A DNA stretch of 64,000 bases, taken from positions 28,052 through 92,051 of IMG/VR virus record IMGVR_UViG_3300017814_000114; one strand, written 5' to 3'. The DNA is from a virus. Lineage: Duplodnaviria > Caudoviricetes. Below the pieces are notes generated by a model. That model did no database searches, was not told the DNA's origin, and worked only from the letters and a program-made list of their open reading frames with translations. Shown one piece after another: positions 1 through 64,000 of the stretch (within the stretch, counting starts at the first letter, position 1; each line of letters begins with the position of its first letter). The position numbers and the translations under genes are program-made.

Positions 1-70
1 AGACAAAGCCGATAAGATTTTCAATATCATCAAACAACAGGAGGAAAAGAGTAATGAAAATAACGGTTGA
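1..70 (+). CDS. Holin, 3' end (partial)
   Basis: Nearly identical to 61736..61805, the end of the holin-like ORF 61332..61805; TGA at 68-70. Confidence 0.8.
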   Translation, partial: DKADKIFNIIKQQEEKSNENNG

Positions 71-467
71 CAGACTTTGGAAAAAAGAGACGTATACCAT
101 CGGAAAGATGGCCATTGATGAAAAATACTTCTGCAACACACTTGAAGATAAAGTCAGAGACCTTACAAAAGAATCCAAAGTTTTCGGTAGGACGGCCATT
201 CCTGCCGGAACTTACCGAGTGACGATGACTTACTCTCCCAAGTTCAAGCGAGTAATGCCACTGATTAACGGCGTTCCGCAATTCGAAGCTATCCGCATTC
301 ATCCGGGTAACAAGGCTGAAGATACGGAAGGCTGTATTCTTGTTGGCGAGAATACCGTAATAGGCGGTCTGACAAATTCACGCAAGTGGTCTAATGAGCT
401 GAATAAGCGTATTCAAAATGCGATCGATAAGAAAGAGAATGTATATATAACTCTAAAAAACGACTGA
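54..467 (+). CDS. Endolysin, DUF5675 family (L,D-peptidase-like)
   Basis: TIG...CNTLED and IRIHPGN..DTEGCILVG motifs; lies between holin and lipoprotein. Confidence 0.85.
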   Translation: MKITVDRLWKKETYTIGKMAIDEKYFCNTLEDKVRDLTKESKVFGRTAIPAGTYRVTMTYSPKFKRVMPLINGVPQFEAIRIHPGNKAEDTEGCILVGENTVIGGLTNSRKWSNELNKRIQNAIDKKENVYITLKND

Positions 468-468
468 A

Positions 469-672
469 ATGAAAGATTATCAAAAAAGACTTATAGCTGA
501 AGAAAAACAGCTATCGGAGAATGCAAAGAAACTCGAGGATTTTATATTTGAAAGCCCCGTGTATGAAACTTTAAGTAGGCAGCAACAAAAGCTATCTTGC
601 CAACAACTAGGTGCGATGGAAATGTATTGTCGTATTTTGCGGGAACGAATTAAATTAGAAAACATCGAATAA
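469..672 (+). CDS. Small helical phage protein (resembles crAss001_48-related family)
   Basis: MKDYQKRL..E..QL and QL.AM..Y..IL..RI pattern; tightly packed in the lysis operon. Confidence 0.6.
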   Translation: MKDYQKRLIAEEKQLSENAKKLEDFIFESPVYETLSRQQQKLSCQQLGAMEMYCRILRERIKLENIE

Positions 673-680
673 TTGATGAT

Positions 681-1100
681 ATGAAACGAAAGCAGACGTA
701 CATATACACTATCATCCTATTTATGATGTTGCTGACCTCATGTCGATCGGTTAAGTATGTGCCGGTTGAAAGCGTTCGGACCGAAACGAAGTATATCAAT
801 AAGCTGGTGCAAAAGCATGATTCCATCTATTTGCACGATTCTATTTCTTCGTATATCAAAGGGGATACGGTATTTATGGATAAGTACCAGACGAAGTACG
901 TGAACAAGTATATCTTCGGCACGGACAGTGTCTATTTTAATAAGAACGATTCCATACGTGTTCCTTATCCGGTAGAAAAACAGCTCACCAAGTGGCAAAA
1001 GGTAGAAATGAATACTGGCAGAATAACGATTATTGCATTGATTGTGTTGGCTATTTCATCGGGAGTTTATCTTTTTGTGAAGGATAAAATAAGAAAGTAA
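681..1100 (+). CDS. Lipoprotein with C-terminal TM helix, unimolecular spanin-like
   Basis: Lipobox-like LLTSC, beta-rich D-S/T-I/V repeats, C-terminal hydrophobic helix, follows the endolysin. Confidence 0.75.
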   Translation: MKRKQTYIYTIILFMMLLTSCRSVKYVPVESVRTETKYINKLVQKHDSIYLHDSISSYIKGDTVFMDKYQTKYVNKYIFGTDSVYFNKNDSIRVPYPVEKQLTKWQKVEMNTGRITIIALIVLAISSGVYLFVKDKIRK

Positions 1101-1233
1101 ACCGAGAGGTTGAAGAAATAATTTTAGATTGAGAGAAGGAAGTTCCGGATAAAATTCTGGCACTTCCTTTATTTATTTTCATTGTGCAACAAACAAAAGT
1201 TGATTATCTTCGCAGCATCAAAACACAAGTAAT

Positions 1234-1461
1234 ATGGAAACAGCAACAAAAATGATTATGAGCGACATTCTCTTGGATATCTCTTGGGCAAGACTATCTA
1301 CAAGATATCTCGGCAAATCACGCTCTTGGCTGCACCAAAAACTAGACGGTATTAATAGTAACGGTGGCGTCGGAGAATTTTCTGCTGAAGAAAAACAACA
1401 GCTCAAAGGTGCTTTATGCGATCTTTCGGAACGTATACGCCAAGCAGCTGAAAAGATTTAG
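1234..1461 (+). CDS. DUF5053-family small HTH protein
   Basis: ISWARLS..YLGKSRSWLHQKLDG...F...E...LKGAL.DLS.RI signature; upstream TATCTTCG -7-like box. Confidence 0.8.
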   Translation: METATKMIMSDILLDISWARLSTRYLGKSRSWLHQKLDGINSNGGVGEFSAEEKQQLKGALCDLSERIRQAAEKI

Positions 1462-1502
1462 GCCTTTCTTTTATATTTTGATTGCCGTTTAGGTCACGGC
1501 TT

Positions 1503-1536
1503 TGCTCCGAGTCTTTTATGGATTCGGAGCATTTTA
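1503..1536 (+). terminator. Intrinsic terminator
   Basis: tgctccgagtc/gattcggagca stem followed by T-tract. Confidence 0.7.
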
Positions 1537-1718
1537 TCCCTCCTTTTTTATCTTAAAAGTCTTTTCTAAAATAAACCTTGCGGTTGGATTAAAGATAGCG
1601 ATAGAGATTCTTTTACTGAACGAATAATAAGAGGGAAACTGCAAATGTTATATTATTAATAATAAATTTTATTGATGTTTTTTATTAATAAAGTTGATTG
1701 GAATTGCAATTATATTAA

Positions 1719-1726
1719 TAACTTTG
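1719..1726 (+). promoter_or_regulatory. Bacteroidota housekeeping -7 promoter box
   Basis: TAACTTTG matches TAnnTTTG, 35 nt upstream of ORF 1761. Confidence 0.65.
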
Positions 1727-1760
1727 CACAAGAAGTTGAAACAAACAGATAATAGAAATT

Positions 1761-1982
1761 ATGGAAAAGGATATCGAACTAAAGAGACAACAGTTGATAC
1801 AAAAGATTCAAGAAATGCCTGTGTCAAAATCGGATCATCCTTTAAGTAAGCATGAAGTCTATACTAAAATAATGGAAGCTGGCTATAGACGTGCTTTTGC
1901 GACTCCTGAATCAGCAAAAAAATTTCTTCAAAGAGCAGGAGTTTATAATTCAAAAGGAGAACTTGCTAAGGGATATAAATAA
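1761..1982 (+). CDS. Small putative antitoxin partner
   Basis: C-terminal SAKKFLQRAGVY..KGEL...Y; stop overlaps the start of the next ORF (TAATG). Confidence 0.55.
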   Translation: MEKDIELKRQQLIQKIQEMPVSKSDHPLSKHEVYTKIMEAGYRRAFATPESAKKFLQRAGVYNSKGELAKGYK

Positions 1983-2851
1983 TGAACGCCGATTTATATT
2001 CCAAAAGGCCTAATCTAATTATAGGATTTCATGGGTGTGATCAATCAATCGTAGAAAAAGTACTGAATGGAAAAGAGGAATTAAAGAGAAGTACAAACGA
2101 TTATGATTGGTTAGGAGAAGGAATATATTTTTGGCAGAATAGCCAAGAAAGAGCTATTCAATATGCTAACGAAGCAAAAGAACGCAAAAATTCAAATATA
2201 ACAAATCCAGCTGTTATTGGCGCAATTATTGATCTCGGATTATGTCTTGACTTATTGGATTATAAGCACTTGCAAGATGTGAAACGTTCTTATGAAGTCT
2301 TAAAAGCCGATTCCCAAAATCCCCTCCCCGAAAATAAAATGGAAATTGGTGGTACAAAAATGCTACGATATTTGGATAAAACCGTAATCCAATCAGTCCA
2401 TACGGCAAGAAAAGATCAATATCAGAAACTTCAAGAGATGGAAGCACGTATTAGAGCTCTCATCTACATGGTTAAATCTTCAAAATATTCTATTGAGGAC
2501 TATATAGAATGTACTAATGATTTTGTGGATTCACTGAGATCATATAGTGCCGACACTTTCGAGTCAGATTTCACAGAAGAGAGGAAGAATGCATTCATTA
2601 ATATAATAACTAATCAAGAGAAGAAGGATGCAATACATATATTAGAGCAATGGGCTGATAATATCAAATTAAATTCTTCTTTGGTACAACCATATGATTC
2701 TGTAAGAAGTACATTTCTAGAAGGACAAGAGTTATATCCTGATGCCGGATTTAGAGAAAAAAATCATATCCAGATTTGTATTCGAAATACAAATTGCATA
2801 AAAGGATATTTCTTGCCTAAAGATATGGATGAATGTTATCCTAATCCATAA
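1982..2851 (+). CDS. Putative ADP-ribosyltransferase-fold toxin (DUF3990-like)
   Basis: GFHG, DWLGEGIYFW, YDSVR and HIQICIRN motifs. Confidence 0.6.
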   Translation: MNADLYSKRPNLIIGFHGCDQSIVEKVLNGKEELKRSTNDYDWLGEGIYFWQNSQERAIQYANEAKERKNSNITNPAVIGAIIDLGLCLDLLDYKHLQDVKRSYEVLKADSQNPLPENKMEIGGTKMLRYLDKTVIQSVHTARKDQYQKLQEMEARIRALIYMVKSSKYSIEDYIECTNDFVDSLRSYSADTFESDFTEERKNAFINIITNQEKKDAIHILEQWADNIKLNSSLVQPYDSVRSTFLEGQELYPDAGFREKNHIQICIRNTNCIKGYFLPKDMDECYPNP

Positions 2852-2898
2852 CAAAAACGTGTATCTTCTTTATATCAAAAAATCAAACCTAAAAGACC

Positions 2899-3231
2899 AT
2901 GAATAAAATGAAGTATGTAAAACCTGACGATGTGAAATCACCGAAAAATCACCTCGAATTAGTACGAGTATTGTATGATGGTAAAGATGACCCAAGTTAT
3001 TCAATTGCAATAGTCAAATATGACGACGGTGATGAAAGTTATGCAATGAGATGGAACATCTCTTCTGCTGAATATGATGATCCTGACAAAGTGCAGGGAA
3101 AGAAGCTCTGTATCGGTAACCCTGTTTCAAGAGGTTATCCCACATGGTTTGTACTACCTTTACCTGTTAAAGTTGACGAAGAGGATGATTTTTTAAACCG
3201 CTTAAAGAACTTGATGAAAAAAGCAAAATAA
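2899..3231 (+). CDS. Hypothetical protein
   Basis: 110-aa ORF with globular composition (MRWN, GNPVSRGYPTWF motifs); function not recognised. Confidence 0.65.
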   Translation: MNKMKYVKPDDVKSPKNHLELVRVLYDGKDDPSYSIAIVKYDDGDESYAMRWNISSAEYDDPDKVQGKKLCIGNPVSRGYPTWFVLPLPVKVDEEDDFLNRLKNLMKKAK

Positions 3232-3285
3232 GAGAGTGTAATTAACACATCGATTTAATTAAGCTCTTTACCGCAATATCAAAAA

Positions 3286-3316
3286 AGGAACATCGCACGT
3301 CGATTGTTCCTCTTTT
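3286..3316. terminator. Bidirectional terminator hairpin, repeated at 43299..43331
   Basis: aggaacatcg/cgattgttcct stem with A-run before and T-rich tail after, between convergent genes. Confidence 0.7.
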
Positions 3317-3341
3317 CTAATATGGCTTATAAAAAAGAGAA

Positions 3342-4532
3342 TTATTTTTTTATATTATTTTTCATATATGCATTGCATATCTTTATCGCCTCTCTCATTT
3401 CTTTTACTTCTTCTACTTTTCTCTCTATTTTAGTTTCATTTTCTTTAGAAATTTCAAGGGCTTTTTTTATAGCGCTTATCAGTTTTTTGAGTTCTTCTTC
3501 ATCCAAAGAAATTCTTTTAACATCCCAGCTCATTTTATTTGTCATCTTAGTTGCCATGTTAATTATCTCCTGATGATTACTATACAACAAATCCGCTTTT
3601 GCTAATACCTCTTTTATTTCATTAAAATGCTCAATTGGGCAGCCTTCATATTTTATAGAATCAATATCACGAATATAATTATTTTGCTCTTCTATGAGAG
3701 TATAAATTTTTTGAATATCTCCTTGATAAAGTCGACTATATTTATAGCCAATCTTAATCGATATAAATTCTTCGTAAACAAAATTTACATCGATTTCTTC
3801 ATTTATTAACACTTTATCTATCAATCTGTCAATTGAACTAATTAATTTTCGCAACGGATTACCTATAATTGCTATTAGTATGTATACAATAGCCATTATC
3901 CCCGAAATCACCAAAGAAAATCTAATACTCAACATATAACCCTCAGTACGACTAAAATCTAAAATTCCACAAAGTAGCATCAAAGAAGCATACAACAAAT
4001 AAGGCCAGTTTTTTACATATCCAGCCTCTTGTTTAAATTTATGCCTACAATACATTTCCATGCCTTTTAAAGTGATATAACCAGAAAATGCAAAAGATAT
4101 TATAAAATTAAAAATAAGCGAACTTTCATGTAATGAAGTTGATTTAATATCTAATATTTCTAGCAATGGTCTTAGTAATAGATTTGGCCATATATATGAA
4201 ACAAATAGAAGAGTTGGTATTATGATATCAACTATACCTAAAACTTGTCCAGATGATTTTACAAACCGATACGGATAATATTCATAGTTCTTTTTTTTAT
4301 AAAAATCTTTAAATAATAAAAGGCTAAGCAACATCGTACAAAAGCTTCTTGAAAATAAAAAGATCTCTTGTGGGTTTTTCGTTAACTTATTATTAAATAA
4401 ATCAATTAGTATCCATAATAAAGTAGCTATTGTCCCAATCAAGGCCCATATAGACCATCCGAAGTCTTTATTTTTCTCTGAGACTCTTTGTCTTTCAGAA
4501 TATAAAATATTTAGAAGTTCATCCTTTTCCAT
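3342..4532 (-). CDS. Multi-pass membrane protein with C-terminal coiled coil
   Basis: About six hydrophobic segments in the N-terminal half, charged helical C-terminus; own TATCTTTG box on the minus strand at 4548..4555. Confidence 0.75.
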   Translation of the reverse strand: MEKDELLNILYSERQRVSEKNKDFGWSIWALIGTIATLLWILIDLFNNKLTKNPQEIFLFSRSFCTMLLSLLLFKDFYKKKNYEYYPYRFVKSSGQVLGIVDIIIPTLLFVSYIWPNLLLRPLLEILDIKSTSLHESSLIFNFIISFAFSGYITLKGMEMYCRHKFKQEAGYVKNWPYLLYASLMLLCGILDFSRTEGYMLSIRFSLVISGIMAIVYILIAIIGNPLRKLISSIDRLIDKVLINEEIDVNFVYEEFISIKIGYKYSRLYQGDIQKIYTLIEEQNNYIRDIDSIKYEGCPIEHFNEIKEVLAKADLLYSNHQEIINMATKMTNKMSWDVKRISLDEEELKKLISAIKKALEISKENETKIERKVEEVKEMREAIKICNAYMKNNIKK

Positions 4533-4692
4533 AAAACATTTTTCTTACAAAGATATATGTTTCATTTTATTTCAGAATAAAATCCCGCAAAATATAAATT
4601 ATTAAATCATTAGTGCAAGATCAGTCAAGACAAAACTTTAATCTTATAGTTTTTACTACACAATCATGAAACCTCTAAATTTTTATAAATTC

Positions 4693-4725
4693 TTTTTGAA
4701 AAGAAATAATTTTCCTCTACATTTG
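4693..4725 (+). promoter_or_regulatory. Housekeeping promoter of the pentapeptide-FRG operon, copy 1
   Basis: TTTG (-33) and TACATTTG (-7); nearly identical copy at 43369..43401. Confidence 0.8.
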
Positions 4726-4742
4726 ACTTCAAATTTCAATAC

Positions 4743-5807
4743 ATGAAAACAAAGTTTACCATCCCATCTAAATTTAGACCATCATTTAAAGGAAAGGTTT
4801 ATATCATTATAATTCTTTTTTTCAGCCCCTTTATATGCGTCTTTATTAATTATAGTACATCATTATATCTTGGTGACCTATACACTTTCGGGATACTAGA
4901 TCGAAAAGATTTCTTCACGGTATGGATAGCTTTATTTGGAGCAATAGGTATTGCAATTAATATATACCAAAATCAAAAGAGGACGGTTAACCAAGACCGA
5001 CAATTAGAGAATCAAAACAAACAATTACAAAACCAAGAAGAACAACTCAAAGAGCAAGAGAAGCAAATTGAACTACAAAGTAAATCGCAACGTGATAGTA
5101 GATTTTCTAAAGGAATAGAATTATTGGGCAATGACAACGAATCGGCTCGAGCTGGAGCTGCTTATAGCTTATATTTTTTAGCGAAAGATTATCCAGATGA
5201 ATTTTCAAAACCAGTATTTGAGATACTATGTTCCCACATCAGAACTCTCACCACATCCGAAGAGTATTTAAAGAAACATCCAACAGTATCGAATGAGGTA
5301 CAAACAATATTAGACTTACTATTTAAAAATCAATCATTATTAGATTGGGAATCAGAAGAAAACTTTGATGAAGAAAGAATAAGAGACACATTATTTTCTA
5401 AGTTTTCTGCGAATCTTCAACATTCAAATTTACAAGGAGCTGATTTAATGACAGCAAATTTATACAATGCAAAATTATTCCGCACTAACTTAGCAGGAGC
5501 AGAACTTATTGGAGCGTATTTGGAAATGGCCGTTTTATCTAAGACTATATTTAGCGGGGCATCATCTTTGGCTATAGCTAATTTAAAAGGAGCCTATTTA
5601 GGATCTATTAATTTAAGGGGGGTTAATTTGGAAGGAGCTATTTTGGAAGGAGCAACCTTAATTCATTTAAAAGAGGTAGATTTATCATTAGTTGATCTGG
5701 AAGGAGTAATTATCAGTTCCAGTATGAGACCATCCCTTGAACAAAGTAGCATCGATTTATCTGGCGTTATTTGGATTGATGACGAAGAACGAAAAAAGAA
5801 TAATTAA
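4743..5807 (+). CDS. Membrane-anchored pentapeptide-repeat protein, copy 1
   Basis: Two N-terminal TM segments, Q-rich heptads, RFSKGIELLG helical region, C-terminal A(N/D)Lxx pentapeptides. Confidence 0.88.
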   Translation: MKTKFTIPSKFRPSFKGKVYIIIILFFSPFICVFINYSTSLYLGDLYTFGILDRKDFFTVWIALFGAIGIAINIYQNQKRTVNQDRQLENQNKQLQNQEEQLKEQEKQIELQSKSQRDSRFSKGIELLGNDNESARAGAAYSLYFLAKDYPDEFSKPVFEILCSHIRTLTTSEEYLKKHPTVSNEVQTILDLLFKNQSLLDWESEENFDEERIRDTLFSKFSANLQHSNLQGADLMTANLYNAKLFRTNLAGAELIGAYLEMAVLSKTIFSGASSLAIANLKGAYLGSINLRGVNLEGAILEGATLIHLKEVDLSLVDLEGVIISSSMRPSLEQSSIDLSGVIWIDDEERKKNN

Positions 5808-5852
5808 TAAAGCAAATAGCTATAATTTCACTTATACTATAAACACATTATC

Positions 5853-6779
5853 ATGGATGATATATTAAAAGAAGTTCATTGTACAGATGCTAAAGATTTT
5901 ATTTCAAAGTTTTCGTATGGAGGTGAATATTTTCATTTAAGAACTGACAATTTCATTTTCAGAGGTGAACCTTCAGATCAATATTCCCTCATACCAAGTT
6001 CTTTGCGAGAAGAGAATCGAACAAAAATCGAGGAAATAATAAGGAATCTCGCTCCTGAATTCTCAAAAGACAATTTTGATTTATCACAAGAATATAATTG
6101 TAATCAAATTACTTCAGAATATGCGCTGCTCAACGTATTTTTCCAAAAATGTGATTACAACGGTTTATACATTCCTGAGATAAACGATCTTAGGCTTTTA
6201 AGAGGACACTACACTTATTTAGCAACAGAAATGGAGAATATAGATGTCTGGCTACCACTTAAATATATTGAACTCGCAGGTTTAGCTCAACATTATGGAA
6301 TATATACAAGACTGCTTGATTGGACTCAAGATCTTAATGTCGCTTTATATTTTGCAGTATCTGGCTACATGCTAAATAAAACTACCGAGAATCCAGATAA
6401 CCATCCTAAAAATATAGTAATATGGGCATTAAATACAGAGATTGTAGTAAATAACAAATCCGATATGCCGGGATTAAAAATTACTGTCCCAAAATATAAT
6501 AGTAATCCTAATTTATGTGCACAAAAAGGAGTTTTTACCTTGTGGCAAACACATAAAAATAACAAGAATCTTACTGATAGAGCCCCTTTAAATAAGTTGA
6601 TCGAAGAAAATCCTAAGCTTTTAGGAAATGTAAAGAGCGGTAATCCGTTATATAAGATATATATTCCAACCCAAGATTACCAAGGACTAAAAACTCATTT
6701 AGAGACATCAGGTTATGATTCTTCTAGATTATTTCCTGGATATAGAGGCGTAGCCAAAAGCCTTTTAAGAAATATTTAA
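5853..6779 (+). CDS. FRG-domain protein, copy 1
   Basis: FIFRGE and LAQHYG..TRLLDWT motifs, N...Q.GVF, terminal LFPG. Confidence 0.9.
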   Translation: MDDILKEVHCTDAKDFISKFSYGGEYFHLRTDNFIFRGEPSDQYSLIPSSLREENRTKIEEIIRNLAPEFSKDNFDLSQEYNCNQITSEYALLNVFFQKCDYNGLYIPEINDLRLLRGHYTYLATEMENIDVWLPLKYIELAGLAQHYGIYTRLLDWTQDLNVALYFAVSGYMLNKTTENPDNHPKNIVIWALNTEIVVNNKSDMPGLKITVPKYNSNPNLCAQKGVFTLWQTHKNNKNLTDRAPLNKLIEENPKLLGNVKSGNPLYKIYIPTQDYQGLKTHLETSGYDSSRLFPGYRGVAKSLLRNI

Positions 6780-6815
6780 ACTGAATATATTTAATCAAAT
6801 TATAAATGACTAATC

Positions 6816-7844
6816 ATGAAAAATGTTGGCATAGAATTAGTAAATCCACAGAAAGGATATGTTGCATTACCCTATACAGATGAACAACTATCGCAATTCA
6901 TTAAAAGTTTATTGGGTACTCCTCAAACAATCTCTAAAAAAATTGAAGGCGTTTTTGTTATACAACTAAGTGACATACAAAGTTTTAATGATTTAATTTG
7001 CCAAAGAGTCGCACAACAAAATCAGAGTAAACTACTTGAAGTAAAATCAACAATCTATTTTTCAGACAAATCAAATATAACACTAAACAGTTATGATGAT
7101 TTAATTAGTTACTACGAGATAAAACCTCTATTATCAATTGGAATAAGAATAACATGGAGTTTTCTAATTAATTTTCCAGATAAAGAAACTCCTGAACGAC
7201 AAGAAATAGAATTATTTTATTGTGCTAACAAAAGGAAGCTCTTGACAAATTCAGATGTTAGCAGTGAAAGCTACTTTAATATTGAAATTAGACATACACA
7301 AAGGACATGGGGTGTTGATATTGAGAATATTATTGAAGACCAGATAGATTCTATAAAACAAAAAATATCTAAATTTAGATTTTTTGTTAAAAGAAATTCA
7401 TCAGAAATAGCGTTCTTATTAGTAATGTTCATTTTAATCATATTTTTTCAAGGATTCTATACAGCAAAAAATAAATACATCACTACACAAAAGGAAGGAC
7501 TTTACTATTATATTGATCACAACAAAGACATTGGAAAAAAAATAGATTACACAATGAAAGAGATAATAATAAACAAAAAGCTAGAGAACAATTATCTAGA
7601 CAACATATACATAGTCTTAACCATACCAATTCTTCTAGCCATCGGATTATGGATTAAGGTAATGGCTTCAAGAATGCCAAAAAGTTTTCTAATATTCAGC
7701 CGAAAAAGTTATGACGAATATAATGACTATAAGAAAGTTAAAAATAGAGATTGGATAATGTTTTGGATATCTATTATAGTTAGCATACTAGCTGGAATTT
7801 TTTCTAATTATCTATATAGTTTCATGATAAACCTATTCAACTAA
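6816..7844 (+). CDS. Hypothetical membrane protein (soluble N-domain plus about 3 C-terminal TM helices)
   Basis: Hydrophobic segments IAFLLVMFILIIFF, IYIVLTIPILLAIGLWI, WIMFWISIIVSILAGIF. Confidence 0.75.
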   Translation: MKNVGIELVNPQKGYVALPYTDEQLSQFIKSLLGTPQTISKKIEGVFVIQLSDIQSFNDLICQRVAQQNQSKLLEVKSTIYFSDKSNITLNSYDDLISYYEIKPLLSIGIRITWSFLINFPDKETPERQEIELFYCANKRKLLTNSDVSSESYFNIEIRHTQRTWGVDIENIIEDQIDSIKQKISKFRFFVKRNSSEIAFLLVMFILIIFFQGFYTAKNKYITTQKEGLYYYIDHNKDIGKKIDYTMKEIIINKKLENNYLDNIYIVLTIPILLAIGLWIKVMASRMPKSFLIFSRKSYDEYNDYKKVKNRDWIMFWISIIVSILAGIFSNYLYSFMINLFN

Positions 7845-7911
7845 TTCACAATAAACAGCATCAATATTACTTTTGTAATAGTTATCAACTATTTTCTAAT
7901 TTTTCTCCCCT

Positions 7912-8155
7912 TTTCCTTTGCTGTCTCAAATATTCTTTCGATATTTGCCCCAGCTAAACAGTAGTGAAATGTCTTTCACTTCGCAGAGCGCGGTTAATGC
8001 TCAACGATTTACGTCGGGCTTTTTTTATGCCCCACATACATATAAGCCATGCGGCTGTCTTCCGGGTATTTTTTTCTCTTCGGAGTGAGATTTACTACTG
8101 TTTAGCGACACGGAACGGCAGCCGTTTTTCTGTCGAAACGCTAAACAGTAGTAAT
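7912..8155 (+). ncRNA. c4/CI-like antisense RNA leader, prophage A
   Basis: gctaaacagtagt at 7953 and 8140, exact complement at 8094..8106; scaffold conserved with 46884..47124. Confidence 0.65.
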
Positions 8156-8416
8156 ATGAAAACGAACAATTCCATTGCAGTATTGCAGCCCAAAAGCAGC
8201 AATCTCGCACAGATCGTTTCCGGTACCGGGAACAAAATCTTCCAAAAAATCAATTCTATTCTACCCGACGAATGCAAAGTGCAGTCCCGTTCCGATGCCT
8301 GGTTCGTAGCAGCCACTTTCAGTTTGCTTATTACCATCCCTATTTATTACCTTCTACCTATAACCGCCCTATGTGTATACAAAGGCAATCAATTGAGCAG
8401 CCATGAAGAGCTTTAA
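8156..8416 (+). CDS. Small membrane protein after the antisense leader (Kil/Icd-like position)
   Basis: Start MKTN chosen by homology to 47125..47382 (shared P.E.K....SDA and CVYK). Confidence 0.6.
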   Translation: MKTNNSIAVLQPKSSNLAQIVSGTGNKIFQKINSILPDECKVQSRSDAWFVAATFSLLITIPIYYLLPITALCVYKGNQLSSHEEL

Positions 8417-8654
8417 TGTAGAAGGTGTATTGCTCAACGAAAAATCGTTGGCCATACTTAGAGACTTGCAAGAGGGTGATAACATCGGTATCGAGTTGTC
8501 TTGTCAGCTACTCGACACGACAATATACAATATTGCAAATCCCGACATGGGGATGTCGGAGCATGAAAGGCTTAGTACCGTTTCGGCTCTATTGGATTTC
8601 AAACGTCAGATAAACGAACTCAAAAAAGAGATGAACCATGAAACTACTGAATAA
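8403..8654 (+). CDS. Hypothetical phage protein
   Basis: Overlapping operon-like ORF. Confidence 0.6.
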   Translation: MKSFNVEGVLLNEKSLAILRDLQEGDNIGIELSCQLLDTTIYNIANPDMGMSEHERLSTVSALLDFKRQINELKKEMNHETTE

Positions 8655-8910
8655 TTTGGAAAATACGGAAGGGTTCGACAAGAAAGACCCGAAAAACACA
8701 ATATTTTGTTCCTATCTGCAAGGCAACCTTCCGGCAGACCTTAGCGATAAGAACAAGGTACTCAAATCGTCGCAAGACATCGTGGATGACTTGGCCGACA
8801 TGATAGAAGTCAGCATCAACGAAGTTGCCGATGTACTCGCCAACTCCGGGTATCTCGTTGTGACCGGAGACGACCATCTGCCACGATGGGCGATGCTACC
8901 GGGCAAATAA
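8638..8910 (+). CDS. Hypothetical phage protein
   Basis: Overlapping ORF followed by a hairpin at 8935..8964. Confidence 0.6.
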   Translation: MKLLNNLENTEGFDKKDPKNTIFCSYLQGNLPADLSDKNKVLKSSQDIVDDLADMIEVSINEVADVLANSGYLVVTGDDHLPRWAMLPGK

Positions 8911-8934
8911 GAAACATTTTTATTACATTTTTTC

Positions 8935-8966
8935 AAGTCGGGGCGTAGTGATACGGTCCGACTTTA
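8935..8966 (+). terminator. Hairpin, probable terminator
   Basis: aagtcgg..cgta-gtga-tacg..ccgactt stem-loop. Confidence 0.55.
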
Positions 8967-8988
8967 TAAAAAACACTATATTTGTAAC

Positions 8989-9084
8989 ATGTTAAGTATA
9001 CCTATTATGTTTGCAAGCAACGGTTCAGCAGTAGTCATCTTTATTATTTTGGTACTATGGTACTTGCTTAGCAAGAAGAAATAA
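8989..9084 (+). CDS. 31-aa single-TM peptide (not in the ORF track)
   Basis: MLSIPIMFASNGSAVVIFIILVLWYLLSKKK; TATATTTG box at 8977..8984. Confidence 0.45.
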   Translation: MLSIPIMFASNGSAVVIFIILVLWYLLSKKK

Positions 9085-9086
9085 TT

Positions 9087-9121
9087 GTCTTTTAAGCTGT
9101 AATTCCACTCTCGTAATTTTG
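9087..9121 (+). promoter_or_regulatory. Putative late promoter
   Basis: GTCTTTT-N20-TAATTTTG; same spacing at 25029, 34498, 48206, 54409. Confidence 0.65.
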
Positions 9122-9146
9122 AGAAAATCTAACAAAATTACGAGGT

Positions 9147-12100
9147 ATGGCTATTACACAAGAGGCAATTATCAGAATGTCCTTAAACGGACAACAACCT
9201 GAAGAGGAGCTGAAGAAACTGACCGAAGCACTGAAAAAGTATGAGACGGCAAGAGACAAAGCAATCGGCACAGGCGACAAAAAGACCGCACAAGAATATC
9301 AAAAGAAGATAAACGGCGTTAACAAAGAGATTCAACTGATTCAGCGGAATTGGGTGAATGTCAACCAAGTACTCAACAACTTATCCCTTACCGGAACAAA
9401 AGATCTTCACAAAACACTCAAGGCAATTAATAATGAGCTCAATTCGGGCAGAGTACAGAGAGGCTCTGAAGAATGGGACGCCTATCAGAAGAAACTCAGT
9501 ATGGTCAATGCGGAGCTTCGAAAGATTAGAGAGGAAGGCGGACAGGTTTCGAAAAATTCTTTCGAAAGGATAACCGATTTTGCCAATCGGATTTGGGGAG
9601 CTTATGTCATCGGGACAAGCGTTTATCAAGGAGTAAACTCATGGATAAACGACAAAGTCAACGATTTTGCCAAAATGGAAGAAGCCGAAAGCCAGGTAGT
9701 CAAATACACCAACCTGACTAAAAAAGAAGTAGAGGACGTAAACGAAGATTTTAAGAAACTGGACACCCGTACCGCTCGAGAACAGCTGAACAGCCTTGCC
9801 GGTGATGCCGGTAAATTGGGCATTGACGGCAAGAAGGGCATCGAAGATTTTGTCGATGCCGGTAACCAAATCAATATTGCACTGGGAGAGGACTTGGGAG
9901 CGGATGCTATCAAGAATATCGGTAAGCTCGCCATGATATTCGGCGAGGATCAAAGGCTTGGACTTAAAAAGGCGATGCTTTCCACAGGTTCCGCCATCAA
10001 CTACATCGGACAAAGTTCTTCAGCTGCCGAGCCCTATCTCGCCGACTTCCTCGGCGAAATGGGTAGTGTTGGCCATCAGGCAAAAATATCACAGGCGAAC
10101 TTGCTCGGCTATGCGTCTGTTCTTGACCAGAACAAAGTCGAAGCCTCTGTGGCATCTACCGCTTTTCAACAGCTTACTTTAAAGATGTTTCAAGAGCCTG
10201 CCAAATATGCCAAGATTGCGGGCGTGAGCCTCAAAGAATTTAAAACGCTGTTACAGGTCGATTCCAACAAAGCGATGCTTAGCTTCCTTTCCGGACTGTC
10301 CAGAGTAGGAGACCTTACCAAAGCGGCTCCCGTTATCAAATCGCTCGGACTTGACGGTCAAAAAGCGGCACAGGTCCTTACTGCCCTCTCGGGAAACATC
10401 GGTTTGATTGAACAGGAACAACGCAAGGCAAACCAGGCTTATAACGAAGCGACTAGCATCACCAAGGAATATAACGTACAGAACAATACCGCACAGGCTC
10501 GACTGGAAAAGATGCAAAAGCGGGCTCACGACTTGGCGGTCGAACTCGGCGGCAAATTATATCCGGGCATGGAATACACGTTTAGAATCGGAAGCAAGCT
10601 CGTCAAATTATCATCCGGAGCAATTGATTTTATCAAGGAGAACAGGGTTGAACTTGCCGCCTTGACACTTGCTTTAAGTGCCTACTATATCAAGGCGAAG
10701 TATACGACTGTCGTCAAATCGCTAAGCAATAACCTTCATAAATTAGCCGCGACATACAAAACGATCGATGCGTTGGCCACCGCTAAAATGGCACGCAACC
10801 AAGGGGCGTACAATGCCATACTCAAAGAGAGTGAAATACTTCAGCAAATGGGGAAAAAATCACTCGTCAACTACCAGGCAGCAATGTACCTTGTCATTGC
10901 CGCCAAAAACATTTTAATAGGTAAATTCAAAGAAGCCAGACTAGCCCTCAATGCCTTCGGCACCGCTATCAAAACGAATCCCTGGGGAATTGCGATAGCG
11001 GCGATTGCCGCCATCGGTTACGGTCTGTACAAATGGTATCAGAACCAAAAAGAAGCGAACCGGGCGACAGCCGAATTTTACAGTGCGGTATCCAAAGAAC
11101 GGGGCGAGCTGACGAATCTTTATAATCAGCTGGGAGCGACAAATCAAAAATCCAAAATGAGGGCTGAACTTATCAAAGAATTTAATGATAAATTCGGCAA
11201 GTACCTCACAAACCTACTGACCGAAAAGAGTACCATCGCCGATATCAAGAACGCCTACGAACAGGCAACCGTGGCAATGAACGACTACTATGCCCGACAG
11301 GTACTCGACAAGGAGACCGGCGATATCATGTCCAAACATGTCAAAGATAACGGTGAGCTGCTGCAAGGGGCAGTCGGTGGATTGACAAAAGCGACGGACA
11401 ACCAAAAAGCGAAAGCATCTCAAATCATCGTCGACGCAATCAACAGTGCCATTCAGAAATCTCCGAATATTGGCAAAGAAGGGTTGATGAAATCGATTAA
11501 CGGACAAGTGCAAAAAGGACTGGGGCTGGATTATTCGGGCTTTTGGAACTTAATGTATGGAAACTCTGCCGGACGGGATTGGCATGGCAACATCAGTGAA
11601 CTCATTGACAATATGCAGAAGGATAATCAAAAAGTCATTAACGTTCGCAATCAACTTCGCCCATGGATTAAACATGACAGACCGGTTGCACAACAGGAGC
11701 AAGTGCAAAACAACACGAATCTCGGAGGCACACCCGATACCGGAACATCACTCACCGAAGCGCAACAGAAAAAGATAATGGAGAGAAAGCTGAAACTCAT
11801 AGAAGCATCCAACGACAAAGAAAAAATAATGAATACCGCCCTATACGCTGCCGGCAAAGTATCAAAAGAGGAATATGACCTGTTCATGGAAGATAGCGAC
11901 GAGAAGCTGATAGATGCCAAGATGAAACTCTACCGCAAAGACTCAAAAGAGTACAATGACCTGCTTTTGCAGAAAACCCAAATGCAAGCGAAACGCAATG
12001 AGAGAGACAAAGCAGGCGATATCGAAACCGTCGACCGACAGACAGAACAACAAAAAGAAATGTATCTTAATATGTATACCCAACAGCTGATTGACAAAAA

Positions 12101-13511
12101 AGGATTCGATACGGCAATGGGAGAATTGGAATATGACACTTTGGAAAAGAAGCGAAACCTTTATATGAAAGGTTCAAAAGAATATAACGACTACCAGGCA
12201 CAAATGGATAGCTGGAGCCATAACGACAGATTGCAAAAACTGCAAGAGTTCGAGCAACGTCTCCAACAGATAAAAGAGTATTCCGAAAAGAAGACGGGTG
12301 ATGAACTGATGGCCGAAGATATAGCTTTCTGGGATGACTATTATAGCAAGATAGAAGGCAAAGAAAAAGAGCATCAGGAAATAATCGCCGCTATCCGCGC
12401 CCACTACAAACGACAGAAGGGCGAACAAGAAGTCGGGTTCGATGGAAACGCCAGGAAAGGAGCACAGCGCGGGCAGGATATATATAACCAGGCCAAAGGC
12501 GAAGTAGGAAATCAGGATAATCCGGGAAAAGACAGTATCTGGGATACTCTCTTTGGCAATGACGCCAAACTTCATTCAAAGGTAAAAGAGAAGATGAAGA
12601 ACATGGAGGGACAGATGGGCGTGAGTCATCAGGATGTATTAAACGGTATGGCCGCCGCCGATGAAGATTACTACAACCAACTTGCCGAGAAAGCCGAAAA
12701 AGCTTACCAGGTTGTAGGAGGGTTGATGTCCGCTTACTCTTCCTACGTCTCGGCAAGCCGTGATGTCGAGGTTGCTAAGACGACTAAAAATTACGACAAT
12801 CAAATAAAAGCGGCAGGCGAAAACACCACCAAAGGCAAGAAACTTGAAGAGCAGAAACAAAAAGAAATCGCCAAAATCAAAAACAAGTACAACAAAAAAT
12901 CCACCAACATACAAATAGCCCAGGCGATAGCGGAAACGGCAGTGTCAGCATTAAGAGCTTATGCCGCCGGTTGGAGTATGGGAGCTGCGGGACCGGTTTT
13001 AGCTCCGATATTCGCAGGTATTGCAACAGCTTCCGGCATGATACAGGTAGCAGCCATCAAGAAACAGGCACAGGCCCAGGACGAGGGTTATTACTCGGGC
13101 GGTTTCACCCCTTCGGACGCCAACAACAGAAAACCCGTCGGTACCGTACATGCCAATGAGTTTATCGCCAATCATCAAGCCACCGGCAACCCGAATCTTT
13201 TACCGGTACTTCGTCTGATCGACCATGCGCAAAAAAATAATACGGTCGGTTCTCTCACCGCTCAGGATGTGTCTAACACCATCGGCGGAGGAACATCATC
13301 GCCCATCAGCACAGGCAACTCGCCCGTCGACGCAATCAACATCAACTTCGACGCGGTCGCCGTCAGCCTGCAACACAACGCCGAAGTGATCGAAAGACTT
13401 CAGCAACAGCTCGAAGGCGGTATCGAATCGTATGTCACCATTGACGGCGAACATGGGTTCGAACGGCAATACAACCATTACAAGAAACTACAATCCAATA
13501 AATCACGCTGA
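9147..13511 (+). CDS. Tail tape measure protein, prophage A
   Basis: 1454 aa, mostly helical; TP901-type core, NPWG TM motif, GY.SGGFT...G.VH.NEF C-terminus. Confidence 0.92.
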   Translation: MAITQEAIIRMSLNGQQPEEELKKLTEALKKYETARDKAIGTGDKKTAQEYQKKINGVNKEIQLIQRNWVNVNQVLNNLSLTGTKDLHKTLKAINNELNSGRVQRGSEEWDAYQKKLSMVNAELRKIREEGGQVSKNSFERITDFANRIWGAYVIGTSVYQGVNSWINDKVNDFAKMEEAESQVVKYTNLTKKEVEDVNEDFKKLDTRTAREQLNSLAGDAGKLGIDGKKGIEDFVDAGNQINIALGEDLGADAIKNIGKLAMIFGEDQRLGLKKAMLSTGSAINYIGQSSSAAEPYLADFLGEMGSVGHQAKISQANLLGYASVLDQNKVEASVASTAFQQLTLKMFQEPAKYAKIAGVSLKEFKTLLQVDSNKAMLSFLSGLSRVGDLTKAAPVIKSLGLDGQKAAQVLTALSGNIGLIEQEQRKANQAYNEATSITKEYNVQNNTAQARLEKMQKRAHDLAVELGGKLYPGMEYTFRIGSKLVKLSSGAIDFIKENRVELAALTLALSAYYIKAKYTTVVKSLSNNLHKLAATYKTIDALATAKMARNQGAYNAILKESEILQQMGKKSLVNYQAAMYLVIAAKNILIGKFKEARLALNAFGTAIKTNPWGIAIAAIAAIGYGLYKWYQNQKEANRATAEFYSAVSKERGELTNLYNQLGATNQKSKMRAELIKEFNDKFGKYLTNLLTEKSTIADIKNAYEQATVAMNDYYARQVLDKETGDIMSKHVKDNGELLQGAVGGLTKATDNQKAKASQIIVDAINSAIQKSPNIGKEGLMKSINGQVQKGLGLDYSGFWNLMYGNSAGRDWHGNISELIDNMQKDNQKVINVRNQLRPWIKHDRPVAQQEQVQNNTNLGGTPDTGTSLTEAQQKKIMERKLKLIEASNDKEKIMNTALYAAGKVSKEEYDLFMEDSDEKLIDAKMKLYRKDSKEYNDLLLQKTQMQAKRNERDKAGDIETVDRQTEQQKEMYLNMYTQQLIDKKGFDTAMGELEYDTLEKKRNLYMKGSKEYNDYQAQMDSWSHNDRLQKLQEFEQRLQQIKEYSEKKTGDELMAEDIAFWDDYYSKIEGKEKEHQEIIAAIRAHYKRQKGEQEVGFDGNARKGAQRGQDIYNQAKGEVGNQDNPGKDSIWDTLFGNDAKLHSKVKEKMKNMEGQMGVSHQDVLNGMAAADEDYYNQLAEKAEKAYQVVGGLMSAYSSYVSASRDVEVAKTTKNYDNQIKAAGENTTKGKKLEEQKQKEIAKIKNKYNKKSTNIQIAQAIAETAVSALRAYAAGWSMGAAGPVLAPIFAGIATASGMIQVAAIKKQAQAQDEGYYSGGFTPSDANNRKPVGTVHANEFIANHQATGNPNLLPVLRLIDHAQKNNTVGSLTAQDVSNTIGGGTSSPISTGNSPVDAININFDAVAVSLQHNAEVIERLQQQLEGGIESYVTIDGEHGFERQYNHYKKLQSNKSR

Positions 13512-13513
13512 TT

Positions 13514-15334
13514 ATGACAGAGTTATTCATCAACAATAAAAGAATAGATTTAAATGATTCAATCAGTATCAAACTGGTGGACGAGAATAGTTATTTCACC
13601 GACTCGAGCAAGTACACGTATGACGTCGATGTACCGTTGAGAGGAAATGCGAATAACCTGAAAATACTCGGCAATCTGCAAAGGCTCGACGTCAACAAAG
13701 CCATTGTCAAAATGCCGGCAAGAATCATAGCGAACAACCAAAAAATAATTGACGGTACCGCAACGGTCACATCCGTCTCCGAGGATAAGATAAAAATACA
13801 GATTCTATCGGGTAACGCCGAACTCAACTTCTTGTCGAAATACGAAAAGCAGTACATCGATGAATTGAAATTGGGCTATGCGAAAAGAGCTGATGGGGTA
13901 ACCTTTTCAAACGATGAAGAAGTATGGAAATACGTACAGACGATGAGCGAAGATGACCGGTTCAAATTTCTGTACGGCAAATATGGAGATGCGAATTACG
14001 TATTCTTTCCAGCTTACAAAAATGATTTCGACGCCTGCTATAACAATTCGGGGTATCTCGATTGGGGTGAGACGGGCAATTACAGAGTGACGCTACATCG
14101 GTGTTATTGGCACGAAACGGCACAAAGATTCGAATGGGTAGACAGCATTAACGGAAGATTGGCCGCACAGCCTTATTTCTGTTATATCATCCGCCTTATT
14201 TTCGAAAAATTGGGCTATACTCTGGCGGAGAACCAGATAGAAAACACCCCGCTTAAAAACATTTTCATTGCCAATGCCATTAATATTTCAGACTTCGGGC
14301 AATGTCTCCCACATTGGACCATCAGCGAGTTCATGACACACGTCGAGCACTTTTTCGGGGTGATCTTCCGTATTGATGATGCCGACAAGAGAGTCCGGAT
14401 TATTGCACGGAATTCTTTCTATACCGCGGAGAATACGGAATACGTAGATAAGGTACTGAACGAATATACGGTCTCGAGCGATGCCGACGAAACGAAAGAT
14501 TTGTCCGACAGCAATCTTTCATATTCCTTCAGCAACAACGATCCTTATCTCAAAGTGGATGAAGACATCATCAGCAAAGCGCAGAAAAAAGAATTTGCAA
14601 ACGATGCGGAACTGTCCGCCTTCTGGAACTCGACGACAGACGAGAACAAATGTATCTATCTCTATTGTACAGAGGGTAAACAATACATTGATTACATGAT
14701 AAAAAACGGGAATAAGGAATCGCACAGCCTAAAAGAGATGAATCAATTTCGAAATCTGGTGAGAAACGAGAGTTCTGATAGTTCGGCCATCGAATTAAAG
14801 ATTGTTCCTGTTGCCATGATGTTGGCACATCAGATTTGGGACAATTACCATAGTGAAAGATTCGAGTGCCCGGTTATGGCACCGTCCGACTTCAGTTATG
14901 ACACGGCATCTATCAACATGCAAAATTTGATAGCGGGAAACGGTGGTACGGAGAAATCACAAGACATTATCGAGGTGGCAATGAATGACGGCATCAAACA
15001 GATGGTCACTCCCGAAGGTAGCAAATTTTATTATCCGTATCCTTTCGTCAGAACTTACGATGAACTCAAAGGAGAAAACAACAGGGGTTTTTCTTTTGAA
15101 CTGAATCAAATCAAAGGCAGGACAACCATGTACGACACCGTGTTCGGGCTATTGAATAAAATCAATACGAAATCGGAATATTGCATCAAATTCATATCCG
15201 ATAAAATGCCCAACGTCATGAAACGATTTATTATCAATAACAAAGCGTTCATTTGCGAAAAGATAGAATACAAAATCGATGCCAAGGGAATCGGCAAAGA
15301 AAAGACGGGGTACTTCTATGAAGCGGATTCATAA
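13514..15334 (+). CDS. Tail/baseplate protein
   Basis: Directly after the tape measure; N-terminal ENSYF...YTY...PL motif homologous to 52369..54405. Confidence 0.75.
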   Translation: MTELFINNKRIDLNDSISIKLVDENSYFTDSSKYTYDVDVPLRGNANNLKILGNLQRLDVNKAIVKMPARIIANNQKIIDGTATVTSVSEDKIKIQILSGNAELNFLSKYEKQYIDELKLGYAKRADGVTFSNDEEVWKYVQTMSEDDRFKFLYGKYGDANYVFFPAYKNDFDACYNNSGYLDWGETGNYRVTLHRCYWHETAQRFEWVDSINGRLAAQPYFCYIIRLIFEKLGYTLAENQIENTPLKNIFIANAINISDFGQCLPHWTISEFMTHVEHFFGVIFRIDDADKRVRIIARNSFYTAENTEYVDKVLNEYTVSSDADETKDLSDSNLSYSFSNNDPYLKVDEDIISKAQKKEFANDAELSAFWNSTTDENKCIYLYCTEGKQYIDYMIKNGNKESHSLKEMNQFRNLVRNESSDSSAIELKIVPVAMMLAHQIWDNYHSERFECPVMAPSDFSYDTASINMQNLIAGNGGTEKSQDIIEVAMNDGIKQMVTPEGSKFYYPYPFVRTYDELKGENNRGFSFELNQIKGRTTMYDTVFGLLNKINTKSEYCIKFISDKMPNVMKRFIINNKAFICEKIEYKIDAKGIGKEKTGYFYEADS

Positions 15335-16495
15335 GGCACCATCAAAATGCTTTGTCTCTTCGTGCACGGTCAGCGCATCCCCTTTTAAGTATTTGTTTGT
15401 AGTCGTAATGTCCGCATGACGTGCCTGATCTCTGGCTATGACGATGCCTTCGGCATTGGCCAAATCTCTGATGCCCGAATCTTTCAAGGAATAGAACTGA
15501 AGATTGGCAGGAAAATGAAGAGCCTTTCGTACTTTTATAAAAGCCTCTCGAAAGATACGCGAATCGGCTTTTTCCTCGCTCGGTCTGAAGTCGCGCCCGA
15601 ACAGATAACAAGTAGACGGTTTGGTCAGTGCATCAAGTTCTATCAACAGACGGCAAATCCCATCATTAAGCCCTACCATACCATCGCGACGGTTCTTCGA
15701 TATTGTTGAAGAGATAAATACCTTTTGCTCCTTCAGGTTGATATCCCCTATCCTGATATTGGATAATTCATCGGGACGAATAAAAGTATAGTATTCCATT
15801 TGACAGGCAAGCAAATAATTTTTGCTTTTCTTTTCAAGATAATTCCGGAGAGCCTGAAGCTGTTCATGAGTGAGGGCACTGCGGAACTTCTGGTTTTCCG
15901 GCAGAGTTTTTATGTTTTCACACGGATTTGTCAATAGGAATCTCTTTTCAAGCAACCACGAACAAAAGGCCGACAACCAGGTGCGATAATTATTCCGTGT
16001 TCGGGCCGAAGCATCACGGTCAAGTAAGATGTAATCGAGAAAATCGGAGATAAACGCCTGGTCAAACTGATACATATATATCACTGGTTGATAGCAACTG
16101 CCATTATATTCGCACAACATTTTGATGCGAGATTTGTAATCGATCGAAGTCTTATATTTCATCACGGAAGTAGCCAACAATTTATCGATGTATTTCATGT
16201 ATATATCAATGACTTCGGCAAGTTTATAATACTGCCTGTTCGACAAAACCTCAGCCCACGGATTCCAACCTTGGCGCAGACGGTTAGTTGCATTAACGAT
16301 GATTTCGGTCGCTCTTTTTCTTCTTTCCGATTTACTGGGAATCGAATCGAGCATATATCTCTTACGACGCATTTTACCTTCCGCCGGGTCCCAGCAGAAA
16401 AAATCAACATACCAATTTTTCTTTGTGTGAAGTTTCGGAAGTGTGTAAGTCACGATCTCGAATAACGAGCTTCTTTTCCTGTTTTTTGAAAACAT
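15329..16495 (-). CDS. int: Tyrosine integrase, prophage A
   Basis: FIRPDE, KNRR, YSLKDSG, ARH..I.TT.KY; start at MFSKNR set by alignment with integrase B. Confidence 0.92.
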   Translation of the reverse strand: MFSKNRKRSSLFEIVTYTLPKLHTKKNWYVDFFCWDPAEGKMRRKRYMLDSIPSKSERRKRATEIIVNATNRLRQGWNPWAEVLSNRQYYKLAEVIDIYMKYIDKLLATSVMKYKTSIDYKSRIKMLCEYNGSCYQPVIYMYQFDQAFISDFLDYILLDRDASARTRNNYRTWLSAFCSWLLEKRFLLTNPCENIKTLPENQKFRSALTHEQLQALRNYLEKKSKNYLLACQMEYYTFIRPDELSNIRIGDINLKEQKVFISSTISKNRRDGMVGLNDGICRLLIELDALTKPSTCYLFGRDFRPSEEKADSRIFREAFIKVRKALHFPANLQFYSLKDSGIRDLANAEGIVIARDQARHADITTTNKYLKGDALTVHEETKHFDGAL

Positions 16496-16551
16496 TTTTT
16501 TTACGTTTTTAAGAGTAAAAACGTATATGTTCAACAATCAAATTAAAATTT

Positions 16552-16743
16552 TTCGTCCGAAATTCGTCCGACTTGCTTTAGACGAAGAAGCGTAAACAAC
16601 TACCTTTTAGTTATTTACGCCCTATTTAGTTGCGGAGACTTGACGTGCAACAAAACATCGGGACATGATTCACAGCTAAAAATCAGCCAGATACAATTTC
16701 AAAAAACAGTTAATAATAATATTTTCGTCCGAAATCCGTCCGA
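16552..16743. other. att junction: arm-type repeats flanking a tRNA-3'-like core
   Basis: ttcgtccgaaattcgtccga (16552..16571) and ttcgtccgaaatccgtccga (16724..16743); core tagttgcggagac 16627..16639 (reverse complement GTCTCCGCAACTA). Confidence 0.7.
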
Positions 16744-16783
16744 GACAAAAGCAAATAAAAAATAGAAATTAAATATTTTTTAA

Positions 16784-17188
16784 TTAATCATTCACACCCT
16801 TCCTCTCTCGAAGGGTAATATTCTCCATCGCCATCTTTTTATATTTGTCAATCGCTTCATAAAGATCTTGACGAAGCTTAGCGTTCTCAATACGTAGTTC
16901 TTCGTTATCTTTTGCAAGAGAAACATACAGCTTTTGATAATAATTTTCTGATTTAAGCACAGAATCTCCTACATCTTCAGATTCAAGACGGAATATTTCC
17001 CCTTCTCCCGTTACCAGCCAGGTAGAATTCACTTCCGGGAATCTTGCTAAAATTTTAGCAAGCACATCACTACCAATACCCTTCTCAGACATCGTAGTAC
17101 CCCATCCGGGCGACATGCCAATTGCCATTGAAAATCCCCTCATACTTAAATTGAGGGCAGCAGCTAACTGCATCATTCTTTCCTTCAT
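16784..17188 (-). CDS. CI-like HTH repressor with coiled-coil C-terminus
   Basis: ERM..LA..L.LS...FS..IG, P.VN..WL.TGEG signature; divergent from the early operon. Confidence 0.85.
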   Translation of the reverse strand: MKERMMQLAAALNLSMRGFSMAIGMSPGWGTTMSEKGIGSDVLAKILARFPEVNSTWLVTGEGEIFRLESEDVGDSVLKSENYYQKLYVSLAKDNEELRIENAKLRQDLYEAIDKYKKMAMENITLRERKGVND

Positions 17189-17190
17189 GG

Positions 17191-17261
17191 TAAAATTTTA
17201 ATTAAATGATTAAAATATTAATTCTATTACTTGTTTATGACTAAAATATTAATTACGTTTG
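17191..17261. promoter_or_regulatory. Operator repeats and rightward early promoter
   Basis: TAAAATWTTAATT at 17191, 17211, 17242; TACGTTTG at 17254..17261. Confidence 0.65.
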
Positions 17262-17310
17262 CAAAGTATTTAATAATCCAATGCAACAAAGTTAATAAAA
17301 TCAATCAATT

Positions 17311-17553
17311 ATGGCAATACCACATTTTCGTTATTCGTTTGCAGCAGGCATGAAAAAATTAAAAGTTGAAGATGCCAAAGCAGTTAAAGAAGCTCTTTAT
17401 AGCTATCTTGGCTGTTCTGCCGAATCAGAATTCAGCAGAAAAAAAAGATCGTATAGAGATATGCCACATCATGTGTATCAACAAATATCAAAAATACTAG
17501 GAGAACATGGAGTGATGAGTGATGATATTTGGAAAATAACTCCTTGTGAATAA
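17311..17553 (+). CDS. Cro-position small protein
   Basis: First ORF divergent from the repressor, 80 aa. Confidence 0.55.
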   Translation: MAIPHFRYSFAAGMKKLKVEDAKAVKEALYSYLGCSAESEFSRKKRSYRDMPHHVYQQISKILGEHGVMSDDIWKITPCE

Positions 17554-17921
17554 TGAAACTTGATGCTAAACTAACCCCTAGGGAAAAGGATGTAGCAGAA
17601 TTTATCGGATTCGGTTATTCTATAAAAGAGACAGCTGATGCGCTTAATATTTCATTTGAGACAGTAAAAGTCATCATGAAACGCATATATGAAAAAGTTG
17701 GAATACAGAAATCTACAGAGCTATCAAAATACTGCTATTGCAAAAGATTCGGACTACCACTATCACAATGCGAGCCTGCACGTCGTTTCATCGCTGGGTG
17801 TTTTTTAGCTCTATTCCTTTTTTCAATCTTTACACAATCAGATTACCAAATATTTCGCCGGAGCCGTTCTGGACGTCGCTGTGAAACCGAAGTTAGAATC
17901 AGAGAAAAATTAGAGAACTAA
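17553..17921 (+). CDS. LuxR-type HTH regulator
   Basis: LTPREKDVA...G.SIKE.A..LNIS.ETVK....IY.K.GI. Confidence 0.85.
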   Translation: MKLDAKLTPREKDVAEFIGFGYSIKETADALNISFETVKVIMKRIYEKVGIQKSTELSKYCYCKRFGLPLSQCEPARRFIAGCFLALFLFSIFTQSDYQIFRRSRSGRRCETEVRIREKLEN

Positions 17922-17934
17922 ATACAAAAAAATC

Positions 17935-18282
17935 ATGGATCAAAAATTAATAGACGCATTCGAACAGAAAATCACTGTTACAAACAGTGCGATGCAAAGT
18001 GTAACCATCTTCCAAATGTCAGAAAAGACCTTCTCACTTTATTGTAATTTCTGTCCCTCATCCTTTCCATCTTTTATTGAGATGCTCGATCATTACACGA
18101 AAAATTCGATCGTTATACCCACTGAAATTGAGGAAATACAAAATTGCCCAGAGTCTGGTACCGGAGTCGTGAAAATATCTTCTTACAACCCATTCACAGC
18201 CATTATTTACGCACTCCGTTCGATTGTTGGCCAACAGCCAAAATCAATCATTAATAAGGGGAACAATCATGCCAGCCGGTGA
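17935..18282 (+). CDS. Hypothetical protein
   Basis: ORF within the early operon. Confidence 0.55.
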   Translation: MDQKLIDAFEQKITVTNSAMQSVTIFQMSEKTFSLYCNFCPSSFPSFIEMLDHYTKNSIVIPTEIEEIQNCPESGTGVVKISSYNPFTAIIYALRSIVGQQPKSIINKGNNHASR

Positions 18283-18667
18283 AATGTGGACTGCAGCTCA
18301 AGACAAGCTGCTCCGGGAAGAACTAGCAAAAGGGACACATATAAAGACGTTAGCACCCCGACTAGGTAAATCAGCTAAGGCCATCTATCTGTACTGCTAT
18401 CGCCATTATATACCTATGAAAACCCAGTGCAAAAATCCAATCATGAGAAAGATACTTGAAGTCAAGTTTGGTGACATTGAACTATTCCACCCAAATCGAG
18501 CCTTTTTCGACCGCACTGGAATATCTCAAAAACGATGGGCAGAGTTAGCATTTGGATATAGCCAGCCATCTGAAGAAGAAGTAAAACATGTGGTTAAAGC
18601 TATCAACTATGATGTTAACGACGCTCTTAAATTTTTTGATGCATTACAATTACCTTTATTTGAATAA
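18269..18667 (+). CDS. HTH-containing protein
   Basis: WT...D..L...LA..LGKS..AI N-terminus plus a second HTH-like segment; ATG at 18269 preferred. Confidence 0.65.
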   Translation: MPAGEMWTAAQDKLLREELAKGTHIKTLAPRLGKSAKAIYLYCYRHYIPMKTQCKNPIMRKILEVKFGDIELFHPNRAFFDRTGISQKRWAELAFGYSQPSEEEVKHVVKAINYDVNDALKFFDALQLPLFE

Positions 18668-18670
18668 CTC

Positions 18671-21600
18671 ATGAGTCAAATACCTCAAGATACTATAGAC
18701 CGGATCCAAGGAGCCGCCGATATCGTAAAGGTCATCGGGAAAGACGTTGCACTCAAGAAACAAGGGGTCAACTACGTTGGTTTGTGCCCCTTTCACAATG
18801 AGAAAACGCCATCGTTCACGGTTTCACCGGCACGTGGTATCTATAAATGCTTCAGCTGTGGTGAAGGTGGAAATGTCATTAGCTATCTACAAAAAGCTAA
18901 TGGAATGTCTTTCCCCGAAGCAGTTCGCGAGCTCGGCAAACAGTACGGCATTGATGTTCCTAATGTCGAGTTAACAAACGAACAACGTATATCACAACAG
19001 GAAAAAGAATCAGCCCGAATAGCGATTGAAGAGGCGCATAACCTCTTTTGCTGGAACTTAAAGCGAAGCCCAGAAGGAAACGAATACTTGTCCGATCGAA
19101 ATATTAAACCTGCGATCGTTGAACAGTTCGGACTGGGTTTCGCTTTTTCATCTAATGAATTAAGTAAACGGATGGTGCAAAAAGGATATAATCCGAAGCA
19201 CCTGATCACATGTGGAGTGTCATACATGGACGACCAGCACACATTGCATGATTTCTTTTATAATCGCATTATCTTCCCCTTTTATGACCACCTGGGCAAT
19301 GTAATAGGTTTCGACGGACGAGATATCCGACCAATACCTGCAGACAAATCGAAACCATATATAAAATATAAAAATACTGGAGACACAATCCTATTCAAAA
19401 AAGGATCATGCTTATATGGACTATACCAGGCAAGAAAGTCAATTATACAGAAAGACAAAGTATATATTGTCGAAGGGCAGATGGATGTATTGCAATCATT
19501 TCAGTCCGGACTTACTAACGTGGTCGCATCAAGTGGATGTGCATTCGATGAGCGCCAACGTCGTCTCATTCACAACATTACTTCAAACGTCGTATTACTG
19601 CTTGACGGAGATGATGCAGGCATCAAAAGCGCTATTGATAAGATTCCGAAGTTTGTCAAAGATGAGTTCGTCGTAAAGTGTGTTCTTCTTCCTGTAGGAA
19701 AAGATCCAGATGATATGGCGAAAATCAAAGGCATGGATTTTCCAAAATGGGTTGAAGAAAAAGAGACTTCTTATATAGACTTCCTTGGACATACGTTGTT
19801 CGATCCAGCGGATGACGAATATCGGAAACTTGCAAAGACCAAAACGGTACTCGCCATCATCATGACAGAGAAAGAAGCGATTATCCGCGAAAAATTGATG
19901 GGGGAACTCTATAGCTTCACTGGTTACTCGCTTGAACAACTCAATCAGCTTACAGGCTCTATCCAGACTCCAGAAGAGCCCGAACACTTTCAACCGGGTT
20001 TCTACGGTACTGAATTTATTAAGGAGTATATTGAAAAAGAAGAAAAGATCATACACCTTACACCTGATTTTCACCGCTTTCAAACTAATATAGGCGAAAA
20101 GCAACCATGGCTCTTCTATTATGGACTTCCAAGTCAAGGCGAAATTCAAAACTTAATGCAGTTAGCAGATCGTGTCATTGTTCACAGCCCCGATATGCAA
20201 TGTGATGGACGAAGTGAAAATTCGGACTGTAAGCTCATGAAAGAGATGTTTAAATTCGGGCTCACTGTTGATGTAATGGACAACTCCGAAGTTCCTGTCG
20301 GTTTTCTCTTCTTTTACATTAGCTGGTACGGCGACCGCATCAGAAAGGACTCACCTACTCCAGAAGTAAAGAATGAATATATCACCCGTTGCGCCGAAAT
20401 GATATCATACGCACGCGAATCTATTCAGACCATCAATATGGAAGCATGGGCAAAGATTCTCGATTTGAAAACGACCGCACTAAAAGATGTTCTAAAGCCT
20501 TTCAATAGCGAGCGTAAATCTCGACGAAAGATAGAACGCGAACGCGGAGATATATTCAACGATCTTATGTACGTCGACGAAAGTAATATTCCCGACTACG
20601 TACTGCAAAACGAAGAATACAAAAAAATGCTAGACCGATTCAATTTTTATCCTTTACTGAACAATGACGGAATACCGGTCTCATATATGTTCAAGACAGA
20701 TAATACATCTTACCACCGTGTCAGTGATTTTTATATGGAACCTCTTTTTCATGTATACAGTACTAACGATGAGGAAAACAGACGTATACTACGTCTCAAC
20801 TCGCTATACGATAAAAAGCCGAAGTATGTAGAATGGCCATCTACAACCTTCGTCAAACTCACAGAGATACAAAAGAAGCTCGTATGCCTAGATGGTGGAT
20901 ACAACTTTGAGAATGGTACAGCCGTTGATTACAATCGGATATGGACCTATATGTCTCACAAATTCCCAGCGTGTACACAGATAAAAGTATATGGACAGCA
21001 GGAAGAAGGATGCTTTTTATTTTCAAACGCGATTTTGCACCAAGTAGACAATGAATGGCAATTCGAATTTTGTGATGACCTCGGTCTCATGCGCGATGGT
21101 GATACCCTATTCTATTCACCTGCCTTCTCAAAGATTAATCTGGGACGTAAAGACAACGACCAATTTGAACAGGAACGATTTCTCGCATACACCGATACTC
21201 CAGCAAAAAAGCGTACCACTTTCGAACACTGGGCGTCACTAATGAACGAAGTCTACCAAATCAACGATAATGGAAAGTGGGCGATCATTTTTGCGATCAT
21301 GTGTGCATTTCGGTCAGACATTCATCCGCTTATGAATAGAACTTTCACTTCACTCTTTTTTGTCGGGCCAACAGAGTCCGGAAAGACTCAGATCGCTGTG
21401 TCCATACGTTCACTATTCATCCGCCCCGAAGCCCCGGCATTCAACTTGACTTCCGGAACTGACGCGGCATTTTTTTCTATACTTGAGAAATTCCGTGATG
21501 TACCTCAGATATACGAGGAATATAATGATGAAATGATATCAGACGCCAAATTTCAAGGGCTTAAGGACGTTACCTATGATTCAAACGGTAAACAAAAGCG

Positions 21601-22615
21601 CAAATCAGCCACCACAAACGATATTGAGACGTCAAAGGTTAATGCTCCGGTAATAATACTCGGTCAGGAAGTTCCACAAAAAGACGATAATGCGCTAACC
21701 AATCGTGTCATTTTATGCGAAGTACCAAAATCGCCAAAGCTCCGCGAGGAACATGCAGTGGAAATTTTTCAAGAATTAAAAGATTACGAACGTGCCGGTC
21801 TATCTTACCTGCTCGTTGATATACTAAAACTTCGTCCTCTTATCCGAGAACACTTTTCAGAAGTATGGAAACGTACCTCAAGAGAGCTCCAACAGAGATT
21901 GGAGTCTATTACTGGCAGCAAGAGCGGAGATCAGGCACGTATAACCAACACAGTTTCAATGTTTGTTACGACTTTAAAAATCGTCGAGAACTATGCCCCT
22001 CACATTAAATTGCCATTCACCGTCGAAGAATTTATACCAATTGCTGTCGAAAAGATCCGTTCACAGGTAGACATGATCATAAAGACTGATAAACTGGCCA
22101 CATTCTTTAATACGATCGACTATCTGCTTGATAAAGGTACCGTTAAATATGGACGCGATTACAAGATCGTCCGCCCTGGACGGAATATCAAGCTTAAAGA
22201 CAGTCAAGAATACGTATTACCGAGCACTGACACTAGCATTATTTACATGCGACTTTCTACTCTGCATAGCATCTATTCTTCAGCGATCGGTACAAAAGAA
22301 GCTTTTACCCTCGGAACTATTCAACAAAATCTACGATCTAGTCCCGCTTATATAGGAATGGTTGACAGCACAAAGTTTCATTACATGGAAGCCAAAGAAG
22401 TACCGGCAAGCCAAGCCTATCAAAACGACAACGCAACACCTGGAGCAAAGCCGAACATGACACTCACGCGTATCATGGTGCCCGTTGAACGGTCTTATTC
22501 TGCGATGGTACTCAACTACGACGTTCTAAAAGGACTCATAGGAATCAATCTCGATCGCGAAAATGAAGGAGGGAACAATACTCTGGTGGAAAAAGAACCA
22601 CCATTACCATTCTGA
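18671..22615 (+). CDS. DnaG-type primase fused to a P-loop helicase
   Basis: CHC2 zinc finger (CPFH...CFSC), TOPRIM (VEG.MD, DGD), Walker A GPTESGKT. Confidence 0.92.
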   Translation: MSQIPQDTIDRIQGAADIVKVIGKDVALKKQGVNYVGLCPFHNEKTPSFTVSPARGIYKCFSCGEGGNVISYLQKANGMSFPEAVRELGKQYGIDVPNVELTNEQRISQQEKESARIAIEEAHNLFCWNLKRSPEGNEYLSDRNIKPAIVEQFGLGFAFSSNELSKRMVQKGYNPKHLITCGVSYMDDQHTLHDFFYNRIIFPFYDHLGNVIGFDGRDIRPIPADKSKPYIKYKNTGDTILFKKGSCLYGLYQARKSIIQKDKVYIVEGQMDVLQSFQSGLTNVVASSGCAFDERQRRLIHNITSNVVLLLDGDDAGIKSAIDKIPKFVKDEFVVKCVLLPVGKDPDDMAKIKGMDFPKWVEEKETSYIDFLGHTLFDPADDEYRKLAKTKTVLAIIMTEKEAIIREKLMGELYSFTGYSLEQLNQLTGSIQTPEEPEHFQPGFYGTEFIKEYIEKEEKIIHLTPDFHRFQTNIGEKQPWLFYYGLPSQGEIQNLMQLADRVIVHSPDMQCDGRSENSDCKLMKEMFKFGLTVDVMDNSEVPVGFLFFYISWYGDRIRKDSPTPEVKNEYITRCAEMISYARESIQTINMEAWAKILDLKTTALKDVLKPFNSERKSRRKIERERGDIFNDLMYVDESNIPDYVLQNEEYKKMLDRFNFYPLLNNDGIPVSYMFKTDNTSYHRVSDFYMEPLFHVYSTNDEENRRILRLNSLYDKKPKYVEWPSTTFVKLTEIQKKLVCLDGGYNFENGTAVDYNRIWTYMSHKFPACTQIKVYGQQEEGCFLFSNAILHQVDNEWQFEFCDDLGLMRDGDTLFYSPAFSKINLGRKDNDQFEQERFLAYTDTPAKKRTTFEHWASLMNEVYQINDNGKWAIIFAIMCAFRSDIHPLMNRTFTSLFFVGPTESGKTQIAVSIRSLFIRPEAPAFNLTSGTDAAFFSILEKFRDVPQIYEEYNDEMISDAKFQGLKDVTYDSNGKQKRKSATTNDIETSKVNAPVIILGQEVPQKDDNALTNRVILCEVPKSPKLREEHAVEIFQELKDYERAGLSYLLVDILKLRPLIREHFSEVWKRTSRELQQRLESITGSKSGDQARITNTVSMFVTTLKIVENYAPHIKLPFTVEEFIPIAVEKIRSQVDMIIKTDKLATFFNTIDYLLDKGTVKYGRDYKIVRPGRNIKLKDSQEYVLPSTDTSIIYMRLSTLHSIYSSAIGTKEAFTLGTIQQNLRSSPAYIGMVDSTKFHYMEAKEVPASQAYQNDNATPGAKPNMTLTRIMVPVERSYSAMVLNYDVLKGLIGINLDRENEGGNNTLVEKEPPLPF

Positions 22616-22705
22616 TACGGCAGGATGATTTATTTCCATATTAAAAGAAAGAACTTAAAAGGTTAGATATGAGCAAAAAATGTTTTATTAAAAAATAGAT
22701 AAAAT

Positions 22706-23236
22706 ATGAATACCAAAATTATTACGAGAGTAAATGACGTCGATATCGTATCGACAAGTGACGAACAATTGGTCGCGATCAAACCGATTTGCGAAGCATT
22801 AGGCATTACGGACAGACCGCAACGTGAGAAGATTTCTTCCCATCCGATTTTATCTTCAGTTGGGACGCTTAGCATCCTAACTGGGAAAGATGGTAAAGAG
22901 TATGAAATGTTTTGTTTGCCGTTCAAATATGTGTTTGGTTGGCTATTTACTATCAATCCAAATAATGTGGATGAATCGGCTCGCCCGAACTTGATTAAAT
23001 TCCAAGAGGAATGTTACGAAGCTTTATATCGATATTTTGCAGATAAAGCCACATTTGTAGAACAGAAACAGCAAGAAATAGACAAGCAACTCGGTATCGT
23101 AGAAGAGGCAAAATCTAATTTCAATAAAGCAAAAAGTGTGTTGAGCGATGCCGATCAAAGATTACAGAAACTGCGCAAGCTTACCATGGACGATTTCGAT
23201 TACGAACGCCGTCAACTCAAACTTTTCGAATCTTAA
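22706..23236 (+). CDS. Phage antirepressor (P22 Ant N-terminal domain)
   Basis: VAIKPICEALG...DGK.YEM.CLP....GWL..I.P..V....LI.FQ.EC..AL. Confidence 0.85.
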   Translation: MNTKIITRVNDVDIVSTSDEQLVAIKPICEALGITDRPQREKISSHPILSSVGTLSILTGKDGKEYEMFCLPFKYVFGWLFTINPNNVDESARPNLIKFQEECYEALYRYFADKATFVEQKQQEIDKQLGIVEEAKSNFNKAKSVLSDADQRLQKLRKLTMDDFDYERRQLKLFES

Positions 23237-23241
23237 ACGTT

Positions 23242-23559
23242 ATGATAGTCTATGTATGTATTCCCATCAACGGTCGCAAGGGCGGAACGTTGGAGGAAAA
23301 GAAGATAGCAGCCAAAAAACAATCTGATTGTATTAAATCAATACTTCAAGACAAAGGCCATTCTGTCATTACGCCATTTGACATTGTCCCCATCAAAGAA
23401 GATATCGACGATGCTGAAGCGCTCGGACGTCGTATAACAGCTCTTCGCAGATGTGATGCAATTTATAAGGCATCCGGATGGCGCTTTTCGAATGGGTGCC
23501 AAGTTGAAAGTGTAACAGCCCAAGTCTATAACATCAAAGTACTAGAGGATGAGATATAG
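23242..23559 (+). CDS. DUF4406 / nucleoside deoxyribosyltransferase-like protein
   Basis: VY...PI.G and CDAIY...GW..S.GC..E. Confidence 0.75.
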   Translation: MIVYVCIPINGRKGGTLEEKKIAAKKQSDCIKSILQDKGHSVITPFDIVPIKEDIDDAEALGRRITALRRCDAIYKASGWRFSNGCQVESVTAQVYNIKVLEDEI

Positions 23560-23616
23560 CTAGTAGGGATACCCACAAGAGTATTATTGAATTTTGATTT
23601 TTGTATTAGTTTTTTG

Positions 23617-23650
23617 AATCCTAGGCGTCGCGATGATGTCTAGGATTTTT
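23617..23650 (+). terminator. Intrinsic terminator of the early operon
   Basis: aatcctaggcgtc/gatgtctaggatt stem plus T-run. Confidence 0.7.
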
Positions 23651-23722
23651 CATTCCCCCGATGACCCCCAATTTAACAATTGAAATAAGAATAAGCATGA
23701 AAAATATTTTTCAGAAAAACGA

Positions 23723-24045
23723 GCCCAACGGCCCAACGACCCAACGAAAGAATTATTTTTCAAAATATAATATAATAGTAAATAGTTGATATATAGTATT
23801 CTATCATTAATTATATATTCGTTTGGTTTAGTTGGGCGCATTCTTTATACGTTGGGCTTCGTTTGGTTCAATAATTTTATGTCCAACGATAGTACAGGCT
23901 TACTTGAGATGCTGAACCCAACGAAATGATAAAAAGTTGGGCACGTTCTGCACTAAATTTTTAGTAAAACATTTTGCTTTCAACTTAAATATTAGTAATT
24001 TAGCTAAAATTTTACTACCCGGTTGGGCCGTTGGGCCGTTGGGTT
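23723..24045. repeat. Probable replication origin with 8-bp iterons
   Basis: Three CCCAACG units at 23723..23746, three inverted units at 24022..24045, single copies between, AT-rich core. Confidence 0.7.
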
Positions 24046-24088
24046 CTAAAAAAACAACTTTTATTTTTCAGATAAAAAAAGAATAGAA

Positions 24089-24586
24089 ATGATTAACACT
24101 TGCATTAACATTAAGCCCTATTTGGCTGAGTATATTAAAGGTAAATTTGGCAATTTATGCGGAGATCCAATCGCATTTCCGGATTCATCCGACTTATATC
24201 ATATTATATTTGACTTACTTCAAAAAAGACCTGAAGGCAAAAGTCCAGTAGATACCGGCAATTTACTTATAAATCTTCCCTCTAGACGCATAGGCAAAAA
24301 GCCCGAAGTTTATAATTATCTATCTGCTCGAGCACAACGTATGATCGAGAAAAAAATAAAGCTAATGTTTGACAATGAATTACATGATCGTTTTGAAGAA
24401 AACTATAGAGATGCTCATCGCCTTGACAACATAGAAATAGCATTTGGGTTTATGACCATGTATTCGATAGAGTCCATATCAGAAGATGCACTCCTTAAAA
24501 ATTATTATAGGTGGAGAGATAACTGTAGAAAGAAAAGTCATCGGAGAAAGTACCAAAAGAATCAAAAGAATTACTCGAACATTTAA
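24089..24586 (+). CDS. Phage protein, candidate late-transcription activator
   Basis: Between origin and structural genes; basic HTH-like C-terminus; function is inference. Confidence 0.5.
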   Translation: MINTCINIKPYLAEYIKGKFGNLCGDPIAFPDSSDLYHIIFDLLQKRPEGKSPVDTGNLLINLPSRRIGKKPEVYNYLSARAQRMIEKKIKLMFDNELHDRFEENYRDAHRLDNIEIAFGFMTMYSIESISEDALLKNYYRWRDNCRKKSHRRKYQKNQKNYSNI

Positions 24587-24706
24587 AAACATTAAAAATG
24601 AGCATAAAAAAAGAGCCCACCAAATGTCGCTTTTTGTCCAAAATGTATGACAAAACAGTCCTATTCGCATCCACAATGTGACTAATACATTAACTGCCAA
24701 TTAATT

Positions 24707-25027
24707 ATGAAACAATTTTCCCAGATAATTAGAATAATAGAATTGACATCATCCAAAGAACTCAACGTTCTTGTCGATCCTTTTATTCTTGAACCAACTC
24801 CAGAGACATCTAATCAAGGAACAGCTTATTCCGTTGACCTGAATCTATCTTCAACCGACGAGATACCTGCAGCATGGGTTGGACGAGAATTCAATGCTCG
24901 TATATATATTAATAATGGTGCGATATTATTCGGCGATGAAGACTACCCCACTAAGTGCTTAATAAGTCCATATCTTAACCATTATGCCATAAAAATAACC
25001 AGCAAACAGCCTTATCCAATAATATAG
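24707..25027 (+). CDS. Hypothetical phage protein
   Basis: ORF upstream of the head module. Confidence 0.6.
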   Translation: MKQFSQIIRIIELTSSKELNVLVDPFILEPTPETSNQGTAYSVDLNLSSTDEIPAAWVGREFNARIYINNGAILFGDEDYPTKCLISPYLNHYAIKITSKQPYPII

Positions 25028-25028
25028 C

Positions 25029-25063
25029 GTACTTTATCCCACAAAAAGAGCTGGCTATCTTTG
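25029..25063 (+). promoter_or_regulatory. Putative late promoter
   Basis: GTACTTT-N20-TATCTTTG. Confidence 0.65.
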
Positions 25064-25080
25064 ATAAAAAATAAACGAGG

Positions 25081-25995
25081 ATGGCCAAGACATTATATTT
25101 ACCTTCTGAATTTTTAAGAGCTAACAATTTATTAGTGACTCGAGAGCAATATACTGAGTCACTAATGAATTTTATGCTTTTAGAAGGTAAACTGCCAACA
25201 TATAAAGACACTATAAAAAGTAGTGTTAAGCGAACTTGTGAATTATCCAATAAAGACATTCCTATAGCGATTGATGATTATTCCTCTGCAGAACTCGAGC
25301 AGAACACGATCGCCTATTTCTTTATTTCCGGATTTATCACGGCTGACAGTTGGTGGTGTTTTTCTTCTAAACAATTTGAATCCGAGATTAAAGCCGCAGA
25401 TGCCAATCCCAATATTAGCGTACATTTTCTTCACATAAGTTCTGGCGGTGGGGAAGGTTGGTATCTAGATCGATTATCAGAGACACTTAAGTCTTTGACA
25501 AAACCCATCTATGTGCTTATCGAGAAGTTATGTGCATCTGCAGCGTACTATATCGGCTGTCATGGTACAAAAGTAATGGCCATGACTCAAAATGATCTTA
25601 TAGGCTGTATTGGCGTTATGACACAAGTGATGGACCCCTCAAAATTCTTCGAAAACATGGGGATAAAAATCTTCGATTTATATGCGGATCAGTCCGACTT
25701 AAAAAACAAAAAATATAACGACATAATCAAAGGGAAGCCAGAGCAATATATCAGTGAAGAACTTAACCCTATGGCTATCCAATTTATTAATGAGGTCCGC
25801 TCTTCTCGATCTCCATTCTCTGAGCTGAAAGATAACGATCCGATACTCAGAGGTGAAACCTATATGGCCAATATCGCAAAAGAAAATGGTCTTATAGATG
25901 GTATTATAACTTTAGAAGACGCTCTTAATGATGCCTACCAGATTGGCCTTAATTCCAACAGTAAAGGAAAGATTTATACCATTTTCAATAATTAA
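25081..25995 (+). CDS. S49-family peptidase, prohead maturation protease
   Basis: SGGG, CASAAYYI, IGCIGV, GLIDGI motifs; directly before the capsid gene. Confidence 0.88.
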   Translation: MAKTLYLPSEFLRANNLLVTREQYTESLMNFMLLEGKLPTYKDTIKSSVKRTCELSNKDIPIAIDDYSSAELEQNTIAYFFISGFITADSWWCFSSKQFESEIKAADANPNISVHFLHISSGGGEGWYLDRLSETLKSLTKPIYVLIEKLCASAAYYIGCHGTKVMAMTQNDLIGCIGVMTQVMDPSKFFENMGIKIFDLYADQSDLKNKKYNDIIKGKPEQYISEELNPMAIQFINEVRSSRSPFSELKDNDPILRGETYMANIAKENGLIDGIITLEDALNDAYQIGLNSNSKGKIYTIFNN

Positions 25996-26001
25996 TTTAA
26001 A

Positions 26002-28074
26002 ATGAAAACATTAAAAGAAAAAATCTCAGCAATTCTCACATCCCTTGGATTCCTAGACAAAGCAAAAGCCGGAACACTGACAAACAGGGAGTGGGAACAA
26101 GTAGTCACTGCTTATAAACAGGAGTATAAAACTGAACTTTCTTCGGATATGGCTAACGAAGAAAACAATCGCACTAGCAAACAGATTGCAGGCATTCAAA
26201 GTATTCTTAACCAAGTCGAAGTTGAGGAAAAGAAAAATGGAGGTTCAAAAAAAGAAGAAGATCCAGATAAAGGAGAGGATCCTGAAGAAGATCCGGATAA
26301 AAAGCCGAATAAAGAAGATTCTTCTAATTCACTCGAAAAAATTTCAGCTCAAGTTCAGAATGTCGTTAATGAGAACAAAAAGCTGAAAAAACAGATTGAG
26401 ACAATTGCCACTCAAACAGTTGCTCCAACCCCAAAAGAAGTTATTAACTTTTCAATTGAAAATATGCCGAACCTGACTACGGAAAAATCGCTCTTTGGTA
26501 TCGATAATCCGATATTCGATATGAGTAAACGTTATAATAAGTTATCTGCCAATCCAAAATTGTTGAATGACTTGACCGATCCAACGGAAGAAGACTTTTC
26601 CTCTTTCAAATCTGATTATCACAAATATGGTGAATCCCTTCGTAGTCGCTATAGAAAACTACAAGAAGCTCACCAACTGGACCCGAAGAAATTGGCCGAT
26701 GGAACTTTCTCACTAGGAACCTCAGCTGTTTCCGGTGACAATCTTGGTAATCTCGCAGATCAATATCTCATTCGACGCCAAGATGCTCTTATAGCCCGAA
26801 TCATTAATCTTCGTACTGTGAATGACCTATTTCCAACTCAGTATGGAATTCAGGACAGAGCTGTGTTAATGAACGCCTTCTTTGATTCGGTTTCCCAAGC
26901 ATACCAAAAAGGCAAAGTGTTCAAAGGTGGCATGAAAATCGAACCTCAATTCGGTTATGTTGACGATGCGATGATGAAGGTCTCTTTCGGTTCTATGAAA
27001 GAGATCGAAAGAATGTATATCGGATATCTGAATAAAGAGAATTCGGACCCTATGAAATGGTCGATCATAGAATTCTGCCTTCTGAACATGTATACTCAAA
27101 TGCAGCAGGAGCAAAACCACCGTCACATTATGGGTATATATAGAAAACCTGAAATCGGCGTTCCAGGACATTATCTGAATGCAGCAACTGGAGTATATTA
27201 TACCCTCGCTCGCCTAGTGCATGAACTTTCACTTAAACCAAATGATGACGACTCTCTATATTCGTATGATAACACGACTATGCTGGATGTCGTAAAGGAG
27301 TTCGTCGACGAAGTTCTATCACAACTTGACGAAAATCAAACGCTAGACGGGTTCTTTTTATACTTGAATGCTAATCATTATACATGGTGGTTGAAGTGCC
27401 TGAGAAAAGAATATGGAAAGGATACAGATTTCACTAATGGACCGAGTGCTTACTCTGTGACAGTTCCAGATACAAATCTACACATTAAATGGGTGCCTAA
27501 CCTTGGTCAAGAAAATCTGATGTTCATTCAAGAGCCTGGTAATATCGAATTCCTTGAAAACGTAGCAGGTGAAATGTTGAATGCAAAAATGAAAGACGAT
27601 ATGGAAGAAATGCATTCATGGTCGACTTGGAAAGAAGGCTGTGGCGCTTCCTATGTTGGTCCCAAGTTCACTAGCAAAGAAGATCTTGATGAAAACAACT
27701 TTCAACTCCAAAGAATCTTTATGAATCTTCCTGCCGTTAAAGTCCCTGCTGATTCTACTGCGATTACCGCAGACAAAAATCATCGCTGGTATATAACAGG
27801 GAAAAACACAAAGGATACATCTCTTACTTCCATTACCAGTGCCAAACAAGGAGCTGCGTATATAATCCAGATAGGCGATGCCGCTTTCCCTACCAAAATA
27901 GCAAAATCAGGAAGTTTTTCTGAGATTACCGCAGATTTCATTCCTACTAAAGTCGGTGATTATATAATGGTTGGTTTGAACTCTTCGAATAAGTTTTTCG
28001 AGTTCGAGCGTCAAGTGAACGGCATTCGTGCAGTCAACAAGTTGGTTCAGCCTAACATTCCTGGTGTTCAATAA
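26002..28074 (+). CDS. Major capsid protein with N-terminal scaffold-like region
   Basis: 690 aa after the protease; acidic/coiled N-terminus; followed by a strong hairpin. Confidence 0.7.
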   Translation: MKTLKEKISAILTSLGFLDKAKAGTLTNREWEQVVTAYKQEYKTELSSDMANEENNRTSKQIAGIQSILNQVEVEEKKNGGSKKEEDPDKGEDPEEDPDKKPNKEDSSNSLEKISAQVQNVVNENKKLKKQIETIATQTVAPTPKEVINFSIENMPNLTTEKSLFGIDNPIFDMSKRYNKLSANPKLLNDLTDPTEEDFSSFKSDYHKYGESLRSRYRKLQEAHQLDPKKLADGTFSLGTSAVSGDNLGNLADQYLIRRQDALIARIINLRTVNDLFPTQYGIQDRAVLMNAFFDSVSQAYQKGKVFKGGMKIEPQFGYVDDAMMKVSFGSMKEIERMYIGYLNKENSDPMKWSIIEFCLLNMYTQMQQEQNHRHIMGIYRKPEIGVPGHYLNAATGVYYTLARLVHELSLKPNDDDSLYSYDNTTMLDVVKEFVDEVLSQLDENQTLDGFFLYLNANHYTWWLKCLRKEYGKDTDFTNGPSAYSVTVPDTNLHIKWVPNLGQENLMFIQEPGNIEFLENVAGEMLNAKMKDDMEEMHSWSTWKEGCGASYVGPKFTSKEDLDENNFQLQRIFMNLPAVKVPADSTAITADKNHRWYITGKNTKDTSLTSITSAKQGAAYIIQIGDAAFPTKIAKSGSFSEITADFIPTKVGDYIMVGLNSSNKFFEFERQVNGIRAVNKLVQPNIPGVQ

Positions 28075-28083
28075 TATTCATTC

Positions 28084-28124
28084 AAGATAAACGGTAAGTT
28101 TATCTCTTATCGTTTATCTTCTTT
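28084..28124 (+). terminator. Hairpin after the capsid gene
   Basis: aagataaacggtaag/cttatcgtttatctt stem. Confidence 0.7.
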
Positions 28125-28138
28125 AATAATAAGTAATT

Positions 28139-29155
28139 ATGAAATCAAAAAAATCCATTATCAACAGAGCGATTCGTGCATATCGCACTGACCAAAGAAG
28201 AGCAATTGAGCACATGAGATCAATGTATTTTTTGCTCTCTGCTGTAGTTTTTATTATCGCAATTATAGGACTGTTTGCCTGCCCTGATTCTTTATTGGGA
28301 TGCAACATTGCCGGAGGTACTTCTCTCGCAGTTATGGCAGTGATTGGTAGTATTGACGATACTGCCGATAAATATACTTCAGGCAGTGATCTCTCTTACC
28401 AGGTATATGTTGTAGATGTCAGCCAGATAGATCGTACAAAGGTATTTCCCTCTCCAAATATTAATAGAGAAGTCGCATCAATACCGATGTTGCCCGGAGA
28501 ATATATGCATTATTTTGAAGCACATACGATCCCAGAATATGAAAGTTCTTCCGAAAAAGGAGACATCACAACGACTGGAACTAATACGTTGACTATTGTG
28601 ATGGGTGGAATGCGTGATAAATTACTCGATTTCCAAGAGGAACACACCGGAGGTAAATTCATCGTATTCTTTAAGTCAATCCAAACGCAAGGATGGATGA
28701 TCCTCGGATCATTGGACTCTCCTGTTGTTTTGAAAAAATCTGAGGGAAAACATAACAAAGATGGTAGATATATAACATTCACTTTTGAACGTTCTTCTGT
28801 CATACAGTATCACCATTATGTCGGGGCATTTATCACGGTTCCTGATATTGTTAATGCAGCAGATAGTGACACTCTCGCTATTAAACCAGGTGTTGATCAA
28901 TATCAAATACCTGCCGGTGCAGCTGCGACTTATGCAATTTCTAAAATATCCGGTATAACAGAAAGTGATAAAGGGCGCGTAATCACTCTTATAGGTACAG
29001 CATCAAGTAACGCTGCTACGATCGCCGACGGTTCTCTTTTTACTCTCGTTGATGGTACTACTTGGACCGCTAAAGCTGGTAGTAGAATCTCATTGCGAAT
29101 ATTAGACACCAACACCCTCGTAGAAGTTGATGGTAGCCGTGTACAAACAGCTTAG
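28139..29155 (+). CDS. Structural protein, probable tail tube, with hydrophobic N-terminal leader
   Basis: Beta-rich T/G composition, ILGS..SP motif, precedes a frameshifting gene pair. Confidence 0.55.
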   Translation: MKSKKSIINRAIRAYRTDQRRAIEHMRSMYFLLSAVVFIIAIIGLFACPDSLLGCNIAGGTSLAVMAVIGSIDDTADKYTSGSDLSYQVYVVDVSQIDRTKVFPSPNINREVASIPMLPGEYMHYFEAHTIPEYESSSEKGDITTTGTNTLTIVMGGMRDKLLDFQEEHTGGKFIVFFKSIQTQGWMILGSLDSPVVLKKSEGKHNKDGRYITFTFERSSVIQYHHYVGAFITVPDIVNAADSDTLAIKPGVDQYQIPAGAAATYAISKISGITESDKGRVITLIGTASSNAATIADGSLFTLVDGTTWTAKAGSRISLRILDTNTLVEVDGSRVQTA

Positions 29156-29213
29156 TCTATTGTTTAACTACTCCAGCAATCACAAGGTTGCCGGGGTTTA
29201 ATTATCAACTAAG

Positions 29214-29702
29214 ATGAATTTTAAAGAAAAAAACAAAGCGTATAGAGACCTGAAAACTGAACAACACGCTGACGCAGATCTTCATTTGTTATCTCAATTA
29301 GACCCTAACAATACGTCAAACCTGAACAAATTCTCTCGTAATCCAAAATTCTATTCAGGAGACATTCTATACTCTTTACTTGAGCTAACAGATAGAGATA
29401 CCATCATCGCCCATAGACGTGAATGGCTTGTAGAGACACAGACTCATGCAGGCAATGATTCTGAAGTCCCTGCAGATAAGACTGATGGCAACACAGAAGA
29501 AGAACAAAAACAGAATCCAACGAACAATAACTCCGAAGTTCCTCCAGATACAACTGAAGACAGTGCAATGGAAAGACAAAAACAGGATCCCGCAGATAAC
29601 AGTTCCGGAGTTCCTGAGGATCCGGCTGATGACAGCACAGAGAAAGATGAAGATGCAGATGCTTCATCTGGGAGCGACGAAGAACAAAAAAAAAGGAGTT
29701 AA
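29214..29702 (+). CDS. Putative tail assembly chaperone, short product
   Basis: Acidic repeats; ends just after an A9 slippery run. Confidence 0.55.
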   Translation: MNFKEKNKAYRDLKTEQHADADLHLLSQLDPNNTSNLNKFSRNPKFYSGDILYSLLELTDRDTIIAHRREWLVETQTHAGNDSEVPADKTDGNTEEEQKQNPTNNNSEVPPDTTEDSAMERQKQDPADNSSGVPEDPADDSTEKDEDADASSGSDEEQKKRS

Positions 29703-30190
29703 AACCACTATTAAAAGAACAGGAATACCCGAATATCAAGTGGGATAATCTATCTAACAAAAGTGTTCAGATGGCCACTATTCTTTATAATGACCGAATA
29801 AACACTTATAATAGGATGAAGGTTCTCGATACGAAGCTCGACCATCGACCTACAATATCTGCAGTAAGTGAAATGGCTGAACTAAGAATCAGGAACCTTC
29901 TTTGTTTTAAAGAACTTAGATCCTTAAATGACTCCGGAATATTCTTGTATGAACATCCTCTTATTGAGTGCATGTCCGAAAGAGTCGAACTTGAAAAATT
30001 GTTCAAAACGAATCCTTCAGAATTCCTTCATAAGTATAAAAGTGCATCAACCAGTCTGCGGCGCTATGAAGGATATGTTAAGAAGAAGAGGGAAGGGCAC
30101 GAAGTGGATGACCGTTCGCATCTTCAATATTACAGAAATCTTATATCCACTGTTAAAGACATAATAAGCAATAGTAATGAAAAAAATTGA
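29686..30190 (+). CDS. Putative -1 frameshift extension (includes ORF 29771..30190)
   Basis: -1 frame is open from the A9 run (KKELKPLLKEQEYPNIKWDNLSNKSVQ) into MATILYNDR. Confidence 0.6.
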
Positions 30191-31598
30191 AGTATATAAT
30201 GAGGGACAACTTCCTATAGCCCCGGTAGAATCATTTAAAGAACTACAAGAAGACTTCAAAATAAGTGATCCAGAAAAAATATTGAAACTGGAAATGCTAA
30301 TTATCACTAGAGGGTTCAAGTACAGCTTTAAAGTATGGAAGGATCCTGATGGAATTATGTGGATTATTGATGCTCATCAACGAAAGAAAGCATTATTGGA
30401 TCTCAAGAAAAAAGGATATGAAATACCAGATATACCTTACGAACCTATACATGCTGCAGATAAAAAAGAAGCGGTAGAAGAAATCGCTGCATATAACTCT
30501 CAATTCGCGACCATCAATCCCGATACGATACTATTCCAAAAATATAATATTGAAGTTGAGGATCTAGTTCAATTTGGGCTGGGCATAGACTTCTCACATA
30601 TATCGCAAGCCATTAACGGTACAGAACTCATGCAAGATGTACCGATAGAATCAGTACAAGAAGATGACTTTAACTATAATGAAAAACAGAAGGAAAGTCC
30701 TATCATTCCGGGGGATATCATACTCATGGGAAATCATCGTCTGATATGTGCTGATTCAACCAATAAAAAAAACATGGAAAAATTGGTTGATGGATGTCGA
30801 ATAGATCTGGTGGTGACTGATCCACCATACAATGTGAATTATACCGGAGGAACGAAGAAACATCTCAAGATACAGAATGATAACATGGAAGAAGAATGCT
30901 TTCAAAATTTTCTCCATGCTGCTTTTTCTTCTGCGGATTCCGTCATGAAAGCTGGAGCAGCTTTTTATATCTGGTATGCTTCGTCACAGAGTCTCAATTT
31001 CACAACGGCCATGAAAAAAGCCGGATGGCAACATCGACAACAACTCGTATGGAATAAGAATGTATTTATTCTCGGCCGACAAGATTATCAATGGAAACAT
31101 GAAGTGTGTCTTTACGGATGGAAAGATGGAGCGAGCCATTATTTTATTGACACAAGAAATCTCACGACCGTTATAGAGAATGATTACGATATAGATTCGA
31201 TGAGTGTAGATGCGCTTCGGCAACTTGTTCGCGAGATTATGTATAGCACTCCTCCATCGACAGTCATAGATGAGGATAAACCTTTGTTCAACAGAGAACA
31301 TCCGACGATGAAACCAATTCGATTATTTGCCAGACTTATTCACAATTCGAGCAAGCAAGGAGAAAATATACTGGACATGTTCGGTGGAAGTGGAACATCT
31401 CTGATAGCATCCGAGCAACTGAACCGGAAGTGCTTCATGTCTGAACTTGATCCGGTATATTGTGATGTCATCGTTAGACGTTATCACAAAATGTTCCCGG
31501 ATAAAGATATCATATTGATAAGAGAAGGGCACAGCTTTAGCATAGAAGAATCGCATAACATATTGAAGTATGACAGAGAAGAATCTGACATTAAATAA
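30177..31598 (+). CDS. N6-adenine/N4-cytosine DNA methyltransferase with ParB-like N-terminus
   Basis: IIDAHQR, TDPPY, HPTMKP, DMFGGSGT motifs. Confidence 0.92.
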   Translation: MKKIEVYNEGQLPIAPVESFKELQEDFKISDPEKILKLEMLIITRGFKYSFKVWKDPDGIMWIIDAHQRKKALLDLKKKGYEIPDIPYEPIHAADKKEAVEEIAAYNSQFATINPDTILFQKYNIEVEDLVQFGLGIDFSHISQAINGTELMQDVPIESVQEDDFNYNEKQKESPIIPGDIILMGNHRLICADSTNKKNMEKLVDGCRIDLVVTDPPYNVNYTGGTKKHLKIQNDNMEEECFQNFLHAAFSSADSVMKAGAAFYIWYASSQSLNFTTAMKKAGWQHRQQLVWNKNVFILGRQDYQWKHEVCLYGWKDGASHYFIDTRNLTTVIENDYDIDSMSVDALRQLVREIMYSTPPSTVIDEDKPLFNREHPTMKPIRLFARLIHNSSKQGENILDMFGGSGTSLIASEQLNRKCFMSELDPVYCDVIVRRYHKMFPDKDIILIREGHSFSIEESHNILKYDREESDIK

Positions 31599-31902
31599 TA
31601 TCGGCGATAAATATCTCAACCAGGTGAAAAGTTTTGGAGCTCTAGGCTATAGTATCGGAAGGATCCTAGAATTGCTTAATCTCCCAGACAGCGAAGCTAC
31701 GGAACTGAAGTTAAGAATGTCAATGCCGGAAGATATCTACAACAAAGCCTATAGACAAGGCTGTGCAATCGGTGAATACAATGTAGATGTTGAACTTCAT
31801 AAACAAGCAGAGAAGGGTGATATTGATAGTATAAAATTGGAAGAAGAGCGAAACATGATCAAGAAAGAAGATAAACTTAAACGTGAATTATTTGGTGTAT
31901 GA
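31570..31902 (+). CDS. Hypothetical phage protein
   Basis: Overlapping ORF in the packaging operon. Confidence 0.65.
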   Translation: MTEKNLTLNNIGDKYLNQVKSFGALGYSIGRILELLNLPDSEATELKLRMSMPEDIYNKAYRQGCAIGEYNVDVELHKQAEKGDIDSIKLEEERNMIKKEDKLKRELFGV

Positions 31903-32549
31903 ATTACCTTGAAGTTCTTAATAATCTCAACCCAGACATCATAGAAAACTTCCTTGCCACAGGAAAATCCGTAGGAATACCGGAAGATGTGCAACTGTTT
32001 CTGAAGCAAATTCAATGGGCTGCAGAGATATATGAGTATGAAAGAAATATTACTCGAGCAGCAAACGAATTACATAGCAAGATACTCGTTTTGCAGCATA
32101 TGTCAATACCGGTAAGGACCTGCAAGGCCAGAATATATACAGCCCTTCGTTACTTCAATATCGACAATAATGTTTCTATTAAAATATGGGAAAATAATTT
32201 TGCCGACAAATATGAAGATCTCGCCAAGATATGTGCTCTAAAAGGGGAATATAAAGCTCAAAAGTTATGCTATGACCAGGCTCTCGAGTGCCGACGTCGA
32301 GCTAGTGAAGCGGCCGAAACCGATAAAGATTGGGCTCCGGTATTTCTTATTAACGATACTATCCCTATAGAAAAACTTGGATTTAAGAAGAAATCTCTTA
32401 AAGAAATCGCACATAAGAGTAATGAAGGATATTATATACACCTCATAGAATCTCTACCTATTGAGGATGAAGAAAAAAAACGTCTGCTTTCTGATGCGGA
32501 TATCGTGGATGCTAATGTGATAGATATCAATGAAGATGATACAGAATAA
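31899..32549 (+). CDS. Putative terminase small subunit
   Basis: Immediately upstream of the large terminase; helical; positional inference. Confidence 0.5.
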   Translation: MNYLEVLNNLNPDIIENFLATGKSVGIPEDVQLFLKQIQWAAEIYEYERNITRAANELHSKILVLQHMSIPVRTCKARIYTALRYFNIDNNVSIKIWENNFADKYEDLAKICALKGEYKAQKLCYDQALECRRRASEAAETDKDWAPVFLINDTIPIEKLGFKKKSLKEIAHKSNEGYYIHLIESLPIEDEEKKRLLSDADIVDANVIDINEDDTE

Positions 32550-34302
32550 AGAAGAACCTGTTAATATGTATCCTGCCTTCGAAGAATTCTATATGAATCG
32601 AATGCAAATCATGGCCAATCTTATCGATCCGAACATCCTGATCTGTGAAGATGCTCGAGCTGCTGGTAAGACTGAAGGAGTAATGACGCCTCGTATTATA
32701 AAAGTTGCGAATGCCATGCCTGGCGAACTAGGGTTCCTGGTTCATAAGACATACGTAGCCTTGATGACTAACGTATGGCCGAATATAGCGGCAGCCTTGG
32801 CCAGACCGGTACAAGGAGGAACTAGATCCATGCTTCAGTATGGAATAGACTATGTCGTTGGTGAGACAAAGATACCTACACACTTCAAAATGCCAAAATA
32901 TCCAGTCACCTATCCAAAACATAGCATCATCTTTCGTAATGGTTTCCATCTCCAGATGGTCAGTTCCGATCAGCCGGAATCAGTTGCAGGTAGAAGTGGT
33001 GTACACGCGTTCATAGAAGAGATGAAACACAACAAGGGTGAAAAACTGAAGAGCCGATTATTCCCTTCACTTCGTGGATCGTCAATGGATGTAAGAGTAT
33101 GTCCCTATTACCAAGGCATAACCGGAGTAAGTGACACGGCCAGAGTAGACCTCGGTGAAGACGATTGGTTCTATGATTATGAAAAAAATGTTGATAAAGA
33201 TCTGATGGATGAAATCGCAACGGTCGCAACTCATGTGAATCATTATCTTATAATATATTATCGTTGTAGATGCGAACAGCCAAAGACAACTGATCCTATA
33301 CAGATGGAAAAGTTAAGACTAATACAACAGAAGGCTGAAAGACATCTACATATATGGATGCCTCGATTAAATGAGATGAGAAAAGATGCAACGTTCTACA
33401 TTCGTGCCAGCTCGTTCGTTAACAAAGACGTGCTCGGCCCAAAATTCTTTAAGACACAGCTTGAAGCACTCGACATGGATGAATTTCTAACTTCTATCTG
33501 TGCGATACGCCGTAAATCTGTTGTAAACCGATTCTTTGCGTCGTATAATCCGAAAATACATCAATTTTCCGACTCATATATTTATGAATCAATCTTAAAA
33601 CTGGACCTTAAAGAACGATTCATTCTAACAAGTCATTATCTAAAATGGTATGATTGCAGAGATGAGTTGTTATTTGGCTATGACCCGGGACATTTTTCAA
33701 GTCTTGTATGTGCGCAAATGAAACCCAGACGCGACGAATTGAGAGTAATAAAGGAGTTCACTTGCTATTGGCCTTCCGAGCAACCGGAGTTAGCCAAACA
33801 AGTATGGGACTTTTTTGGAGATTCCGAGAAAAACAAACGCATTATCCTATACCACGACCGGGCCGCAAACAAGACGAGAGAAGAATATGAACAGATAACG
33901 ACTGATGCCAGAATGATGAAAAGTGAACTCGAGAGTTATGGCTTCGAAGTCGCAATCATGAACGAAGGTCAGGCAACCATCTACCATTGGCAACAGTTCA
34001 AGTTATTGCAATTTGTCTTCTCAGGACGTAGTCACAGCGTTCCGCACGTGTTGGTCGATGAAAATGAATGTAAGAACCTTTGCAGCTCTATTATGTTATC
34101 ACCACGTAAAGATAAAGACGGCCAGGTACAACTTGACAAGACGAGCGAAAAGAAAGTACCGTTAAAGATGCAAGCGGGACTAACGACACAGCTTGCGAGT
34201 GCTTTTATTTATCTGTTGTATGGCCTATTTGGGGATAAAATAGCAGAAATCAATCCCGATATACCGGATAATTTGCCGAATAATTTCACTTTCGAGAGCT
34301 AA
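32530..34302 (+). CDS. terL: Terminase large subunit
   Basis: Walker A ARAAGKT, Walker B HAFIEE, nuclease motif FGYDPG. Confidence 0.82.
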   Translation: MKMIQNKEEPVNMYPAFEEFYMNRMQIMANLIDPNILICEDARAAGKTEGVMTPRIIKVANAMPGELGFLVHKTYVALMTNVWPNIAAALARPVQGGTRSMLQYGIDYVVGETKIPTHFKMPKYPVTYPKHSIIFRNGFHLQMVSSDQPESVAGRSGVHAFIEEMKHNKGEKLKSRLFPSLRGSSMDVRVCPYYQGITGVSDTARVDLGEDDWFYDYEKNVDKDLMDEIATVATHVNHYLIIYYRCRCEQPKTTDPIQMEKLRLIQQKAERHLHIWMPRLNEMRKDATFYIRASSFVNKDVLGPKFFKTQLEALDMDEFLTSICAIRRKSVVNRFFASYNPKIHQFSDSYIYESILKLDLKERFILTSHYLKWYDCRDELLFGYDPGHFSSLVCAQMKPRRDELRVIKEFTCYWPSEQPELAKQVWDFFGDSEKNKRIILYHDRAANKTREEYEQITTDARMMKSELESYGFEVAIMNEGQATIYHWQQFKLLQFVFSGRSHSVPHVLVDENECKNLCSSIMLSPRKDKDGQVQLDKTSEKKVPLKMQAGLTTQLASAFIYLLYGLFGDKIAEINPDIPDNLPNNFTFES

Positions 34303-34497
34303 TAATTCACGACAATATTTAAATAATTAAAGAAATTGACAACGAAATAATAGCTAAATATATGGTAATTAGAAATTTAAGTCTCACACGAAAAATCTCA
34401 AAAAATGAAAATCTCTACAATCAACACGCCCCGCTAAGAAAGCGAGCTGATGCGCAACCGGTAAAGGTCGTCGGAAATATGACAGACCCCCCGGGGT

Positions 34498-34532
34498 GTC
34501 CTTCATAGTGGTCAACAAAAAATCTATTTTCG
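34498..34532 (+). promoter_or_regulatory. Putative late promoter
   Basis: GTCCTTC-N20-TATTTTCG. Confidence 0.6.
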
Positions 34533-34536
34533 CTGT

Positions 34537-34851
34537 ATGGAAATTGAACTGAAAGGACTGGATGCGTTGGAACTTGCCAGAGAAATAAGCAAAGTACCAG
34601 GGCTTACGTTTAAGATAGCATTCTTCAAGTACTCTCGGACAAAGAACACTGCGTCTAAAAGCCTTGAGATAAAAGAAGGGTGCAAAGTACGCGCTCAACT
34701 TCCCCAGGAAAGATTCTCTATCGATTCAGATAACTTCTTTCTATTCAGTGATGCGAATGGGGATCCTAAGATGTGCTATCGATATCTTATCAGATATATG
34801 GGGTTTCCACAAGACAATTATAAAATGCATAAAATTAAATGGCTATGGTAG
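34537..34851 (+). CDS. Hypothetical phage protein preceding the portal
   Basis: Overlaps the portal start. Confidence 0.65.
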   Translation: MEIELKGLDALELAREISKVPGLTFKIAFFKYSRTKNTASKSLEIKEGCKVRAQLPQERFSIDSDNFFLFSDANGDPKMCYRYLIRYMGFPQDNYKMHKIKWLW

Positions 34852-36308
34852 ATAATATAGAAATGATTGGCAGTGTAGGCAACTACATGGATGAACATAA
34901 TGTGTTTTCGTTCCAATATGGATCTGGTTTCGTTCCCGCAGACACATTTTTCACGAACACGGTGCCTGGTCTGATGGGACAACAGAGATGGCTTTCCATT
35001 CAAGGATACAATGTAGCGATGCGAGGAATGAATAACCTGCAATGCGAAGAATTGGAGGCTGATATAAAGAAGAATCGCCTTCTACCTAAACTAATCAATA
35101 AGCAGTGCACTATGTTATATGGTCATGGGCCTTTTTTATATAAAAGGACATTCGAAAATAATAAGATAAAAAAACAATGGATGGAATTACCAACTGTACA
35201 GGACTGGCTCAACTCTTGGGACCGAAATGGCATGGTGAGTAGTTATACAGATTTTGCGAAGTCGATTATAAAGAACTACTACTATTTTCACGATTTCTTT
35301 GTGATGTGGCGTATGATGAAGGGGAAAATCATTGGTAGAATGCCTATCGCCGGAATGGAATGCCAAGAAAATAAATTTTGTCGGTTGGCCACAATGCGCC
35401 AAGATGTAGCGACACAGCTCGTCGGTTACGGCGATTTAGGGCAGGTAGTACTCGGTAACTGGGCGTATGGTGCATCGAATTTTAAAGTCTATCCTCGCCT
35501 CGATTTGATGGAAGTGGACAATATTAATTATGCCGGTATCTCTCATCACAGAGATATGTCGCCTGGTGATGTTTATGGACTCAATGAAACGCACTCCGGA
35601 GCACTTCCTTATATTCGTGCATCAAATGAGACCCCCAATTATATTAATTCGTTCCTGAAGAACTCTCTGGCCGCTAAGATCCACATCATTATACCGAATG
35701 CGTGGATTGAATCGAAACGCGCACAGATCAAAGATCTTGTACAAGAAAATAAAACGAGAGAAAAAGAAAAAAAGATTCTACTTACTTATAACGACATCGA
35801 GATTGGTACCACATTCAAAGAATCACTCGTTATCGAATATATACAGTCAGAGATGAGAAAATTATCTAAATATCTTTCAGGAGCGGATAACCAAGGCAAA
35901 GCATACGCAAGTATCTCCTTCCTTACCGGCCAACAACAGAAAGAACAACGCTGGCAAATTGAGACTGTCGATCTAAAGTATAAAGAATACATAGAAGCTC
36001 TCATCTCATACGATAAACGCGCCGACGAAGTAATGCTGTCGAGTGTTGGCCTTGACTCATCCATCTCGGCAATATCAAAAGATGGCGTGATCAGTAAATC
36101 AGGATCCGACGTCTATTACAATTATCTCATCTACTTAATGCAGCTGGAACCGGATGATCAGAAATGTAGCGAGCCTTTTAACTGGGCACTTAGACTCAAT
36201 TTCCCAGATCTATACAAACAAGGATATCGCATCGGATTCTACAGAGAAATACCACAACGTCAAGAAGATCTGTCTCCAGATAATAGATTAAATAAGCAAC
36301 AATCATGA
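34839..36308 (+). CDS. Portal protein
   Basis: 489 aa after the terminase; L.G..N.GK and SGSD..Y segments. Confidence 0.75.
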   Translation: MAMVDNIEMIGSVGNYMDEHNVFSFQYGSGFVPADTFFTNTVPGLMGQQRWLSIQGYNVAMRGMNNLQCEELEADIKKNRLLPKLINKQCTMLYGHGPFLYKRTFENNKIKKQWMELPTVQDWLNSWDRNGMVSSYTDFAKSIIKNYYYFHDFFVMWRMMKGKIIGRMPIAGMECQENKFCRLATMRQDVATQLVGYGDLGQVVLGNWAYGASNFKVYPRLDLMEVDNINYAGISHHRDMSPGDVYGLNETHSGALPYIRASNETPNYINSFLKNSLAAKIHIIIPNAWIESKRAQIKDLVQENKTREKEKKILLTYNDIEIGTTFKESLVIEYIQSEMRKLSKYLSGADNQGKAYASISFLTGQQQKEQRWQIETVDLKYKEYIEALISYDKRADEVMLSSVGLDSSISAISKDGVISKSGSDVYYNYLIYLMQLEPDDQKCSEPFNWALRLNFPDLYKQGYRIGFYREIPQRQEDLSPDNRLNKQQS

Positions 36309-37156
36309 TACTAACAGATTATTTCAATTCATTTAAGGAGTTCATGGCGCTGGTACCAGGCGTTGACGTATCTCTTAATTTCGACATATTGAACTCCTCT
36401 GCCGTTTCAGCAAAAAAGCAGATGACAACTATCATTCCCGAATCAGTGTGGAATGTTTGCAACAAGGAACCCAGTAAGACCTATTTGATGACAGCCTTGG
36501 CCAATCTTACCATGGCAAAAGAAGTTCCATACGATACGCTCCGTAAAAGGAAAGCAAATATTGACGTTTATAAGTCAGAGCAGGAAGCAGTAACCCGAGG
36601 TTATATTGACGGATATCTCTGTGCTATGGATTCGCTTATAAACCAGTTGGACACAGATAAACCGGATCCATGGAAAGACACCAACTATTATAAGATGCGG
36701 GAAAAGCTGGTTATTAAAGATACCGAAACTTTCGATTCTTTCTACCCTATCGATATGAGTTATCTTTTCTTTTTCCGGTGCATCCCATTGCAAAAAGAAG
36801 TGATATCACTTAAAACAGGAGATTTACTAGCGCAAATAGAAAATAAAAAAGACGATTTACTCACTGACAAATTAACGAGGTGCATCGTTCTATATACTAT
36901 CGTGCTGGCTCTCCGTCGATTCGATATTGCTGAGTTTCCAAGTACTATCCGTAGCCTTTTCATCGAACAAAAATCACAACGACAAGGAAGCGACGACCAA
37001 AATCGTATCATTCAATTGGCAGAGGACCTCTCTGCGCAAGCAAATGACATCATTCAAAATATTCAATTGGTTTTAGAAGAGCATACACAAGACATCAATG
37101 TCGAGACTCAAACATCGTTCAATCAGCCCGAAGATGGGATATTTCTAATGCCATGA
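36305..37156 (+). CDS. Head-tail connector-like protein (DUF6712-like)
   Basis: Helical protein directly after the portal. Confidence 0.55.
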   Translation: MILTDYFNSFKEFMALVPGVDVSLNFDILNSSAVSAKKQMTTIIPESVWNVCNKEPSKTYLMTALANLTMAKEVPYDTLRKRKANIDVYKSEQEAVTRGYIDGYLCAMDSLINQLDTDKPDPWKDTNYYKMREKLVIKDTETFDSFYPIDMSYLFFFRCIPLQKEVISLKTGDLLAQIENKKDDLLTDKLTRCIVLYTIVLALRRFDIAEFPSTIRSLFIEQKSQRQGSDDQNRIIQLAEDLSAQANDIIQNIQLVLEEHTQDINVETQTSFNQPEDGIFLMP

Positions 37157-38130
37157 ATGATTTTATAGAATTTACGGACAAAAAAGAGGAATCTGTGTTT
37201 CGGATCCCGAATAGGTGGGAATGTTTATCTCCGGATCAATTCGAATATATAATATCACTCGTTAATGAATATGCATCCGGTAAAATATCACTCGTTGAAC
37301 TTCGTACGCTCTACGTGTGCAAAACGATGGGTTGGAAACTACAAAAGATTCATGGTGAAGATTCATGGGCTAATCTGTATTTTTTGGCAGACAAAGTGAC
37401 ATTTCTCTTTGAAATAAAATACGATGACGCCGTGCTGCAACCTTTGACCGCAAAAGAAAGATTACTAGCCAAATCAGTGGTACCGCAACGATTGCCAATT
37501 CATCTACGACGATATCTCGAAAAATACGAATATAAGTTCGTGTTGAAAGATTCGTTCTGCGCACAACTTATACCATCGATCACATTGGATAGAAAAGTTT
37601 ACCATGGTTATTCCGCTTCGTCCGACTTCAATATGCTAACGTGCTCTTTGACCGCTATCCAATATATTGAGGCCAGTGAAATAATATCAAGAGGTAGAGA
37701 ATCTGAATTACTTCCTCTGATAGCTGCTATTTTATATTATCCGGGCAAATACGATTCGGAAGGCGCAAAAAAGTTAGCATCCAAATTTATAAATCTTCCC
37801 GCCGAACAATTATGGGCTATTCTTTTCAATTTCAAGTGCCTTATAAACTTTATATTCAATCAAACGGAATTCAAGCTCCTCACAAAATCAACGCTCAAGA
37901 ACTCGTCTACGATCGTAACCGGAGCTTTGGAGAGCATGTACGAATTATGTGCAGATGGAATCGGCAAGGCATCCGATGTTGAAAACATCAATATCATAAC
38001 TTATCTGACCCTAATACGAAAGAAACTCATTCAGTCTATTAAGACGATGCACAGTTATCAAATGAAGATGAGTGAGATAGAAGAGGAAAGCGGACTTCCC
38101 ATTAACATAATCGAAGAAATACTTAAATAA
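37153..38130 (+). CDS. Hypothetical structural/assembly protein
   Basis: Coupled ORF; IP.RWE.LS..Q N-terminus. Confidence 0.6.
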   Translation: MNDFIEFTDKKEESVFRIPNRWECLSPDQFEYIISLVNEYASGKISLVELRTLYVCKTMGWKLQKIHGEDSWANLYFLADKVTFLFEIKYDDAVLQPLTAKERLLAKSVVPQRLPIHLRRYLEKYEYKFVLKDSFCAQLIPSITLDRKVYHGYSASSDFNMLTCSLTAIQYIEASEIISRGRESELLPLIAAILYYPGKYDSEGAKKLASKFINLPAEQLWAILFNFKCLINFIFNQTEFKLLTKSTLKNSSTIVTGALESMYELCADGIGKASDVENINIITYLTLIRKKLIQSIKTMHSYQMKMSEIEEESGLPINIIEEILK

Positions 38131-38131
38131 T

Positions 38132-38668
38132 ATGGAAATCAAGGATATCTTTCTTTATTTTGCTCAGTTTCCATCTAAGGATGGAGTAATAGCTTCCTTC
38201 ACGAACGGTAGTAGCAATTATCCGGAATATACGAAGCTACTCGAGCAATACAACTCCGGATCCAAAGATCGATTGCCCAATATAGAGGGATTTGTCTTCG
38301 GGCAGAACTTTGACGCGGTAAAAGCTCGTATTGATACAATGACTGGTAATTTTTTATTCGTTGAGGTAGGCGATATAGAATCTACGCAAGATCAAAAAGG
38401 CAATATCAATGACACGATAAAAATAGCTTGTACAATCGCTTATAAAGAAAATCGAGACGCGGACCTTGTAGAACACATGATCGTTTCGGATCAAAGTCTT
38501 AGTCTTATCAATCAGCTTCGTGGAAATCTTTTCAAGGACCAATGCCCATGGTTACGCATGATAGACGGAACGACACAAATACAGCCATTCGTTTCGAGTG
38601 AATTGGCCTCCGTTGGATGGAGCTTCATGTTTAACTTAAAAGGTCAAATATTCGACATAAAAAGATGA
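38132..38668 (+). CDS. Putative tail terminator/completion protein
   Basis: Position and beta-rich C-terminus (VGWSF.F). Confidence 0.45.
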   Translation: MEIKDIFLYFAQFPSKDGVIASFTNGSSNYPEYTKLLEQYNSGSKDRLPNIEGFVFGQNFDAVKARIDTMTGNFLFVEVGDIESTQDQKGNINDTIKIACTIAYKENRDADLVEHMIVSDQSLSLINQLRGNLFKDQCPWLRMIDGTTQIQPFVSSELASVGWSFMFNLKGQIFDIKR

Positions 38669-38682
38669 ATAATCAAAGCTAA

Positions 38683-39072
38683 ATGATTACTGAAGATGCT
38701 ATAAAGAAAACCTTCATCCATCAAATACTTAGACGTGATGCAGCTTTTATCTATGACACTCAAGCCCGAGTGTTGAGAGAGAACTTTACCTCGGAAAGAG
38801 CAGGCAATATGGCTAAATTTTTAGAAAGCCATCCATATAATATATCCGGATCCGGATTAAATATCTGGTATAGCTTTAATATATTTACCTATCTGCGATT
38901 ATTGGATATCAGATTCTCACGTCAGGACATAGGGACTCGTCGTCGCTTAGCGCTCTATAATAGAGTAATATGGGGAAGATTGTACCATCAGACCATCGGA
39001 GATCTGAAATACGGATTAACAGAAGATATCAAGAGGGAAATTGCAGATAAACTTATAAAAGCAAATCTCTAA
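38683..39072 (+). CDS. Putative neck/tail completion protein
   Basis: Basic; YLR.LD and LYNR.IWG motifs; last gene before the cargo island. Confidence 0.5.
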   Translation: MITEDAIKKTFIHQILRRDAAFIYDTQARVLRENFTSERAGNMAKFLESHPYNISGSGLNIWYSFNIFTYLRLLDIRFSRQDIGTRRRLALYNRVIWGRLYHQTIGDLKYGLTEDIKREIADKLIKANL

Positions 39073-39233
39073 AACACATAATCCGAAGTATTTTTAATTC
39101 ATTTTGATAAGTCTATTAATAAAAAAAGTCAATAAAATAATAGTAATAGTAATATAATTATTATCTTCGCAGTCGAAAACGATATAAAGATAATACACAT
39201 AAATATCGATAATATCCTTAGTCATACCGATTT

Positions 39234-39974
39234 ATGAATAATAGAAGATTAAAATCAATAGAGAAGTGTCCTATCATAGATTCTACAATTGAAATAAGAT
39301 TTGAGACATCAATGGATAGTAATGCAGTCTTTGGCGTTATTTATGGTCAAATTTTGGATATGTATAAAGGTAGAGTCCAAAATCTTCCTGAATCTCAGTT
39401 ACCTGCTGCCGTACGTGAATCTAACCCTGTATTACGATACAAACCATTATACAAAATCGAAGGAGAAAAAACGATTATTCAAATAGGCACTAATGTTATA
39501 GACATAGGCTCTAAATTACCTTATATAGGATGGACTGATTTTTCATCAATATTTATGCAAGTCATTAAAAAAATATGTGCGAACACCCAAATTATAAGTC
39601 GAGTTACAAGGTTCGGAATAAGATATCTAGATTTCTTTGAAGGAGACATCAAGGATAAAATCACAATGAAACTAGAAATGGACAAGAAATATAGTCCTAT
39701 AAATGAGTTTATCCGTTCAACCATTAAAAATAACGATTTTTATAGTGTGATACAATTCTATAACAGCGCTAATTATAACGATCCCGTAACAGGGAAAAAT
39801 TTATTAGGATCTGTTATTGATGTAGATACTAATAGAGAATACGCGACCCCCTATTTTTTGGATAATATTGAAAACGAAATAAAAGAGGGACATGATTCAA
39901 ATAAAGATTTATTTGTCTCGACATTAGAACCTGCTTTTTTAAAATCTTTAAATCCCCAATATTACGATGATTGA
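39234..39974 (+). CDS. TIGR04255-family protein
   Basis: PI.....EIRF, Y.GW..F, R.GIRY.D, IDVD motifs; TATCTTCG box at 39162..39169. Confidence 0.8.
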   Translation: MNNRRLKSIEKCPIIDSTIEIRFETSMDSNAVFGVIYGQILDMYKGRVQNLPESQLPAAVRESNPVLRYKPLYKIEGEKTIIQIGTNVIDIGSKLPYIGWTDFSSIFMQVIKKICANTQIISRVTRFGIRYLDFFEGDIKDKITMKLEMDKKYSPINEFIRSTIKNNDFYSVIQFYNSANYNDPVTGKNLLGSVIDVDTNREYATPYFLDNIENEIKEGHDSNKDLFVSTLEPAFLKSLNPQYYDD

Positions 39975-40557
39975 AAGTATATTGCTCTCTTTGGCTTGTG
40001 GTGGAATCCCAAACTTGTCATTTAAGGATGATATAGCAATGACAAATTCGGTAAGAGATTTATTAACTATTACTGAAAGTATAAAGATTGATAATACAGA
40101 AAGTAATAAAAATAACAATACCGATAATAATATTTCCTACGATCAATCTTTTATTAAGATGTACGAAATCATGAATGATATAAATCATTATAGCATCCAG
40201 AATCCATCCGAAAACTTTCAAACTATATATTCTAAAGTTTATAGGAGATTAAATTACCTTTCTAAATTAGATGAAGGATGGGATGGGTTTTACGCTAAAC
40301 CTGTTAACAGGGAAGTTCTCATTAGGCTAGAAAACTTGTTGGGAAAAATGGACATTCACGATATTAACAAATGGGCTATTTTCCCTGATTTGGATGGAAA
40401 TTTATATTTAGATTTAAAATCAACGTCAAAATATGCAGGGATAAATATTTACAATAGTACTTTTTCATATTTCGTTGAAGATGAAACCCTACATGGACAA
40501 GATGATATACCTTTTTCTATCGATGAATTAATTAAAGTGATGAAGTCAGTAGCATAA
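39967..40557 (+). CDS. Hypothetical protein with L..L..GWDG..AKP motif
   Basis: Overlaps both neighbours; N/D-rich low-complexity N-terminal half. Confidence 0.7.
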   Translation: MIESILLSLACGGIPNLSFKDDIAMTNSVRDLLTITESIKIDNTESNKNNNTDNNISYDQSFIKMYEIMNDINHYSIQNPSENFQTIYSKVYRRLNYLSKLDEGWDGFYAKPVNREVLIRLENLLGKMDIHDINKWAIFPDLDGNLYLDLKSTSKYAGINIYNSTFSYFVEDETLHGQDDIPFSIDELIKVMKSVA

Positions 40558-41003
40558 TGGATGGAGAGATAAAAGATTCTGAAACATTAGTGAGATCGTT
40601 ATATTCTCCTTCCTTTTTTGATGATGATCGATTATCACCTTATGCTTTTACTTTGATAATCCTTAATAACTCTAAACGAGAAGATGGAGTTTCAGTTCTT
40701 AGAAAAGATTTACCAGAGTTTGAACATGACCTTAAGTATCTTAAGACTCTTAAACCGAGAAATCCAGAAGATTCATACGCAGGGTATGCTTCTTTAGTTG
40801 CAAAAGACGTTAGAAATATACACATAAAGTCTCCTAAACATATGGAAATCGATGTTATTCCAAAGCCTTCAAAAAAGATGAAAACGCATTCAGAAATAAT
40901 TCTAAAAATTGAGGGAGAAAAAATAATAGCAGGTAATACATCAAGAGAATACCGAATATTCTGCGCTAAATTAGCCTATTTAGCGCAATGGGAAAAGAAA
41001 TAG
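40557..41003 (+). CDS. Hypothetical protein, possibly ART-fold toxin
   Basis: LVR...AF...GVSV.R...H.EI motif order; TAATG coupling. Confidence 0.5.
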   Translation: MDGEIKDSETLVRSLYSPSFFDDDRLSPYAFTLIILNNSKREDGVSVLRKDLPEFEHDLKYLKTLKPRNPEDSYAGYASLVAKDVRNIHIKSPKHMEIDVIPKPSKKMKTHSEIILKIEGEKIIAGNTSREYRIFCAKLAYLAQWEKK

Positions 41004-41175
41004 CTGACCTTAAAAAAATATGGTGTTGTCATAATGCGCGAAAATTAAAATTACCCATACTAAAGATTTTGCTAAAACTCAGTTTTTTGGTATTTTATTC
41101 GTAATTTTCTCTTATATTATTTTCTATAATACAGAAAATAATATATTTTTGCAAAGTAATTATATGCATATGAGG

Positions 41176-42180
41176 ATGAACAGATTAGAATTGTATAAAC
41201 AATTAGAACATTATCGCAATTCCAAATTGTTAGTTTATGTTACAGGTTCAAGACAAGGACTTGAAACACAGATTGCTAATGACATTCTTCCAAAAGTATC
41301 AGAGCATTTAGATAAAATAGGCGATACAGACAAAATTTCCTTATATCTATTTACAAATGGAGGGAACACACTAACGGCTTGGAGTTTGGTAAACTTGATT
41401 AAAAGCTTCTGCAAAAATTTTGAAGTAATTATACCATCTAATTGTTTTAGCTCAGGGACATTAATTTGTTTGGGATCAAATAATATTGTTATGACAAAAC
41501 AAGCTATGTTGGGACCAATTGACCCAAGTGTAAATGGCCCATTAAATCCAGCGATACCAGGATTACAACAAGACCCTAATGCAAAAGTTCCCGTAAGTGT
41601 AGAACATGTAAACGCTTACATTAATATGGCTAAAAAGGATTTTGGAATTACGAATCAGAAATATATGACAGAGATACTGCTTAAATTATCTGAAAAAATT
41701 CATCCATTAACATTAGGACAGGTTTATAAATCAAAAAGTCAGATACAAATGTTAGCAAGGAAATTGATGAAAGGACAGCATCTTAAACACGATAAAGAAA
41801 ATGCTATAATTAAATTCCTCTGTAGTGAATCTGGTAGCCATGATTATTCGATACGAAGAAAAGAAGCAAGTGAAAATTTGGGATTGCCGATAGAGAAACC
41901 AACAATGGAAGAATATACCGTTATTAAAGCGATATATGACGATATTTCCAAGGAATTAGAGTTGGATAATCCCTATAATCCTAATATCTATTTAAGTAAT
42001 CAAGATAATGCCCATTATTCATTTAGGCGAGGATTAATTGAATCTTTAGAAGGAGGAACTGATGTTTTTGTTAGTGAAGGGACATTATCAAAGACAACTA
42101 TCCAACTTCAGCCAGGGATTGTTCAACAAATGGCATTGAATGATAATAGAACTTTTGAAGGTTGGCGACATGAAAATTAA
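41176..42180 (+). CDS. ClpP-fold serine protease (SDH family)
   Basis: TNGG, FSSGTLI.LG, LGPIDP, SHDY motifs; the TTG start at 41149 lies inside the TATTTTTG promoter box. Confidence 0.85.
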   Translation: MNRLELYKQLEHYRNSKLLVYVTGSRQGLETQIANDILPKVSEHLDKIGDTDKISLYLFTNGGNTLTAWSLVNLIKSFCKNFEVIIPSNCFSSGTLICLGSNNIVMTKQAMLGPIDPSVNGPLNPAIPGLQQDPNAKVPVSVEHVNAYINMAKKDFGITNQKYMTEILLKLSEKIHPLTLGQVYKSKSQIQMLARKLMKGQHLKHDKENAIIKFLCSESGSHDYSIRRKEASENLGLPIEKPTMEEYTVIKAIYDDISKELELDNPYNPNIYLSNQDNAHYSFRRGLIESLEGGTDVFVSEGTLSKTTIQLQPGIVQQMALNDNRTFEGWRHEN

Positions 42181-42352
42181 TACTATGGCTTTAAGTAAAA
42201 TATCAAGCACTGGATATAATCCAAAAACTGAATTAAGAACAAATTCTTATAGTGCAAAATTGTTCAGTGAAAATTCAGCAGTAAAGAATACAACTGCAGA
42301 GTTTATAAAAAATAAGACTGTAATCATTTCTAATGAAATAAGAAAGTTTTGA
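42170..42352 (+). CDS. 60-aa S/T/N/K-rich peptide
   Basis: ATG overlaps the protease stop region. Confidence 0.5.
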   Translation: MKINTMALSKISSTGYNPKTELRTNSYSAKLFSENSAVKNTTAEFIKNKTVIISNEIRKF

Positions 42353-42362
42353 GTCACATATT

Positions 42363-42599
42363 ATGCTTGAACGAGAATTTAAATATTACCTGAAGCATCA
42401 AAATGAGTTGCTTAAAAAGTATAACAATAGATATATTGTTATTGTAGGTGACAATGTTATAGGTGATTATGACAATGCATTAGATGCTTTTGAAGAAGCA
42501 AGTAAAAAGTACGAAGCGGGTAAATTTCTTATTCAAGAATGTACGGAAGGAAAAGGAGCTTACACTCAGACGTTTCATTCAAGAGTGAGTTTTGCGTAA
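42363..42599 (+). CDS. DUF5678-like small protein
   Basis: F.YY..HQ.ELLKKY..RYIVI....VIG.YD...A. Confidence 0.7.
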   Translation: MLEREFKYYLKHQNELLKKYNNRYIVIVGDNVIGDYDNALDAFEEASKKYEAGKFLIQECTEGKGAYTQTFHSRVSFA

Positions 42600-43159
42600 T
42601 GAAAATAAGTTCATTTACCCAAATATGTTCTAAAGAAGAACGTTGTTTAACTACTCTTTGTGGTGCTAGTGAAGCCTTTGACCCACAAAAGAGAGATAAA
42701 AATTTTCCCCATATTACTCAATATAAATCAATATGGGATACTGGTGCGATGGGAATTGTTGTAACCAAAAACGTAATAGAAAGACTAAAGCTACAACCTA
42801 TTCGCCCTATCCATGTTGAAACAGCCTCTGGTCCATATGATACTTTCGCATATTTGATTAATTTGTATCTTCCCAATAATATCTTGATACCTGGAGTTTG
42901 GGTTTCAGAAGGGAAAATTGTAGATGCTGACATCCTTATCGGTATGGATGTAATATCCAGAGGTGACTTTGCCATCTCATCTTCAGATAAAAGTACGAAA
43001 TTTACGTTTCAAATGCCATCAAACCACAATACTGATTATGTTTATGAAGCTCAACTAATAGATAAATACCAAAAAATTCATGTTGAATGGATAAAACATG
43101 GCAATAATAGATGTCCTTGTGGTAGTGGAAAACAATGGAATCAGTGTCATGGTAAATAA
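42599..43159 (+). CDS. Retropepsin-like aspartic protease with C-terminal SEC-C motif
   Basis: WDTGA, DILIGMD, CPCGSGK.W..CHG; start at the TAATG overlap (42599). Confidence 0.88.
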   Translation: MKISSFTQICSKEERCLTTLCGASEAFDPQKRDKNFPHITQYKSIWDTGAMGIVVTKNVIERLKLQPIRPIHVETASGPYDTFAYLINLYLPNNILIPGVWVSEGKIVDADILIGMDVISRGDFAISSSDKSTKFTFQMPSNHNTDYVYEAQLIDKYQKIHVEWIKHGNNRCPCGSGKQWNQCHGK

Positions 43160-43298
43160 AATCATTTATTAAGTAAAAGTTAATTACGACACCCTATTTT
43201 TTTAGGATTATAAGGGGGGAGTATTGTCATATATAGGCACCTATAATTATGAATATAGTATGTCGATCTAATTAAGCTATTTTAAGCCGTTTGAGAAG

Positions 43299-43331
43299 AG
43301 GAACATCGTACGCCGATTGTTCCTCTTCTTT
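43299..43331 (+). terminator. Terminator hairpin (copy of 3286..3316)
   Basis: aggaacatcg/cgattgttcct stem. Confidence 0.7.
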
Positions 43332-43368
43332 CTTAAATGTCATTTCCTTGTAAAATTTTCGTCTTGAG

Positions 43369-43401
43369 TTTTTGATAAGAAATAAATTTCCTCTACATTT
43401 G
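43369..43401 (+). promoter_or_regulatory. Housekeeping promoter of the pentapeptide-FRG operon, copy 2
   Basis: TTTG and TACATTTG boxes. Confidence 0.8.
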
Positions 43402-43418
43402 ACTTCAAATTTCAATAC

Positions 43419-44345
43419 ATGAAAACAAAGTTTACCATTCCATTTAAATTAAAGCCATCATTTAAAGAATGGGTTTGTATTATTGTTGTCCTTTTTTTTA
43501 GCCCTTTTATAGGTGTCTTTATTAATTATAGCACCTCATTATATCTCGGCGACCTATACACTTTCGGGATATCCGATCGAAAGGATTTCTTCACAGTGTG
43601 GATCGCTTTATTTGGTGCTATAGGCATTGCATTCAATATATACCAGAACCAAAAGAGGACGAAGAACCAAGAAAAACAACTTGAAAAACAACAGGCACAA
43701 ATTGAGCTACAAAGCAAGTCGCAACGTGATAGCAGATTTTCGAAAGGCATCGAATTATTAGGTAATGACAATGAATCAGCCAGAACCGGAGCGGCTTATA
43801 GTTTATGCTTTCTAGCAAAAGATTTTCCAGATGAATTTTCGAAACCCGTATTTGACATTCTATGTTCTCATATCAGGACGCTTACTACTTCCGATGATTA
43901 TTTAGAAAAACATCCAACAGTGTCAAATGAAGTACAAACAATATTAAATTTATTGTTTAAAACTACAGACGGCAGTAATATAACTCCATTTTCTACTTAT
44001 AAAGCAAATTTGAGTAGAGCACATTTAGAAGGAGCGGATTTGGAAAAGGCTCATTTAGAAAAAGCTTATTTGTTCGATGTCAATTTAGAAAGTGCTATTT
44101 TGCATGATGCTAATTTAGAGAAGGCTCATTTATTCCGAGCTCATTTGGAAAATGCTTTTTTAGAAAAAGCCCATTTAGAAAAGGCCTTTTTGCAAGAGGC
44201 TGTTTTAGAAGAGGCTGTTTTGGAAGGAGCATTTATCTATTCCTCCCAAAAAACAGTTCTTAAACAAAGTGGAGCCGATTTATCTGGCGTCGAATGGGTT
44301 AATAACGAAGAACAAACAATTATAACAGATAAAGATTCCCTGTGA
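43419..44345 (+). CDS. Membrane-anchored pentapeptide-repeat protein, copy 2
   Basis: Paralog of 4743..5807; AHLEK-type repeats. Confidence 0.88.
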   Translation: MKTKFTIPFKLKPSFKEWVCIIVVLFFSPFIGVFINYSTSLYLGDLYTFGISDRKDFFTVWIALFGAIGIAFNIYQNQKRTKNQEKQLEKQQAQIELQSKSQRDSRFSKGIELLGNDNESARTGAAYSLCFLAKDFPDEFSKPVFDILCSHIRTLTTSDDYLEKHPTVSNEVQTILNLLFKTTDGSNITPFSTYKANLSRAHLEGADLEKAHLEKAYLFDVNLESAILHDANLEKAHLFRAHLENAFLEKAHLEKAFLQEAVLEEAVLEGAFIYSSQKTVLKQSGADLSGVEWVNNEEQTIITDKDSL

Positions 44346-44416
44346 TAAACAAAAAAGGAGTAGTCACTTAAAACGGCTTATTATATTAATTCCACTTATA
44401 CTATAAACACATTATC

Positions 44417-45337
44417 ATGGATGATATATTAAAAGAAATTCATTGTACCGATGCTAAAGATTTTATTTCAAAGTTTTCGTATGGAGGTGAATATTTTCAT
44501 TTACGAAATGAAAATTTTATTTTCAGAGGAGAACCTTCGGATCAATATTCTCTCATACCAAGTTCTTTGCGAGAAAAAAATCGGACAAACATTGAGAGAA
44601 TAATAAGGAACTTCATTCCTGAATTTTCAAAAGACATTTTTGACTTGTCCATAGAATATCATCAAATTACTTCAGAATATATACTACTTAGCATGTTTTT
44701 TAGAGAATGTGATCGCAATGGTTTATATATTCCAGACATAACCGATCTTAGATCTTTAGCAGCGGTCAAGATACCTTTACAAGAAGAGCTAGATAATATA
44801 GAGAAGTGGCTACCACTTAATTATATTGAACTTGCAGGCTTAGCTCAACATTATGGAATATATACAAGATTGCTTGATTGGAGTTTCGATTTTAATGTTG
44901 CACTATATTTTGCCGTATCTGGTTACATGCTAAATAAAACAGATAACCATCCTAAAAACATAGTAATATGGGCATTAAATACAGAGATTGTAGTAAATAA
45001 CAAATTCGATATGACGGGATTAAAAATTACTGTCCCAAAATATAATAGTAATCCTAATTTATGTGCACAAAAAGGAGTTTTCACCTTGTGGCAAATAACA
45101 AATACAGGAAGGGATTTTGAAATGCATACTAATAGAGCCCCTTTAGATCAGTTGATTAAAAAGAATTCTGAACTTATAATAACAAATACAAAGAATGGCA
45201 ATCCACTATATAAAATATATATCCCAGTCGAGAATTATCACGAGCTAAAGACTTATTTAGAGACATCAGGTTATGATTCAGCCAGGCTATTCCCTGGATA
45301 TGGGGGTGCTGCCAAATATATTTTAAATAATCTTTAA
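44417..45337 (+). CDS. FRG-domain protein, copy 2
   Basis: FIFRGE, LAQHYGIYTRLLDWS. Confidence 0.9.
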   Translation: MDDILKEIHCTDAKDFISKFSYGGEYFHLRNENFIFRGEPSDQYSLIPSSLREKNRTNIERIIRNFIPEFSKDIFDLSIEYHQITSEYILLSMFFRECDRNGLYIPDITDLRSLAAVKIPLQEELDNIEKWLPLNYIELAGLAQHYGIYTRLLDWSFDFNVALYFAVSGYMLNKTDNHPKNIVIWALNTEIVVNNKFDMTGLKITVPKYNSNPNLCAQKGVFTLWQITNTGRDFEMHTNRAPLDQLIKKNSELIITNTKNGNPLYKIYIPVENYHELKTYLETSGYDSARLFPGYGGAAKYILNNL

Positions 45338-45366
45338 GCATAAACATTTTAATCAATTGTAAAACT

Positions 45367-46869
45367 ATGAATGAGAATCTTTCCAAAACAAATACTTATG
45401 CGTTACTAATCGGTAATAATAACTATCTTGGAAATGAGTTAAACAATGCCGTAAACGATGCAGAAGGTATTAAAGAAATGTTTGATAAGCTAGGATATAA
45501 AACAGATATAAGAACAAATTTTAAGCGTGATGATATTGCAGCAATCAAAGAAAATTTAAAAGAAAACATAAAGAATATTGAAATAGGCATTTTCTATTTT
45601 GCTGGACATGCCTTTGAAATAGACAACAAAAACTATATTGCACCTATTGATTGCCCCTTTTCTAGTAAAGAAAAATCTAATTGTACCTTTTATTGCATGA
45701 CATTGGATGAAATAATCGAGATATTTGATAAATCCACTTGCCAAATAAAAATCATCATACTTGATGCCTGTCGAAATAATCCATTTAAAGGGACTAGAGG
45801 TATAGGAGCATGTACTCTTGCACCAATCAAAGTAACGAAAGGATACATTATCGCATATTCCACATCACCTGGTGAGACGGCATTGGATAATTCTTCGGGC
45901 CCAACCAATCATGGTGTATACGCAAGTGCTTTTATTTCTCACTTGGAAGAGAAACATTTACCTGTGGAGAATTTTTTTAAAAAAGTGAGAGAAACAGTGT
46001 ATTCATTAACTGAAGGTAAACAGGTTTCATGGGAGCATACTTCTTTGATAGGAGATTTTTGCTTTAATAAAGGCGGAATCTCTTATAAAGATCTTCCCTA
46101 TAGCGAAGAGGCTATAAAGGATTACAAATACAAAAATCACGGTTCTCCATTTGATGATATTATTAATGGACTAAAATCTTATGATTGGGGAATACAAAAA
46201 GAAGCTATAACAAAAATTGCAAAGAATATTAATGCCGATATTAACGAACAGTTTGTTTTAGGTAGAAATATTTTGCAAGCATCTGATGGAAATTCCTATG
46301 AGGCACAAATATTCATAGATAAATTAGATAACAACATCAAGTCTTATACAACACCACAAGGAGACAATCACATATTAAACGGAATACTATATGAAATATA
46401 TTTCAATTCTCGTGGGGAATTTAGAACACTTGACAATGCCAAATGTCAAGGAGACATTGATAAAATATTCTCATTGCAATATAATCCAAATTACAAAAAA
46501 TCATTTCTTTTTATATCGGACCTCTTAGCTGAATATCAAGACTCTTTATACTATGTTCCAAATGGCGCTAGTAATAATATAATATCAATTACAGTAACTT
46601 TTAGCGATGAAAAAGGAACAGATATTATTGGCAATTCAGAAGTTCATAATGTAATTAATAAAATTTCGGTAGGAGCACAAGACATTACAAAAAAGATGAG
46701 AAGTAAATATACGATTTGCAATGCATCTAAAGAGGATTTGACATTGAATATTGCTAAATGTTTGGTAGCTTATTCGCAGGACATAGCATATAATCCTGAA
46801 ATACCTGATAAAAATTTATATTTAAATCTTTATTCTGAGGTAATTGATTGGAGTACATTATTAAAATAG
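45367..46869 (+). CDS. Caspase-family (C14) protease with uncharacterised C-terminal domain
   Basis: ALLIGN..Y, L.NAVNDA, FAGHA (His), LDACR (Cys), YSTSPG..A.D. Confidence 0.92.
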   Translation: MNENLSKTNTYALLIGNNNYLGNELNNAVNDAEGIKEMFDKLGYKTDIRTNFKRDDIAAIKENLKENIKNIEIGIFYFAGHAFEIDNKNYIAPIDCPFSSKEKSNCTFYCMTLDEIIEIFDKSTCQIKIIILDACRNNPFKGTRGIGACTLAPIKVTKGYIIAYSTSPGETALDNSSGPTNHGVYASAFISHLEEKHLPVENFFKKVRETVYSLTEGKQVSWEHTSLIGDFCFNKGGISYKDLPYSEEAIKDYKYKNHGSPFDDIINGLKSYDWGIQKEAITKIAKNINADINEQFVLGRNILQASDGNSYEAQIFIDKLDNNIKSYTTPQGDNHILNGILYEIYFNSRGEFRTLDNAKCQGDIDKIFSLQYNPNYKKSFLFISDLLAEYQDSLYYVPNGASNNIISITVTFSDEKGTDIIGNSEVHNVINKISVGAQDITKKMRSKYTICNASKEDLTLNIAKCLVAYSQDIAYNPEIPDKNLYLNLYSEVIDWSTLLK

Positions 46870-46883
46870 AAAAATCTCGCCTT

Positions 46884-47124
46884 TTCCTTTGCTATCTCAA
46901 ATATTCTTTCGATATTTGTCCCAGTCAAACGTCCACGAACGATTTCGTGTCGCAGAGCGCGGTTAATGCTCAACATACAACGTCGGGCTTTTTTTATGCC
47001 CGGCCGTAAAATATGGCGGCTGCTTATTCCTTTCATTTTTTTGTGCTCCGGCATGAATCTGTGGACGTTTGACGACGGGGAATGGCAGCCGTTTTTCTGT
47101 CTAAAATGTCAAACGCCCACAGTT
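46884..47124 (+). ncRNA. c4/CI-like antisense RNA leader, prophage B
   Basis: gtcaaacgtccac at 46924, complement gtggacgtttgac at 47061, gtcaaacgcccac at 47108. Confidence 0.65.
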
Positions 47125-47382
47125 ATGAAAACAAATCAAATGGGAATGCTCCTTCTCCCAGCTCCAGCCAAGAGAGCTAAAAGAATCAACTGGCACCTTG
47201 TCCGTGCCGAGATTATCAAATTTTACAATCGTTATGTGCCAGAAGAATTCAAGATAAAGACTAAAAGCGATGCCTTCAATTCTTTGTCCGTATACACACT
47301 TGCCATCAGTCTGATAATACCATACGTTATACCTGCTTTTGCTTGGTGCGTATATAAAGCAAAGAGAGGAGGTAACAAATGA
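47125..47382 (+). CDS. Small membrane protein, homolog of 8156..8416
   Basis: MKTN start 4 nt after the third box; SDA and CVYK shared. Confidence 0.6.
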   Translation: MKTNQMGMLLLPAPAKRAKRINWHLVRAEIIKFYNRYVPEEFKIKTKSDAFNSLSVYTLAISLIIPYVIPAFAWCVYKAKRGGNK

Positions 47383-47732
47383 GTATTCTTAATATATCCC
47401 ACGAAGGAAAAATCATCGAATATGTAGACCAACGCAAAGCCCCTAACCGGGCTTTCGAAGAAATGAAAAAATGCTTTGAAGAATGCGCGCAAAAATGTCT
47501 GACATTCGAAGAATCATACGAAAAGATATCAGACAACTTTAACACACTCAAGTCCTCTGCATTCAAATCCGGCACCGGAAACATGAAAATTGATAAATAC
47601 TTTCAGACATCATACTACAACGACATCAACTCCATCTATCTTAGATATAGTAATGAAGATGTGATATGCATATTCAATCAATATGGGAAACCAAAAGAAA
47701 AGGAGGATGACGAAGATGGAGAGAAAGATTAA
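47379..47732 (+). CDS. Hypothetical phage protein
   Basis: Coupled ORF. Confidence 0.55.
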   Translation: MSILNISHEGKIIEYVDQRKAPNRAFEEMKKCFEECAQKCLTFEESYEKISDNFNTLKSSAFKSGTGNMKIDKYFQTSYYNDINSIYLRYSNEDVICIFNQYGKPKEKEDDEDGEKD

Positions 47733-47952
47733 TATCAATCTGCCGGAGAAGTTACAAGAAACGATTTCCCGGTACCAAGAAGACGATGGAGAGCTCGCAC
47801 AATATTATATCAAACTATTGGACGAAGTCAGTGGATATTTTTTAAACGAAAACGTGCTATCCGTTGTTGATATAGACATGGCGAAACTGATATCCATGCT
47901 TCGCGACATCCGAGCGATAAGAATGGATTTATCCAGTTTTGTAGCGAAATAA
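47716..47952 (+). CDS. Hypothetical phage protein
   Basis: Helical ORF, loosely similar in size and position to 8403..8654; start uncertain. Confidence 0.5.
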   Translation: MERKININLPEKLQETISRYQEDDGELAQYYIKLLDEVSGYFLNENVLSVVDIDMAKLISMLRDIRAIRMDLSSFVAK

Positions 47953-48013
47953 TACGCATGATCCTTTTATGTAAAGTCTTATTTGTTTATCTTAGCACAA
48001 AAAAAGAAAAGAT

Positions 48014-48193
48014 ATGGATTTCTTATTAACGATATTTGGTGTAGCCCTTATTTGGATCGTAGCCAATTTGATATTAGCATTTTTCTTGGTCCCTTATCAA
48101 TGGCACGGAGATAAAGCCAAATGCGCTTATCTGTTATCTGTTATCATAACGCCATTCTTAGCAGTCCCCGTTATTGCTATGATGTGGAGTTAG
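48014..48193 (+). CDS. 59-aa two-TM protein (not in the ORF track)
   Basis: MDFLLTIFGVALIWIVANLILAFFLVPYQWHGDKAKCAYLLSVIITPFLAVPVIAMMWS; TATCTTAG box at 47988. Confidence 0.55.
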   Translation: MDFLLTIFGVALIWIVANLILAFFLVPYQWHGDKAKCAYLLSVIITPFLAVPVIAMMWS

Positions 48194-48205
48194 CATAACG
48201 TATTT

Positions 48206-48240
48206 GTACTTTAAGATTTTGCCCATACCGGCTATTTTTA
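48206..48240 (+). promoter_or_regulatory. Putative late promoter
   Basis: GTACTTT-N20-TATTTTTA. Confidence 0.55.
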
Positions 48241-48265
48241 CTGTAAAAAGTAAAGATATACCGAT

Positions 48266-51200
48266 ATGGGCAAAAGACTTTCTGAAGATGAAATAAAGTG
48301 GATTCTTTCTCTCGATGCTTCCGGAGCAGAGAAAGAAATGAATAAGCTCAAACAAAGTTCTTACGAGCTTACGGATCGAAACAAGCAGCTGAAGACTATA
48401 CTTACACAACTAGAAGCTGCAGGCAAAAAAGACTCAGACCAATATCATCAGCTAAGCGCTGAGATGAAAAGAAATAGTGATGCCATCTCGAAAAATAGAT
48501 CTGAGATGGCGCAACTCACAAAGCAAATGGGACTGGAGAACCTCTCTATGTCTCAGCTGAAGTCTCATGCAAAGGACCTGCAAAGACAACTTGACTATAC
48601 CTCAAAAAGTCTGCATCCGGAAGAATGGGAAAAACTCAATGCAGACTTACAAAAGACGCGTTCTCAAATGGACAATCTTACATTGTCCGGGAGAAAAGTG
48701 TCATCAATGCTATCCGATTCGTACAAAAAGTTCAACGTCTTCAACGTGATCGGGAATGTAGCAGGAAATCAGGCAGCACTACTGTTCGACAGATACATCA
48801 CAAAAATGAAATCGTTCGCAAACGAAGCCGTCGGCGTTTCGGCAAAAGCGGATGGTATAAAAAAAGCTTTCGCAAGGCTTAACGAACCGGGACTCCTCGA
48901 CAATCTGCGCAAAACGGTTCATGGAACGATGACCGATGTCGAGCTTATGCAAAAGGCCAACCTGGCTCACACCTTCAGTATACCGTTGCAAAATCTTTCA
49001 AAATATCTGGAGTTCGCTCATCTACGTGCCAATCAGACGGGACGCGACTTTAACGAACTGGCCGATGCTATCATTACAGGCATCGGAAAACAGTCGACTA
49101 AAAAACTTGCCGCTCTAGGACTTAACGTCACGGAACTGAAGAATAACATAAAAACAAACGGCAACTATATTCTCGGGCTCAACGAAACAATAGATGAGCA
49201 AATACAAAAAGCCGGGGGTGATTACGTGTCTGCCGCCGATGCCGCTAAGAAACGAACGGCAGAGCTTGCCAACGAACAAGTAAAACTAGGAGATCAACTA
49301 CGTCCTATCAAAGCCCAATATGTAGCCTTGACACAACAAATCCTTGTCTGGTCTGCCAAAGAGTTGGTATGGGCCAGCGAACATAGAAAAGGTTTACTAA
49401 TAGTAGCCGGAGCCCTCGGGGTCGTAACTGTTGCATACGGTTTATACAATGCCGCTATGAAGATACATAACATGTATATGGGATATCACAACATGCTCGT
49501 TTCGGCCGGCAATAGAGTACTTGTTATTCGGACAATATACACCAATGCCTTATCCGCAGCAACTAAACTGGTAGCATTACGGACTACTGAAGCAAGCATA
49601 GCGCAAAGAACCTTTGCAACAACAGAAGCAGCATCTTCGGTAGTAAGTAGGGCCCTTACGTCTGCCATGTTGCTTCTTAGAGCTGCGATGATGTTATTGA
49701 GCGGTGATATTCAGAAAGCCAAAGAAGCGTGGATCGCTTTTACGGCCATTTCCAAAACCGATCCATGGATACTACTCGCGACAGCCATAATAGCAGCAGG
49801 GGCGGCACTCATATATTTTTCAATTAAGAATAAAGAACTCACTCAGGCGCAAAAAGATGCAATGCGTGTGAGTGGAGAAATCAATAAAAAGTATGCTGAA
49901 GAAAAAGCGACTGTCGAACAATTGTCAAAGACCGTGCACGATTCCAAATTATCATATCAGGAACGTTATAATGCTTTGGCGGAGCTAAAGAAGATAGCTC
50001 CGGGCTATCATGCTACCCTTACCAAAGAAGGGAAATTGATTAATGATAATACAAGTGCATTAAAAAGCTATTTGCGACAGCTCCGTGCAAAGTTAATACT
50101 AGAAGCATCAGGAGATCAACTTAAAAAGCTGTATACTGATCAGGAGATACAACAGGAAACACTCAATCGCTACAAAACGATGCACAAAATACGCCGAGGC
50201 ATTGAGGATAAAACCCCTGCCCAAAATGCAGTAGTAATGAACAGTTCTGCCGGTGCTGTCGTCGTTGGTGGGGGTAAAGACTATAGTCAATCTGATGCCT
50301 ACCAAAGAACCATTGACGATACTCAGAAAAAATTGAATCAAACGGAAGGCAGTATTAAAGTCTTCGAAAGGTGGCAAGAGAATGCAAGGAAAAAACTTGA
50401 TCAGATGGCTGGAGCAGCAAATGAAGCAGTACCTACTGCTCCTAAAGACGACTTATCGCTATTCGACACGACACCTACTAAAGATAAAAAAATAAAGAAA
50501 AACACAGTAGATCCAAATCAGATCAAGCTCGAAAACATGCAATCGGCCCACGAAAAAGAGCTAAACGCTATTAAGAAATATGGGCAAGACCGAGAACTGA
50601 TGGAAGAGCAAATAAATATTTCGACCTCTCAAAGCGATGTTGAATATTACAAAAATCGAATAGCTCATCTGCAATCTTATCTCACATCGACGAAAGATAT
50701 TAAAAAACGTGCGGCCTATAACAAAGAATTGGTGGAAGCCGAAACAAAACAAGCTCAAGCTGAAACGGATATTGATAAAAACAAAATAGCTCTTTTACAA
50801 AAATATAGAGAAGAGGATCTGAAAAATGTAGAAGAAGAAGTCGCTAGTCAAAAAGCGATAAACGATAATAAACTCGCTAATGGACTGATCACTCAGGAAA
50901 ACCACGACAACCAACTTCTAGCCATCGAATCTGGAGCAGCTGAATGTCGGCTACAAGTTCAAAAGAATTTTTTCGAATTGGTGAACGCGGAAGAGCTGAA
51001 AAATGGGAAGTTGAAAAAAGACACCGTTGCTGCAGCCAATCAAGAAATAATCAAAGCAGACACCGATGCAGCCAACGCTCGAATGGAAATAGTCAAGAAG
51101 TTCACATCCGGTTACAAAGAGTCACTCGATAAGCTTAATGATATGGGTGGTGGTAACTCGATAGAGGCAGATCACTACTTACAAAAGGCCGCTTTAGAAG

Positions 51201-52372
51201 CGACGTATAATGCTGGGAAAGCTTATATCAAGTCGAATAACGATAATGCCGCAAAAACGGGTGCTCCTTTGATGAGCCAAACATCTCTGGATGCTGCCTA
51301 TAACAATGCAAAAGAGAAACTCGAGCAGGATCATCAACAAAAGATTCTTGAGATTCGACAAAAATATGGTATTCAAGAATACCATAAAATACTTGAAAAT
51401 CAAATTGCTGAAATAAATAAGCATGAGAAAGAAGGTGTACTGACTCACCAAGAAGCCGAGCGATTGAAGTTGCAAAAAACGGCTGAGACATATATGCAGA
51501 TGGCTCAATATTACGTAAATCTTTTTTCCAATGTCATACAGGAGATGCAACAAGCCGAAATGGACCAAGTTGATGCTAAGTATGATGCCGAAATATCAGC
51601 AGCTGAAGGAAATTCGGAGCAACAGGAAAAACTCGAAAAAGAAAAGGAAGCAAAGAAACTCGACATTCAGAAAAAATATGCAGATATTGATTTTATAGTT
51701 AAAATTAATCAGATAGGTGCTTCAACCGCTTTAGCAGTTATGCAAGCTTTTGCTCAGCTAGGACCAATCGCAGGAGCAATAGCTGCGACAATGGTATCTG
51801 CCGTAGGGACTATGCAGCTAGTGCAAGCGGTAGCTGCAAGGAATCGTGTAAAAAGACTTACGGCAGAAGGAACGACTTCGGGGTCCTCGGTGTCACGTGT
51901 AGCTACCGGTCGTGAAAGTGGCGGTAGCATTTTAGTCGAGCGCGAACAGGATGGCAAAATCTTCAATGCAAAATATGATCCGGATAAAAGAGGGTTTGTT
52001 GATAAGCCTACAGTTATTGTTGGCGAAGGTGAAGAGTCGAAAGAATGGATAGCCAGCAATGCAGCTGTTACTAACCCCACGATAGCTCCGTTCCTTTCCG
52101 TTCTTGACCAGGCACAACAAGCAGGACGCATCAAAACGCTTGATTTCAATAAAGTAATACAAAGCAAAGTGTCCGGCCGTTCCAGCGGGGGAAGCATAAG
52201 TGACAATCATAGCATACCAACTCTGGTACCAGGTGACACGTCCGGGTTAGAGAAAGCGGCGAAACAACTCAGTGACACACTTAGTGCCGGTATACATGCT
52301 ACGGTAGTCCTTACCGAACTTGAGGAACAACAAAACTTAAGAAATAAATCAAGAAATATAGGTAGCAAATGA
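48266..52372 (+). CDS. Tail tape measure protein, prophage B
   Basis: 1368 aa helical, DPW TM motif, C-terminal organisation like tape measure A. Confidence 0.88.
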   Translation: MGKRLSEDEIKWILSLDASGAEKEMNKLKQSSYELTDRNKQLKTILTQLEAAGKKDSDQYHQLSAEMKRNSDAISKNRSEMAQLTKQMGLENLSMSQLKSHAKDLQRQLDYTSKSLHPEEWEKLNADLQKTRSQMDNLTLSGRKVSSMLSDSYKKFNVFNVIGNVAGNQAALLFDRYITKMKSFANEAVGVSAKADGIKKAFARLNEPGLLDNLRKTVHGTMTDVELMQKANLAHTFSIPLQNLSKYLEFAHLRANQTGRDFNELADAIITGIGKQSTKKLAALGLNVTELKNNIKTNGNYILGLNETIDEQIQKAGGDYVSAADAAKKRTAELANEQVKLGDQLRPIKAQYVALTQQILVWSAKELVWASEHRKGLLIVAGALGVVTVAYGLYNAAMKIHNMYMGYHNMLVSAGNRVLVIRTIYTNALSAATKLVALRTTEASIAQRTFATTEAASSVVSRALTSAMLLLRAAMMLLSGDIQKAKEAWIAFTAISKTDPWILLATAIIAAGAALIYFSIKNKELTQAQKDAMRVSGEINKKYAEEKATVEQLSKTVHDSKLSYQERYNALAELKKIAPGYHATLTKEGKLINDNTSALKSYLRQLRAKLILEASGDQLKKLYTDQEIQQETLNRYKTMHKIRRGIEDKTPAQNAVVMNSSAGAVVVGGGKDYSQSDAYQRTIDDTQKKLNQTEGSIKVFERWQENARKKLDQMAGAANEAVPTAPKDDLSLFDTTPTKDKKIKKNTVDPNQIKLENMQSAHEKELNAIKKYGQDRELMEEQINISTSQSDVEYYKNRIAHLQSYLTSTKDIKKRAAYNKELVEAETKQAQAETDIDKNKIALLQKYREEDLKNVEEEVASQKAINDNKLANGLITQENHDNQLLAIESGAAECRLQVQKNFFELVNAEELKNGKLKKDTVAAANQEIIKADTDAANARMEIVKKFTSGYKESLDKLNDMGGGNSIEADHYLQKAALEATYNAGKAYIKSNNDNAAKTGAPLMSQTSLDAAYNNAKEKLEQDHQQKILEIRQKYGIQEYHKILENQIAEINKHEKEGVLTHQEAERLKLQKTAETYMQMAQYYVNLFSNVIQEMQQAEMDQVDAKYDAEISAAEGNSEQQEKLEKEKEAKKLDIQKKYADIDFIVKINQIGASTALAVMQAFAQLGPIAGAIAATMVSAVGTMQLVQAVAARNRVKRLTAEGTTSGSSVSRVATGRESGGSILVEREQDGKIFNAKYDPDKRGFVDKPTVIVGEGEESKEWIASNAAVTNPTIAPFLSVLDQAQQAGRIKTLDFNKVIQSKVSGRSSGGSISDNHSIPTLVPGDTSGLEKAAKQLSDTLSAGIHATVVLTELEEQQNLRNKSRNIGSK

Positions 52373-54405
52373 AAATAATACATATAGCATCTGGCAAACC
52401 ATACCAACTGACTCCAGACACAGCGATCGAAATAGAAAGACCGAATCCTTTTTTTAACACGTATGGAGAACAGTCCTTGCCACTCAATATACCGGCAAGC
52501 GAATATAACCGGGCACTCCTCTCCTATCAAGAAGATCTAGCAGCGACAATCAAACAACAGGCCAATATCGATGCGGCGATCATCGATAAAGATTTTTATA
52601 TGGTCTGCAGACAAGCCATACTATCGTCGAAAAAAAAGGAGAATATCTCGACTTCTTTTTATCTTAATGAAGGCTCCTTCTATACCAAGCTGTCCGACCT
52701 TAATCTGAAAGATGTCTTCGGCACCGAATCGATACATGGAGTAACTACCGTAGAAGAAGGCATCGCTTTCTGCCGAACACTTATAAGTGGAAATAATCCA
52801 AACTACGCTATCTTCCCGGTACTTATCGATTACAGCGAAGTGGACGGTACTAATTTTACTAGACGTATCAATTACTTTCAAAGCAAAGGATATAAGTTTC
52901 TCAACCGATGGGGTTACTTTAGTAATGATATCTTCGTTGATGCGCCCTCTGACAATTCTGATTTTTATAATGCAAAGAGTCGAACTGAAAAAGTTGGCGA
53001 TGACACTGTAGCACTTGGTCCTGGTTATTACATCACTCCCTTTATTCGGGCCAATTATCTATTGCAACGAATATTCACTTACTTGGGCTATACATTGAAA
53101 GATAACTTTTTCACAAAAACATTGCCATTTACAAACATGGTCTTTGTTAATAACACAATGGATTCCCTAGTCAATGGAGACATTCGAATTGCGGATCTCG
53201 TTCCTAACTGTAAGATATCCGTGATACTCGATTTATTCCGAAAAAAGTTCTGCTGTGAATTTATCCCGGATGAAGTATCAAAGACAATGGATATCGAACT
53301 ATTTAACGATATAATGGCTACGGACTCAGGAATAGATATCACCACATACGCTACATCGGAACCCGAAATTACTTTCCCGGAAAAATATATGGCCGTAAAA
53401 ATAAGTAGTGAAGATAAAGTGACAGATAGTTCCAGTGCATCGGACGTATCATCTCTTTCAGTACTTGAGTCAAAATATCCACACAGCGTCATCGATCCAA
53501 ACGACTCGAACTGGTATCGCTATGGGAAAGACGACTTGACTGGAGTGAGTGATAAGACAAAGACGATGGAATGCAATGAAGGATATTATCAGGATTCAAA
53601 CTTTAAAGAATATGAGATATCGGTCCCAGATAAATCACCAATCACAAAAGCGTCACCAAATGGGTATCCTATCTTTTCAGCCATATACATAGGGGAAAGC
53701 CAAGCACTTAATTCTGTGTTATCAAATACGGATTCTTCATCGTCCGAATCATCTTCTTCATCATCCGATCAAAAGCCAATGTTGGCATTCTATCACAATA
53801 GAGATAATTACCCTCTTGGTTTATGCGCGAATTATTATAATGGAACAAAATTGTTCGACTATACATTATATTATAATGGGCCGGATGGTATATTTGAAAA
53901 GTTCTATCGTGTATTTGATAATTTTATTCGCAACTCCAAACATTCCGTCAAAGTCAGCCTGCTACTACCAGCAGAATTGAAGATGAATATTAAAGCCCAG
54001 AAGTTACTTCTTTACCATGGACAAAAATTATTTATTGATACACTAAAATTTAATATTGGAGGCAAAGAATCTCCTGTAGAAAGTCAATTCTATACCACCA
54101 AGAATCATACTCCAACAGTAATAGCTAAAACTTATAACGAAATTATAGCTGTCGATGAACCCGGATATTCATGGACAACAAAAAATAGCGTTACGGAAGC
54201 GACACAAAGTGACTATATGGATAATAGAACCACAAAAATGAAAACGATATATCCCCCAGCTGCCACTTCGAAATATATACCGGGGGTGCATTATTTTGAA
54301 CAGTTCTACGTCACCGAAACGCTAACATCAGATCCGAACGATCGAGAGAATAGAGAATATAGTTATGAAAAACACAACTTCTGGTGGGAAGTCATAAAGG
54401 GGTGA
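52369..54405 (+). CDS. Tail/baseplate protein
   Basis: NPFF...GEQSLP..IP N-terminus; homologous to 13514..15334. Confidence 0.75.
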   Translation: MKIIHIASGKPYQLTPDTAIEIERPNPFFNTYGEQSLPLNIPASEYNRALLSYQEDLAATIKQQANIDAAIIDKDFYMVCRQAILSSKKKENISTSFYLNEGSFYTKLSDLNLKDVFGTESIHGVTTVEEGIAFCRTLISGNNPNYAIFPVLIDYSEVDGTNFTRRINYFQSKGYKFLNRWGYFSNDIFVDAPSDNSDFYNAKSRTEKVGDDTVALGPGYYITPFIRANYLLQRIFTYLGYTLKDNFFTKTLPFTNMVFVNNTMDSLVNGDIRIADLVPNCKISVILDLFRKKFCCEFIPDEVSKTMDIELFNDIMATDSGIDITTYATSEPEITFPEKYMAVKISSEDKVTDSSSASDVSSLSVLESKYPHSVIDPNDSNWYRYGKDDLTGVSDKTKTMECNEGYYQDSNFKEYEISVPDKSPITKASPNGYPIFSAIYIGESQALNSVLSNTDSSSSESSSSSSDQKPMLAFYHNRDNYPLGLCANYYNGTKLFDYTLYYNGPDGIFEKFYRVFDNFIRNSKHSVKVSLLLPAELKMNIKAQKLLLYHGQKLFIDTLKFNIGGKESPVESQFYTTKNHTPTVIAKTYNEIIAVDEPGYSWTTKNSVTEATQSDYMDNRTTKMKTIYPPAATSKYIPGVHYFEQFYVTETLTSDPNDRENREYSYEKHNFWWEVIKG

Positions 54406-54408
54406 TTT

Positions 54409-54443
54409 GTCCTTTGTGAGGGGCATTGGCTATTTTATTTTTG
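54409..54443 (+). promoter_or_regulatory. Putative late promoter
   Basis: GTCCTTT-N20-TATTTTTG. Confidence 0.65.
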
Positions 54444-54459
54444 TATAAAAAACAAAGAT

Positions 54460-57400
54460 ATGAATGTCGTTAACAAACCGGATATCTTGTCACTCACTGG
54501 GAATATCAATCCCTTTGTCGTCGCGACAACAAAGGAGTTAACCTTTGTGTTGAAAAAAGGTGATGAGCAGATATTATCCCAAAGTTTCAATCCGGGAACG
54601 TCCGGATCCGTGACGATAAAAATAGGCGATATCCTCAATAATCAACTTAGTTTCACACTAAAGGAAGCGACCTCGTACTATCTCCAGAATAGTATTTTTG
54701 CAACTTTTACCGCAACATTAACTGATTCTGATGGCTCTACAGATATTACTTTTGTGGCGATCCGATCTGGTGTCAGTCAATTAAGCGACACGCCTTCCGA
54801 ATTTTTAAAATGCAATTTTCTCACTTGGCAACCTACGGTGAAGAAAGTCACGTATTATACTCCTGAGTATCTTACTTATTATGCGGTAGTCCCTGGAAAG
54901 ATGCAAATTAAAGCAACCTACCAGGATGCTACTTCAGAGACAAAAACGATCGTATCGATGGATGCAGGAACCGCAGTAACGGTACCACTTCAATACGGAA
55001 TAGTATATGGAATGTTTGGGAAATTGCCCGCATTTTATGATGTATGGTATGAGGATGCATCAGGGAATGTACTTTCTTATATACAGCGATATGTAGCGGA
55101 TAATGCGAAATCGGAAAATGAGCAATGGGTTCTTTTCACGAACTCTCTTGGTGGCGTCGACACGTTCCGGGCTTATGGTGAAGAAGAATTCACCGGTGAG
55201 CATACACATAACCTCGTAGAAATCGACGATACAAATGAAGAATATCGGGTAGACACTGTTTCGAAGCACAAAAAGTACACCGGGCATTTAACAACGTATG
55301 AACGACAGTGGATGCAAGACTTTTTCCCTTCTTTGAATAAATTCATCTATTCAAATGGAGAAGCTAGAAAAATTGTTATCATAGAATCGGAAGATACATA
55401 TAACGATCTCGACCAGGTAGGCGGATTCAGTTTCACCTATAAATATACCGAGACAGATGCTTATCTTAACCTGCAACGTAATACTCAACTTCCTAAGGAT
55501 CTTAATATCGATGTGCCGGATTTGGCAAATTTTACTTTACCCCCTCGACTCCTTGAATTCCCGACTCTGTCGGGGAGCGAGGGGGTTTTATTTCCCGCAC
55601 AAAAGACATTCGCTGATAAATGGGGAAAAATATCATTAGATGATATCGCCCAATTCACGATAGATTCATTATTAGCTAGTGATATTGCAAAAAAATGGAC
55701 CGCTACAAGTGGTAGCTCCCATAGCCATGACAATAAAAGTATACTTGATAGCATAACTGAAGACCTAATAAAGAAATGGAATTCGACTAATGGAAATAGC
55801 CATAGTCATGATAATAAATCATTCCTTGATCAGATTGATCAGAACCTTTCGACAAAAGATTCTCCCACATTTGAAAGCCTCAAAATCGGATCTGGCGTAC
55901 TAAAATGGGACAACACTCATAAATCTTTTTATATAGAACAGGCCGACGGAACTCCAGCAAACTTTTATGCAACCGGTGGTGTGTCATCTTACGGCGCTGC
56001 TTCGGAATCAAGTCCCGGATCAGGAATAGACGAGACGACTTTATGGTCTATCATGAGCAACACCGGCACTCAACAGATAGCAGCTAATCACCTGGCAACA
56101 GCTCTATCTGCGTATGTGACGCAATCGTCTATGTCGGCACTGCTTGCAAACTATGCACCGGTAAATCATGGGCACGTTTGGGGAGATATCACCGATAGAC
56201 CTGCCTCATTACCTGCCTCGGATGTGTACACCTGGGCGAAGGCAGCAACAAAGCCTAGTTACGCCTATTCGGAGATAACAGATAAACCCGTTTCGTTACC
56301 TGCATCGGACGTGTACGCTTGGGCAAAGGCAGCGACAAAGCCTAGCTACGCTTATTCGGAGATAACAGATAAACCTAGTACTCTCAGCGGGTACGGTATA
56401 ACGGATGCTGCTGCTAAATCGCACTCTCATGCATGGGCAGACATCACCGACAGACCGACAAAGTTAAGCCAGTTTACGAATGATATGATAAGTACGTGGG
56501 CGCTCGCGGCAAGTAAGCCTAGCTATACTTACAGCGAAATTACTGGATGCCCTACCTCGCTACCTGCATCAGACGTTTACGCCTGGGCTAAAGCGGCAAG
56601 CAAGCCTAGTTATTCATATAGCGAGATCTCGGGTACTCCTGACCTGTCGAGCCTACATACGCACTCGAACAAAGAGCTATTGGACGCAATCAATCAAAAT
56701 TTATCCAGTACCGGTACGCCACTCTTTTCGAGGATAACAATCGGAGCTATAAGTCTATTATATGATAGCGTCAATAACTCCCTCTATGTGCAAAAGTCGG
56801 ACGGCAGCGCTGCAAACTTTTACGCTACAGGCGGCGTGTCGTCATACGGTGCCGGGGCAGTTTCGGGCGGAGGATCGGGCATTGACGAAACGACGCTATG
56901 GTCTATCATGGGTAATACCGGAACGCAACAGATAGCAGCTAATCATTTGGCAACAGCCTTGTCGCCTTACGTCACTCAGATATCCCTGTCTGCGATGCTA
57001 GCAAATTACGCTCCACTCGTTCATGGCCATGTATGGGGTGATATTACAGATAGACCTAGTTCATTGCCCGCTTCGGATGTGTATTCATGGGCGAAGGCAG
57101 CAACAAAGCCTAGTTACGCTTATAGTGAGATAACAGATAAACCCGCTTCACTGCCTGCCTCGGATGTGTACGCATGGGCAAAAGCAAGTAACAAACCTAG
57201 CTACGCCTATTCAGAGATAACGGATAAGCCTAGTACATTAGGGGGCTATGGTATAACGGACGCAGCCAGTGTAACTTCTTTAGCTAATTATAGGCCTGTT
57301 GGTGGAGTTTGGCCTGGTGCTAATGTTCCAGGGAATCGTGAATTTGGATTTATAACTAACGATGGAACTGGCGAGATTGCCTTCAAATCGTACAATGGTA

Positions 57401-59313
57401 CGATGAATATGATTATTGATGGCGACATTTACTGTCGTGATTCATCGTATATTGTATGGCATGCCGGAAATGATGGTTCGGGATCAGGATTAGATGCTGA
57501 CTTACTAGATGGAATAGATGGTGATGGATTTATGAAAAATCTAGGGTCTACTGGATCAGACTCTCTTAATTCTATATTAAGACCTGGAAATTATTATATA
57601 TCAGATCAATCAGGAGGTAGACCATGTACCTATGGCGCATTACTGACGGTAGGGCAATTTGATACAAGATCACAATTGGCTTTAGGCTATAAAAATGATC
57701 CTGGAATGTGGTATCGAGGATACTCGCCATCAGGCTCTAATTGGGATTATTGGCATCAGGTAGCTTTCACAGATTCAAATGTCGCATCCGCTACGAAGCT
57801 CAATACAGCCCGCTCAATAACGATAGGGAATACGGCAAAGTCTTTTGACGGTACTTATAATGTATCTTGGTCGCTGTCTGAAATTGGAGCTGCAGCTGCA
57901 ATTCATAGCCATACCATCAGTCAAATAAGCGATATCGGAAACGCATCTGTTAATTATGCAGCAAGTGCAGGTAATGCAAATAATGCCTTTTATTTGTTTT
58001 CTAATAATGACTTGAATCATACAGGGGTAACAGTAAAATCAATAAAGGATTTACTAGCTAGTAAAATATCTTCACAAGATATTGGTATAGGATTTAGTTA
58101 TATTTTAGGAGGAGAATGTATTAGAAATTGGAGTAATGAGTCTTATACTGTTACCGATTCTAATGTTTATGCTTTTGTAAAAATAGGTGGCGGATACAGT
58201 GGTAGTACATATGGTCAGTGGCTACTAAGTTCTTACGATCTACTTAATATAGGAGTGGTTGGAAGAGATGGTAATATATGGTCAGATATAAAGTGGCTTG
58301 CATATACTACAGACAATGTAGCTTCAGCAACAAAATTGCAGACAGCTCGCTCGTTTACGATCGGAAATACAGGCAAAAGTTTTGACGGTACTTATAATAT
58401 ATTTTGGTCGCTGTCTGAAATTGGAGCAGCTGCTGCAATTCATAGCCATACCATTAGTCAATTAACCGATATCGGCAACGCATCTGTTAATTATGCTGCT
58501 AGCGCAGGTAATACAGATACGGTAGATAGCGTACATGCTTCACAATTTCTTAGATGTGATTCTGCATCTTCAAATAACCCAATAAATGGAAACTTTGCCA
58601 TAGGAAATGCTTCAGGTCGAAATTTTATACAGTCTCATAGTGGGCAGCCTTTAGATATAAACCCATTAGGAAACGCCGTTACAATAAATGGTACACAAGC
58701 AGTTACTAATACTGGGACTTGGGGAATAAGCATTACTGGAAATGCGTATTCATCCACAAAATTGCAGATGGCAAGAAAGATATATGGGCAGACATTCGAT
58801 GCGACTAGTGATGTTGATGGGACATTATCGGTAAAAGGTCCTGTTAATGGTAACTGGTCAGAGGGCATAAGGATACATGAAGCAGAAAATGGATGGAATA
58901 CGCTTATATTTTGTGGCTCTGATAATACAGGGGATAGTGGGACATCTACTAATTCTTGGAGTTTTCATACTAACAGTGGAAACTTTATGCTAGGACACAA
59001 TGGTACTAATAATGTATTTTCAATAGACCATAATAATAATATGGGTATAGGCACCGCAACTCCTGCATATAAGTTACATGTCTCCGGTAATGGGTATTTT
59101 TCGGATGCACTCAACCTCGCAGCGACTCTGTCAGCCGCCGGCTTAATCACCGCAAATGGAAACATTAAGTCGGCTAATTACATTGAAATCGGTTCGACAG
59201 GTATAAGACTTATGTACGATTCGACGAATGACTGTCTGAAACTTATCAAGTCAGACGGAAGTGCAGTTAATTTATTGGTAACAGGGGGCGTCACAGCCTT
59301 CGCAACAGCATAA
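54460..59313 (+). CDS. Tail fibre / receptor-binding protein with internal repeats
   Basis: HxH motifs, SLPASDVY.WAKA..KPSY repeats, GYGITDA, DADLLDG, GIGT..P.YKLHV.G. Confidence 0.88.
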   Translation: MNVVNKPDILSLTGNINPFVVATTKELTFVLKKGDEQILSQSFNPGTSGSVTIKIGDILNNQLSFTLKEATSYYLQNSIFATFTATLTDSDGSTDITFVAIRSGVSQLSDTPSEFLKCNFLTWQPTVKKVTYYTPEYLTYYAVVPGKMQIKATYQDATSETKTIVSMDAGTAVTVPLQYGIVYGMFGKLPAFYDVWYEDASGNVLSYIQRYVADNAKSENEQWVLFTNSLGGVDTFRAYGEEEFTGEHTHNLVEIDDTNEEYRVDTVSKHKKYTGHLTTYERQWMQDFFPSLNKFIYSNGEARKIVIIESEDTYNDLDQVGGFSFTYKYTETDAYLNLQRNTQLPKDLNIDVPDLANFTLPPRLLEFPTLSGSEGVLFPAQKTFADKWGKISLDDIAQFTIDSLLASDIAKKWTATSGSSHSHDNKSILDSITEDLIKKWNSTNGNSHSHDNKSFLDQIDQNLSTKDSPTFESLKIGSGVLKWDNTHKSFYIEQADGTPANFYATGGVSSYGAASESSPGSGIDETTLWSIMSNTGTQQIAANHLATALSAYVTQSSMSALLANYAPVNHGHVWGDITDRPASLPASDVYTWAKAATKPSYAYSEITDKPVSLPASDVYAWAKAATKPSYAYSEITDKPSTLSGYGITDAAAKSHSHAWADITDRPTKLSQFTNDMISTWALAASKPSYTYSEITGCPTSLPASDVYAWAKAASKPSYSYSEISGTPDLSSLHTHSNKELLDAINQNLSSTGTPLFSRITIGAISLLYDSVNNSLYVQKSDGSAANFYATGGVSSYGAGAVSGGGSGIDETTLWSIMGNTGTQQIAANHLATALSPYVTQISLSAMLANYAPLVHGHVWGDITDRPSSLPASDVYSWAKAATKPSYAYSEITDKPASLPASDVYAWAKASNKPSYAYSEITDKPSTLGGYGITDAASVTSLANYRPVGGVWPGANVPGNREFGFITNDGTGEIAFKSYNGTMNMIIDGDIYCRDSSYIVWHAGNDGSGSGLDADLLDGIDGDGFMKNLGSTGSDSLNSILRPGNYYISDQSGGRPCTYGALLTVGQFDTRSQLALGYKNDPGMWYRGYSPSGSNWDYWHQVAFTDSNVASATKLNTARSITIGNTAKSFDGTYNVSWSLSEIGAAAAIHSHTISQISDIGNASVNYAASAGNANNAFYLFSNNDLNHTGVTVKSIKDLLASKISSQDIGIGFSYILGGECIRNWSNESYTVTDSNVYAFVKIGGGYSGSTYGQWLLSSYDLLNIGVVGRDGNIWSDIKWLAYTTDNVASATKLQTARSFTIGNTGKSFDGTYNIFWSLSEIGAAAAIHSHTISQLTDIGNASVNYAASAGNTDTVDSVHASQFLRCDSASSNNPINGNFAIGNASGRNFIQSHSGQPLDINPLGNAVTINGTQAVTNTGTWGISITGNAYSSTKLQMARKIYGQTFDATSDVDGTLSVKGPVNGNWSEGIRIHEAENGWNTLIFCGSDNTGDSGTSTNSWSFHTNSGNFMLGHNGTNNVFSIDHNNNMGIGTATPAYKLHVSGNGYFSDALNLAATLSAAGLITANGNIKSANYIEIGSTGIRLMYDSTNDCLKLIKSDGSAVNLLVTGGVTAFATA
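55957..57267 (+). repeat. Intragenic duplication (55957..56412 / 56812..57267)
   Basis: About 152 codons repeated at offset 855 nt. Confidence 0.88.
57778..58512 (+). repeat. Intragenic duplication (57778..57975 / 58315..58512)
   Basis: 66 codons repeated at offset 537 nt. Confidence 0.88.
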
Positions 59314-59317
59314 TATT

Positions 59318-60556
59318 ATGGCATATAGTAACGGAATAATAACAGCCCCCGTCTCTATAGACGATATCGGTTTGGCACTTGGCTCAGGTTCGAAAGAGGT
59401 GGCCACTTTAGTTGGTTCACCCCTGGTCAATCCATGGGCACGGTTGAAGCCGGTCTCTCGTAACGATCTCTTTTACGAACGTTCGGACATCGCCAATAAT
59501 GATACATCGCTAGCAGGGAGAGAGGAAGATGGGGAGAATATTGACTTTTATCAATTCAACTTTAAGATACCACACGCCACATGGATGGTTCAATCCGCCT
59601 TATTCGGACAAAGTTTTAAGGCTGTATTGGTCAAAGCCCCTTATCCATTCCGTATGGGCGATTTCAAAGGATATAAACCTGGGGCTACGGCTCCTGCTGC
59701 AACGCTTACCGTGTCAGGCGGTGAACTCTATTATAACGTTACTTCCTCAATTGCATTATCTGTGATTGAGGGTTCTGACATAAAAGTTTCTGATTTTGTC
59801 TTGAAATTCATGAATTCGGCTTCGGTCTCGGGCACTTCGCTAGGGACATGGAAAATCGTATTTCTTCTATTCATCGGCAATACGGTGATATTGGTCAACT
59901 CCGGGCAGACATGGAATAATGCCGTTTCTTATGGCGGTCTATACAAATCAATAGGGGCATCGTACTTATCTGCTTATAACGGTTCGACAGCAAGCATTAT
60001 AGCATGCCTGTGCGGAGACACTGGCATCCCCGATGACATAACGGTCCTATCCGGATCTAACTATTCGGCCAACCGGTTCATCCCTCTTAACTTCAACGCC
60101 AATTCAGCGCAGCTATCGGTCGTTAACATCAAAGCATTTAATTGGCTGAAGGGCATGTCTGTCTCTATTCAGATTGGTAGCAAGCCAGCGAATCAAAAGC
60201 CCTATTATGGCGTTCAGATATGTGTTATACATGCTTCAGATGTTCTTTTTGACGAGCCCTATTGTTCGTTTAGACTTGTTCCTCGCATCGTAAAGAAAGA
60301 CGGAACGGTAGTCGTTGGTAATACATATACTACCGCCCCATACACAGTAGCAAACTGCTATAATGTGAACACTAAATATACTTTTCAAGTAAAAACGCCC
60401 GCAAATGGCAACACTTGGGTGGGATTTACCGGATTAATTAATTGGGATTCTTCCTACAGTTTTCTTGTTGATGTTTATTTAAGTACCGGAGCGAATAATA
60501 CCGATAGAGGACTTGTTTTTACATCAATTATAACAGACCAACTCAACAATTTATAA
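59318..60556 (+). CDS. Tail fibre-associated structural protein
   Basis: GII.APVSI.D, NPWA..KP, PFR.GDF.GY N-terminus, beta-rich remainder. Confidence 0.7.
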   Translation: MAYSNGIITAPVSIDDIGLALGSGSKEVATLVGSPLVNPWARLKPVSRNDLFYERSDIANNDTSLAGREEDGENIDFYQFNFKIPHATWMVQSALFGQSFKAVLVKAPYPFRMGDFKGYKPGATAPAATLTVSGGELYYNVTSSIALSVIEGSDIKVSDFVLKFMNSASVSGTSLGTWKIVFLLFIGNTVILVNSGQTWNNAVSYGGLYKSIGASYLSAYNGSTASIIACLCGDTGIPDDITVLSGSNYSANRFIPLNFNANSAQLSVVNIKAFNWLKGMSVSIQIGSKPANQKPYYGVQICVIHASDVLFDEPYCSFRLVPRIVKKDGTVVVGNTYTTAPYTVANCYNVNTKYTFQVKTPANGNTWVGFTGLINWDSSYSFLVDVYLSTGANNTDRGLVFTSIITDQLNNL

Positions 60557-60575
60557 TAACATAAAAAAACGAATT

Positions 60576-60866
60576 ATGAACTTAATTGGAAAAAAAATCG
60601 TCGCTCAAAGCTACAGAGTAGCTATTGAGGGCACAAGCGGGGATTACGATCTTATCGCTGAAGTAACTATTAATGCAGCAGGATTCCAAAGTTTAGAAAG
60701 CGGAGTCGTAAAAAAGGATGATGCTCAAGTGGCCAACTTTTCAAATTGTGGAACGCTAAACACCAATTTCTTGGCGGAAAACGTTGCTGAAATAGCTACT
60801 GTAATCAAGGATTTCGTCGATAGCGCTAAAGTGCTAGACGCGTCTATAGTATCAACGATTAAATAA
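60576..60866 (+). CDS. Hypothetical phage protein
   Basis: ORF in the tail-lysis operon. Confidence 0.6.
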   Translation: MNLIGKKIVAQSYRVAIEGTSGDYDLIAEVTINAAGFQSLESGVVKKDDAQVANFSNCGTLNTNFLAENVAEIATVIKDFVDSAKVLDASIVSTIK

Positions 60867-60877
60867 AAGAGGAAAGA

Positions 60878-61327
60878 ATGAAAACATTAGTAGCGTATAA
60901 CGCTTATATGGTCCTAAAAGGACTTAAGATGAATGAAGCCTCTGAAGAGACATTAGGCAAGTTGTGGGAAAACATGCTCGCCTTGGCGCCCGCATCTGAA
61001 GAATTAGAAAAATCGGAAAAGCTCGCTAAAGAAAGTCTTGAGGACGATGAACTAAAAAAAATGCGAGAGCGAGCTCAACGTCTGCAAGAACGCATGAGTA
61101 AAAAGAATGTGGAAGAGACTGCCGAAGATATAAAGGAAAGCGAAGAACTGCGCAGATACTTTGAGGATCATAACAAAAAGGGTGAAGAGTTTTTCAATAG
61201 GATCCACGAAAAAGAAGTGAAGATCACGCTTAAAAAAATTAAGGTGACAGAGCTAATGAAGCTCATGAAAATAAATGGTAAAACCCTCGGAGACCTCGAA
61301 AAGCTCCGGATAATGATAGGAGAATAA
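60878..61327 (+). CDS. Hypothetical coiled-coil protein
   Basis: E/K-rich helical ORF. Confidence 0.6.
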   Translation: MKTLVAYNAYMVLKGLKMNEASEETLGKLWENMLALAPASEELEKSEKLAKESLEDDELKKMRERAQRLQERMSKKNVEETAEDIKESEELRRYFEDHNKKGEEFFNRIHEKEVKITLKKIKVTELMKLMKINGKTLGDLEKLRIMIGE

Positions 61328-61331
61328 TCTG

Positions 61332-61805
61332 ATGAAAATGTTATTTATTAGTTATTTGTTATCGGGAGATAATGCAAAAATAGCAATGTGGTTGCTTGTT
61401 GCTGCAGCCTTAGCTTTTCCCCCAAATATTGCAAGTTTTATCGACCTTGTTACTGGCATAAAAGCGAGTAAGAGGCTTGGCAATTTCAAGACAACCTCAT
61501 TCGGGTTGAGACAAACGATTAGTAAAGATAGAGACTACATGACTTACTTCTTCCTCATGTTCCTTATCGATTGCTGTCTCTCGTTCTTCATTGACTTTCC
61601 AGTCATGTGTATTCTTTGTGCCATTGCGGAAACGGTTATAGAGGTTATATCTATCAGGGAAAACATGCACAAAGGACGTACAGAAACACATGATCCGATT
61701 GCGTTGATGCAAAGCATTGCCACTGCTTACGGTCAAGACAAAGCCGATAAGATTTTCAATATCATCAAACAACAGGAGGAAAAAAACAATGAGAATAACG
61801 GTTGA
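61332..61805 (+). CDS. Holin
   Basis: DLVTGI.AS......TS.GLR.T..K, three TM segments, E..SI.EN; overlaps the endolysin start. Confidence 0.82.
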   Translation: MKMLFISYLLSGDNAKIAMWLLVAAALAFPPNIASFIDLVTGIKASKRLGNFKTTSFGLRQTISKDRDYMTYFFLMFLIDCCLSFFIDFPVMCILCAIAETVIEVISIRENMHKGRTETHDPIALMQSIATAYGQDKADKIFNIIKQQEEKNNENNG

Positions 61806-62199
61806 CAGGCTTTGGAAGAAAGAGACGTATACCATCGGTAAAATGGCCATCGATGGAAAATACTTCTGCAACACACTTGAAGATAAAGAGAGAGACCTCA
61901 CCAAAGAATCCAAAGTTTTCGGCAGGACGGCCATTCCTGCCAGAACTTACCGGATAACGATGACTTACTCGCCGAAGTTCAAGCGAGTGATGCCACTCGT
62001 TAACGGCGTTCCGCAGTTCGAAGCGATCCGCATTCATCCGGGTAACAAGGCTGAAGATACGGAAGGTTGTATCTTGGTTGGTGAGAATACCATAATAGGG
62101 GGACTGACAAATTCACGTAAGTGGTCTGATGAACTGAACAAACGCATTCAGGATGCCTTAGCTAGTAAAGAAGATGTTTTGATAACCATTAAAGATTGA
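61789..62199 (+). CDS. Endolysin, DUF5675 family
   Basis: Near-identical to 54..467; ATG at 61789 by alignment. Confidence 0.85.
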   Translation: MRITVDRLWKKETYTIGKMAIDGKYFCNTLEDKERDLTKESKVFGRTAIPARTYRITMTYSPKFKRVMPLVNGVPQFEAIRIHPGNKAEDTEGCILVGENTIIGGLTNSRKWSDELNKRIQDALASKEDVLITIKD

Positions 62200-62203
62200 T
62201 GAT

Positions 62204-62623
62204 ATGAAACGAAAACAGACGTATATGTACACTATCATCCTATTTATGATATTGCTGACTTCATGCCGATCGGTCAAGTATGTGCCGGTTGAAAGTGTAC
62301 GGACAGAAACGAAGTATATCGATAAGCTGGTGCAAAAGCACGATTCGATCTATTTGCACGATTCGATTTCTTCGTATATCAAAGGGGACACGGTATTTCT
62401 AAATAAATACCGGACGAAGTACGTGAACAAGTACATCTTTGGCACAGACAGTATCTATTTTAATAAGACCGATTCCGTTCGTATCCCTTATCTTGTAGAG
62501 AAGCAACTCACCAAGTGGCAAAAGGTAGAAATGAATACCGGCAGAATAACGATTATTGCATTGATTGTGTTGGCTCTTTCATCAGGAATTTATATATTTG
62601 TGAATTATAAAGTGAGAAAGTAA
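62204..62623 (+). CDS. Spanin-like lipoprotein
   Basis: Near-identical to 681..1100. Confidence 0.75.
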   Translation: MKRKQTYMYTIILFMILLTSCRSVKYVPVESVRTETKYIDKLVQKHDSIYLHDSISSYIKGDTVFLNKYRTKYVNKYIFGTDSIYFNKTDSVRIPYLVEKQLTKWQKVEMNTGRITIIALIVLALSSGIYIFVNYKVRK

Positions 62624-62655
62624 ACCGAGAGGTTGAAGAGATAATATCAGATTGA

Positions 62656-62695
62656 GAAGAGGCGTGCGATAAACCGTACGTCTCTTCTATCTTAT
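62656..62695 (+). terminator. Terminator after the lysis genes
   Basis: gaagaggcgtgcg/cgtacgtctcttc stem. Confidence 0.7.
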
Positions 62696-62779
62696 TCTCA
62701 CTTTAATTAACTTGCAGACATGTTATCTATTATCATATGCTAATAACGGAAACAATTTACTTAAATATTGATTCTTTTT

Positions 62780-62803
62780 GTTGGGCGGTTGGGCGGTTGG
62801 GCT
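62780..62803. repeat. Second iteron triplet
   Basis: gttgggcg-gttgggcg-gttgggct, same 8-bp period and core as 24022..24045. Confidence 0.65.
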
Positions 62804-62830
62804 GCTAAAAAGCAAACTTTGAATACCACT

Positions 62831-64000
62831 TTATAAATTTCCTTTGAAATGTTTTGTTTCATCGTGTACCGTCAACGCATCCCCTTTTAAATATTTATTC
62901 GTCGTCGTAATGTCCGCATGTCGTGCCTGGTCTCGAGCCACGACGATGCCTTCTGCATTTGCCAGATCTCTAATACCAGAATCCTTTAAAGAGTAAAATT
63001 GATAATAAGCCGGCCATTTTAAAGTCTTCCTAAGATTCACAAAACTATCTCGAAATATGCGAGCACTCGCTTGGTCCTGAGATGGTATAAATTTCTCGCC
63101 AAATAGATAATCACTGTTAGGATGGGAAAAGACATCAAGTTCGATCATAAGCCTAATTAATTCATCATTGATACCCACCATGCCATCCCGCCTATTTTTA
63201 GAAAAAGCAGACGATATGAATATTTTTTGTTCCTTGATTCGTATATCACCCACTTTTATATATGTCAGTTCCGTCGGTCGAATAAAAGTATAATATTCCA
63301 TCATGCATGCTAAAAGAAAAGGTTTATTCGTCCTTCCAAGATGTTCACGAAGTAGGTGAAGATCATCTGCAGTCAATGCACTACGAAACTTTTGCTCCTC
63401 GGGTAAACATCTTATTTTAGATACCGGATTTTCTAATAAATATTTTTTTTCGACAAGCCAGGAACATAGAGCCGATAACCAAGTACGATAATTGTTTCTT
63501 GTACGTGCTGACGAATCCCGGTCTAACAAAATATAATCAAGGAAATCAGAAATAAAAGCTAAATCAAACTGATAGATATATACGATCTTACTATAACGTT
63601 GTCCGTTATAGGCTATTAGTGTACTCAGACGCGACAGATAATCATATACGGTTTTTTGTTTCATCGCCCCCGTTTTCTCCATCTTAGAGATATACAGTTG
63701 GAATTGATTAAGTACATTTTCAAAAGATGCATATTGCCGTTCATTCCCTGCTTCAGCCCATGGATTCCATCCGGATCTTAGTTTACCTGCTAATGATGCT
63801 ATTAGTTCCATCGCTCTCTTTTTCCTATCCGATGGTCTATCAATTCCATCTAGCATGTACTTTTTACGACGTAGACTATCGGTAATGGGGTCGAAACAAT
63901 AAAAATCAACATACCAATTCTTTCCGACAGAATGAAGCTTTGGGAGTGTGTAAGAAACAACTTCATAAAAAGAGGATCCTGATCTGTGTCGAGACAACAT
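62831..64000 (-). CDS. int: Tyrosine integrase, prophage B
   Basis: Paralog of integrase A with a near-identical catalytic C-terminus; ATG at the last bases of the window. Confidence 0.92.
   Translation of the reverse strand: MLSRHRSGSSFYEVVSYTLPKLHSVGKNWYVDFYCFDPITDSLRRKKYMLDGIDRPSDRKKRAMELIASLAGKLRSGWNPWAEAGNERQYASFENVLNQFQLYISKMEKTGAMKQKTVYDYLSRLSTLIAYNGQRYSKIVYIYQFDLAFISDFLDYILLDRDSSARTRNNYRTWLSALCSWLVEKKYLLENPVSKIRCLPEEQKFRSALTADDLHLLREHLGRTNKPFLLACMMEYYTFIRPTELTYIKVGDIRIKEQKIFISSAFSKNRRDGMVGINDELIRLMIELDVFSHPNSDYLFGEKFIPSQDQASARIFRDSFVNLRKTLKWPAYYQFYSLKDSGIRDLANAEGIVVARDQARHADITTTNKYLKGDALTVHDETKHFKGNL

Follow-up and report, generated by a model that had tools for sequence, protein, structure and literature searches.

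One Bacteroidales genome harbours two prophages with unrelated tape measures, and each of them carries a version of one AT-rich cassette. The first-pass annotation of the window, i.e. the whole stretch of 64,000 nucleotides analysed here, had taken this cassette for a core of a membrane pentapeptide-repeat protein (PRP) and an FRG-domain protein with an exchangeable effector slot. This raises the question of whether the genes form one system or are separate cargo gathered at one site. Our analysis indicates that the locus is probably a prophage cargo hotspot, whose independently acting and presumably anti-phage genes came to share one Bacteroides-type promoter and passed between co-resident prophages (for the features see Table 1).

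Table 1. Features of cassettes A and B and of their boundaries (positions within the window)
Feature	Position	Strand	Description
Left boundary element, prophage A	3250..3314	+	65 nt, ends in GC-containing terminator-like hairpin; 80% identical to 43263-43327
Extra cargo gene, prophage A only	3342..4532	-	396 aa, about four TM helices and coiled-coil tail
Bacteroides-type promoter, cassette A	4695..4725	+	TTTG, 19 nt, TACATTTG; 18 nt 5′ of PRP start codon
PRP1	4743..5807	+	354 aa, membrane-anchored; Pfam PF00805 E 5e-19
FRG1	5853..6779	+	308 aa, bare FRG-domain protein; PF08867 E 2e-16; PDC-S15 E 4e-32; phrog_4962 E 8e-45
Gene 3, cassette A	6816..7844	+	342 aa; conserved alpha/beta N-terminal domain of about 190 aa and three TM helices
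Right boundary A	7904..8032	+	Conserved leader element before tail and tape-measure genes; 84% identical to 46875-47001
Left boundary element, prophage B	43263..43327	+	Hairpin 43298-43325; also on both sides of L021 PRP cassette
Bacteroides-type promoter, cassette B	43371..43401	+	Motif match, conserved with A
PRP2	43419..44345	+	308 aa, PRP1 paralogue, different repeat domain; PF00805 E 2e-20
FRG2	44417..45337	+	306 aa, FRG1 paralogue, 77% identical; PF08867 E 5e-16; PDC-S15 E 6e-32
Gene 3, cassette B: caspase	45367..46869	+	Peptidase_C14 (PF00656) E 2e-32; about 490 aa including C-terminal domain
Right boundary B	46875..47001	+	Conserved leader element, matches 7904-8032

Repeat search and blastn within the window showed that cassette A (4693-6806) and cassette B (43369-45363) have the promoter, the PRP membrane gene, the spacer and the FRG gene in common at 82-87% DNA identity. 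The aligned segments are 4693-4996 with 43369-43672 (86.5%), 5031-5328 with 43665-43962 (82%) and 5823-6806 with 44387-45363 (81.6% over 1002 nt). The 3′ half of the PRP gene, which encodes the repeat part (approximately 5329-5735), gave no alignment between the copies at the DNA level, and conservation is limited to the first 195 codons or so. In the spacer between FRG and gene 3, similarity runs through TTTAATCAA.T..TAAA and breaks off at the gene 3 start codon. Beyond the cassette and the boundary elements, the only sequence common to the two prophages is a block of approximately 1.1 kb (1-1134 with 61736-62657) together with portions of the integrase, and no tblastn match was obtained between their tape measures. 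The GC content of the cassettes is 30-32% compared with 46% in the tape-measure gene. An identical cassette is contained in wastewater metagenome samples (short, low-depth contigs from four runs), and none of the listed samples that contain it is recorded as RNA.

These data agree with the first-pass annotation in its description of the locus. The same promoter, PRP gene, spacer and FRG gene indeed occur in two otherwise different prophages, the repeat half of PRP excepted, and similarity ends at gene 3. As claimed, gene 3 encodes a protein with three TM helices in A and an intact caspase in B, confirmed by TM prediction and by the Peptidase_C14 match with His81 and Cys135. In addition, the cassette is AT-rich prophage cargo with a good Bacteroides-type promoter and lies at the same hotspot in both prophages, as is borne out by the GC values, by a promoter found only ahead of PRP and by matching boundary elements on both sides.

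Divergence between the copies is discordant, with a dS of 1.05 for PRP and 0.43 for FRG, and a 97% identical tract inside FRG (44940-45095 with 6394-6549) points to gene conversion between the prophage copies. All cassette genes are under purifying selection as judged by dN/dS, which in PRP amounts to 0.065 N-terminally and to 0.48 across the repeats, in FRG1 against copy B to 0.34 and in gene 3 of cassette A to 0.18 against L016, the one further contig outside the window on which the order PRP-FRG-gene 3 was found.

The promoter pattern TTTG-N19-TAnnTTTG has seven full matches in the 64 kb, one of which is that of cassette A; on the plus strand of this cassette, up to the stop codon of gene 3, TAnnTTTG occurs only before the PRP gene. 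The promoter is kept in copy B and in L016. Motif scans of the PRP-FRG-gene 3 interior in the window lineage found no recognisable promoter or terminator, and the genes are closely spaced (PRP-FRG 45-71 nt, FRG-gene 3 29-36 nt). Scans for sigma-70-type promoters and for terminators gave counts no higher than in shuffled sequence, the sigma-70 consensus not being applicable to Bacteroidota promoters. The boundary hairpin recurs on both flanks of the PRP cassette in locus L021 and 3′ of the PRP gene in locus L011. The site is thus fixed and has conserved boundaries, atypical GC, its own promoter and a content that varies among A, B, L011 and L024, as known for morons and hotspots. Part of this variation is the additional gene of prophage A on the minus strand, which is missing from copy B and from every fetched locus compared, and whose product has no match in Pfam, PADLOC, PHROGs or NCBIfam. 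Prophage and satellite defence hotspots (e.g. P2/P4, PMC13586616) and classic morons are likewise AT-rich, fixed swap sites with conserved bounds and variable defence-type genes, carried as cassettes with their own promoter and hairpin. The window differs in that it represents a siphovirus-like prophage of Bacteroidota with a Bacteroides-type promoter and several cassettes in one apparent transcription unit.

Both PRP proteins consist of tandem A(D/N)LXX repeats in their C-terminal part (PF00805, 67.9 and 72.3 bits for PRP1 and PRP2 at a cut-off of 20.2), and a profile search with the window PRP matched solved PRP beta-helices. In PRP1, a basic N-terminus and two TM helices (residues 17-35 and 57-75) are followed by a Q-rich coiled coil and a helical domain that is conserved, and then by the acidic, hypervariable repeat domain, which has a pI of 4.9 and is predicted to be cytoplasmic. 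No PADLOC model matched the window PRP. A conserved T-x-G between the two TM helices was considered as a sign of a potassium-channel-like pore; this was rejected, as Pfam gave no channel-family hit. The Hailong effector HalA is a membrane ion channel said to carry pentapeptide repeats in a homologue from a P4 hotspot (PMC13586616; review PMC13434031). As a defence membrane protein with a cytoplasmic extension it provides a precedent for a membrane-anchored PRP in a two-gene operon, but PRP1 and PRP2 have no ion-channel Pfam domain, the partner FRG is ART-like and not a nucleotidyltransferase, and most PRP relatives are partnerless. The profile search of solved structures returned no HalA-like chain for PRP.

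The FRG family is already catalogued, namely as the single-gene candidate PDC-S15 of PADLOC. FRG1 and FRG2 match 14-15 PDC-S15 models and score 61.3 and 59.8 bits against PF08867 (cut-off 25). They contain the (F/Y)RG motif and the LAQHYG...TRLLDW core. In 31 aligned sequences the FRG and QHYG motifs are invariant and R37, G38, Q146, H147, T152, R153, D156 and W157 are fixed; the family alignment shows the invariant Arg of FRG together with a late invariant Gln (AQKG). A review describes FRG as a predicted NADase effector of the ART superfamily and counts Frg as one of the ART domains that generate signals (PMC9503650). For the AlphaFold model of FRG1 (pLDDT 88), Foldseek retrieved nothing at E<=0.001, the top rows being cholera toxin A1, LT and PARP1. 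VIA-align gave weak Z values of 3.5-4.3 to LT, PltA, scabin, pertussis toxin, TccC3, DarT and diphtheria toxin; these ART matches all begin at residue 31-34, an enrichment of ARTs at weak scores. A sequence search of solved structures found no FRG relative. Our literature search found no published experimental validation of phage protection by FRG/PDC-S15, and the main text of the preprint by Payne et al. (10.1101/2024.01.29.577857) mentions neither name. The window proteins resemble PDC-S15 (Pfam FRG, PF08867, the ART-superfamily predicted NADase of the Aravind lab) in the models matched, in both motifs and in being prophage cargo, as most of the family are. They differ in following a PRP gene without a recognisable promoter of their own, family relatives being commonly solitary.

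Gene 3 of cassette A has no Pfam match and belongs to a rare family, with only five relatives among 5.8 billion proteins, which occur alone between housekeeping genes. In its model (pLDDT 73), residues 26-180 or so gave weak START/CYTH/AdoMetDC-like fold matches (AdoMetDC-like Z 8.3, thiamine triphosphatase E 3e-4, PR-10/PYL) that are too weak to name the fold. Generic helical hits on the TM part prevailed in the fold search, and look-alikes in the ESM Atlas are unnamed clusters. The caspase in cassette B reaches 113 bits for Peptidase_C14 (cut-off 21.4), with the dyad His81 (YFAGH) and Cys135 (LDAC), and has the MALT1 paracaspase as its best solved relative (E 4e-10). Its relatives P0224-P0226 stand alone on conjugative or mobilisable elements.

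How often these genes travel together was assessed from both sides. Scans of viral contigs with single proteins returned nothing, and alignments were required to find relatives. In IMG/VR, 177 FRG loci were found; in none of the best 80 of these is a PRP gene located within 4 kb, and at least 20 of the 80 are lone genes with opposite-strand genes on both flanks. The window PRP family was also absent within 1.5 kb of FRG at all 30 Bacteroidales FRG loci. Among 401 Bacteroidales genomes, FRG is present in 31, the PRP family in two and a caspase domain in 47; no two are adjacent, and FRG and the PRP family never share a genome. The closest FRG relatives outside the window lie in other defence islands, with SIR2 and M78-HTH, and with AbiH. 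Seen from PRP, most of approximately 35 distinct loci examined hold a lone gene convergent with the phage tail block, and FRG is absent genome-wide from three PRP-bearing genomes. FRG stands beside PRP in about four of the 35, comprising one lineage (the window twice and L016) and a pseudogene case in L021. The N-terminal part of PRP1 is 89% identical to that of the L020 PRP, which neighbours a methyltransferase, and that of PRP2 is 92% identical to that of the L011 PRP, which neighbours a TPR-DUF2971 gene and no FRG. In the tree of N-terminal parts, PRPs with an FRG neighbour are scattered among those that lack one. Neighbours of PRP relatives are of defence type, i.e. a restriction-modification pair with putAbiC, a methyltransferase and DUF2971.

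The co-occurrence check that the first-pass annotation had named was therefore largely negative, and its core with an exchangeable slot is not supported by the counts of PRP near FRG. The arrangement recurs only in L016, and the closest PRP relatives have other neighbours or none. As for the slot, the relatives of both gene 3 and the caspase are stand-alone genes. The PADLOC check was defence-like for FRG and empty for PRP. The statement that the combination is not a named system held. As each gene family is mostly found without the others elsewhere, the locus is better described as a stack of separate candidates than as a new three-part system.

Within this one lineage, PRP and FRG might still be a true two-gene system, in which the membrane PRP senses infection or restrains the enzyme (e.g. 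as a DNA-mimicking decoy or antitoxin), FRG is an NAD+-using effector and the third gene is independent cargo. We consider this unlikely. Order, spacer and single promoter are conserved in three loci, and the FRG protein itself lacks a sensor domain; on the other hand, phages commonly encode bare FRG proteins (290-350 aa) in solitary genes, PRP-bearing genomes can be wholly FRG-less, and all PRP-then-FRG cases may stem from one fusion event. The three known members of the window FRG clade (the window twice and L016) each lie behind a PRP gene, and L021 again has FRG next to PRP, this time in reverse order. The FRG gene there is degraded, has a promoter-like site to itself and is located upstream of a PRP cassette that is intact, and the hairpins bracketing this cassette on both sides imply that FRG and PRP are separate units in L021. 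Together with the tight spacing and the lack of a recognisable internal promoter or terminator in the window lineage, the constant position of this small clade (n=3) speaks against independent genes.

The other recurrent neighbour is TPR-DUF2971, which lies downstream of PRP in L011 and L021 and is likewise ART-like; a hairpin separates it from PRP in both loci. FRG and TPR-DUF2971 are the two genes that recur downstream of the tight PRP clade, and their common membership of the ART superfamily is poorly explained by chance and is a further point against independence. The kinship of FRG and DUF2971 as ART-like is one taken from the literature only, and hhalign detected no similarity of the FRG profile to the DUF2971 region of the protein from L011. 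DUF2971 is known from Aristaios, a single-gene antiphage system of lactococcal plasmids (PMC11381338), which resembles FRG, as do DarT-like ARTs, in being an ART-like single-gene defence; in the form of TPR-DUF2971 it recurs beside the PRP clade, but it is absent from the window. A bolder version would make PRP a dedicated partner of ART-like defence enzymes, for which it would be a sensor, a tether at the membrane or a DNA-mimicking antitoxin, with FRG as partner here and in L016, TPR-DUF2971 as partner in L011 and L021, and the pair driving a swappable third effector in the window lineage. This is distinctly unlikely; if true, Bacteroidota prophages would possess a modular immune system not yet described.

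The best-known role of PRP proteins is the protection of gyrase (Qnr, MfpA). The cassette could accordingly be lysogenic-conversion cargo with no role in defence, where PRP shields a host target such as gyrase or alters the envelope and FRG acts on host physiology. Weak NCBIfam matches to Qnr/MfpA in the repeat part fit this, as does a Bacteroidales PRP gene that conferred ciprofloxacin tolerance in an overexpression screen (PMC11300592). However, a membrane anchor with hypervariable repeats is ill-suited to a protector of a conserved target, the neighbours are consistently defence-type genes located on mobile elements, and FRG is enriched in defence contexts and phage genomes, which makes conversion cargo very improbable.

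A Thoeris-like signalling system, in which FRG makes an ADP-ribose-derived signal for a swappable signal-binding effector (a ligand-binding domain with TM helices in A, a caspase with C-terminal domain in B), would parallel type II (Macro-TM) and type IV Thoeris and would suit the break in similarity exactly at gene 3, the cup-like alpha/beta domain of gene 3 fused to TM helices and the listing of Frg as signal-generating, but it is hardly credible, given that FRG relatives are mostly solitary, that relatives of both putative effectors have no NAD-processing gene nearby, that FRG and caspase are nowhere adjacent in the 401 genomes, that the gene 3 fold matches are weak and that two slot variants are known in all. 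Type IV Thoeris consists of a TIR protein and a caspase-like effector (10.1101/2024.10.24.620036); Pfam found no TIR in cassette proteins or scanned neighbours, and close relatives of the window caspase stand alone on conjugative elements.

We therefore return to the cargo hotspot as the preferred reading. The site, flanked by the hairpin element and by the leader that precedes the tail and tape-measure genes, would hold stacked accessory genes, each working alone, most likely expressed in the lysogen and serving anti-phage defence or exclusion. PRP would be a self-contained cassette product, held in the inner membrane by its two-TM hairpin and equipped with a conserved helical stalk; its acidic, fast-evolving and cytoplasm-facing pentapeptide beta-helix may give an exclusion factor or decoy, perhaps one that mimics DNA, its specificity. 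FRG, a bare ART-like enzyme, might consume NAD+ or ADP-ribosylate a target on infection and so cause abortive infection. The third gene would contribute, in copy A, a membrane protein whose N-terminal domain is ligand-binding-like and, in copy B, a caspase-family protease. In the window lineage, the terminator and promoter that part such cassettes elsewhere appear to have been lost between PRP and FRG, so that two or three genes would be read from the PRP promoter. The PRP-FRG block is probably present twice because co-resident prophages recombine cargo at shared boundary elements. As judged from sequence, all four genes are candidates for a role in defence.

The locus documents a site of accessory-gene exchange in Bacteroidales prophages that is bounded by a recognisable hairpin and leader element, and it displays the movement of cargo between unrelated co-resident prophages. 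It also provides three candidate anti-phage families of gut Bacteroidota, i.e. a phage-borne membrane PRP family, a bare FRG clade and a caspase of approximately 490 aa from conjugative elements. Since few defence systems have been tried in Bacteroides hosts, PRP, FRG and the caspase are cheap single-gene candidates. The recurrent adjacency of PRP and ART-like genes is a small lead; if functional, it would define the first role of a PRP beside NAD-using immune enzymes.

The window derives from a 92-kb IMG/VR provirus record and holds two prophages, prophage A (roughly 1-16.8 kb) and prophage B (16.8-64 kb), each with an integrase and a tape-measure gene. Segments common to both were located by repeat finding and blastn. 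Outside the cassettes, the prophages also have in common an unrelated 1.1-kb block and parts of the integrase, while tblastn gave no match between the two tape measures. These data confirm the coordinates and description of a cassette present twice, comprising a membrane pentapeptide-repeat gene (PRP), an FRG-domain gene (FRG) and a third gene. For PRP, the description needs one qualification, as the 3′ half of the gene is not alignable at the DNA level. The cassettes are AT-rich (30-32% GC, compared with 46% in the tape-measure gene).

Coordinates of shared and prophage-specific features in the window
Feature	Prophage A	Prophage B	Identity
Tape-measure gene	9147-13511	48266-52372	
Shared segment	4693-4996	43369-43672	86.5%
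Shared segment	5031-5328	43665-43962	82%
Shared segment	5823-6806	44387-45363	81.6%
Short flanking element, left	3250-3314	43263-43327	
Short flanking element, right	7904-8032	46875-47001	
Unrelated 1.1-kb block	1-1134	61736-62657	
PRP repeat domain	5329-5735	43963-44258	unalignable
156-nt tract within FRG	6394-6549	44940-45095	97% (about 82% around it)
Gene for 396-aa protein	3342-4532 (-)		
Upstream cargo		41149-43159	
78-aa ORF in upstream cargo		42363-42599	

The Bacteroides promoter consensus is TTTG-N19-TAnnTTTG. It occurs seven times in the 64 kb, and two of these sites lie 18 nt 5′ of the two PRP start codons; the PRP-promoter sites of both cassettes are kept in the comparison contig L016. 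No further TAnnTTTG was found on the coding strand within either cassette, and no hairpin between its genes. Since the sole promoter motif precedes PRP and little DNA separates the genes (PRP-FRG spacers of 45 nt in prophage A and 71 nt in prophage B; FRG-gene 3 spacers of 36 and 29 nt, respectively), each cassette is likely to be expressed as a single transcript. A conserved leader of about 130 nt, the right-hand flanking element, lies directly 3′ of both cassettes and precedes small ORFs and the tape-measure gene.

PRP1 of copy A (354 aa) and PRP2 of copy B (308 aa) both score above the Pfam Pentapeptide threshold. A basic N-terminus with two TM helices (residues 17-35 and 57-75) leads into a Q-rich coiled coil and then a helical domain that is strongly conserved (RFSKGIELLGN...ILCSHIR in the family alignment A1). 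Both proteins end in an acidic repeat domain (pI 4.9), which varies in length and sequence between relatives and, by the positive-inside rule, would face the cytoplasm. Comparison of the copies gave a dN/dS of 0.065 over residues 1-195, against 0.48-0.65 over the repeat part. This difference, together with repeat domains that are unalignable as DNA between the two paralogues, fits a fast-evolving specificity surface. Proteins of about 1010 aa with a PRP-family N-terminus and 27 pentapeptide matches occur in two Bacteroidales genomes (L006, 5923-8952; L007, 5878-8928), followed by two GDSL-lipase-like genes.

FRG1 (308 aa) and FRG2 (306 aa) match PF08867 and 14-15 models of the PADLOC single-gene defence candidate PDC-S15 (best E 4e-32), and the FRG and QHYG motifs are unchanged across 31 relatives. 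Frg has been placed within the ADP-ribosyltransferase (ART) superfamily and predicted to be an NADase or antiviral effector (PMC9503650; PMC12522546). With a confident AlphaFold model (pLDDT 88), the best Foldseek rows were cholera toxin A1, LT and PARP1, all at E 0.15 or worse, and VIA-align aligned the model with a dozen ART toxins at Z 3.5-4.3, every alignment starting at the FRG motif. Fold comparison thus weakly suggests an ART fold for the modelled protein.

The third gene of copy A encodes a 342-aa protein with three TM helices, which matched no family in any library searched; a search of 5.8 billion proteins yielded its own record and only four relatives. Its N-terminal alpha/beta domain gave weak START/CYTH/AdoMetDC-like matches. 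In copy B the third gene encodes, as first annotated, an intact caspase-family protease (500 aa, His81 and Cys135). It is matched by 2,004 library representatives at E<=1e-30, and its build is common, because most of the best 150 of these are 470-510 aa long and matched over roughly residues 10-400 or more. Other cargo differs between the prophages. In prophage A alone, the interval from the boundary hairpin to the PRP promoter contains a gene for a 396-aa multi-TM and coiled-coil protein, which has no family match and no relative in any fetched locus. Among the upstream cargo of prophage B are a serine protease resembling ClpP/SDH (phrog_11747, E 9e-53), a 78-aa ORF and a protein of 206 aa that has both a retropepsin-like domain and a SEC-C motif. 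Rugutis, tabulated among lactococcal antiphage systems, is a SEC-C motif protein (PMC11381338).

The first-pass annotation had read PRP and FRG as a sensor and enzyme core with an exchangeable third slot. The twice-present cassette stands and this interpretation is partly supported, but co-occurrence of the two genes elsewhere was largely not borne out from either gene. Comparison of ORFs found no PRP-model match within 4 kb of FRG in the best 80 of 177 IMG/VR loci, and no PRP-family gene lay within 1.5 kb of FRG at 30 fetched Bacteroidales loci. The FRG proteins of these best 80 loci are mostly bare (290-350 aa), and at least 20 of the genes are solitary, because both flanking genes are on the opposite strand. 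Beyond the window's clade, the nearest FRG relatives adjoin SIR2 and M78-HTH genes, or AbiH. Among 401 Bacteroidales species genomes, 31 carry FRG and just two the PRP family, never both together; three PRP-bearing genomes held no FRG anywhere. Approximately 35 distinct PRP loci were collected from species genomes, IMG/VR, metagenomes and exact-protein look-ups. Most of these genes stand alone, convergent with a phage tail block, and only L016, a 3.4-kb contig with PRP, FRG and the 342-aa gene, repeats the window's arrangement. In L021, L022 and L023 the FRG gene is split over three frames and lies upstream of an intact PRP gene. Relatives of the copy A third gene are solitary between housekeeping genes. 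The caspase domain, present in 47 of the 401 genomes, is beside FRG in none, and the three closest caspase relatives are solitary on conjugative or mobilisable elements that also carry relaxase, MobC, DUF3408 and DUF4133/4134 genes. In an IMG/VR phage FRG subgroup (L169, L170, L177, L180, L181), a same-strand gene of about 340 aa without TM helices lies 8-16 nt upstream of FRG or, in L180, overlaps it by 12 nt; such a pair may be a genuine two-gene operon with FRG, distinct from that of the window.

In a phylogeny of PRP N-terminal parts, both window copies fall within a tight clade of eight (support 98/98), where genes linked to FRG are interspersed with genes that lack it. The copy A PRP shares 89% identity with that of L020, which adjoins a methyltransferase gene, and the copy B PRP 92% with that of L011, which adjoins a TPR-DUF2971 gene. 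The highly similar tract within FRG, compared with its surroundings, points to recent gene conversion involving the two co-resident prophages. Because synonymous divergence between the copies is also unequal (1.05 for PRP, 0.43 for FRG), the block is a mosaic, with recombination or gene conversion between them. PRP cassettes of unrelated contigs, one of them chromosomal, are bracketed by a conserved boundary element with a hairpin (GAGGAACA...TGTTCCTC), which may be both a terminator and a recombination site for cassette exchange. The left-edge hairpin element of the window flanks the PRP cassette of L021 at either end (5873-5912, 7027-7072) and lies downstream of PRP in L011 (3773-3903), and the decayed FRG of L021 has a promoter-like site of its own. 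From this placement, PRP in relatives is an autonomous unit, with its own promoter and a hairpin at either end, and the window's PRP-FRG junction looks like a derived fusion with loss of the intervening signals.

The most economical explanation, towards which we lean on sequence grounds, is that accessory genes would be stacked at one prophage cargo hotspot, each acting independently. Their role would probably be anti-phage defence or exclusion, because FRG is a catalogued candidate, PRP relatives adjoin defence-type genes (a restriction-modification pair, putAbiC, methyltransferase and DUF2971 genes) and the caspase family is found on mobile elements. The hotspot resembles defence hotspots of other temperate phages and satellites (PMC13586616). 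A defence precedent for a membrane PRP comes from a P4-hotspot system that has been equated with Hailong, one protein of which combines pentapeptide repeats with a potassium-channel domain (PMC13586616; PMC13434031); the window's PRP is not assigned to that system, as it has no channel-family match and a different partner.

A functional link between PRP and an ART-like enzyme is unlikely, yet it stays alive because the ART-like neighbours are more than we would expect by chance. Downstream of PRP, two kinds of gene recur in the tight clade, FRG (twice in the window, and in L016) and TPR-DUF2971 (L011, 4023-6653, phage; L021, 7190-8728, chromosome; these two proteins 51-58% identical to each other), and L021 adds the reversed FRG-PRP pair. 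DUF2971 has been described as a DarT-like ART family (PMC12522546) and corresponds to Aristaios, a validated single-gene antiphage system (PMC11381338). On the other hand, the adjacency amounts to two or three evolutionary events only, and a wider novel case for the link is slightly less likely still. A Thoeris-like system, in which a signal made by FRG would gate an interchangeable ligand-dependent effector (gene 3 or the caspase), is an appealing parallel to Thoeris types II and IV but is very improbable, being contradicted by the solitary distribution of both effector families.

The locus adds a further example to the known prophage defence or moron hotspots. It includes a PDC-S15 member and a phage-borne, uncatalogued membrane PRP family, and the adjacency of PRP to ART-like genes provides a modest lead.

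Follow-up and report, generated by a model that had tools for sequence, protein, structure and literature searches.

Why should one leader scaffold stand twice in a single provirus record, with three short boxes that differ between the two copies and match within each? The window considered here, the whole 64,000-nucleotide stretch of DNA that was analysed, makes up the right-hand 64 kb of an IMG/VR provirus record of 92 kb, and it contains copy A at 7917-8158 and copy B at 46888-47127. Across 7912-8160 and 46883-47127 the two are built on one scaffold, which in places is 100% identical; a 25-nt core is found at just two places in the window, with 0.00 occurrences expected from shuffles, and the box sequences have no further occurrence in the 92-kb record at up to two mismatches. 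An earlier note had proposed that the boxes spell out a prophage-specific code in an RNA switch, and the positions that it gave are exact: in copy A, GCTAAACAGTAGT lies at 7953 and again at 8140 with its reverse complement at 8094, and in copy B, GTCAAACGTCCAC lies at 46924 with its reverse complement at 47061 and GTCAAACGCCCAC at 47108 (one C-A mismatch). The third box stops 3 nt (A) and 4 nt (B) short of the ATG that opens the first small ORF, here called D1, and the two D1 ORFs (8156-8416 and 47125-47382) are homologous, as the note had also held, since they belong to the same BLAST family. The parts of the two copies are as follows.

7917-7947, plus strand: copy A promoter, with -33 TTTG at 7917-7920, a 19-nt spacer and the -7 box gATATTTG at 7940-7947.
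7953-7965, plus strand: copy A box 1 (GCTAAACAGTAGT), the predicted RNA 5' end.
7963-7980, plus strand: copy A hairpin 1 (AGTGAAA-TGTC-TTTCACT), its 5' arm overlapping the 3' end of box 1.
7981-8005, plus strand: copy A invariant core, including the core hairpin GAGCG-CGGUUAA-UGCUC at 7986-8002.
7999-8032, plus strand: copy A T1, a GCUC...GGGC hairpin with U7 (8020-8026), then the invariant AUGCCC.
8051-8129, plus strand: copy A T2, with outer stem GCGGCUG..UUCCG / CGGAA..CAGCCG and U5 (8125-8129), a UUCG hairpin (8076-8085) and box 2 inside.
8094-8106, plus strand: copy A box 2 (ACTACTGTTTAGC), complementary to copy A boxes 1 and 3.
8140-8154, plus strand: copy A box 3 (GCTAAACAGTAGTaa), directly 5' of the ATG at 8156.
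8156-8910, plus strand: copy A operon, with D1 at 8156-8416, D2 (83 aa) at 8403-8654 and D3 (90 aa) at 8638-8910, stops and starts overlapping.
46888-46918, plus strand: copy B promoter, with -33 TTTG at 46888-46891 and the -7 box gATATTTG at 46911-46918.
46924-46936, plus strand: copy B box 1 (GTCAAACGTCCAC).
46934-46949, plus strand: copy B hairpin 1 (CACGAA-CGAT-TTCGTG).
46950-46974, plus strand: copy B invariant core.
Up to 47001, plus strand: copy B T1, with GCUC at 46968-46971, GGGC at 46985-46988, U7 at 46989-46995 and AUGCCC at 46996-47001.
47016-47096, plus strand: copy B T2 with U5 (47092-47096), a UCCG hairpin and box 2 (GTGGACGTTTGAC, 47061-47073) inside.
47108-47122, plus strand: copy B box 3 (GTCAAACGCCCACag), 4 nt 5' of the ATG at 47125, with one C-A mismatch to box 2.
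47125-47952, plus strand: copy B operon, with D1 at 47125-47382, D2 (117 aa) at 47379-47732 and D3 (89 aa) at 47683-47952.

The general anatomy of the leader is drawn from an alignment of 47 distinct leaders (A2) together with an entropy profile. A Bacteroidetes-type promoter, TTTG-N19/20-nAnnTTTG, is present in 61 of 61 loci; Bacteroides promoters are known to carry this motif (Bayley 2000, cited in PMC2864571). Box 1 lies just past this promoter, where the earlier note had seen it: it starts 4 nt after the -7 box in 46 of the 61 loci and is therefore taken to be the 5' end of the RNA. The stem of hairpin 1, which overlaps the 3' end of box 1, carries compensatory changes between the copies and homologs. 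Behind it comes the invariant core, shared without change by A, B and over 100 loci; the core hairpin is 98.9% paired and shows compensatory changes in divergent copies (GGGCG/UGCCC, GAGUU/AGCUC, GAGUA/UGCUC, GAGCCU/AGGCUC and GGGCCU/AGGCUC), in which the loop GGUU is kept.

Two terminator-like hairpins follow. T1 consists of GCUC-N10-15-GGGC and then an invariant U7, with a stem of 5-8 bp that is weak at about -5 kcal/mol. Its interiors fold better than shuffles in 38 of 39 sequences (p = 6e-8), pairing in T1 stands at 96.8%, and the fifth pair varies between A-U (28 sequences), G-C (18) and G-U (2), which none of 500 shuffles reaches. Because T1 and the core hairpin both use one GCUC, they are alternatives to one another. 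The scaffold motif acgtcgggcttttttt that had been singled out from the window is present at its place and is here reassigned as the 3' arm and U-tract of T1. T2 has an outer stem of about 11-12 bp, in which 5 of 11 pairs show compensatory changes, around a structured interior of about 45 nt made up of an A/U-rich strand, a covarying UNCG-type tetraloop hairpin and box 2; its 3' U-tract has 5-7 T within 8 nt past the stem in 66 of 71 loci. Past a short spacer from T2, box 3 ends 0-4 nt 5' of the first-ORF ATG in nearly all members.

The leader z-scores for minimum free energy (MFE) are -4.5 and -4.0. RNAalifold, applied to the 5' domain, recovered no helices other than the invariant ones, T1 being shown by the separate test against shuffles. 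A consensus promoter/terminator scanner called no Bacteroidetes promoter, T1 or T2, a miss that is uninformative because the scanner was designed for sigma-70 promoters and tight hairpins.

How far the element reaches beyond this record was followed with an 18-nt piece of the invariant core, searched against IMG/VR contigs and genomes. It matches at least 107 IMG/VR contigs and 17 genome contigs, and, IMG/VR contigs and Bacteroidales genomes taken together, over 120 homologous loci follow the three-box rule. Bacteroidales account for 15 of the 17 genome contigs, with Bacteroides, Phocaeicola, Duncaniella, Muribaculaceae, Porphyromonadaceae and Sangeribacter represented; the remaining two are chance matches to the core, the rest of the element being absent. 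A covariance model of the 5' domain places the element in 6 of 151 sampled genomes from the family to which one Bacteroides host belongs and also picks up divergent copies without an exact core match; five divergent copies found only by way of this model keep the three-box rule. Covariation of the boxes in homologs, on which the earlier note had staked its reading, holds across more than 40 family members, these independently found copies among them. The INPHARED phage collection yields a single match, at 71% and unannotated, and no annotated relative; literature searches found no prior description of the leader element, and the BV01 papers describe a protein repressor and no RNA of this kind. 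The leader is a real, conserved structured RNA family of Bacteroidales temperate phages, undescribed so far, with a three-way covarying recognition code.

The code itself can be recovered without the earlier positions: automatic detection finds complementarity of box 1 to box 2 and of box 3 to box 2, with box 3 abutting the ATG, in 81 unique instances. Cognate duplexes average -21.9 kcal/mol for box 1:box 2 against -10.6 kcal/mol for non-cognate ones, and -26.1 against -11.2 kcal/mol for box 3:box 2; the cognate partner ranks first for box 1 in 44 and for box 3 in 48 of 51 sequences. Three matched boxes are present as had been claimed, while the proposed length of 13 nt gives way to a mean complementarity of 15.9 bp (box 1:box 2) and 16.8 bp (box 3:box 2), of which the variable code is only some 6-10 nt because the first 6-7 nt (GCUAAAC or GUCAAAC) are semi-conserved. 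The codes are diverse, with 38 distinct 16-mers 5' of the ATG among 109 instances, or 33 groups at up to two mismatches, and only 5.2% of non-cognate box 3:box 2 pairs reach at least 75% of the cognate energy. For copies A and B, the orthogonality suggested by the note stands as predicted non-cross-pairing, with cognate duplexes at -23.6, -24.5, -24.7 and -22.5 kcal/mol against A/B crosses of -5.8 to -11.9 kcal/mol.

It could be objected that none of this need concern RNA, and that the boxes are DNA-level repeats (protein-binding or recombination sites) or the leader a coding N-terminal extension of D1. Boxes 1 and 3 are indeed direct repeats with box 2 inverted, and copies A and B both have an ATG within the core from which the frame runs on into D1 without meeting a stop. 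Across the family, however, the reading frame is not conserved: the distance from core ATG to ORF is spread over the three phases (22, 16 and 19 cases), and stops occur in 20 of the 22 in-frame cases, which rules out a protein-coding leader. The DNA-repeat reading is ruled out by the wobble pairs, since G-U or U-G pairs number 67 (50 in box 1:box 2 and 17 in box 3:box 2, the cleaner duplex) against two A-C mismatches; this asymmetry bespeaks selection on pairing in the plus-strand RNA, not on DNA repeats or an antisense transcript, and the UNCG tetraloops and compensatory stems likewise speak against a non-RNA element. Taken together, a non-RNA origin is extremely improbable, and the leader is non-coding.

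How the three boxes might share one partner can be approached by partition-function folding, here of 40 distinct members in three RNA species. In the short RNA, which runs from the transcription start site (TSS) to T1, the 8 nt that open box 1 are predicted to be 76% unpaired. In the RNA from TSS to T2, box 2 is predicted to be 99% paired, with box 1 (1% unpaired), and the MFE structure is a long box 1:box 2 helix that reaches past the boxes (cognate -19.8 against -14.4 kcal/mol); because it crosses the T2 stem, this helix excludes T2, and the full sequestration of box 2 by box 1 implies that any c4-like trans repressor would depend on processing. For the full-length RNA the balance is predicted to tip the other way, with a median probability of 0.86 for box 2:box 3 against 0.05 for box 1:box 2 (0.98 for box 3:box 2 in copy A) and a box 3-AUG region only 16% unpaired at the median. 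Folding of the full-length RNA thus suggests that the mRNA is masked by default and that box 1, whose pairing is rich in wobbles, is the weaker contender for box 2.

The reading that we prefer, with about an even chance of being right, is a self-addressed three-box RNA lock with a trans-capable circuit. The non-coding leader, about 205 nt long and with its own host-type promoter, would head a small translationally coupled operon and travel as a portable module of temperate Bacteroidales phages. Box 2, displayed inside the T2 hairpin, would pair with box 3 and so bury the start codon of the first small ORF, leaving the operon OFF by default; box 1 at the 5' end could take box 2 and free the start codon, and the resulting helix, in crossing the T2 stem, would break T2 as well. 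Leaky termination at T1 and T2 would release small RNAs of about 75 nt, with an exposed box 1 seed, and of about 178 nt, respectively, and at least one of them would also act in trans on transcripts of the same code, as IsrK (Gifsy-1), c4 (P1) and CI (P4) do. By analogy with those systems, trans action of at least one released RNA is the most likely outcome. Such code-specific control in each phage would let co-resident phages A and B go about their business without cross-talk, whether the output is immunity, exclusion or timing.

What the lock might guard is a set of small and variable genes. D1 encodes 65-92 aa, is highly variable and falls into at least four unrelated families, mostly with a C-terminal hydrophobic segment; in copy A it is a small protein with a C-terminal transmembrane (TM) segment and in copy B a small TM protein. 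Most D1 proteins end in K-G-G, which encodes a GGAGG-like sequence directly 5' of the next start, and the D1 stop and D2 start codons overlap; in copy B the overlap is ATGA, with GGAGG 7 nt 5' of the D2 ATG. D1-D3 have no Pfam or PHROG family matches. One protein family (f1, 33 loci) gives a confident model (pLDDT 88) with no structural relative above noise; another (f2, 25 loci, including copy A D3 at 8638-8910) gives a model at pLDDT 85 for which every one of the top structural matches is a winged-helix DNA-binding domain (Z up to 7.0), so that f2 may be called only generically winged-helix-like. In the most divergent member, L147, and there alone, the ORF right behind the leader has an AntA/AntB anti-repressor domain (PF08346, E = 3.4e-12, above the Pfam cut-off). 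The immunity function named in the earlier note is thus something we infer at most, because the controlled genes are uncharacterised small proteins beside tail or portal genes and AntA appears in one divergent locus only.

Nor does the element lie in an early immunity region; it is found instead in the late/structural region, directly after a cargo island. Cargo always stands 5' of the leader (in the window, genes for a pentapeptide-repeat protein and an FRG protein along with a variable ORF; in other loci, those for a methyltransferase and a Bor-like lipoprotein), and the module precedes the tape-measure gene in the window and many loci and the portal gene in others. Between the module and the tape-measure gene are another promoter-like box and a tiny TM ORF. 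These varied 3' neighbours and intervening features mark a portable module at late-operon junctions, not a part of the tail genes. A role of D2 and D3 as tail chaperones, suggested by their place before the tape-measure gene, finds no support, since the same families occur before the portal gene elsewhere and the promoter-like box and TM ORF intervene before the tape-measure gene.

The pairings just described would also serve a purely cis switch, in which box 2 sequesters the start at box 3, box 1 is an intramolecular anti-sequestor or antiterminator, no trans RNA takes part and the codes are drift kept by compensatory selection. We regard this as a serious rival, if less likely than the trans-capable lock, and would extend the same standing to the idea that the outcome of such a switch is set co-transcriptionally, for example by pausing, a core-bound protein or 5' processing. 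All of the pairings can form within one transcript, and the long-range box 1:box 2 helix, extending past the boxes, dominates the TSS-to-T2 fold. The same provirus moreover holds a hicAB cassette (G000:16121-16880), 11 kb before the window, with a 13-nt 5' box beside the hicA start, a perfect complement at the hicB stop and, at its 3' end, a T2-type hairpin 79% identical to that of the window; judged from its sequence, this box/anti-box pair works as a plain cis fold-back. Over all family pairs, too, box divergence is not significantly ahead of that in the remaining variable leader segments (the expected direction is seen in about 10 of 16 independent close pairs). Three boxes replaced in concert between flanks that are 95-100% identical are, however, not what would be predicted from purifying selection to maintain a cis helix. 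WinB and L146 share a promoter that is about 95% identical, a T2 3' arm and spacer identical at 48 of 48 positions and 99% of the opening 80 nt of the ORF, yet each of the three boxes has had its variable part swapped, the box 3 difference being a patch of about 10 nt between the 48/48 stretch and the 99% identical ORF start; between C38 and C36 of G006, the three boxes are likewise replaced together while 118 nt of ORF are identical. Tandem leaders with different codes are found in three lineages (L023, L014 and L073), where, against expectation for a cis switch, the first leader is retained intact before a mere fragment of a D1-like ORF. T1 would, according to the predicted folds, release a small RNA with an exposed seed, and all experimentally studied systems of the same layout have a trans component. 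Concerted box replacement, tandem stacking and the trans component of these studied systems favour a function in between-molecule specificity; that the codes of co-resident pairs differ in 5 of 5 cases is not informative, because chance predicts it with about 40 codes.

A different view takes the module for a late-operon entry or insulator, in which a constitutive promoter and tandem terminators would shield the structural genes in the lysogen and be read through with a phage antiterminator or a core-binding factor, the boxes only shaping the fold. Its appeal lies in the place of the module, always between a cargo island and portal or tail genes that share its strand, in the two terminator-like hairpins in series and in the extreme invariance of the core and of GGGC-U7-AUGCCC, which suggests a conserved protein or RNA polymerase partner. 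There is precedent as well in the lambda PR'-tR' 6S RNA / StxS and in put-like RNA, the former being described in PMC7547250 as a constitutive promoter 5' of late genes that gives a short terminated RNA in the lysogen and is Q-dependent. The lambda 6S RNA and StxS are similar to the leader in having a promoter near late genes but are without matched boxes over a start codon, and it is just the placement of box 3 on the first-ORF start, with its covariation with box 2 in every member, that an insulator leaves unexplained. The tape-measure gene also appears to have its own promoter-like box further downstream, and no antiterminator gene was identified; we consider the insulator an unlikely account.

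The self-addressed lock, by comparison, has relatives in kind. The layout agrees with P1/P7 c4 and P4 CI as the earlier note had recognised, with an upstream box, a complementary box in a stable hairpin, a second box copy over a small-ORF start, and one promoter. Two traits of the functional class are present in the leader, namely one antisense box between two complementary boxes in one transcription unit and a downstream box at the start of a small first ORF coupled to distal genes. Kinship by descent is another matter. The whole window matches no Rfam family at gathering thresholds; the C4 clan (C4 RF01695, c4-2 RF02944 and c4-a1b1) and IsrK give no match at E <= 10 on 7850-8250 and none at E <= 1 on the copy B locus, L009. 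The only c4-2 match, in L147 (27.9 bits against 41), was set aside as a separate sub-threshold hairpin about 730 nt 5' of the leader, between toxin-antitoxin-like genes. Listings of the c4 and c4-a1b1 motifs known so far name only Proteobacteria and their phages (Weinberg 2010, PMC2864571). Since no Rfam family matches and the known motifs are so listed, the leader is not a member of the C4 clan; it is an analogue of C4-type families, and "c4/CI-like" is to be taken as "works like".

In function and layout, the Gifsy-1 prophage locus of Salmonella comes closest. There, one promoter gives a short terminated IsrK (the seqA homologue) and a translationally silent read-through mRNA in which an internal segment masks a small ORF; the short IsrK, complementary to the masking segment, activates translation of the read-through mRNA in trans, the read-through region also yields a processed stable RNA, STnc1160, complementary to IsrK, and the small orf45 is coupled to the anti-repressor gene anrP (PMC4825925). 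On this comparison, box 1 with T1 would correspond to IsrK, box 2 with T2 to STnc1160, CI or c4, box 3 with D1 to seqC or a2b2 with orf45, icd or kil, and the D1-D2 overlap to the coupling. The leader differs in having no sequence or covariance-model similarity to the Gifsy-1 locus, in belonging to another phylum (Bacteroidota) and in adjoining structural genes, and an anti-repressor lies 3' of it in one divergent locus only. Bacteroidota are not known to possess Hfq.

The P4 operon carries the order seqA, CI RNA (seqB) and seqC, with the antisense box in a stable RNA between two complement copies in the operon's own leader, premature termination, and CI cut from the leader by processing (as summarised in PMC4825925). 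The Bacteroidales leader likewise has its antisense box 2 in a stable hairpin with complements on both sides, but it is without evident tRNA-like features or processing sites, and it precedes uncharacterised small proteins where the P4 leader controls replication genes. In P1 immI, with the order a1b1, c4, a2b2, icd and ant, antisense RNA and target come from one transcript, and the target box covers the point where translation of a small first ORF begins, this ORF being coupled to the genes that follow (PMC8198154). Compared with P1/P7, the leader has a single box of about 15-17 nt instead of two short a'/b' segments, and Ant is absent from the window copies. Specificity differences between related phages (P1/P7) reportedly underlie heteroimmunity, as Citron and Schuster are said to have described in 1990. 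Fold-back control of toxin mRNAs is of the hok/sok type, and many type I toxins are small membrane proteins. The leader shares with hok/sok-type systems and with the hicAB cassette a box/anti-box fold-back, and D1 is also a small membrane protein. Unlike them, it carries its anti-box 5' of the ORF together with a third box; invariant core and T1 are both missing from the hicAB cassette, which has just two boxes, the anti-box lying far downstream of the 5' box.

RNA-based phage immunity and self-targeting leaders are known almost only from proteobacterial phages (P1/P7, P4 and Gifsy-1), and no comparable Bacteroidales element has been described before. The Bacteroidales are the dominant gut order in which post-transcriptional regulation is poorly understood. 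Common and sharply defined, the leader is a ready candidate for Rfam, and its roughly 40 natural box sets, predicted to be orthogonal, open the question of cis or trans action to compensatory mutants. It is conceivable, though we advance this only tentatively, that gut Bacteroidales phages hold a library (at least 33 specificity groups) of orthogonal, programmable, Hfq-free RNA locks, in which trans small RNAs would let the code decide phage recognition (heteroimmunity or cross-activation) and stacked leaders would add further specificities. If trans action proves true, it would explain the coexistence of related prophages in one cell and may provide orthogonal riboregulators for Bacteroides engineering.

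The code, the variable part of the three matched boxes in the leader RNA, can differ between leaders that stand side by side. Tandem leaders were found on the minus strand at three loci, with further cases at L015 and L019/L141:

L023:3600-4120 (-), tandem leaders
L014:2200-2780 (-), tandem leaders
L073:11600-12110 (-), tandem leaders

In these arrays the first leader is complete, with promoter, T1, T2 and all three boxes intact, yet behind it stands no more than the 5' part of an ORF like D1, the first small ORF behind the leader. Next comes another complete leader, whose code is different and whose core is a variant, and this one precedes the full ORF. At L015 and L019, entire leader-operon units are repeated, at spacings of 1.6 and 3.2 kb. 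Codes also diverge at two contig ends of one MAG (G006; L134 on C38 and L139 on C36), where the leaders differ despite 118 nt of identity from the D1 ATG onward; apparently the same prophage locus is present in two strain versions, differing mainly in the boxes. The window as a whole contains parts of three or more related prophages arranged in series (1-1134 versus 61736-62657; 15329-16537 versus 62831-64000). Each of two integrase genes follows the end of the preceding element:

15329-16537 (-), integrase gene
62831-64000 (-), integrase gene

The last gene of element A, a 606-aa ORF, abuts the next integrase, and A therefore looks truncated or interrupted.

Almost all of the unrelated D1 families share a K-G-G C-terminus, seen at most loci (47365-47381 in the window, for example), because the ATG of the next gene is preceded, at a distance of 5-8 nt, by a GGAGG-like sequence and stops and starts overlap. 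This arrangement suggests translational coupling of the Shine-Dalgarno type; such sites are generally little used in the host phylum of the leader-bearing phages. Other small genes accompany the leader or lie between its operon and the tape-measure gene:

8638-8910, small protein, representative of leader-companion family f2
L114:8787-9131, small protein, representative of leader-companion family f1
8977-9084 (A) and 48014-48193 (B), additional promoter-like -7 box and tiny hydrophobic ORF between leader operon and tape-measure gene

The f2 protein is predicted to fold as a winged helix (pLDDT 85); with Z scores of up to 7.0, Zur/PerR/RFX DNA-binding domains are the best matches to its model. 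For f1, a confident alpha/beta model (pLDDT 88) was obtained, for which structural comparison found no relative above noise. The tiny ORFs, of 31 aa in element A and 59 aa in element B, occupy a position that recalls the membrane-protein morons just upstream of tape-measure genes in other siphophages.

L147:2314-2393 (-), some 730 nt ahead of the leader linked to AntA, matches Rfam c4-2 (RF02944) below threshold (27.9 bits; gathering 41) and is flanked on the opposite strand by two Gp49-like/HTH toxin-antitoxin-like gene pairs. The match may have arisen by chance, or this Bacteroidales prophage may carry a genuine RNA of the c4 clan.

Leader components also surround a cassette in the same provirus record, ~11 kb upstream of the window start:

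G000:16121-16880 (locus L010), hicAB cassette

Here a 5' box, GTCAAACGATAAC, lies 6 nt upstream of the hicA ATG, its perfect complement sits at the hicB stop codon, and 3' of this anti-box is a hairpin with 79% identity to the leader T2. The box/anti-box and T2 module is here employed again, around protein-coding genes, as a cis fold-back.

Follow-up and report, generated by a model that had tools for sequence, protein, structure and literature searches.

A probable slot for swappable defence and accessory genes at the promoter of a structured RNA leader in temperate Bacteroidales phages

The AT-rich island at positions 39073-46883 of the 64,000-nt stretch of phage DNA analysed here (the window) and its counterpart at ~1.2-7.9 kb, which belongs to a neighbouring prophage, are best explained, with a probability of about 0.8, as filled states of a cargo slot that lies at the promoter of a conserved leader in Bacteroidales phages and holds swappable cassettes. 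The carriers would form a large mosaic group of temperate tailed phages, and the slot would be situated directly upstream of the promoter of a ~250-nt leader with an apparently phage-specific code and a layout similar to those of P1 c4 and P4 CI. It would be occupied by one to several AT-rich, mostly co-oriented and apparently self-contained cassettes of restriction-modification-like, abortive-infection-like, candidate defence (FRG, HIRAN, caspase, HEPN), toxin-antitoxin and surface lipoprotein kinds. The original prediction had read this site as a hotspot, and that reading is supported by the GC dip, the occupancy of the site by low-GC genes, the diversity of gene families, the cargo swaps and the PADLOC matches described below.

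Two AT-rich islands in the window

The coordinates of both islands (A and B) and of their leaders are given in Table 1. In agreement with the original prediction, the islands are clearly AT-richer, their GC content being 30.7% (A) and 31.3% (B) against 40.5% in the rest of the window, and no other stretch of the 92-kb record is as poor in GC. Since the remaining 7.8-kb segments of this record average 41.4% (sd 2.2, minimum 37.7), both lie more than 4 sd low. The predicted content of 7-10 non-structural genes per island was likewise borne out: ten ORFs of at least 70 aa are present in B and eight in A, with matches to proteases, pentapeptide repeat, FRG, caspase, DUF5053 and DUF5678 families and no match to structural families. 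Both islands also abut one and the same leader, as claimed, ending 6-60 nt upstream of its two copies, which show 78% column identity.

Table 1. Features of the two islands and of the adjacent leaders (positions in the window).
Feature	Positions	Strand	Description
Cargo island A	1201-7900	+	6.7 kb
DUF5053 gene	1234-1461		Island A; hairpins on both sides
73/289/110-aa unit	1761-3231		Island A
Nested 396-aa gene	3342-4532	-	Island A
Pentapeptide gene	4743-5807		Island A
FRG gene	5853-6779		Island A
342-aa protein	6816-7844		Island A; without known identity
Leader A	7904-8155	+	Box 1 7954; core 7983-8002; box 2 8094; box 3 8141; ATG 8156
Tape-measure gene A	9147-13511
Cargo island B	39073-46883	+	7.8 kb; 10 co-oriented ORFs; four modules
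Module B1	39234-41003	+	Three overlapping ORFs (246, 196 and 148 aa)
Module B2	41149-42352	+	343-aa ClpP-like SDH-type serine protease and 70-aa ORF
Module B3	42363-43159	+	78-aa DUF5678 protein and 206-aa retropepsin-like aspartyl protease with SEC-C motif
Conserved hairpin	43300-43323	+	GC-rich, followed by T-rich tail; copy in A at 3287-3310
Module B4	43419-46869	+	Pentapeptide-repeat (308 aa), FRG/PDC-S15 (306 aa) and caspase-family Peptidase_C14 (500 aa) proteins
Leader B	46875-47124	+	Starts with promoter-like segment
Leader B elements			Box 1 46924-46936; invariant core 46952-46971; box 2 47061-47073; box 3 47108-47120
Three small leader-operon ORFs, B	47125-47952	+	No family match
Tape-measure gene B	48266-52372		Downstream of the three small ORFs

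Island B is bordered by a backbone gene (38683-39072) on the left and the leader promoter on the right, and is the second largest of the 63 complete islands surveyed. In module B1 the 246-aa protein matches phrog_5464 and a TIGR04255-like cluster, and the 196-aa protein gives a weak match to PDC-M32A; module B2 matches PF01972 (E 1.6e-14) and phrog_11747, and the family of the 206-aa protease of B3 is also present in the slots of loci L031, L125 and L141. An Atlas look-up of the 396-aa minus-strand gene of island A yielded no usable match.

The left neighbours of the islands do differ, as had been stated. Those of A (genes 54-1100) share 85-88% protein identity with the genes immediately ahead of the integrase in B (61332-62623), while those of B are the genes downstream of the portal. 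The "lysis" and "neck" labels attached to them are, however, unconfirmed, because PDB sequence searches with the DUF5675 protein and the 325-aa left neighbour gave no match; DUF5675 was the only family found, and PHROG and Pfam scans of the slot-flanking genes returned no informative one. The gene order of prophage A (lysis-like genes, DUF5053, cargo, leader, tape-measure) is common to L028, L044, L046, L048 and others, and the idea that this prophage is an aberrant rearrangement was dropped. A tRNA scan found none, leaving the slot without an att-type landmark.

The claim that the islands possess their own TAnnTTTG-like promoters stands in part only. The motif precedes some units on the plus strand (1719, 4718 and 7868 in A; 41144 and 43394 in B), but its exact form shows no enrichment in the window (56 occurrences vs 68.8 expected). 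The full promoter-like arrangement of Bacteroides type, TTTG-N17-23-TAnnTTTG, occurs only upstream of the two pentapeptide genes, with a TTTG-N-TAcaTTTG site at 43371 ahead of module B4. A scan for sigma-70 promoters and terminators, which is ill-suited to Bacteroidota, gave counts no higher than those of shuffled sequences. Hairpins are located at 1138, 1504, 3287 and 43300, the last of these forming the left edge of the module common to B and prophage A, and strong hairpins stand upstream of the DUF5053 border gene in most loci.

Structure of the leader

The leader is a structured non-coding RNA of ~250 nt with an antisense-type layout (fold z-score -4.3). In leader B, box 2 is complementary to box 1, and box 3 repeats box 1, ending 4 nt before the ATG at 47125. 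The same three-box layout was found in 84 loci, with a median complement of 13 nt, a median repeat of 13 nt and a distance of 2-8 nt between the end of box 3 and the ATG. The boxes co-vary, giving 58 distinct leader codes among these 84 loci. No Rfam family was found for the leader at E values up to 10, a search of the window at gathering score also returned nothing usable, and the leader did not match the Rfam C4 model. Neither an antirepressor nor a kil gene was found downstream, and Pfam and PHROG scans of the small ORFs that follow the leader gave no family. On the strength of its layout, the leader is a probable RNA-based immunity locus.

Survey of leader-bearing loci

As had been proposed, the leader was used as bait. 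It recovered over 103 IMG/VR contigs together with 12 GTDB genomes, which were reduced to 87 non-redundant loci, every one of which was fetched via the leader, so that the sample comprises leader-bearing loci only. Host or source taxa include Muribaculaceae, Bacteroides, Phocaeicola, Duncaniella and others; Bacteroides sp. OM05-12 has two copies of a prophage of this kind. None of 400 further genomes, sampled evenly across the order of one host, contained the exact leader pattern, which is thus sporadic among species representatives; among the GenBank phages the leader was limited to a single metagenomic record, in which it is partial, and was in no cultured phage. No description of the slot or of DUF5053 was found in the literature searched.

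In the 73 loci for which composition was compared, the mean GC content of the first kb upstream of the leader is 9.1 points under the local background, and the drop exceeds 5 points in 81% of them. The dip is limited to 1-4 kb upstream (-9.1, -6.9, -4.1 and -2.6 points); beyond it, both upstream and downstream, the difference is ~0 and a deficit of more than 5 points is seen in only 2-11% of loci. The cargo is thus of distinct base composition both in the window (31% vs 40.5% GC) and across the sample. Low-GC genes abut the leader in 66 of the 73 loci, the median island measuring 1.8 kb and containing 3 genes. The upstream content proved variable, with 226 cargo genes falling into 127 families, 85 of which were seen once; 201 of these genes (89%) are oriented like the leader.

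All 87 loci have the leader promoter as their right border, and on the left the site starts where a backbone gene (DUF5053, terminase or the 591-aa tail gene) ends, so both borders consist of conserved sequence. The tape-measure gene, which the original prediction had named together with the leader, comes after it in just 12 of ~60 non-redundant loci, its place being taken elsewhere by portal, integrase or other genes. The anchor is the leader with its promoter, not the tape-measure gene. One pattern recurs in three backbones, namely terminase, slot, leader, portal; DUF5053, slot, leader, tape-measure; and tape-measure, slot, leader, integrase.

These data bear on the objection that there is no hotspot and that a single block, passed on by inheritance or copied from one co-resident prophage to the other, makes up both islands, its adjacency to the leader being coincidental. 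The pentapeptide and FRG module is indeed common to A and B at about 80% (75-81%) nucleotide identity, as are the hairpin and the leader, and because these two genes are held in common, A and B are not to be counted as two independent fillings. Yet only 2 of the 8-10 genes are common to both, 66 of 73 unrelated loci carry a low-GC block with other genes in the same place, and the fetched loci, judging by their 58 leader codes, are not copies of a single phage. Such an explanation is hardly tenable.

Cargo turnover between closely related backbones

Replacement of cargo between near-identical backbones was directly observed. Locus L079 represents an empty site: compared with L097, its flanks are 98.9% and 96.9% identical around a 1.9-kb insert, which in L097 is bracketed by a duplicated promoter segment, although such duplications occur in only 18 of 87 loci. 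In total, 21 locus pairs have both flanks at least 88% identical with a non-homologous segment between them, so that alternative arrangements are documented by these pairs and by the empty L079. The swapped segment lies within 5.6 kb upstream of the leader in 20 of the 21 close pairs, and in 10 of them the right junction is found 4-97 nt from the leader core. Among the seven leader pairs with at least 97% identity, five are without any common cargo family. In a breakpoint histogram over all 973 locus pairs, the diversity of these phages is enough to make homology break off to either side of the leader; the histogram was dropped as hotspot evidence, and only the close-pair analysis was used.

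Judging from the positions of the junctions, cassettes would be gained, lost and replaced by recombination. The right junction would lie at the leader promoter or no more than ~100 nt from it, or else be shifted leftwards by one gene, and the left one would lie where the last backbone gene ends, often past a strong hairpin and a DUF5053 gene. The homology required for the right-hand exchange may be supplied by the nucleotide conservation of the leader across otherwise unrelated phages, and the slot may be tolerated by virtue of lying between two transcription units. It is conceivable, albeit doubtful, that the leader goes further and serves as an exchange device, a universal homology patch with a sometimes duplicated promoter by which defence cassettes hop between phages with unlike structural modules; if so, the immunity locus and the defence arsenal would travel linked yet be independently reshuffled.

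The same loci allow a different relationship between cargo and leader to be weighed, in which the two make up one portable unit and the cargo is functionally tied to the leader operon, for example by read-through transcripts feeding the leader RNA or by leader control of the cargo, the leader being more than a passive insertion mark. This would be consistent with the occurrence of the leader and its small ORFs in at least five backbone contexts, with the position of gene c10 (upstream of the cargo in B and downstream of the leader in L028, L044, L046 and L048), with the shared orientation of 89% of cargo genes and with the lack of a hairpin between the last cargo gene and the leader promoter in both A and B. 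Moreover, between L079 and L105 or L111 the leader is 82-88% identical vs 95-99% for the flanks. However, the same leader is accompanied by unrelated cargo or none (L079 vs L097, L140, L064 and L112), an exonuclease-BRCT and 174-aa gene pair stands under different leader codes (L060, L071, L098 and L143), and junctions are located between cargo and leader, all of which makes a portable unit quite improbable.

Functions of the cargo genes

A PADLOC scan was applied to slot proteins only, 38 being tested, of which 10 were picked for size or recurrence. Matches to PADLOC models were obtained for 14 of the 38, demonstrating that known defence families are present in the slot, including a complete PD-Lambda-5, PD-T4-4_A (in L135), methylase with nuclease, AbiC-like, DEDDh, HIRAN, FRG and caspase proteins. 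Components A and B of PD-Lambda-5 (E 3e-152 and 7e-119) are matched end to end in L030, L043 and L101. A C5-methylase occurs together with NsnA/REase-like and HEPN_MAE_28990 proteins, and PDC-S02 was found as well. The FRG genes of the window, where the caspase gene is also located, match PDC-S15, and several of the matches are to such "PDC" candidate families of PADLOC, which were never validated.

The remaining cargo includes lipoproteins, toxin-antitoxin genes and many small proteins that are lipoproteins or lack any match. This raises the question of whether the slot accommodates morons in general, its cargo serving mainly host fitness or surface superinfection exclusion, with anti-phage systems an incidental minor part and few new ones to be found. 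Lipoproteins or secreted proteins are often encoded directly beside the leader (clusters c23, c36, c39, c81, c100, c103 and c113), lipobox-like N-termini were detected in 27 of 226 cargo proteins, and 24 of the 38 tested proteins have no credible PADLOC match. Nevertheless, the complete, validated PD-Lambda-5 and multi-gene nuclease/ATPase/methylase cassettes occupy the same position, and the larger cassettes are mostly of defence type, so a site with so small a share of defence seems unlikely. The cargo is predicted to be expressed from the prophage and to protect the lysogen.

Few anti-phage systems have so far been found or tested in gut Bacteroidales, and a bait of 20-30 nt beside a variable slot that holds complete known systems offers a cheap harvest of candidates. 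These include a recurrent two-gene cassette and a 466-aa gene without family match (the latter in L059), both seen in slots, as well as the protease, FRG and caspase modules of the window. The tie between accessory defence cargo and a probable RNA-based immunity locus could also explain a joint diversification of prophage immunity and host defences.

Comparison with known systems

The morons of lambdoid phages, a concept of Hendrix and Juhala, are extra genes of deviant base composition inserted between blocks of late genes. The slot resembles them in its deviant composition, in its position between late-gene blocks and in its apparently separate units with end hairpins; it differs in that the site is common to phages with unrelated structural modules and that its promoters and terminators are putative.

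The leader shares its layout with P1/P7 immI (c4 RNA-icd-ant) and P4 CI: a 5' target box, its complement within a structured RNA, another target box covering the beginning of the ORF that comes first downstream, and a code that differs from phage to phage. It has, however, no sequence or Rfam C4 match to them, and its downstream ORFs are without family. To our knowledge, no cargo hotspot has been described beside immI. The PADLOC entries PD-Lambda-5, PD-T4-4 and PDC-S15, in turn, match slot genes but describe single cassettes and not the slot.

The closest parallel is provided by the anti-phage hotspots of P2 and P4 (Rousset et al. 2022), similar prophage hotspots being known in Vibrio and Bacillus (PMC9122126). 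Like those of P2/P4 (PMC9122126), the slot has a fixed position with conserved borders in a temperate element, many alternative arrangements and a cargo that mixes restriction-modification and Abi systems, proteins with defence-type domains and unknowns. Its right anchor, however, is a non-coding RNA leader with its promoter, whereas protein genes (psu/int) or cos fulfil this role in P2/P4, where the neighbouring cos has been proposed to serve as recombination substrate. The anchor is, moreover, located differently in different backbones, the hosts are Bacteroidales, and the cassettes are stacked, with up to four modules in the window; the slot is known here from sequence alone. With these distinctions, it would be another case of a known class, the phage-borne defence hotspots.

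Two tandem prophages with AT-rich cargo islands

A cargo position (hereafter the slot), fixed in place directly upstream of a conserved non-coding leader of ∼250 nt, shows rapid turnover of its genes and a content of defence type. In the 92-kb IMG/VR provirus record from which it comes, the window covers bases 28052-92051; it holds two prophages, A and B, in tandem. A few of their genes share 55-88% protein identity (63% for the integrases) and most of the remainder are unrelated, so that A and B are, as judged by sequence comparison, mosaic relatives. The gene order of prophage A, odd-looking at first, is common among these phages. A block of three genes (157 aa, DUF5675 and a 139-aa lipoprotein-like protein), 85-88% identical, is common to both prophages, its position relative to the tail genes differing between them.

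Features of the two prophages, their islands and selected slot genes (window positions unless a surveyed locus is named)
Feature	Position	Strand
Prophage A, integrase (end of A)	15329-16537	-
Prophage B, from ∼16.8 kb to its own integrase	62831-64000 (integrase)	-
Block of three shared genes	1-1100; 61332-62623	
Shared 13-mer, A and B	1203-1215; 39160-39172	
Island A, DUF5053		
Island A, unit of 73/289/110-aa ORFs		
Island A, hairpin	3287-3310	
Island A, 396-aa coiled-coil/membrane gene	3342-4532	-
Island A, pentapeptide promoter	4695	
Island A, pentapeptide, FRG, 342-aa unknown		
Leader A	7904-8155	
129-aa backbone gene, upstream of cargo in B	38683-39072	
Island B, coupled unit of three genes	39234-41003	
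Island B, ClpP-like SDH protease and 70-aa ORF		
Island B, DUF5678 and retropepsin/SEC-C protein		
Island B, hairpin and pentapeptide promoter	43300-43401	
Island B, beyond hairpin: pentapeptide-repeat, FRG and caspase-family proteins		
Leader B	46875-47124	
HicA toxin gene	L031:7304-7570	-
Two-gene cassette	L095:3006-4612	-
466-aa slot gene	L059:2940-4340	+

As originally noted, the cargo islands of both prophages are AT-richer (31.3% GC in B, 39073-46883, and 30.7% in A, 1201-7900, versus 40.5% in the remainder of the window; every 7.8-kb stretch of the record outside them has at least 37.7% GC), and both end a few bases short of one common leader. The labels “lysis” and “neck” given to the left neighbours of A and B, respectively, obtained no confirmation. 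The ten ORFs of island B are all co-oriented. Only the pentapeptide and FRG genes and the hairpin preceding them are common to both islands (∼80% nucleotide identity). Hairpin and pentapeptide promoter are contiguous in B and flank the 396-aa gene in A, which is a nested insertion within the shared module. The proposal that the islands carry their own TAnnTTTG-like promoters holds in part: the full two-box form was found only ahead of the pentapeptide genes, and the motif itself is not enriched in the window (56 sites observed, 68.8 expected). An identical 13-mer, ATTATCTTCGCAG, with the A-rich run following it, precedes DUF5053 in A and the first cargo gene in B; these sites may represent a promoter/start region that the two islands share on their left side.

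Structure and surroundings of the leader

In the leader a promoter-like segment precedes box 1 (13 nt), which an invariant core separates from its complement, box 2; last comes box 3, a second copy of box 1 that stops 2-8 nt short of the first downstream ATG. Across 84 non-redundant loci the exact complement and the repeat each have a median length of 13 nt, and the three-box code co-varies, 58 different codes being present. In the predicted fold of leader B, box 1 is paired with box 2 (z-score -4.3). The leader RNA corresponds to no Rfam family, yet has this co-varying code; it is a strong candidate for a new one. The layout, and the layout only, resembles that of P1 c4 and P4 CI. No cultured phage carrying the leader was found among GenBank phages.

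Downstream of the leader lies the tape-measure gene in 12 non-redundant loci; the first large gene in the others is one of 190-220 aa, the portal gene, one of 344 aa or an opposite-strand integrase. The anchor is therefore the leader and not the tape-measure gene. Homologues of the 129-aa backbone gene lie downstream of the leader, directly before the tape-measure gene, in L028, L044, L046 and L048, hence the leader module occupies different points of one backbone.

Occupancy and turnover of the slot

A pattern search of IMG/VR and GTDB with the 20-21-nt leader core retrieved 11 contigs and 12 genomes, respectively (Duncaniella, Muribaculaceae, Bacteroides, Phocaeicola, Sangeribacter and “Porphyromonadaceae”), and a looser two-part pattern at least 103 IMG/VR contigs. 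Leader-flanking sequence was extracted, at most 14 kb on the upstream and 6 kb on the downstream side, and ORFs of the 87 loci left after duplicate removal were called and clustered. GC content of the first upstream kb lies 9.1 points below the background of the locus itself (by more than 5 points in 81% of 73 loci) and that of the next three 6.9, 4.1 and 2.6 points below, the deviation being ∼0 at upstream distances above 5 kb and at downstream distances of 2 kb or more. Low-GC genes adjoin the leader in 66 of 73 loci; the median island has 1.8 kb and three genes, and islands A and B are the largest among those surveyed.

In line with the variable content anticipated upstream of the leader, the 226 cargo genes of this leader-baited survey fall into 127 families, 85 of them found once, and slot families are common to fewer loci than families on either flank. 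Each of three unrelated contexts shows loci of one backbone that differ in cargo. The terminase/leader-portal context includes the empty locus L079 (∼150 nt from the terminase stop to the leader promoter), L097 and L147 with three genes, L081 and L105 with methylase, nuclease and HEPN proteins, and L063 and L111 with other cargo. Distinct cargo is present in each locus of the DUF5053/leader-tape-measure context (L046, L044, L048, L028, L072, L116, L131, L135) and of the context of tail gene c16 and leader-integrase (L084, L130, L052, L095, L030, L041). Replacement pairs were defined by a non-homologous segment of 400 bp or more between two flanks that are each 88% identical or more. Of the 21 such pairs, 20 have the replaced segment no further than 5.6 kb upstream of the leader; the right junction is 4-97 nt from the core in ten pairs and one shared gene further left in nine. 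Seven locus pairs, selected by leaders at least 97% identical, include five without a common cargo family.

L097 differs from L079 by a 1.9-kb insert that has the promoter segment at both ends; the two loci agree at 98.9% on one flank of it and at 96.9% on the other. That some cassettes enter at the promoter is suggested by a second copy of this segment, 0.45-1.5 kb upstream, in 18 of 87 loci. The annotated slot genes contained no gene for a recombinase or transposase. The leader, as a ∼250-300-nt patch of nucleotide homology common to otherwise dissimilar phages, could provide one crossover. The DUF5053 border gene lies behind a strong hairpin in most loci, and the leader comes with a putative promoter of its own, which would place the slot between two transcription units, where cassette insertion would leave the phage operons undisturbed.

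Cargo functions

PADLOC was run on 38 slot proteins, ten of them picked for size or recurrence, and gave credible matches for 14, the “PDC” families among its models being unvalidated candidates. The matches comprise FRG/PDC-S15 (two proteins, that of island B with E 5e-32), caspase, DEDDh exonuclease-BRCT, both PD-Lambda-5 proteins (E 3e-152 and 7e-119; L030, L043, L101), HIRAN/PDC-M03B (three proteins), a C5-methylase with an NsnA/REase-like protein, PDC-S02, PD-T4-4_A and an AbiC-like protein (also Pfam putAbiC, 3e-14). Further Pfam matches are HEPN_MAE_28990 and a HicA toxin (PF07927, E 9e-12 in L031; equivalents in ∼14 loci). The latter lies at the left edge in many slots of related phages and, with its adjoining 132-137-aa partner without known family, probably forms a HicAB-like pair. 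The leader-nearest gene often encodes a lipoprotein. Neither Pfam nor PADLOC matched the 466-aa gene or a recurrent cassette of ∼327 and 205-211 aa with 28-33% GC (L095, L071, L077), so that both are untouched candidates.

Comparison with known hotspots

No published description of the slot was found in the literature searched; it is of practical use for mining and of moderate conceptual interest. The P2/P4 hotspots are defined by a conserved position, many arrangements and both known and unknown systems, and additional prophage hotspots have already been reported in other phyla (PMC9122126). The slot pattern fits this definition, as the proposed P2/P4 analogy implied; the new elements relative to P2/P4 are an RNA as anchor, the mobility of this anchor among backbones and the host group.
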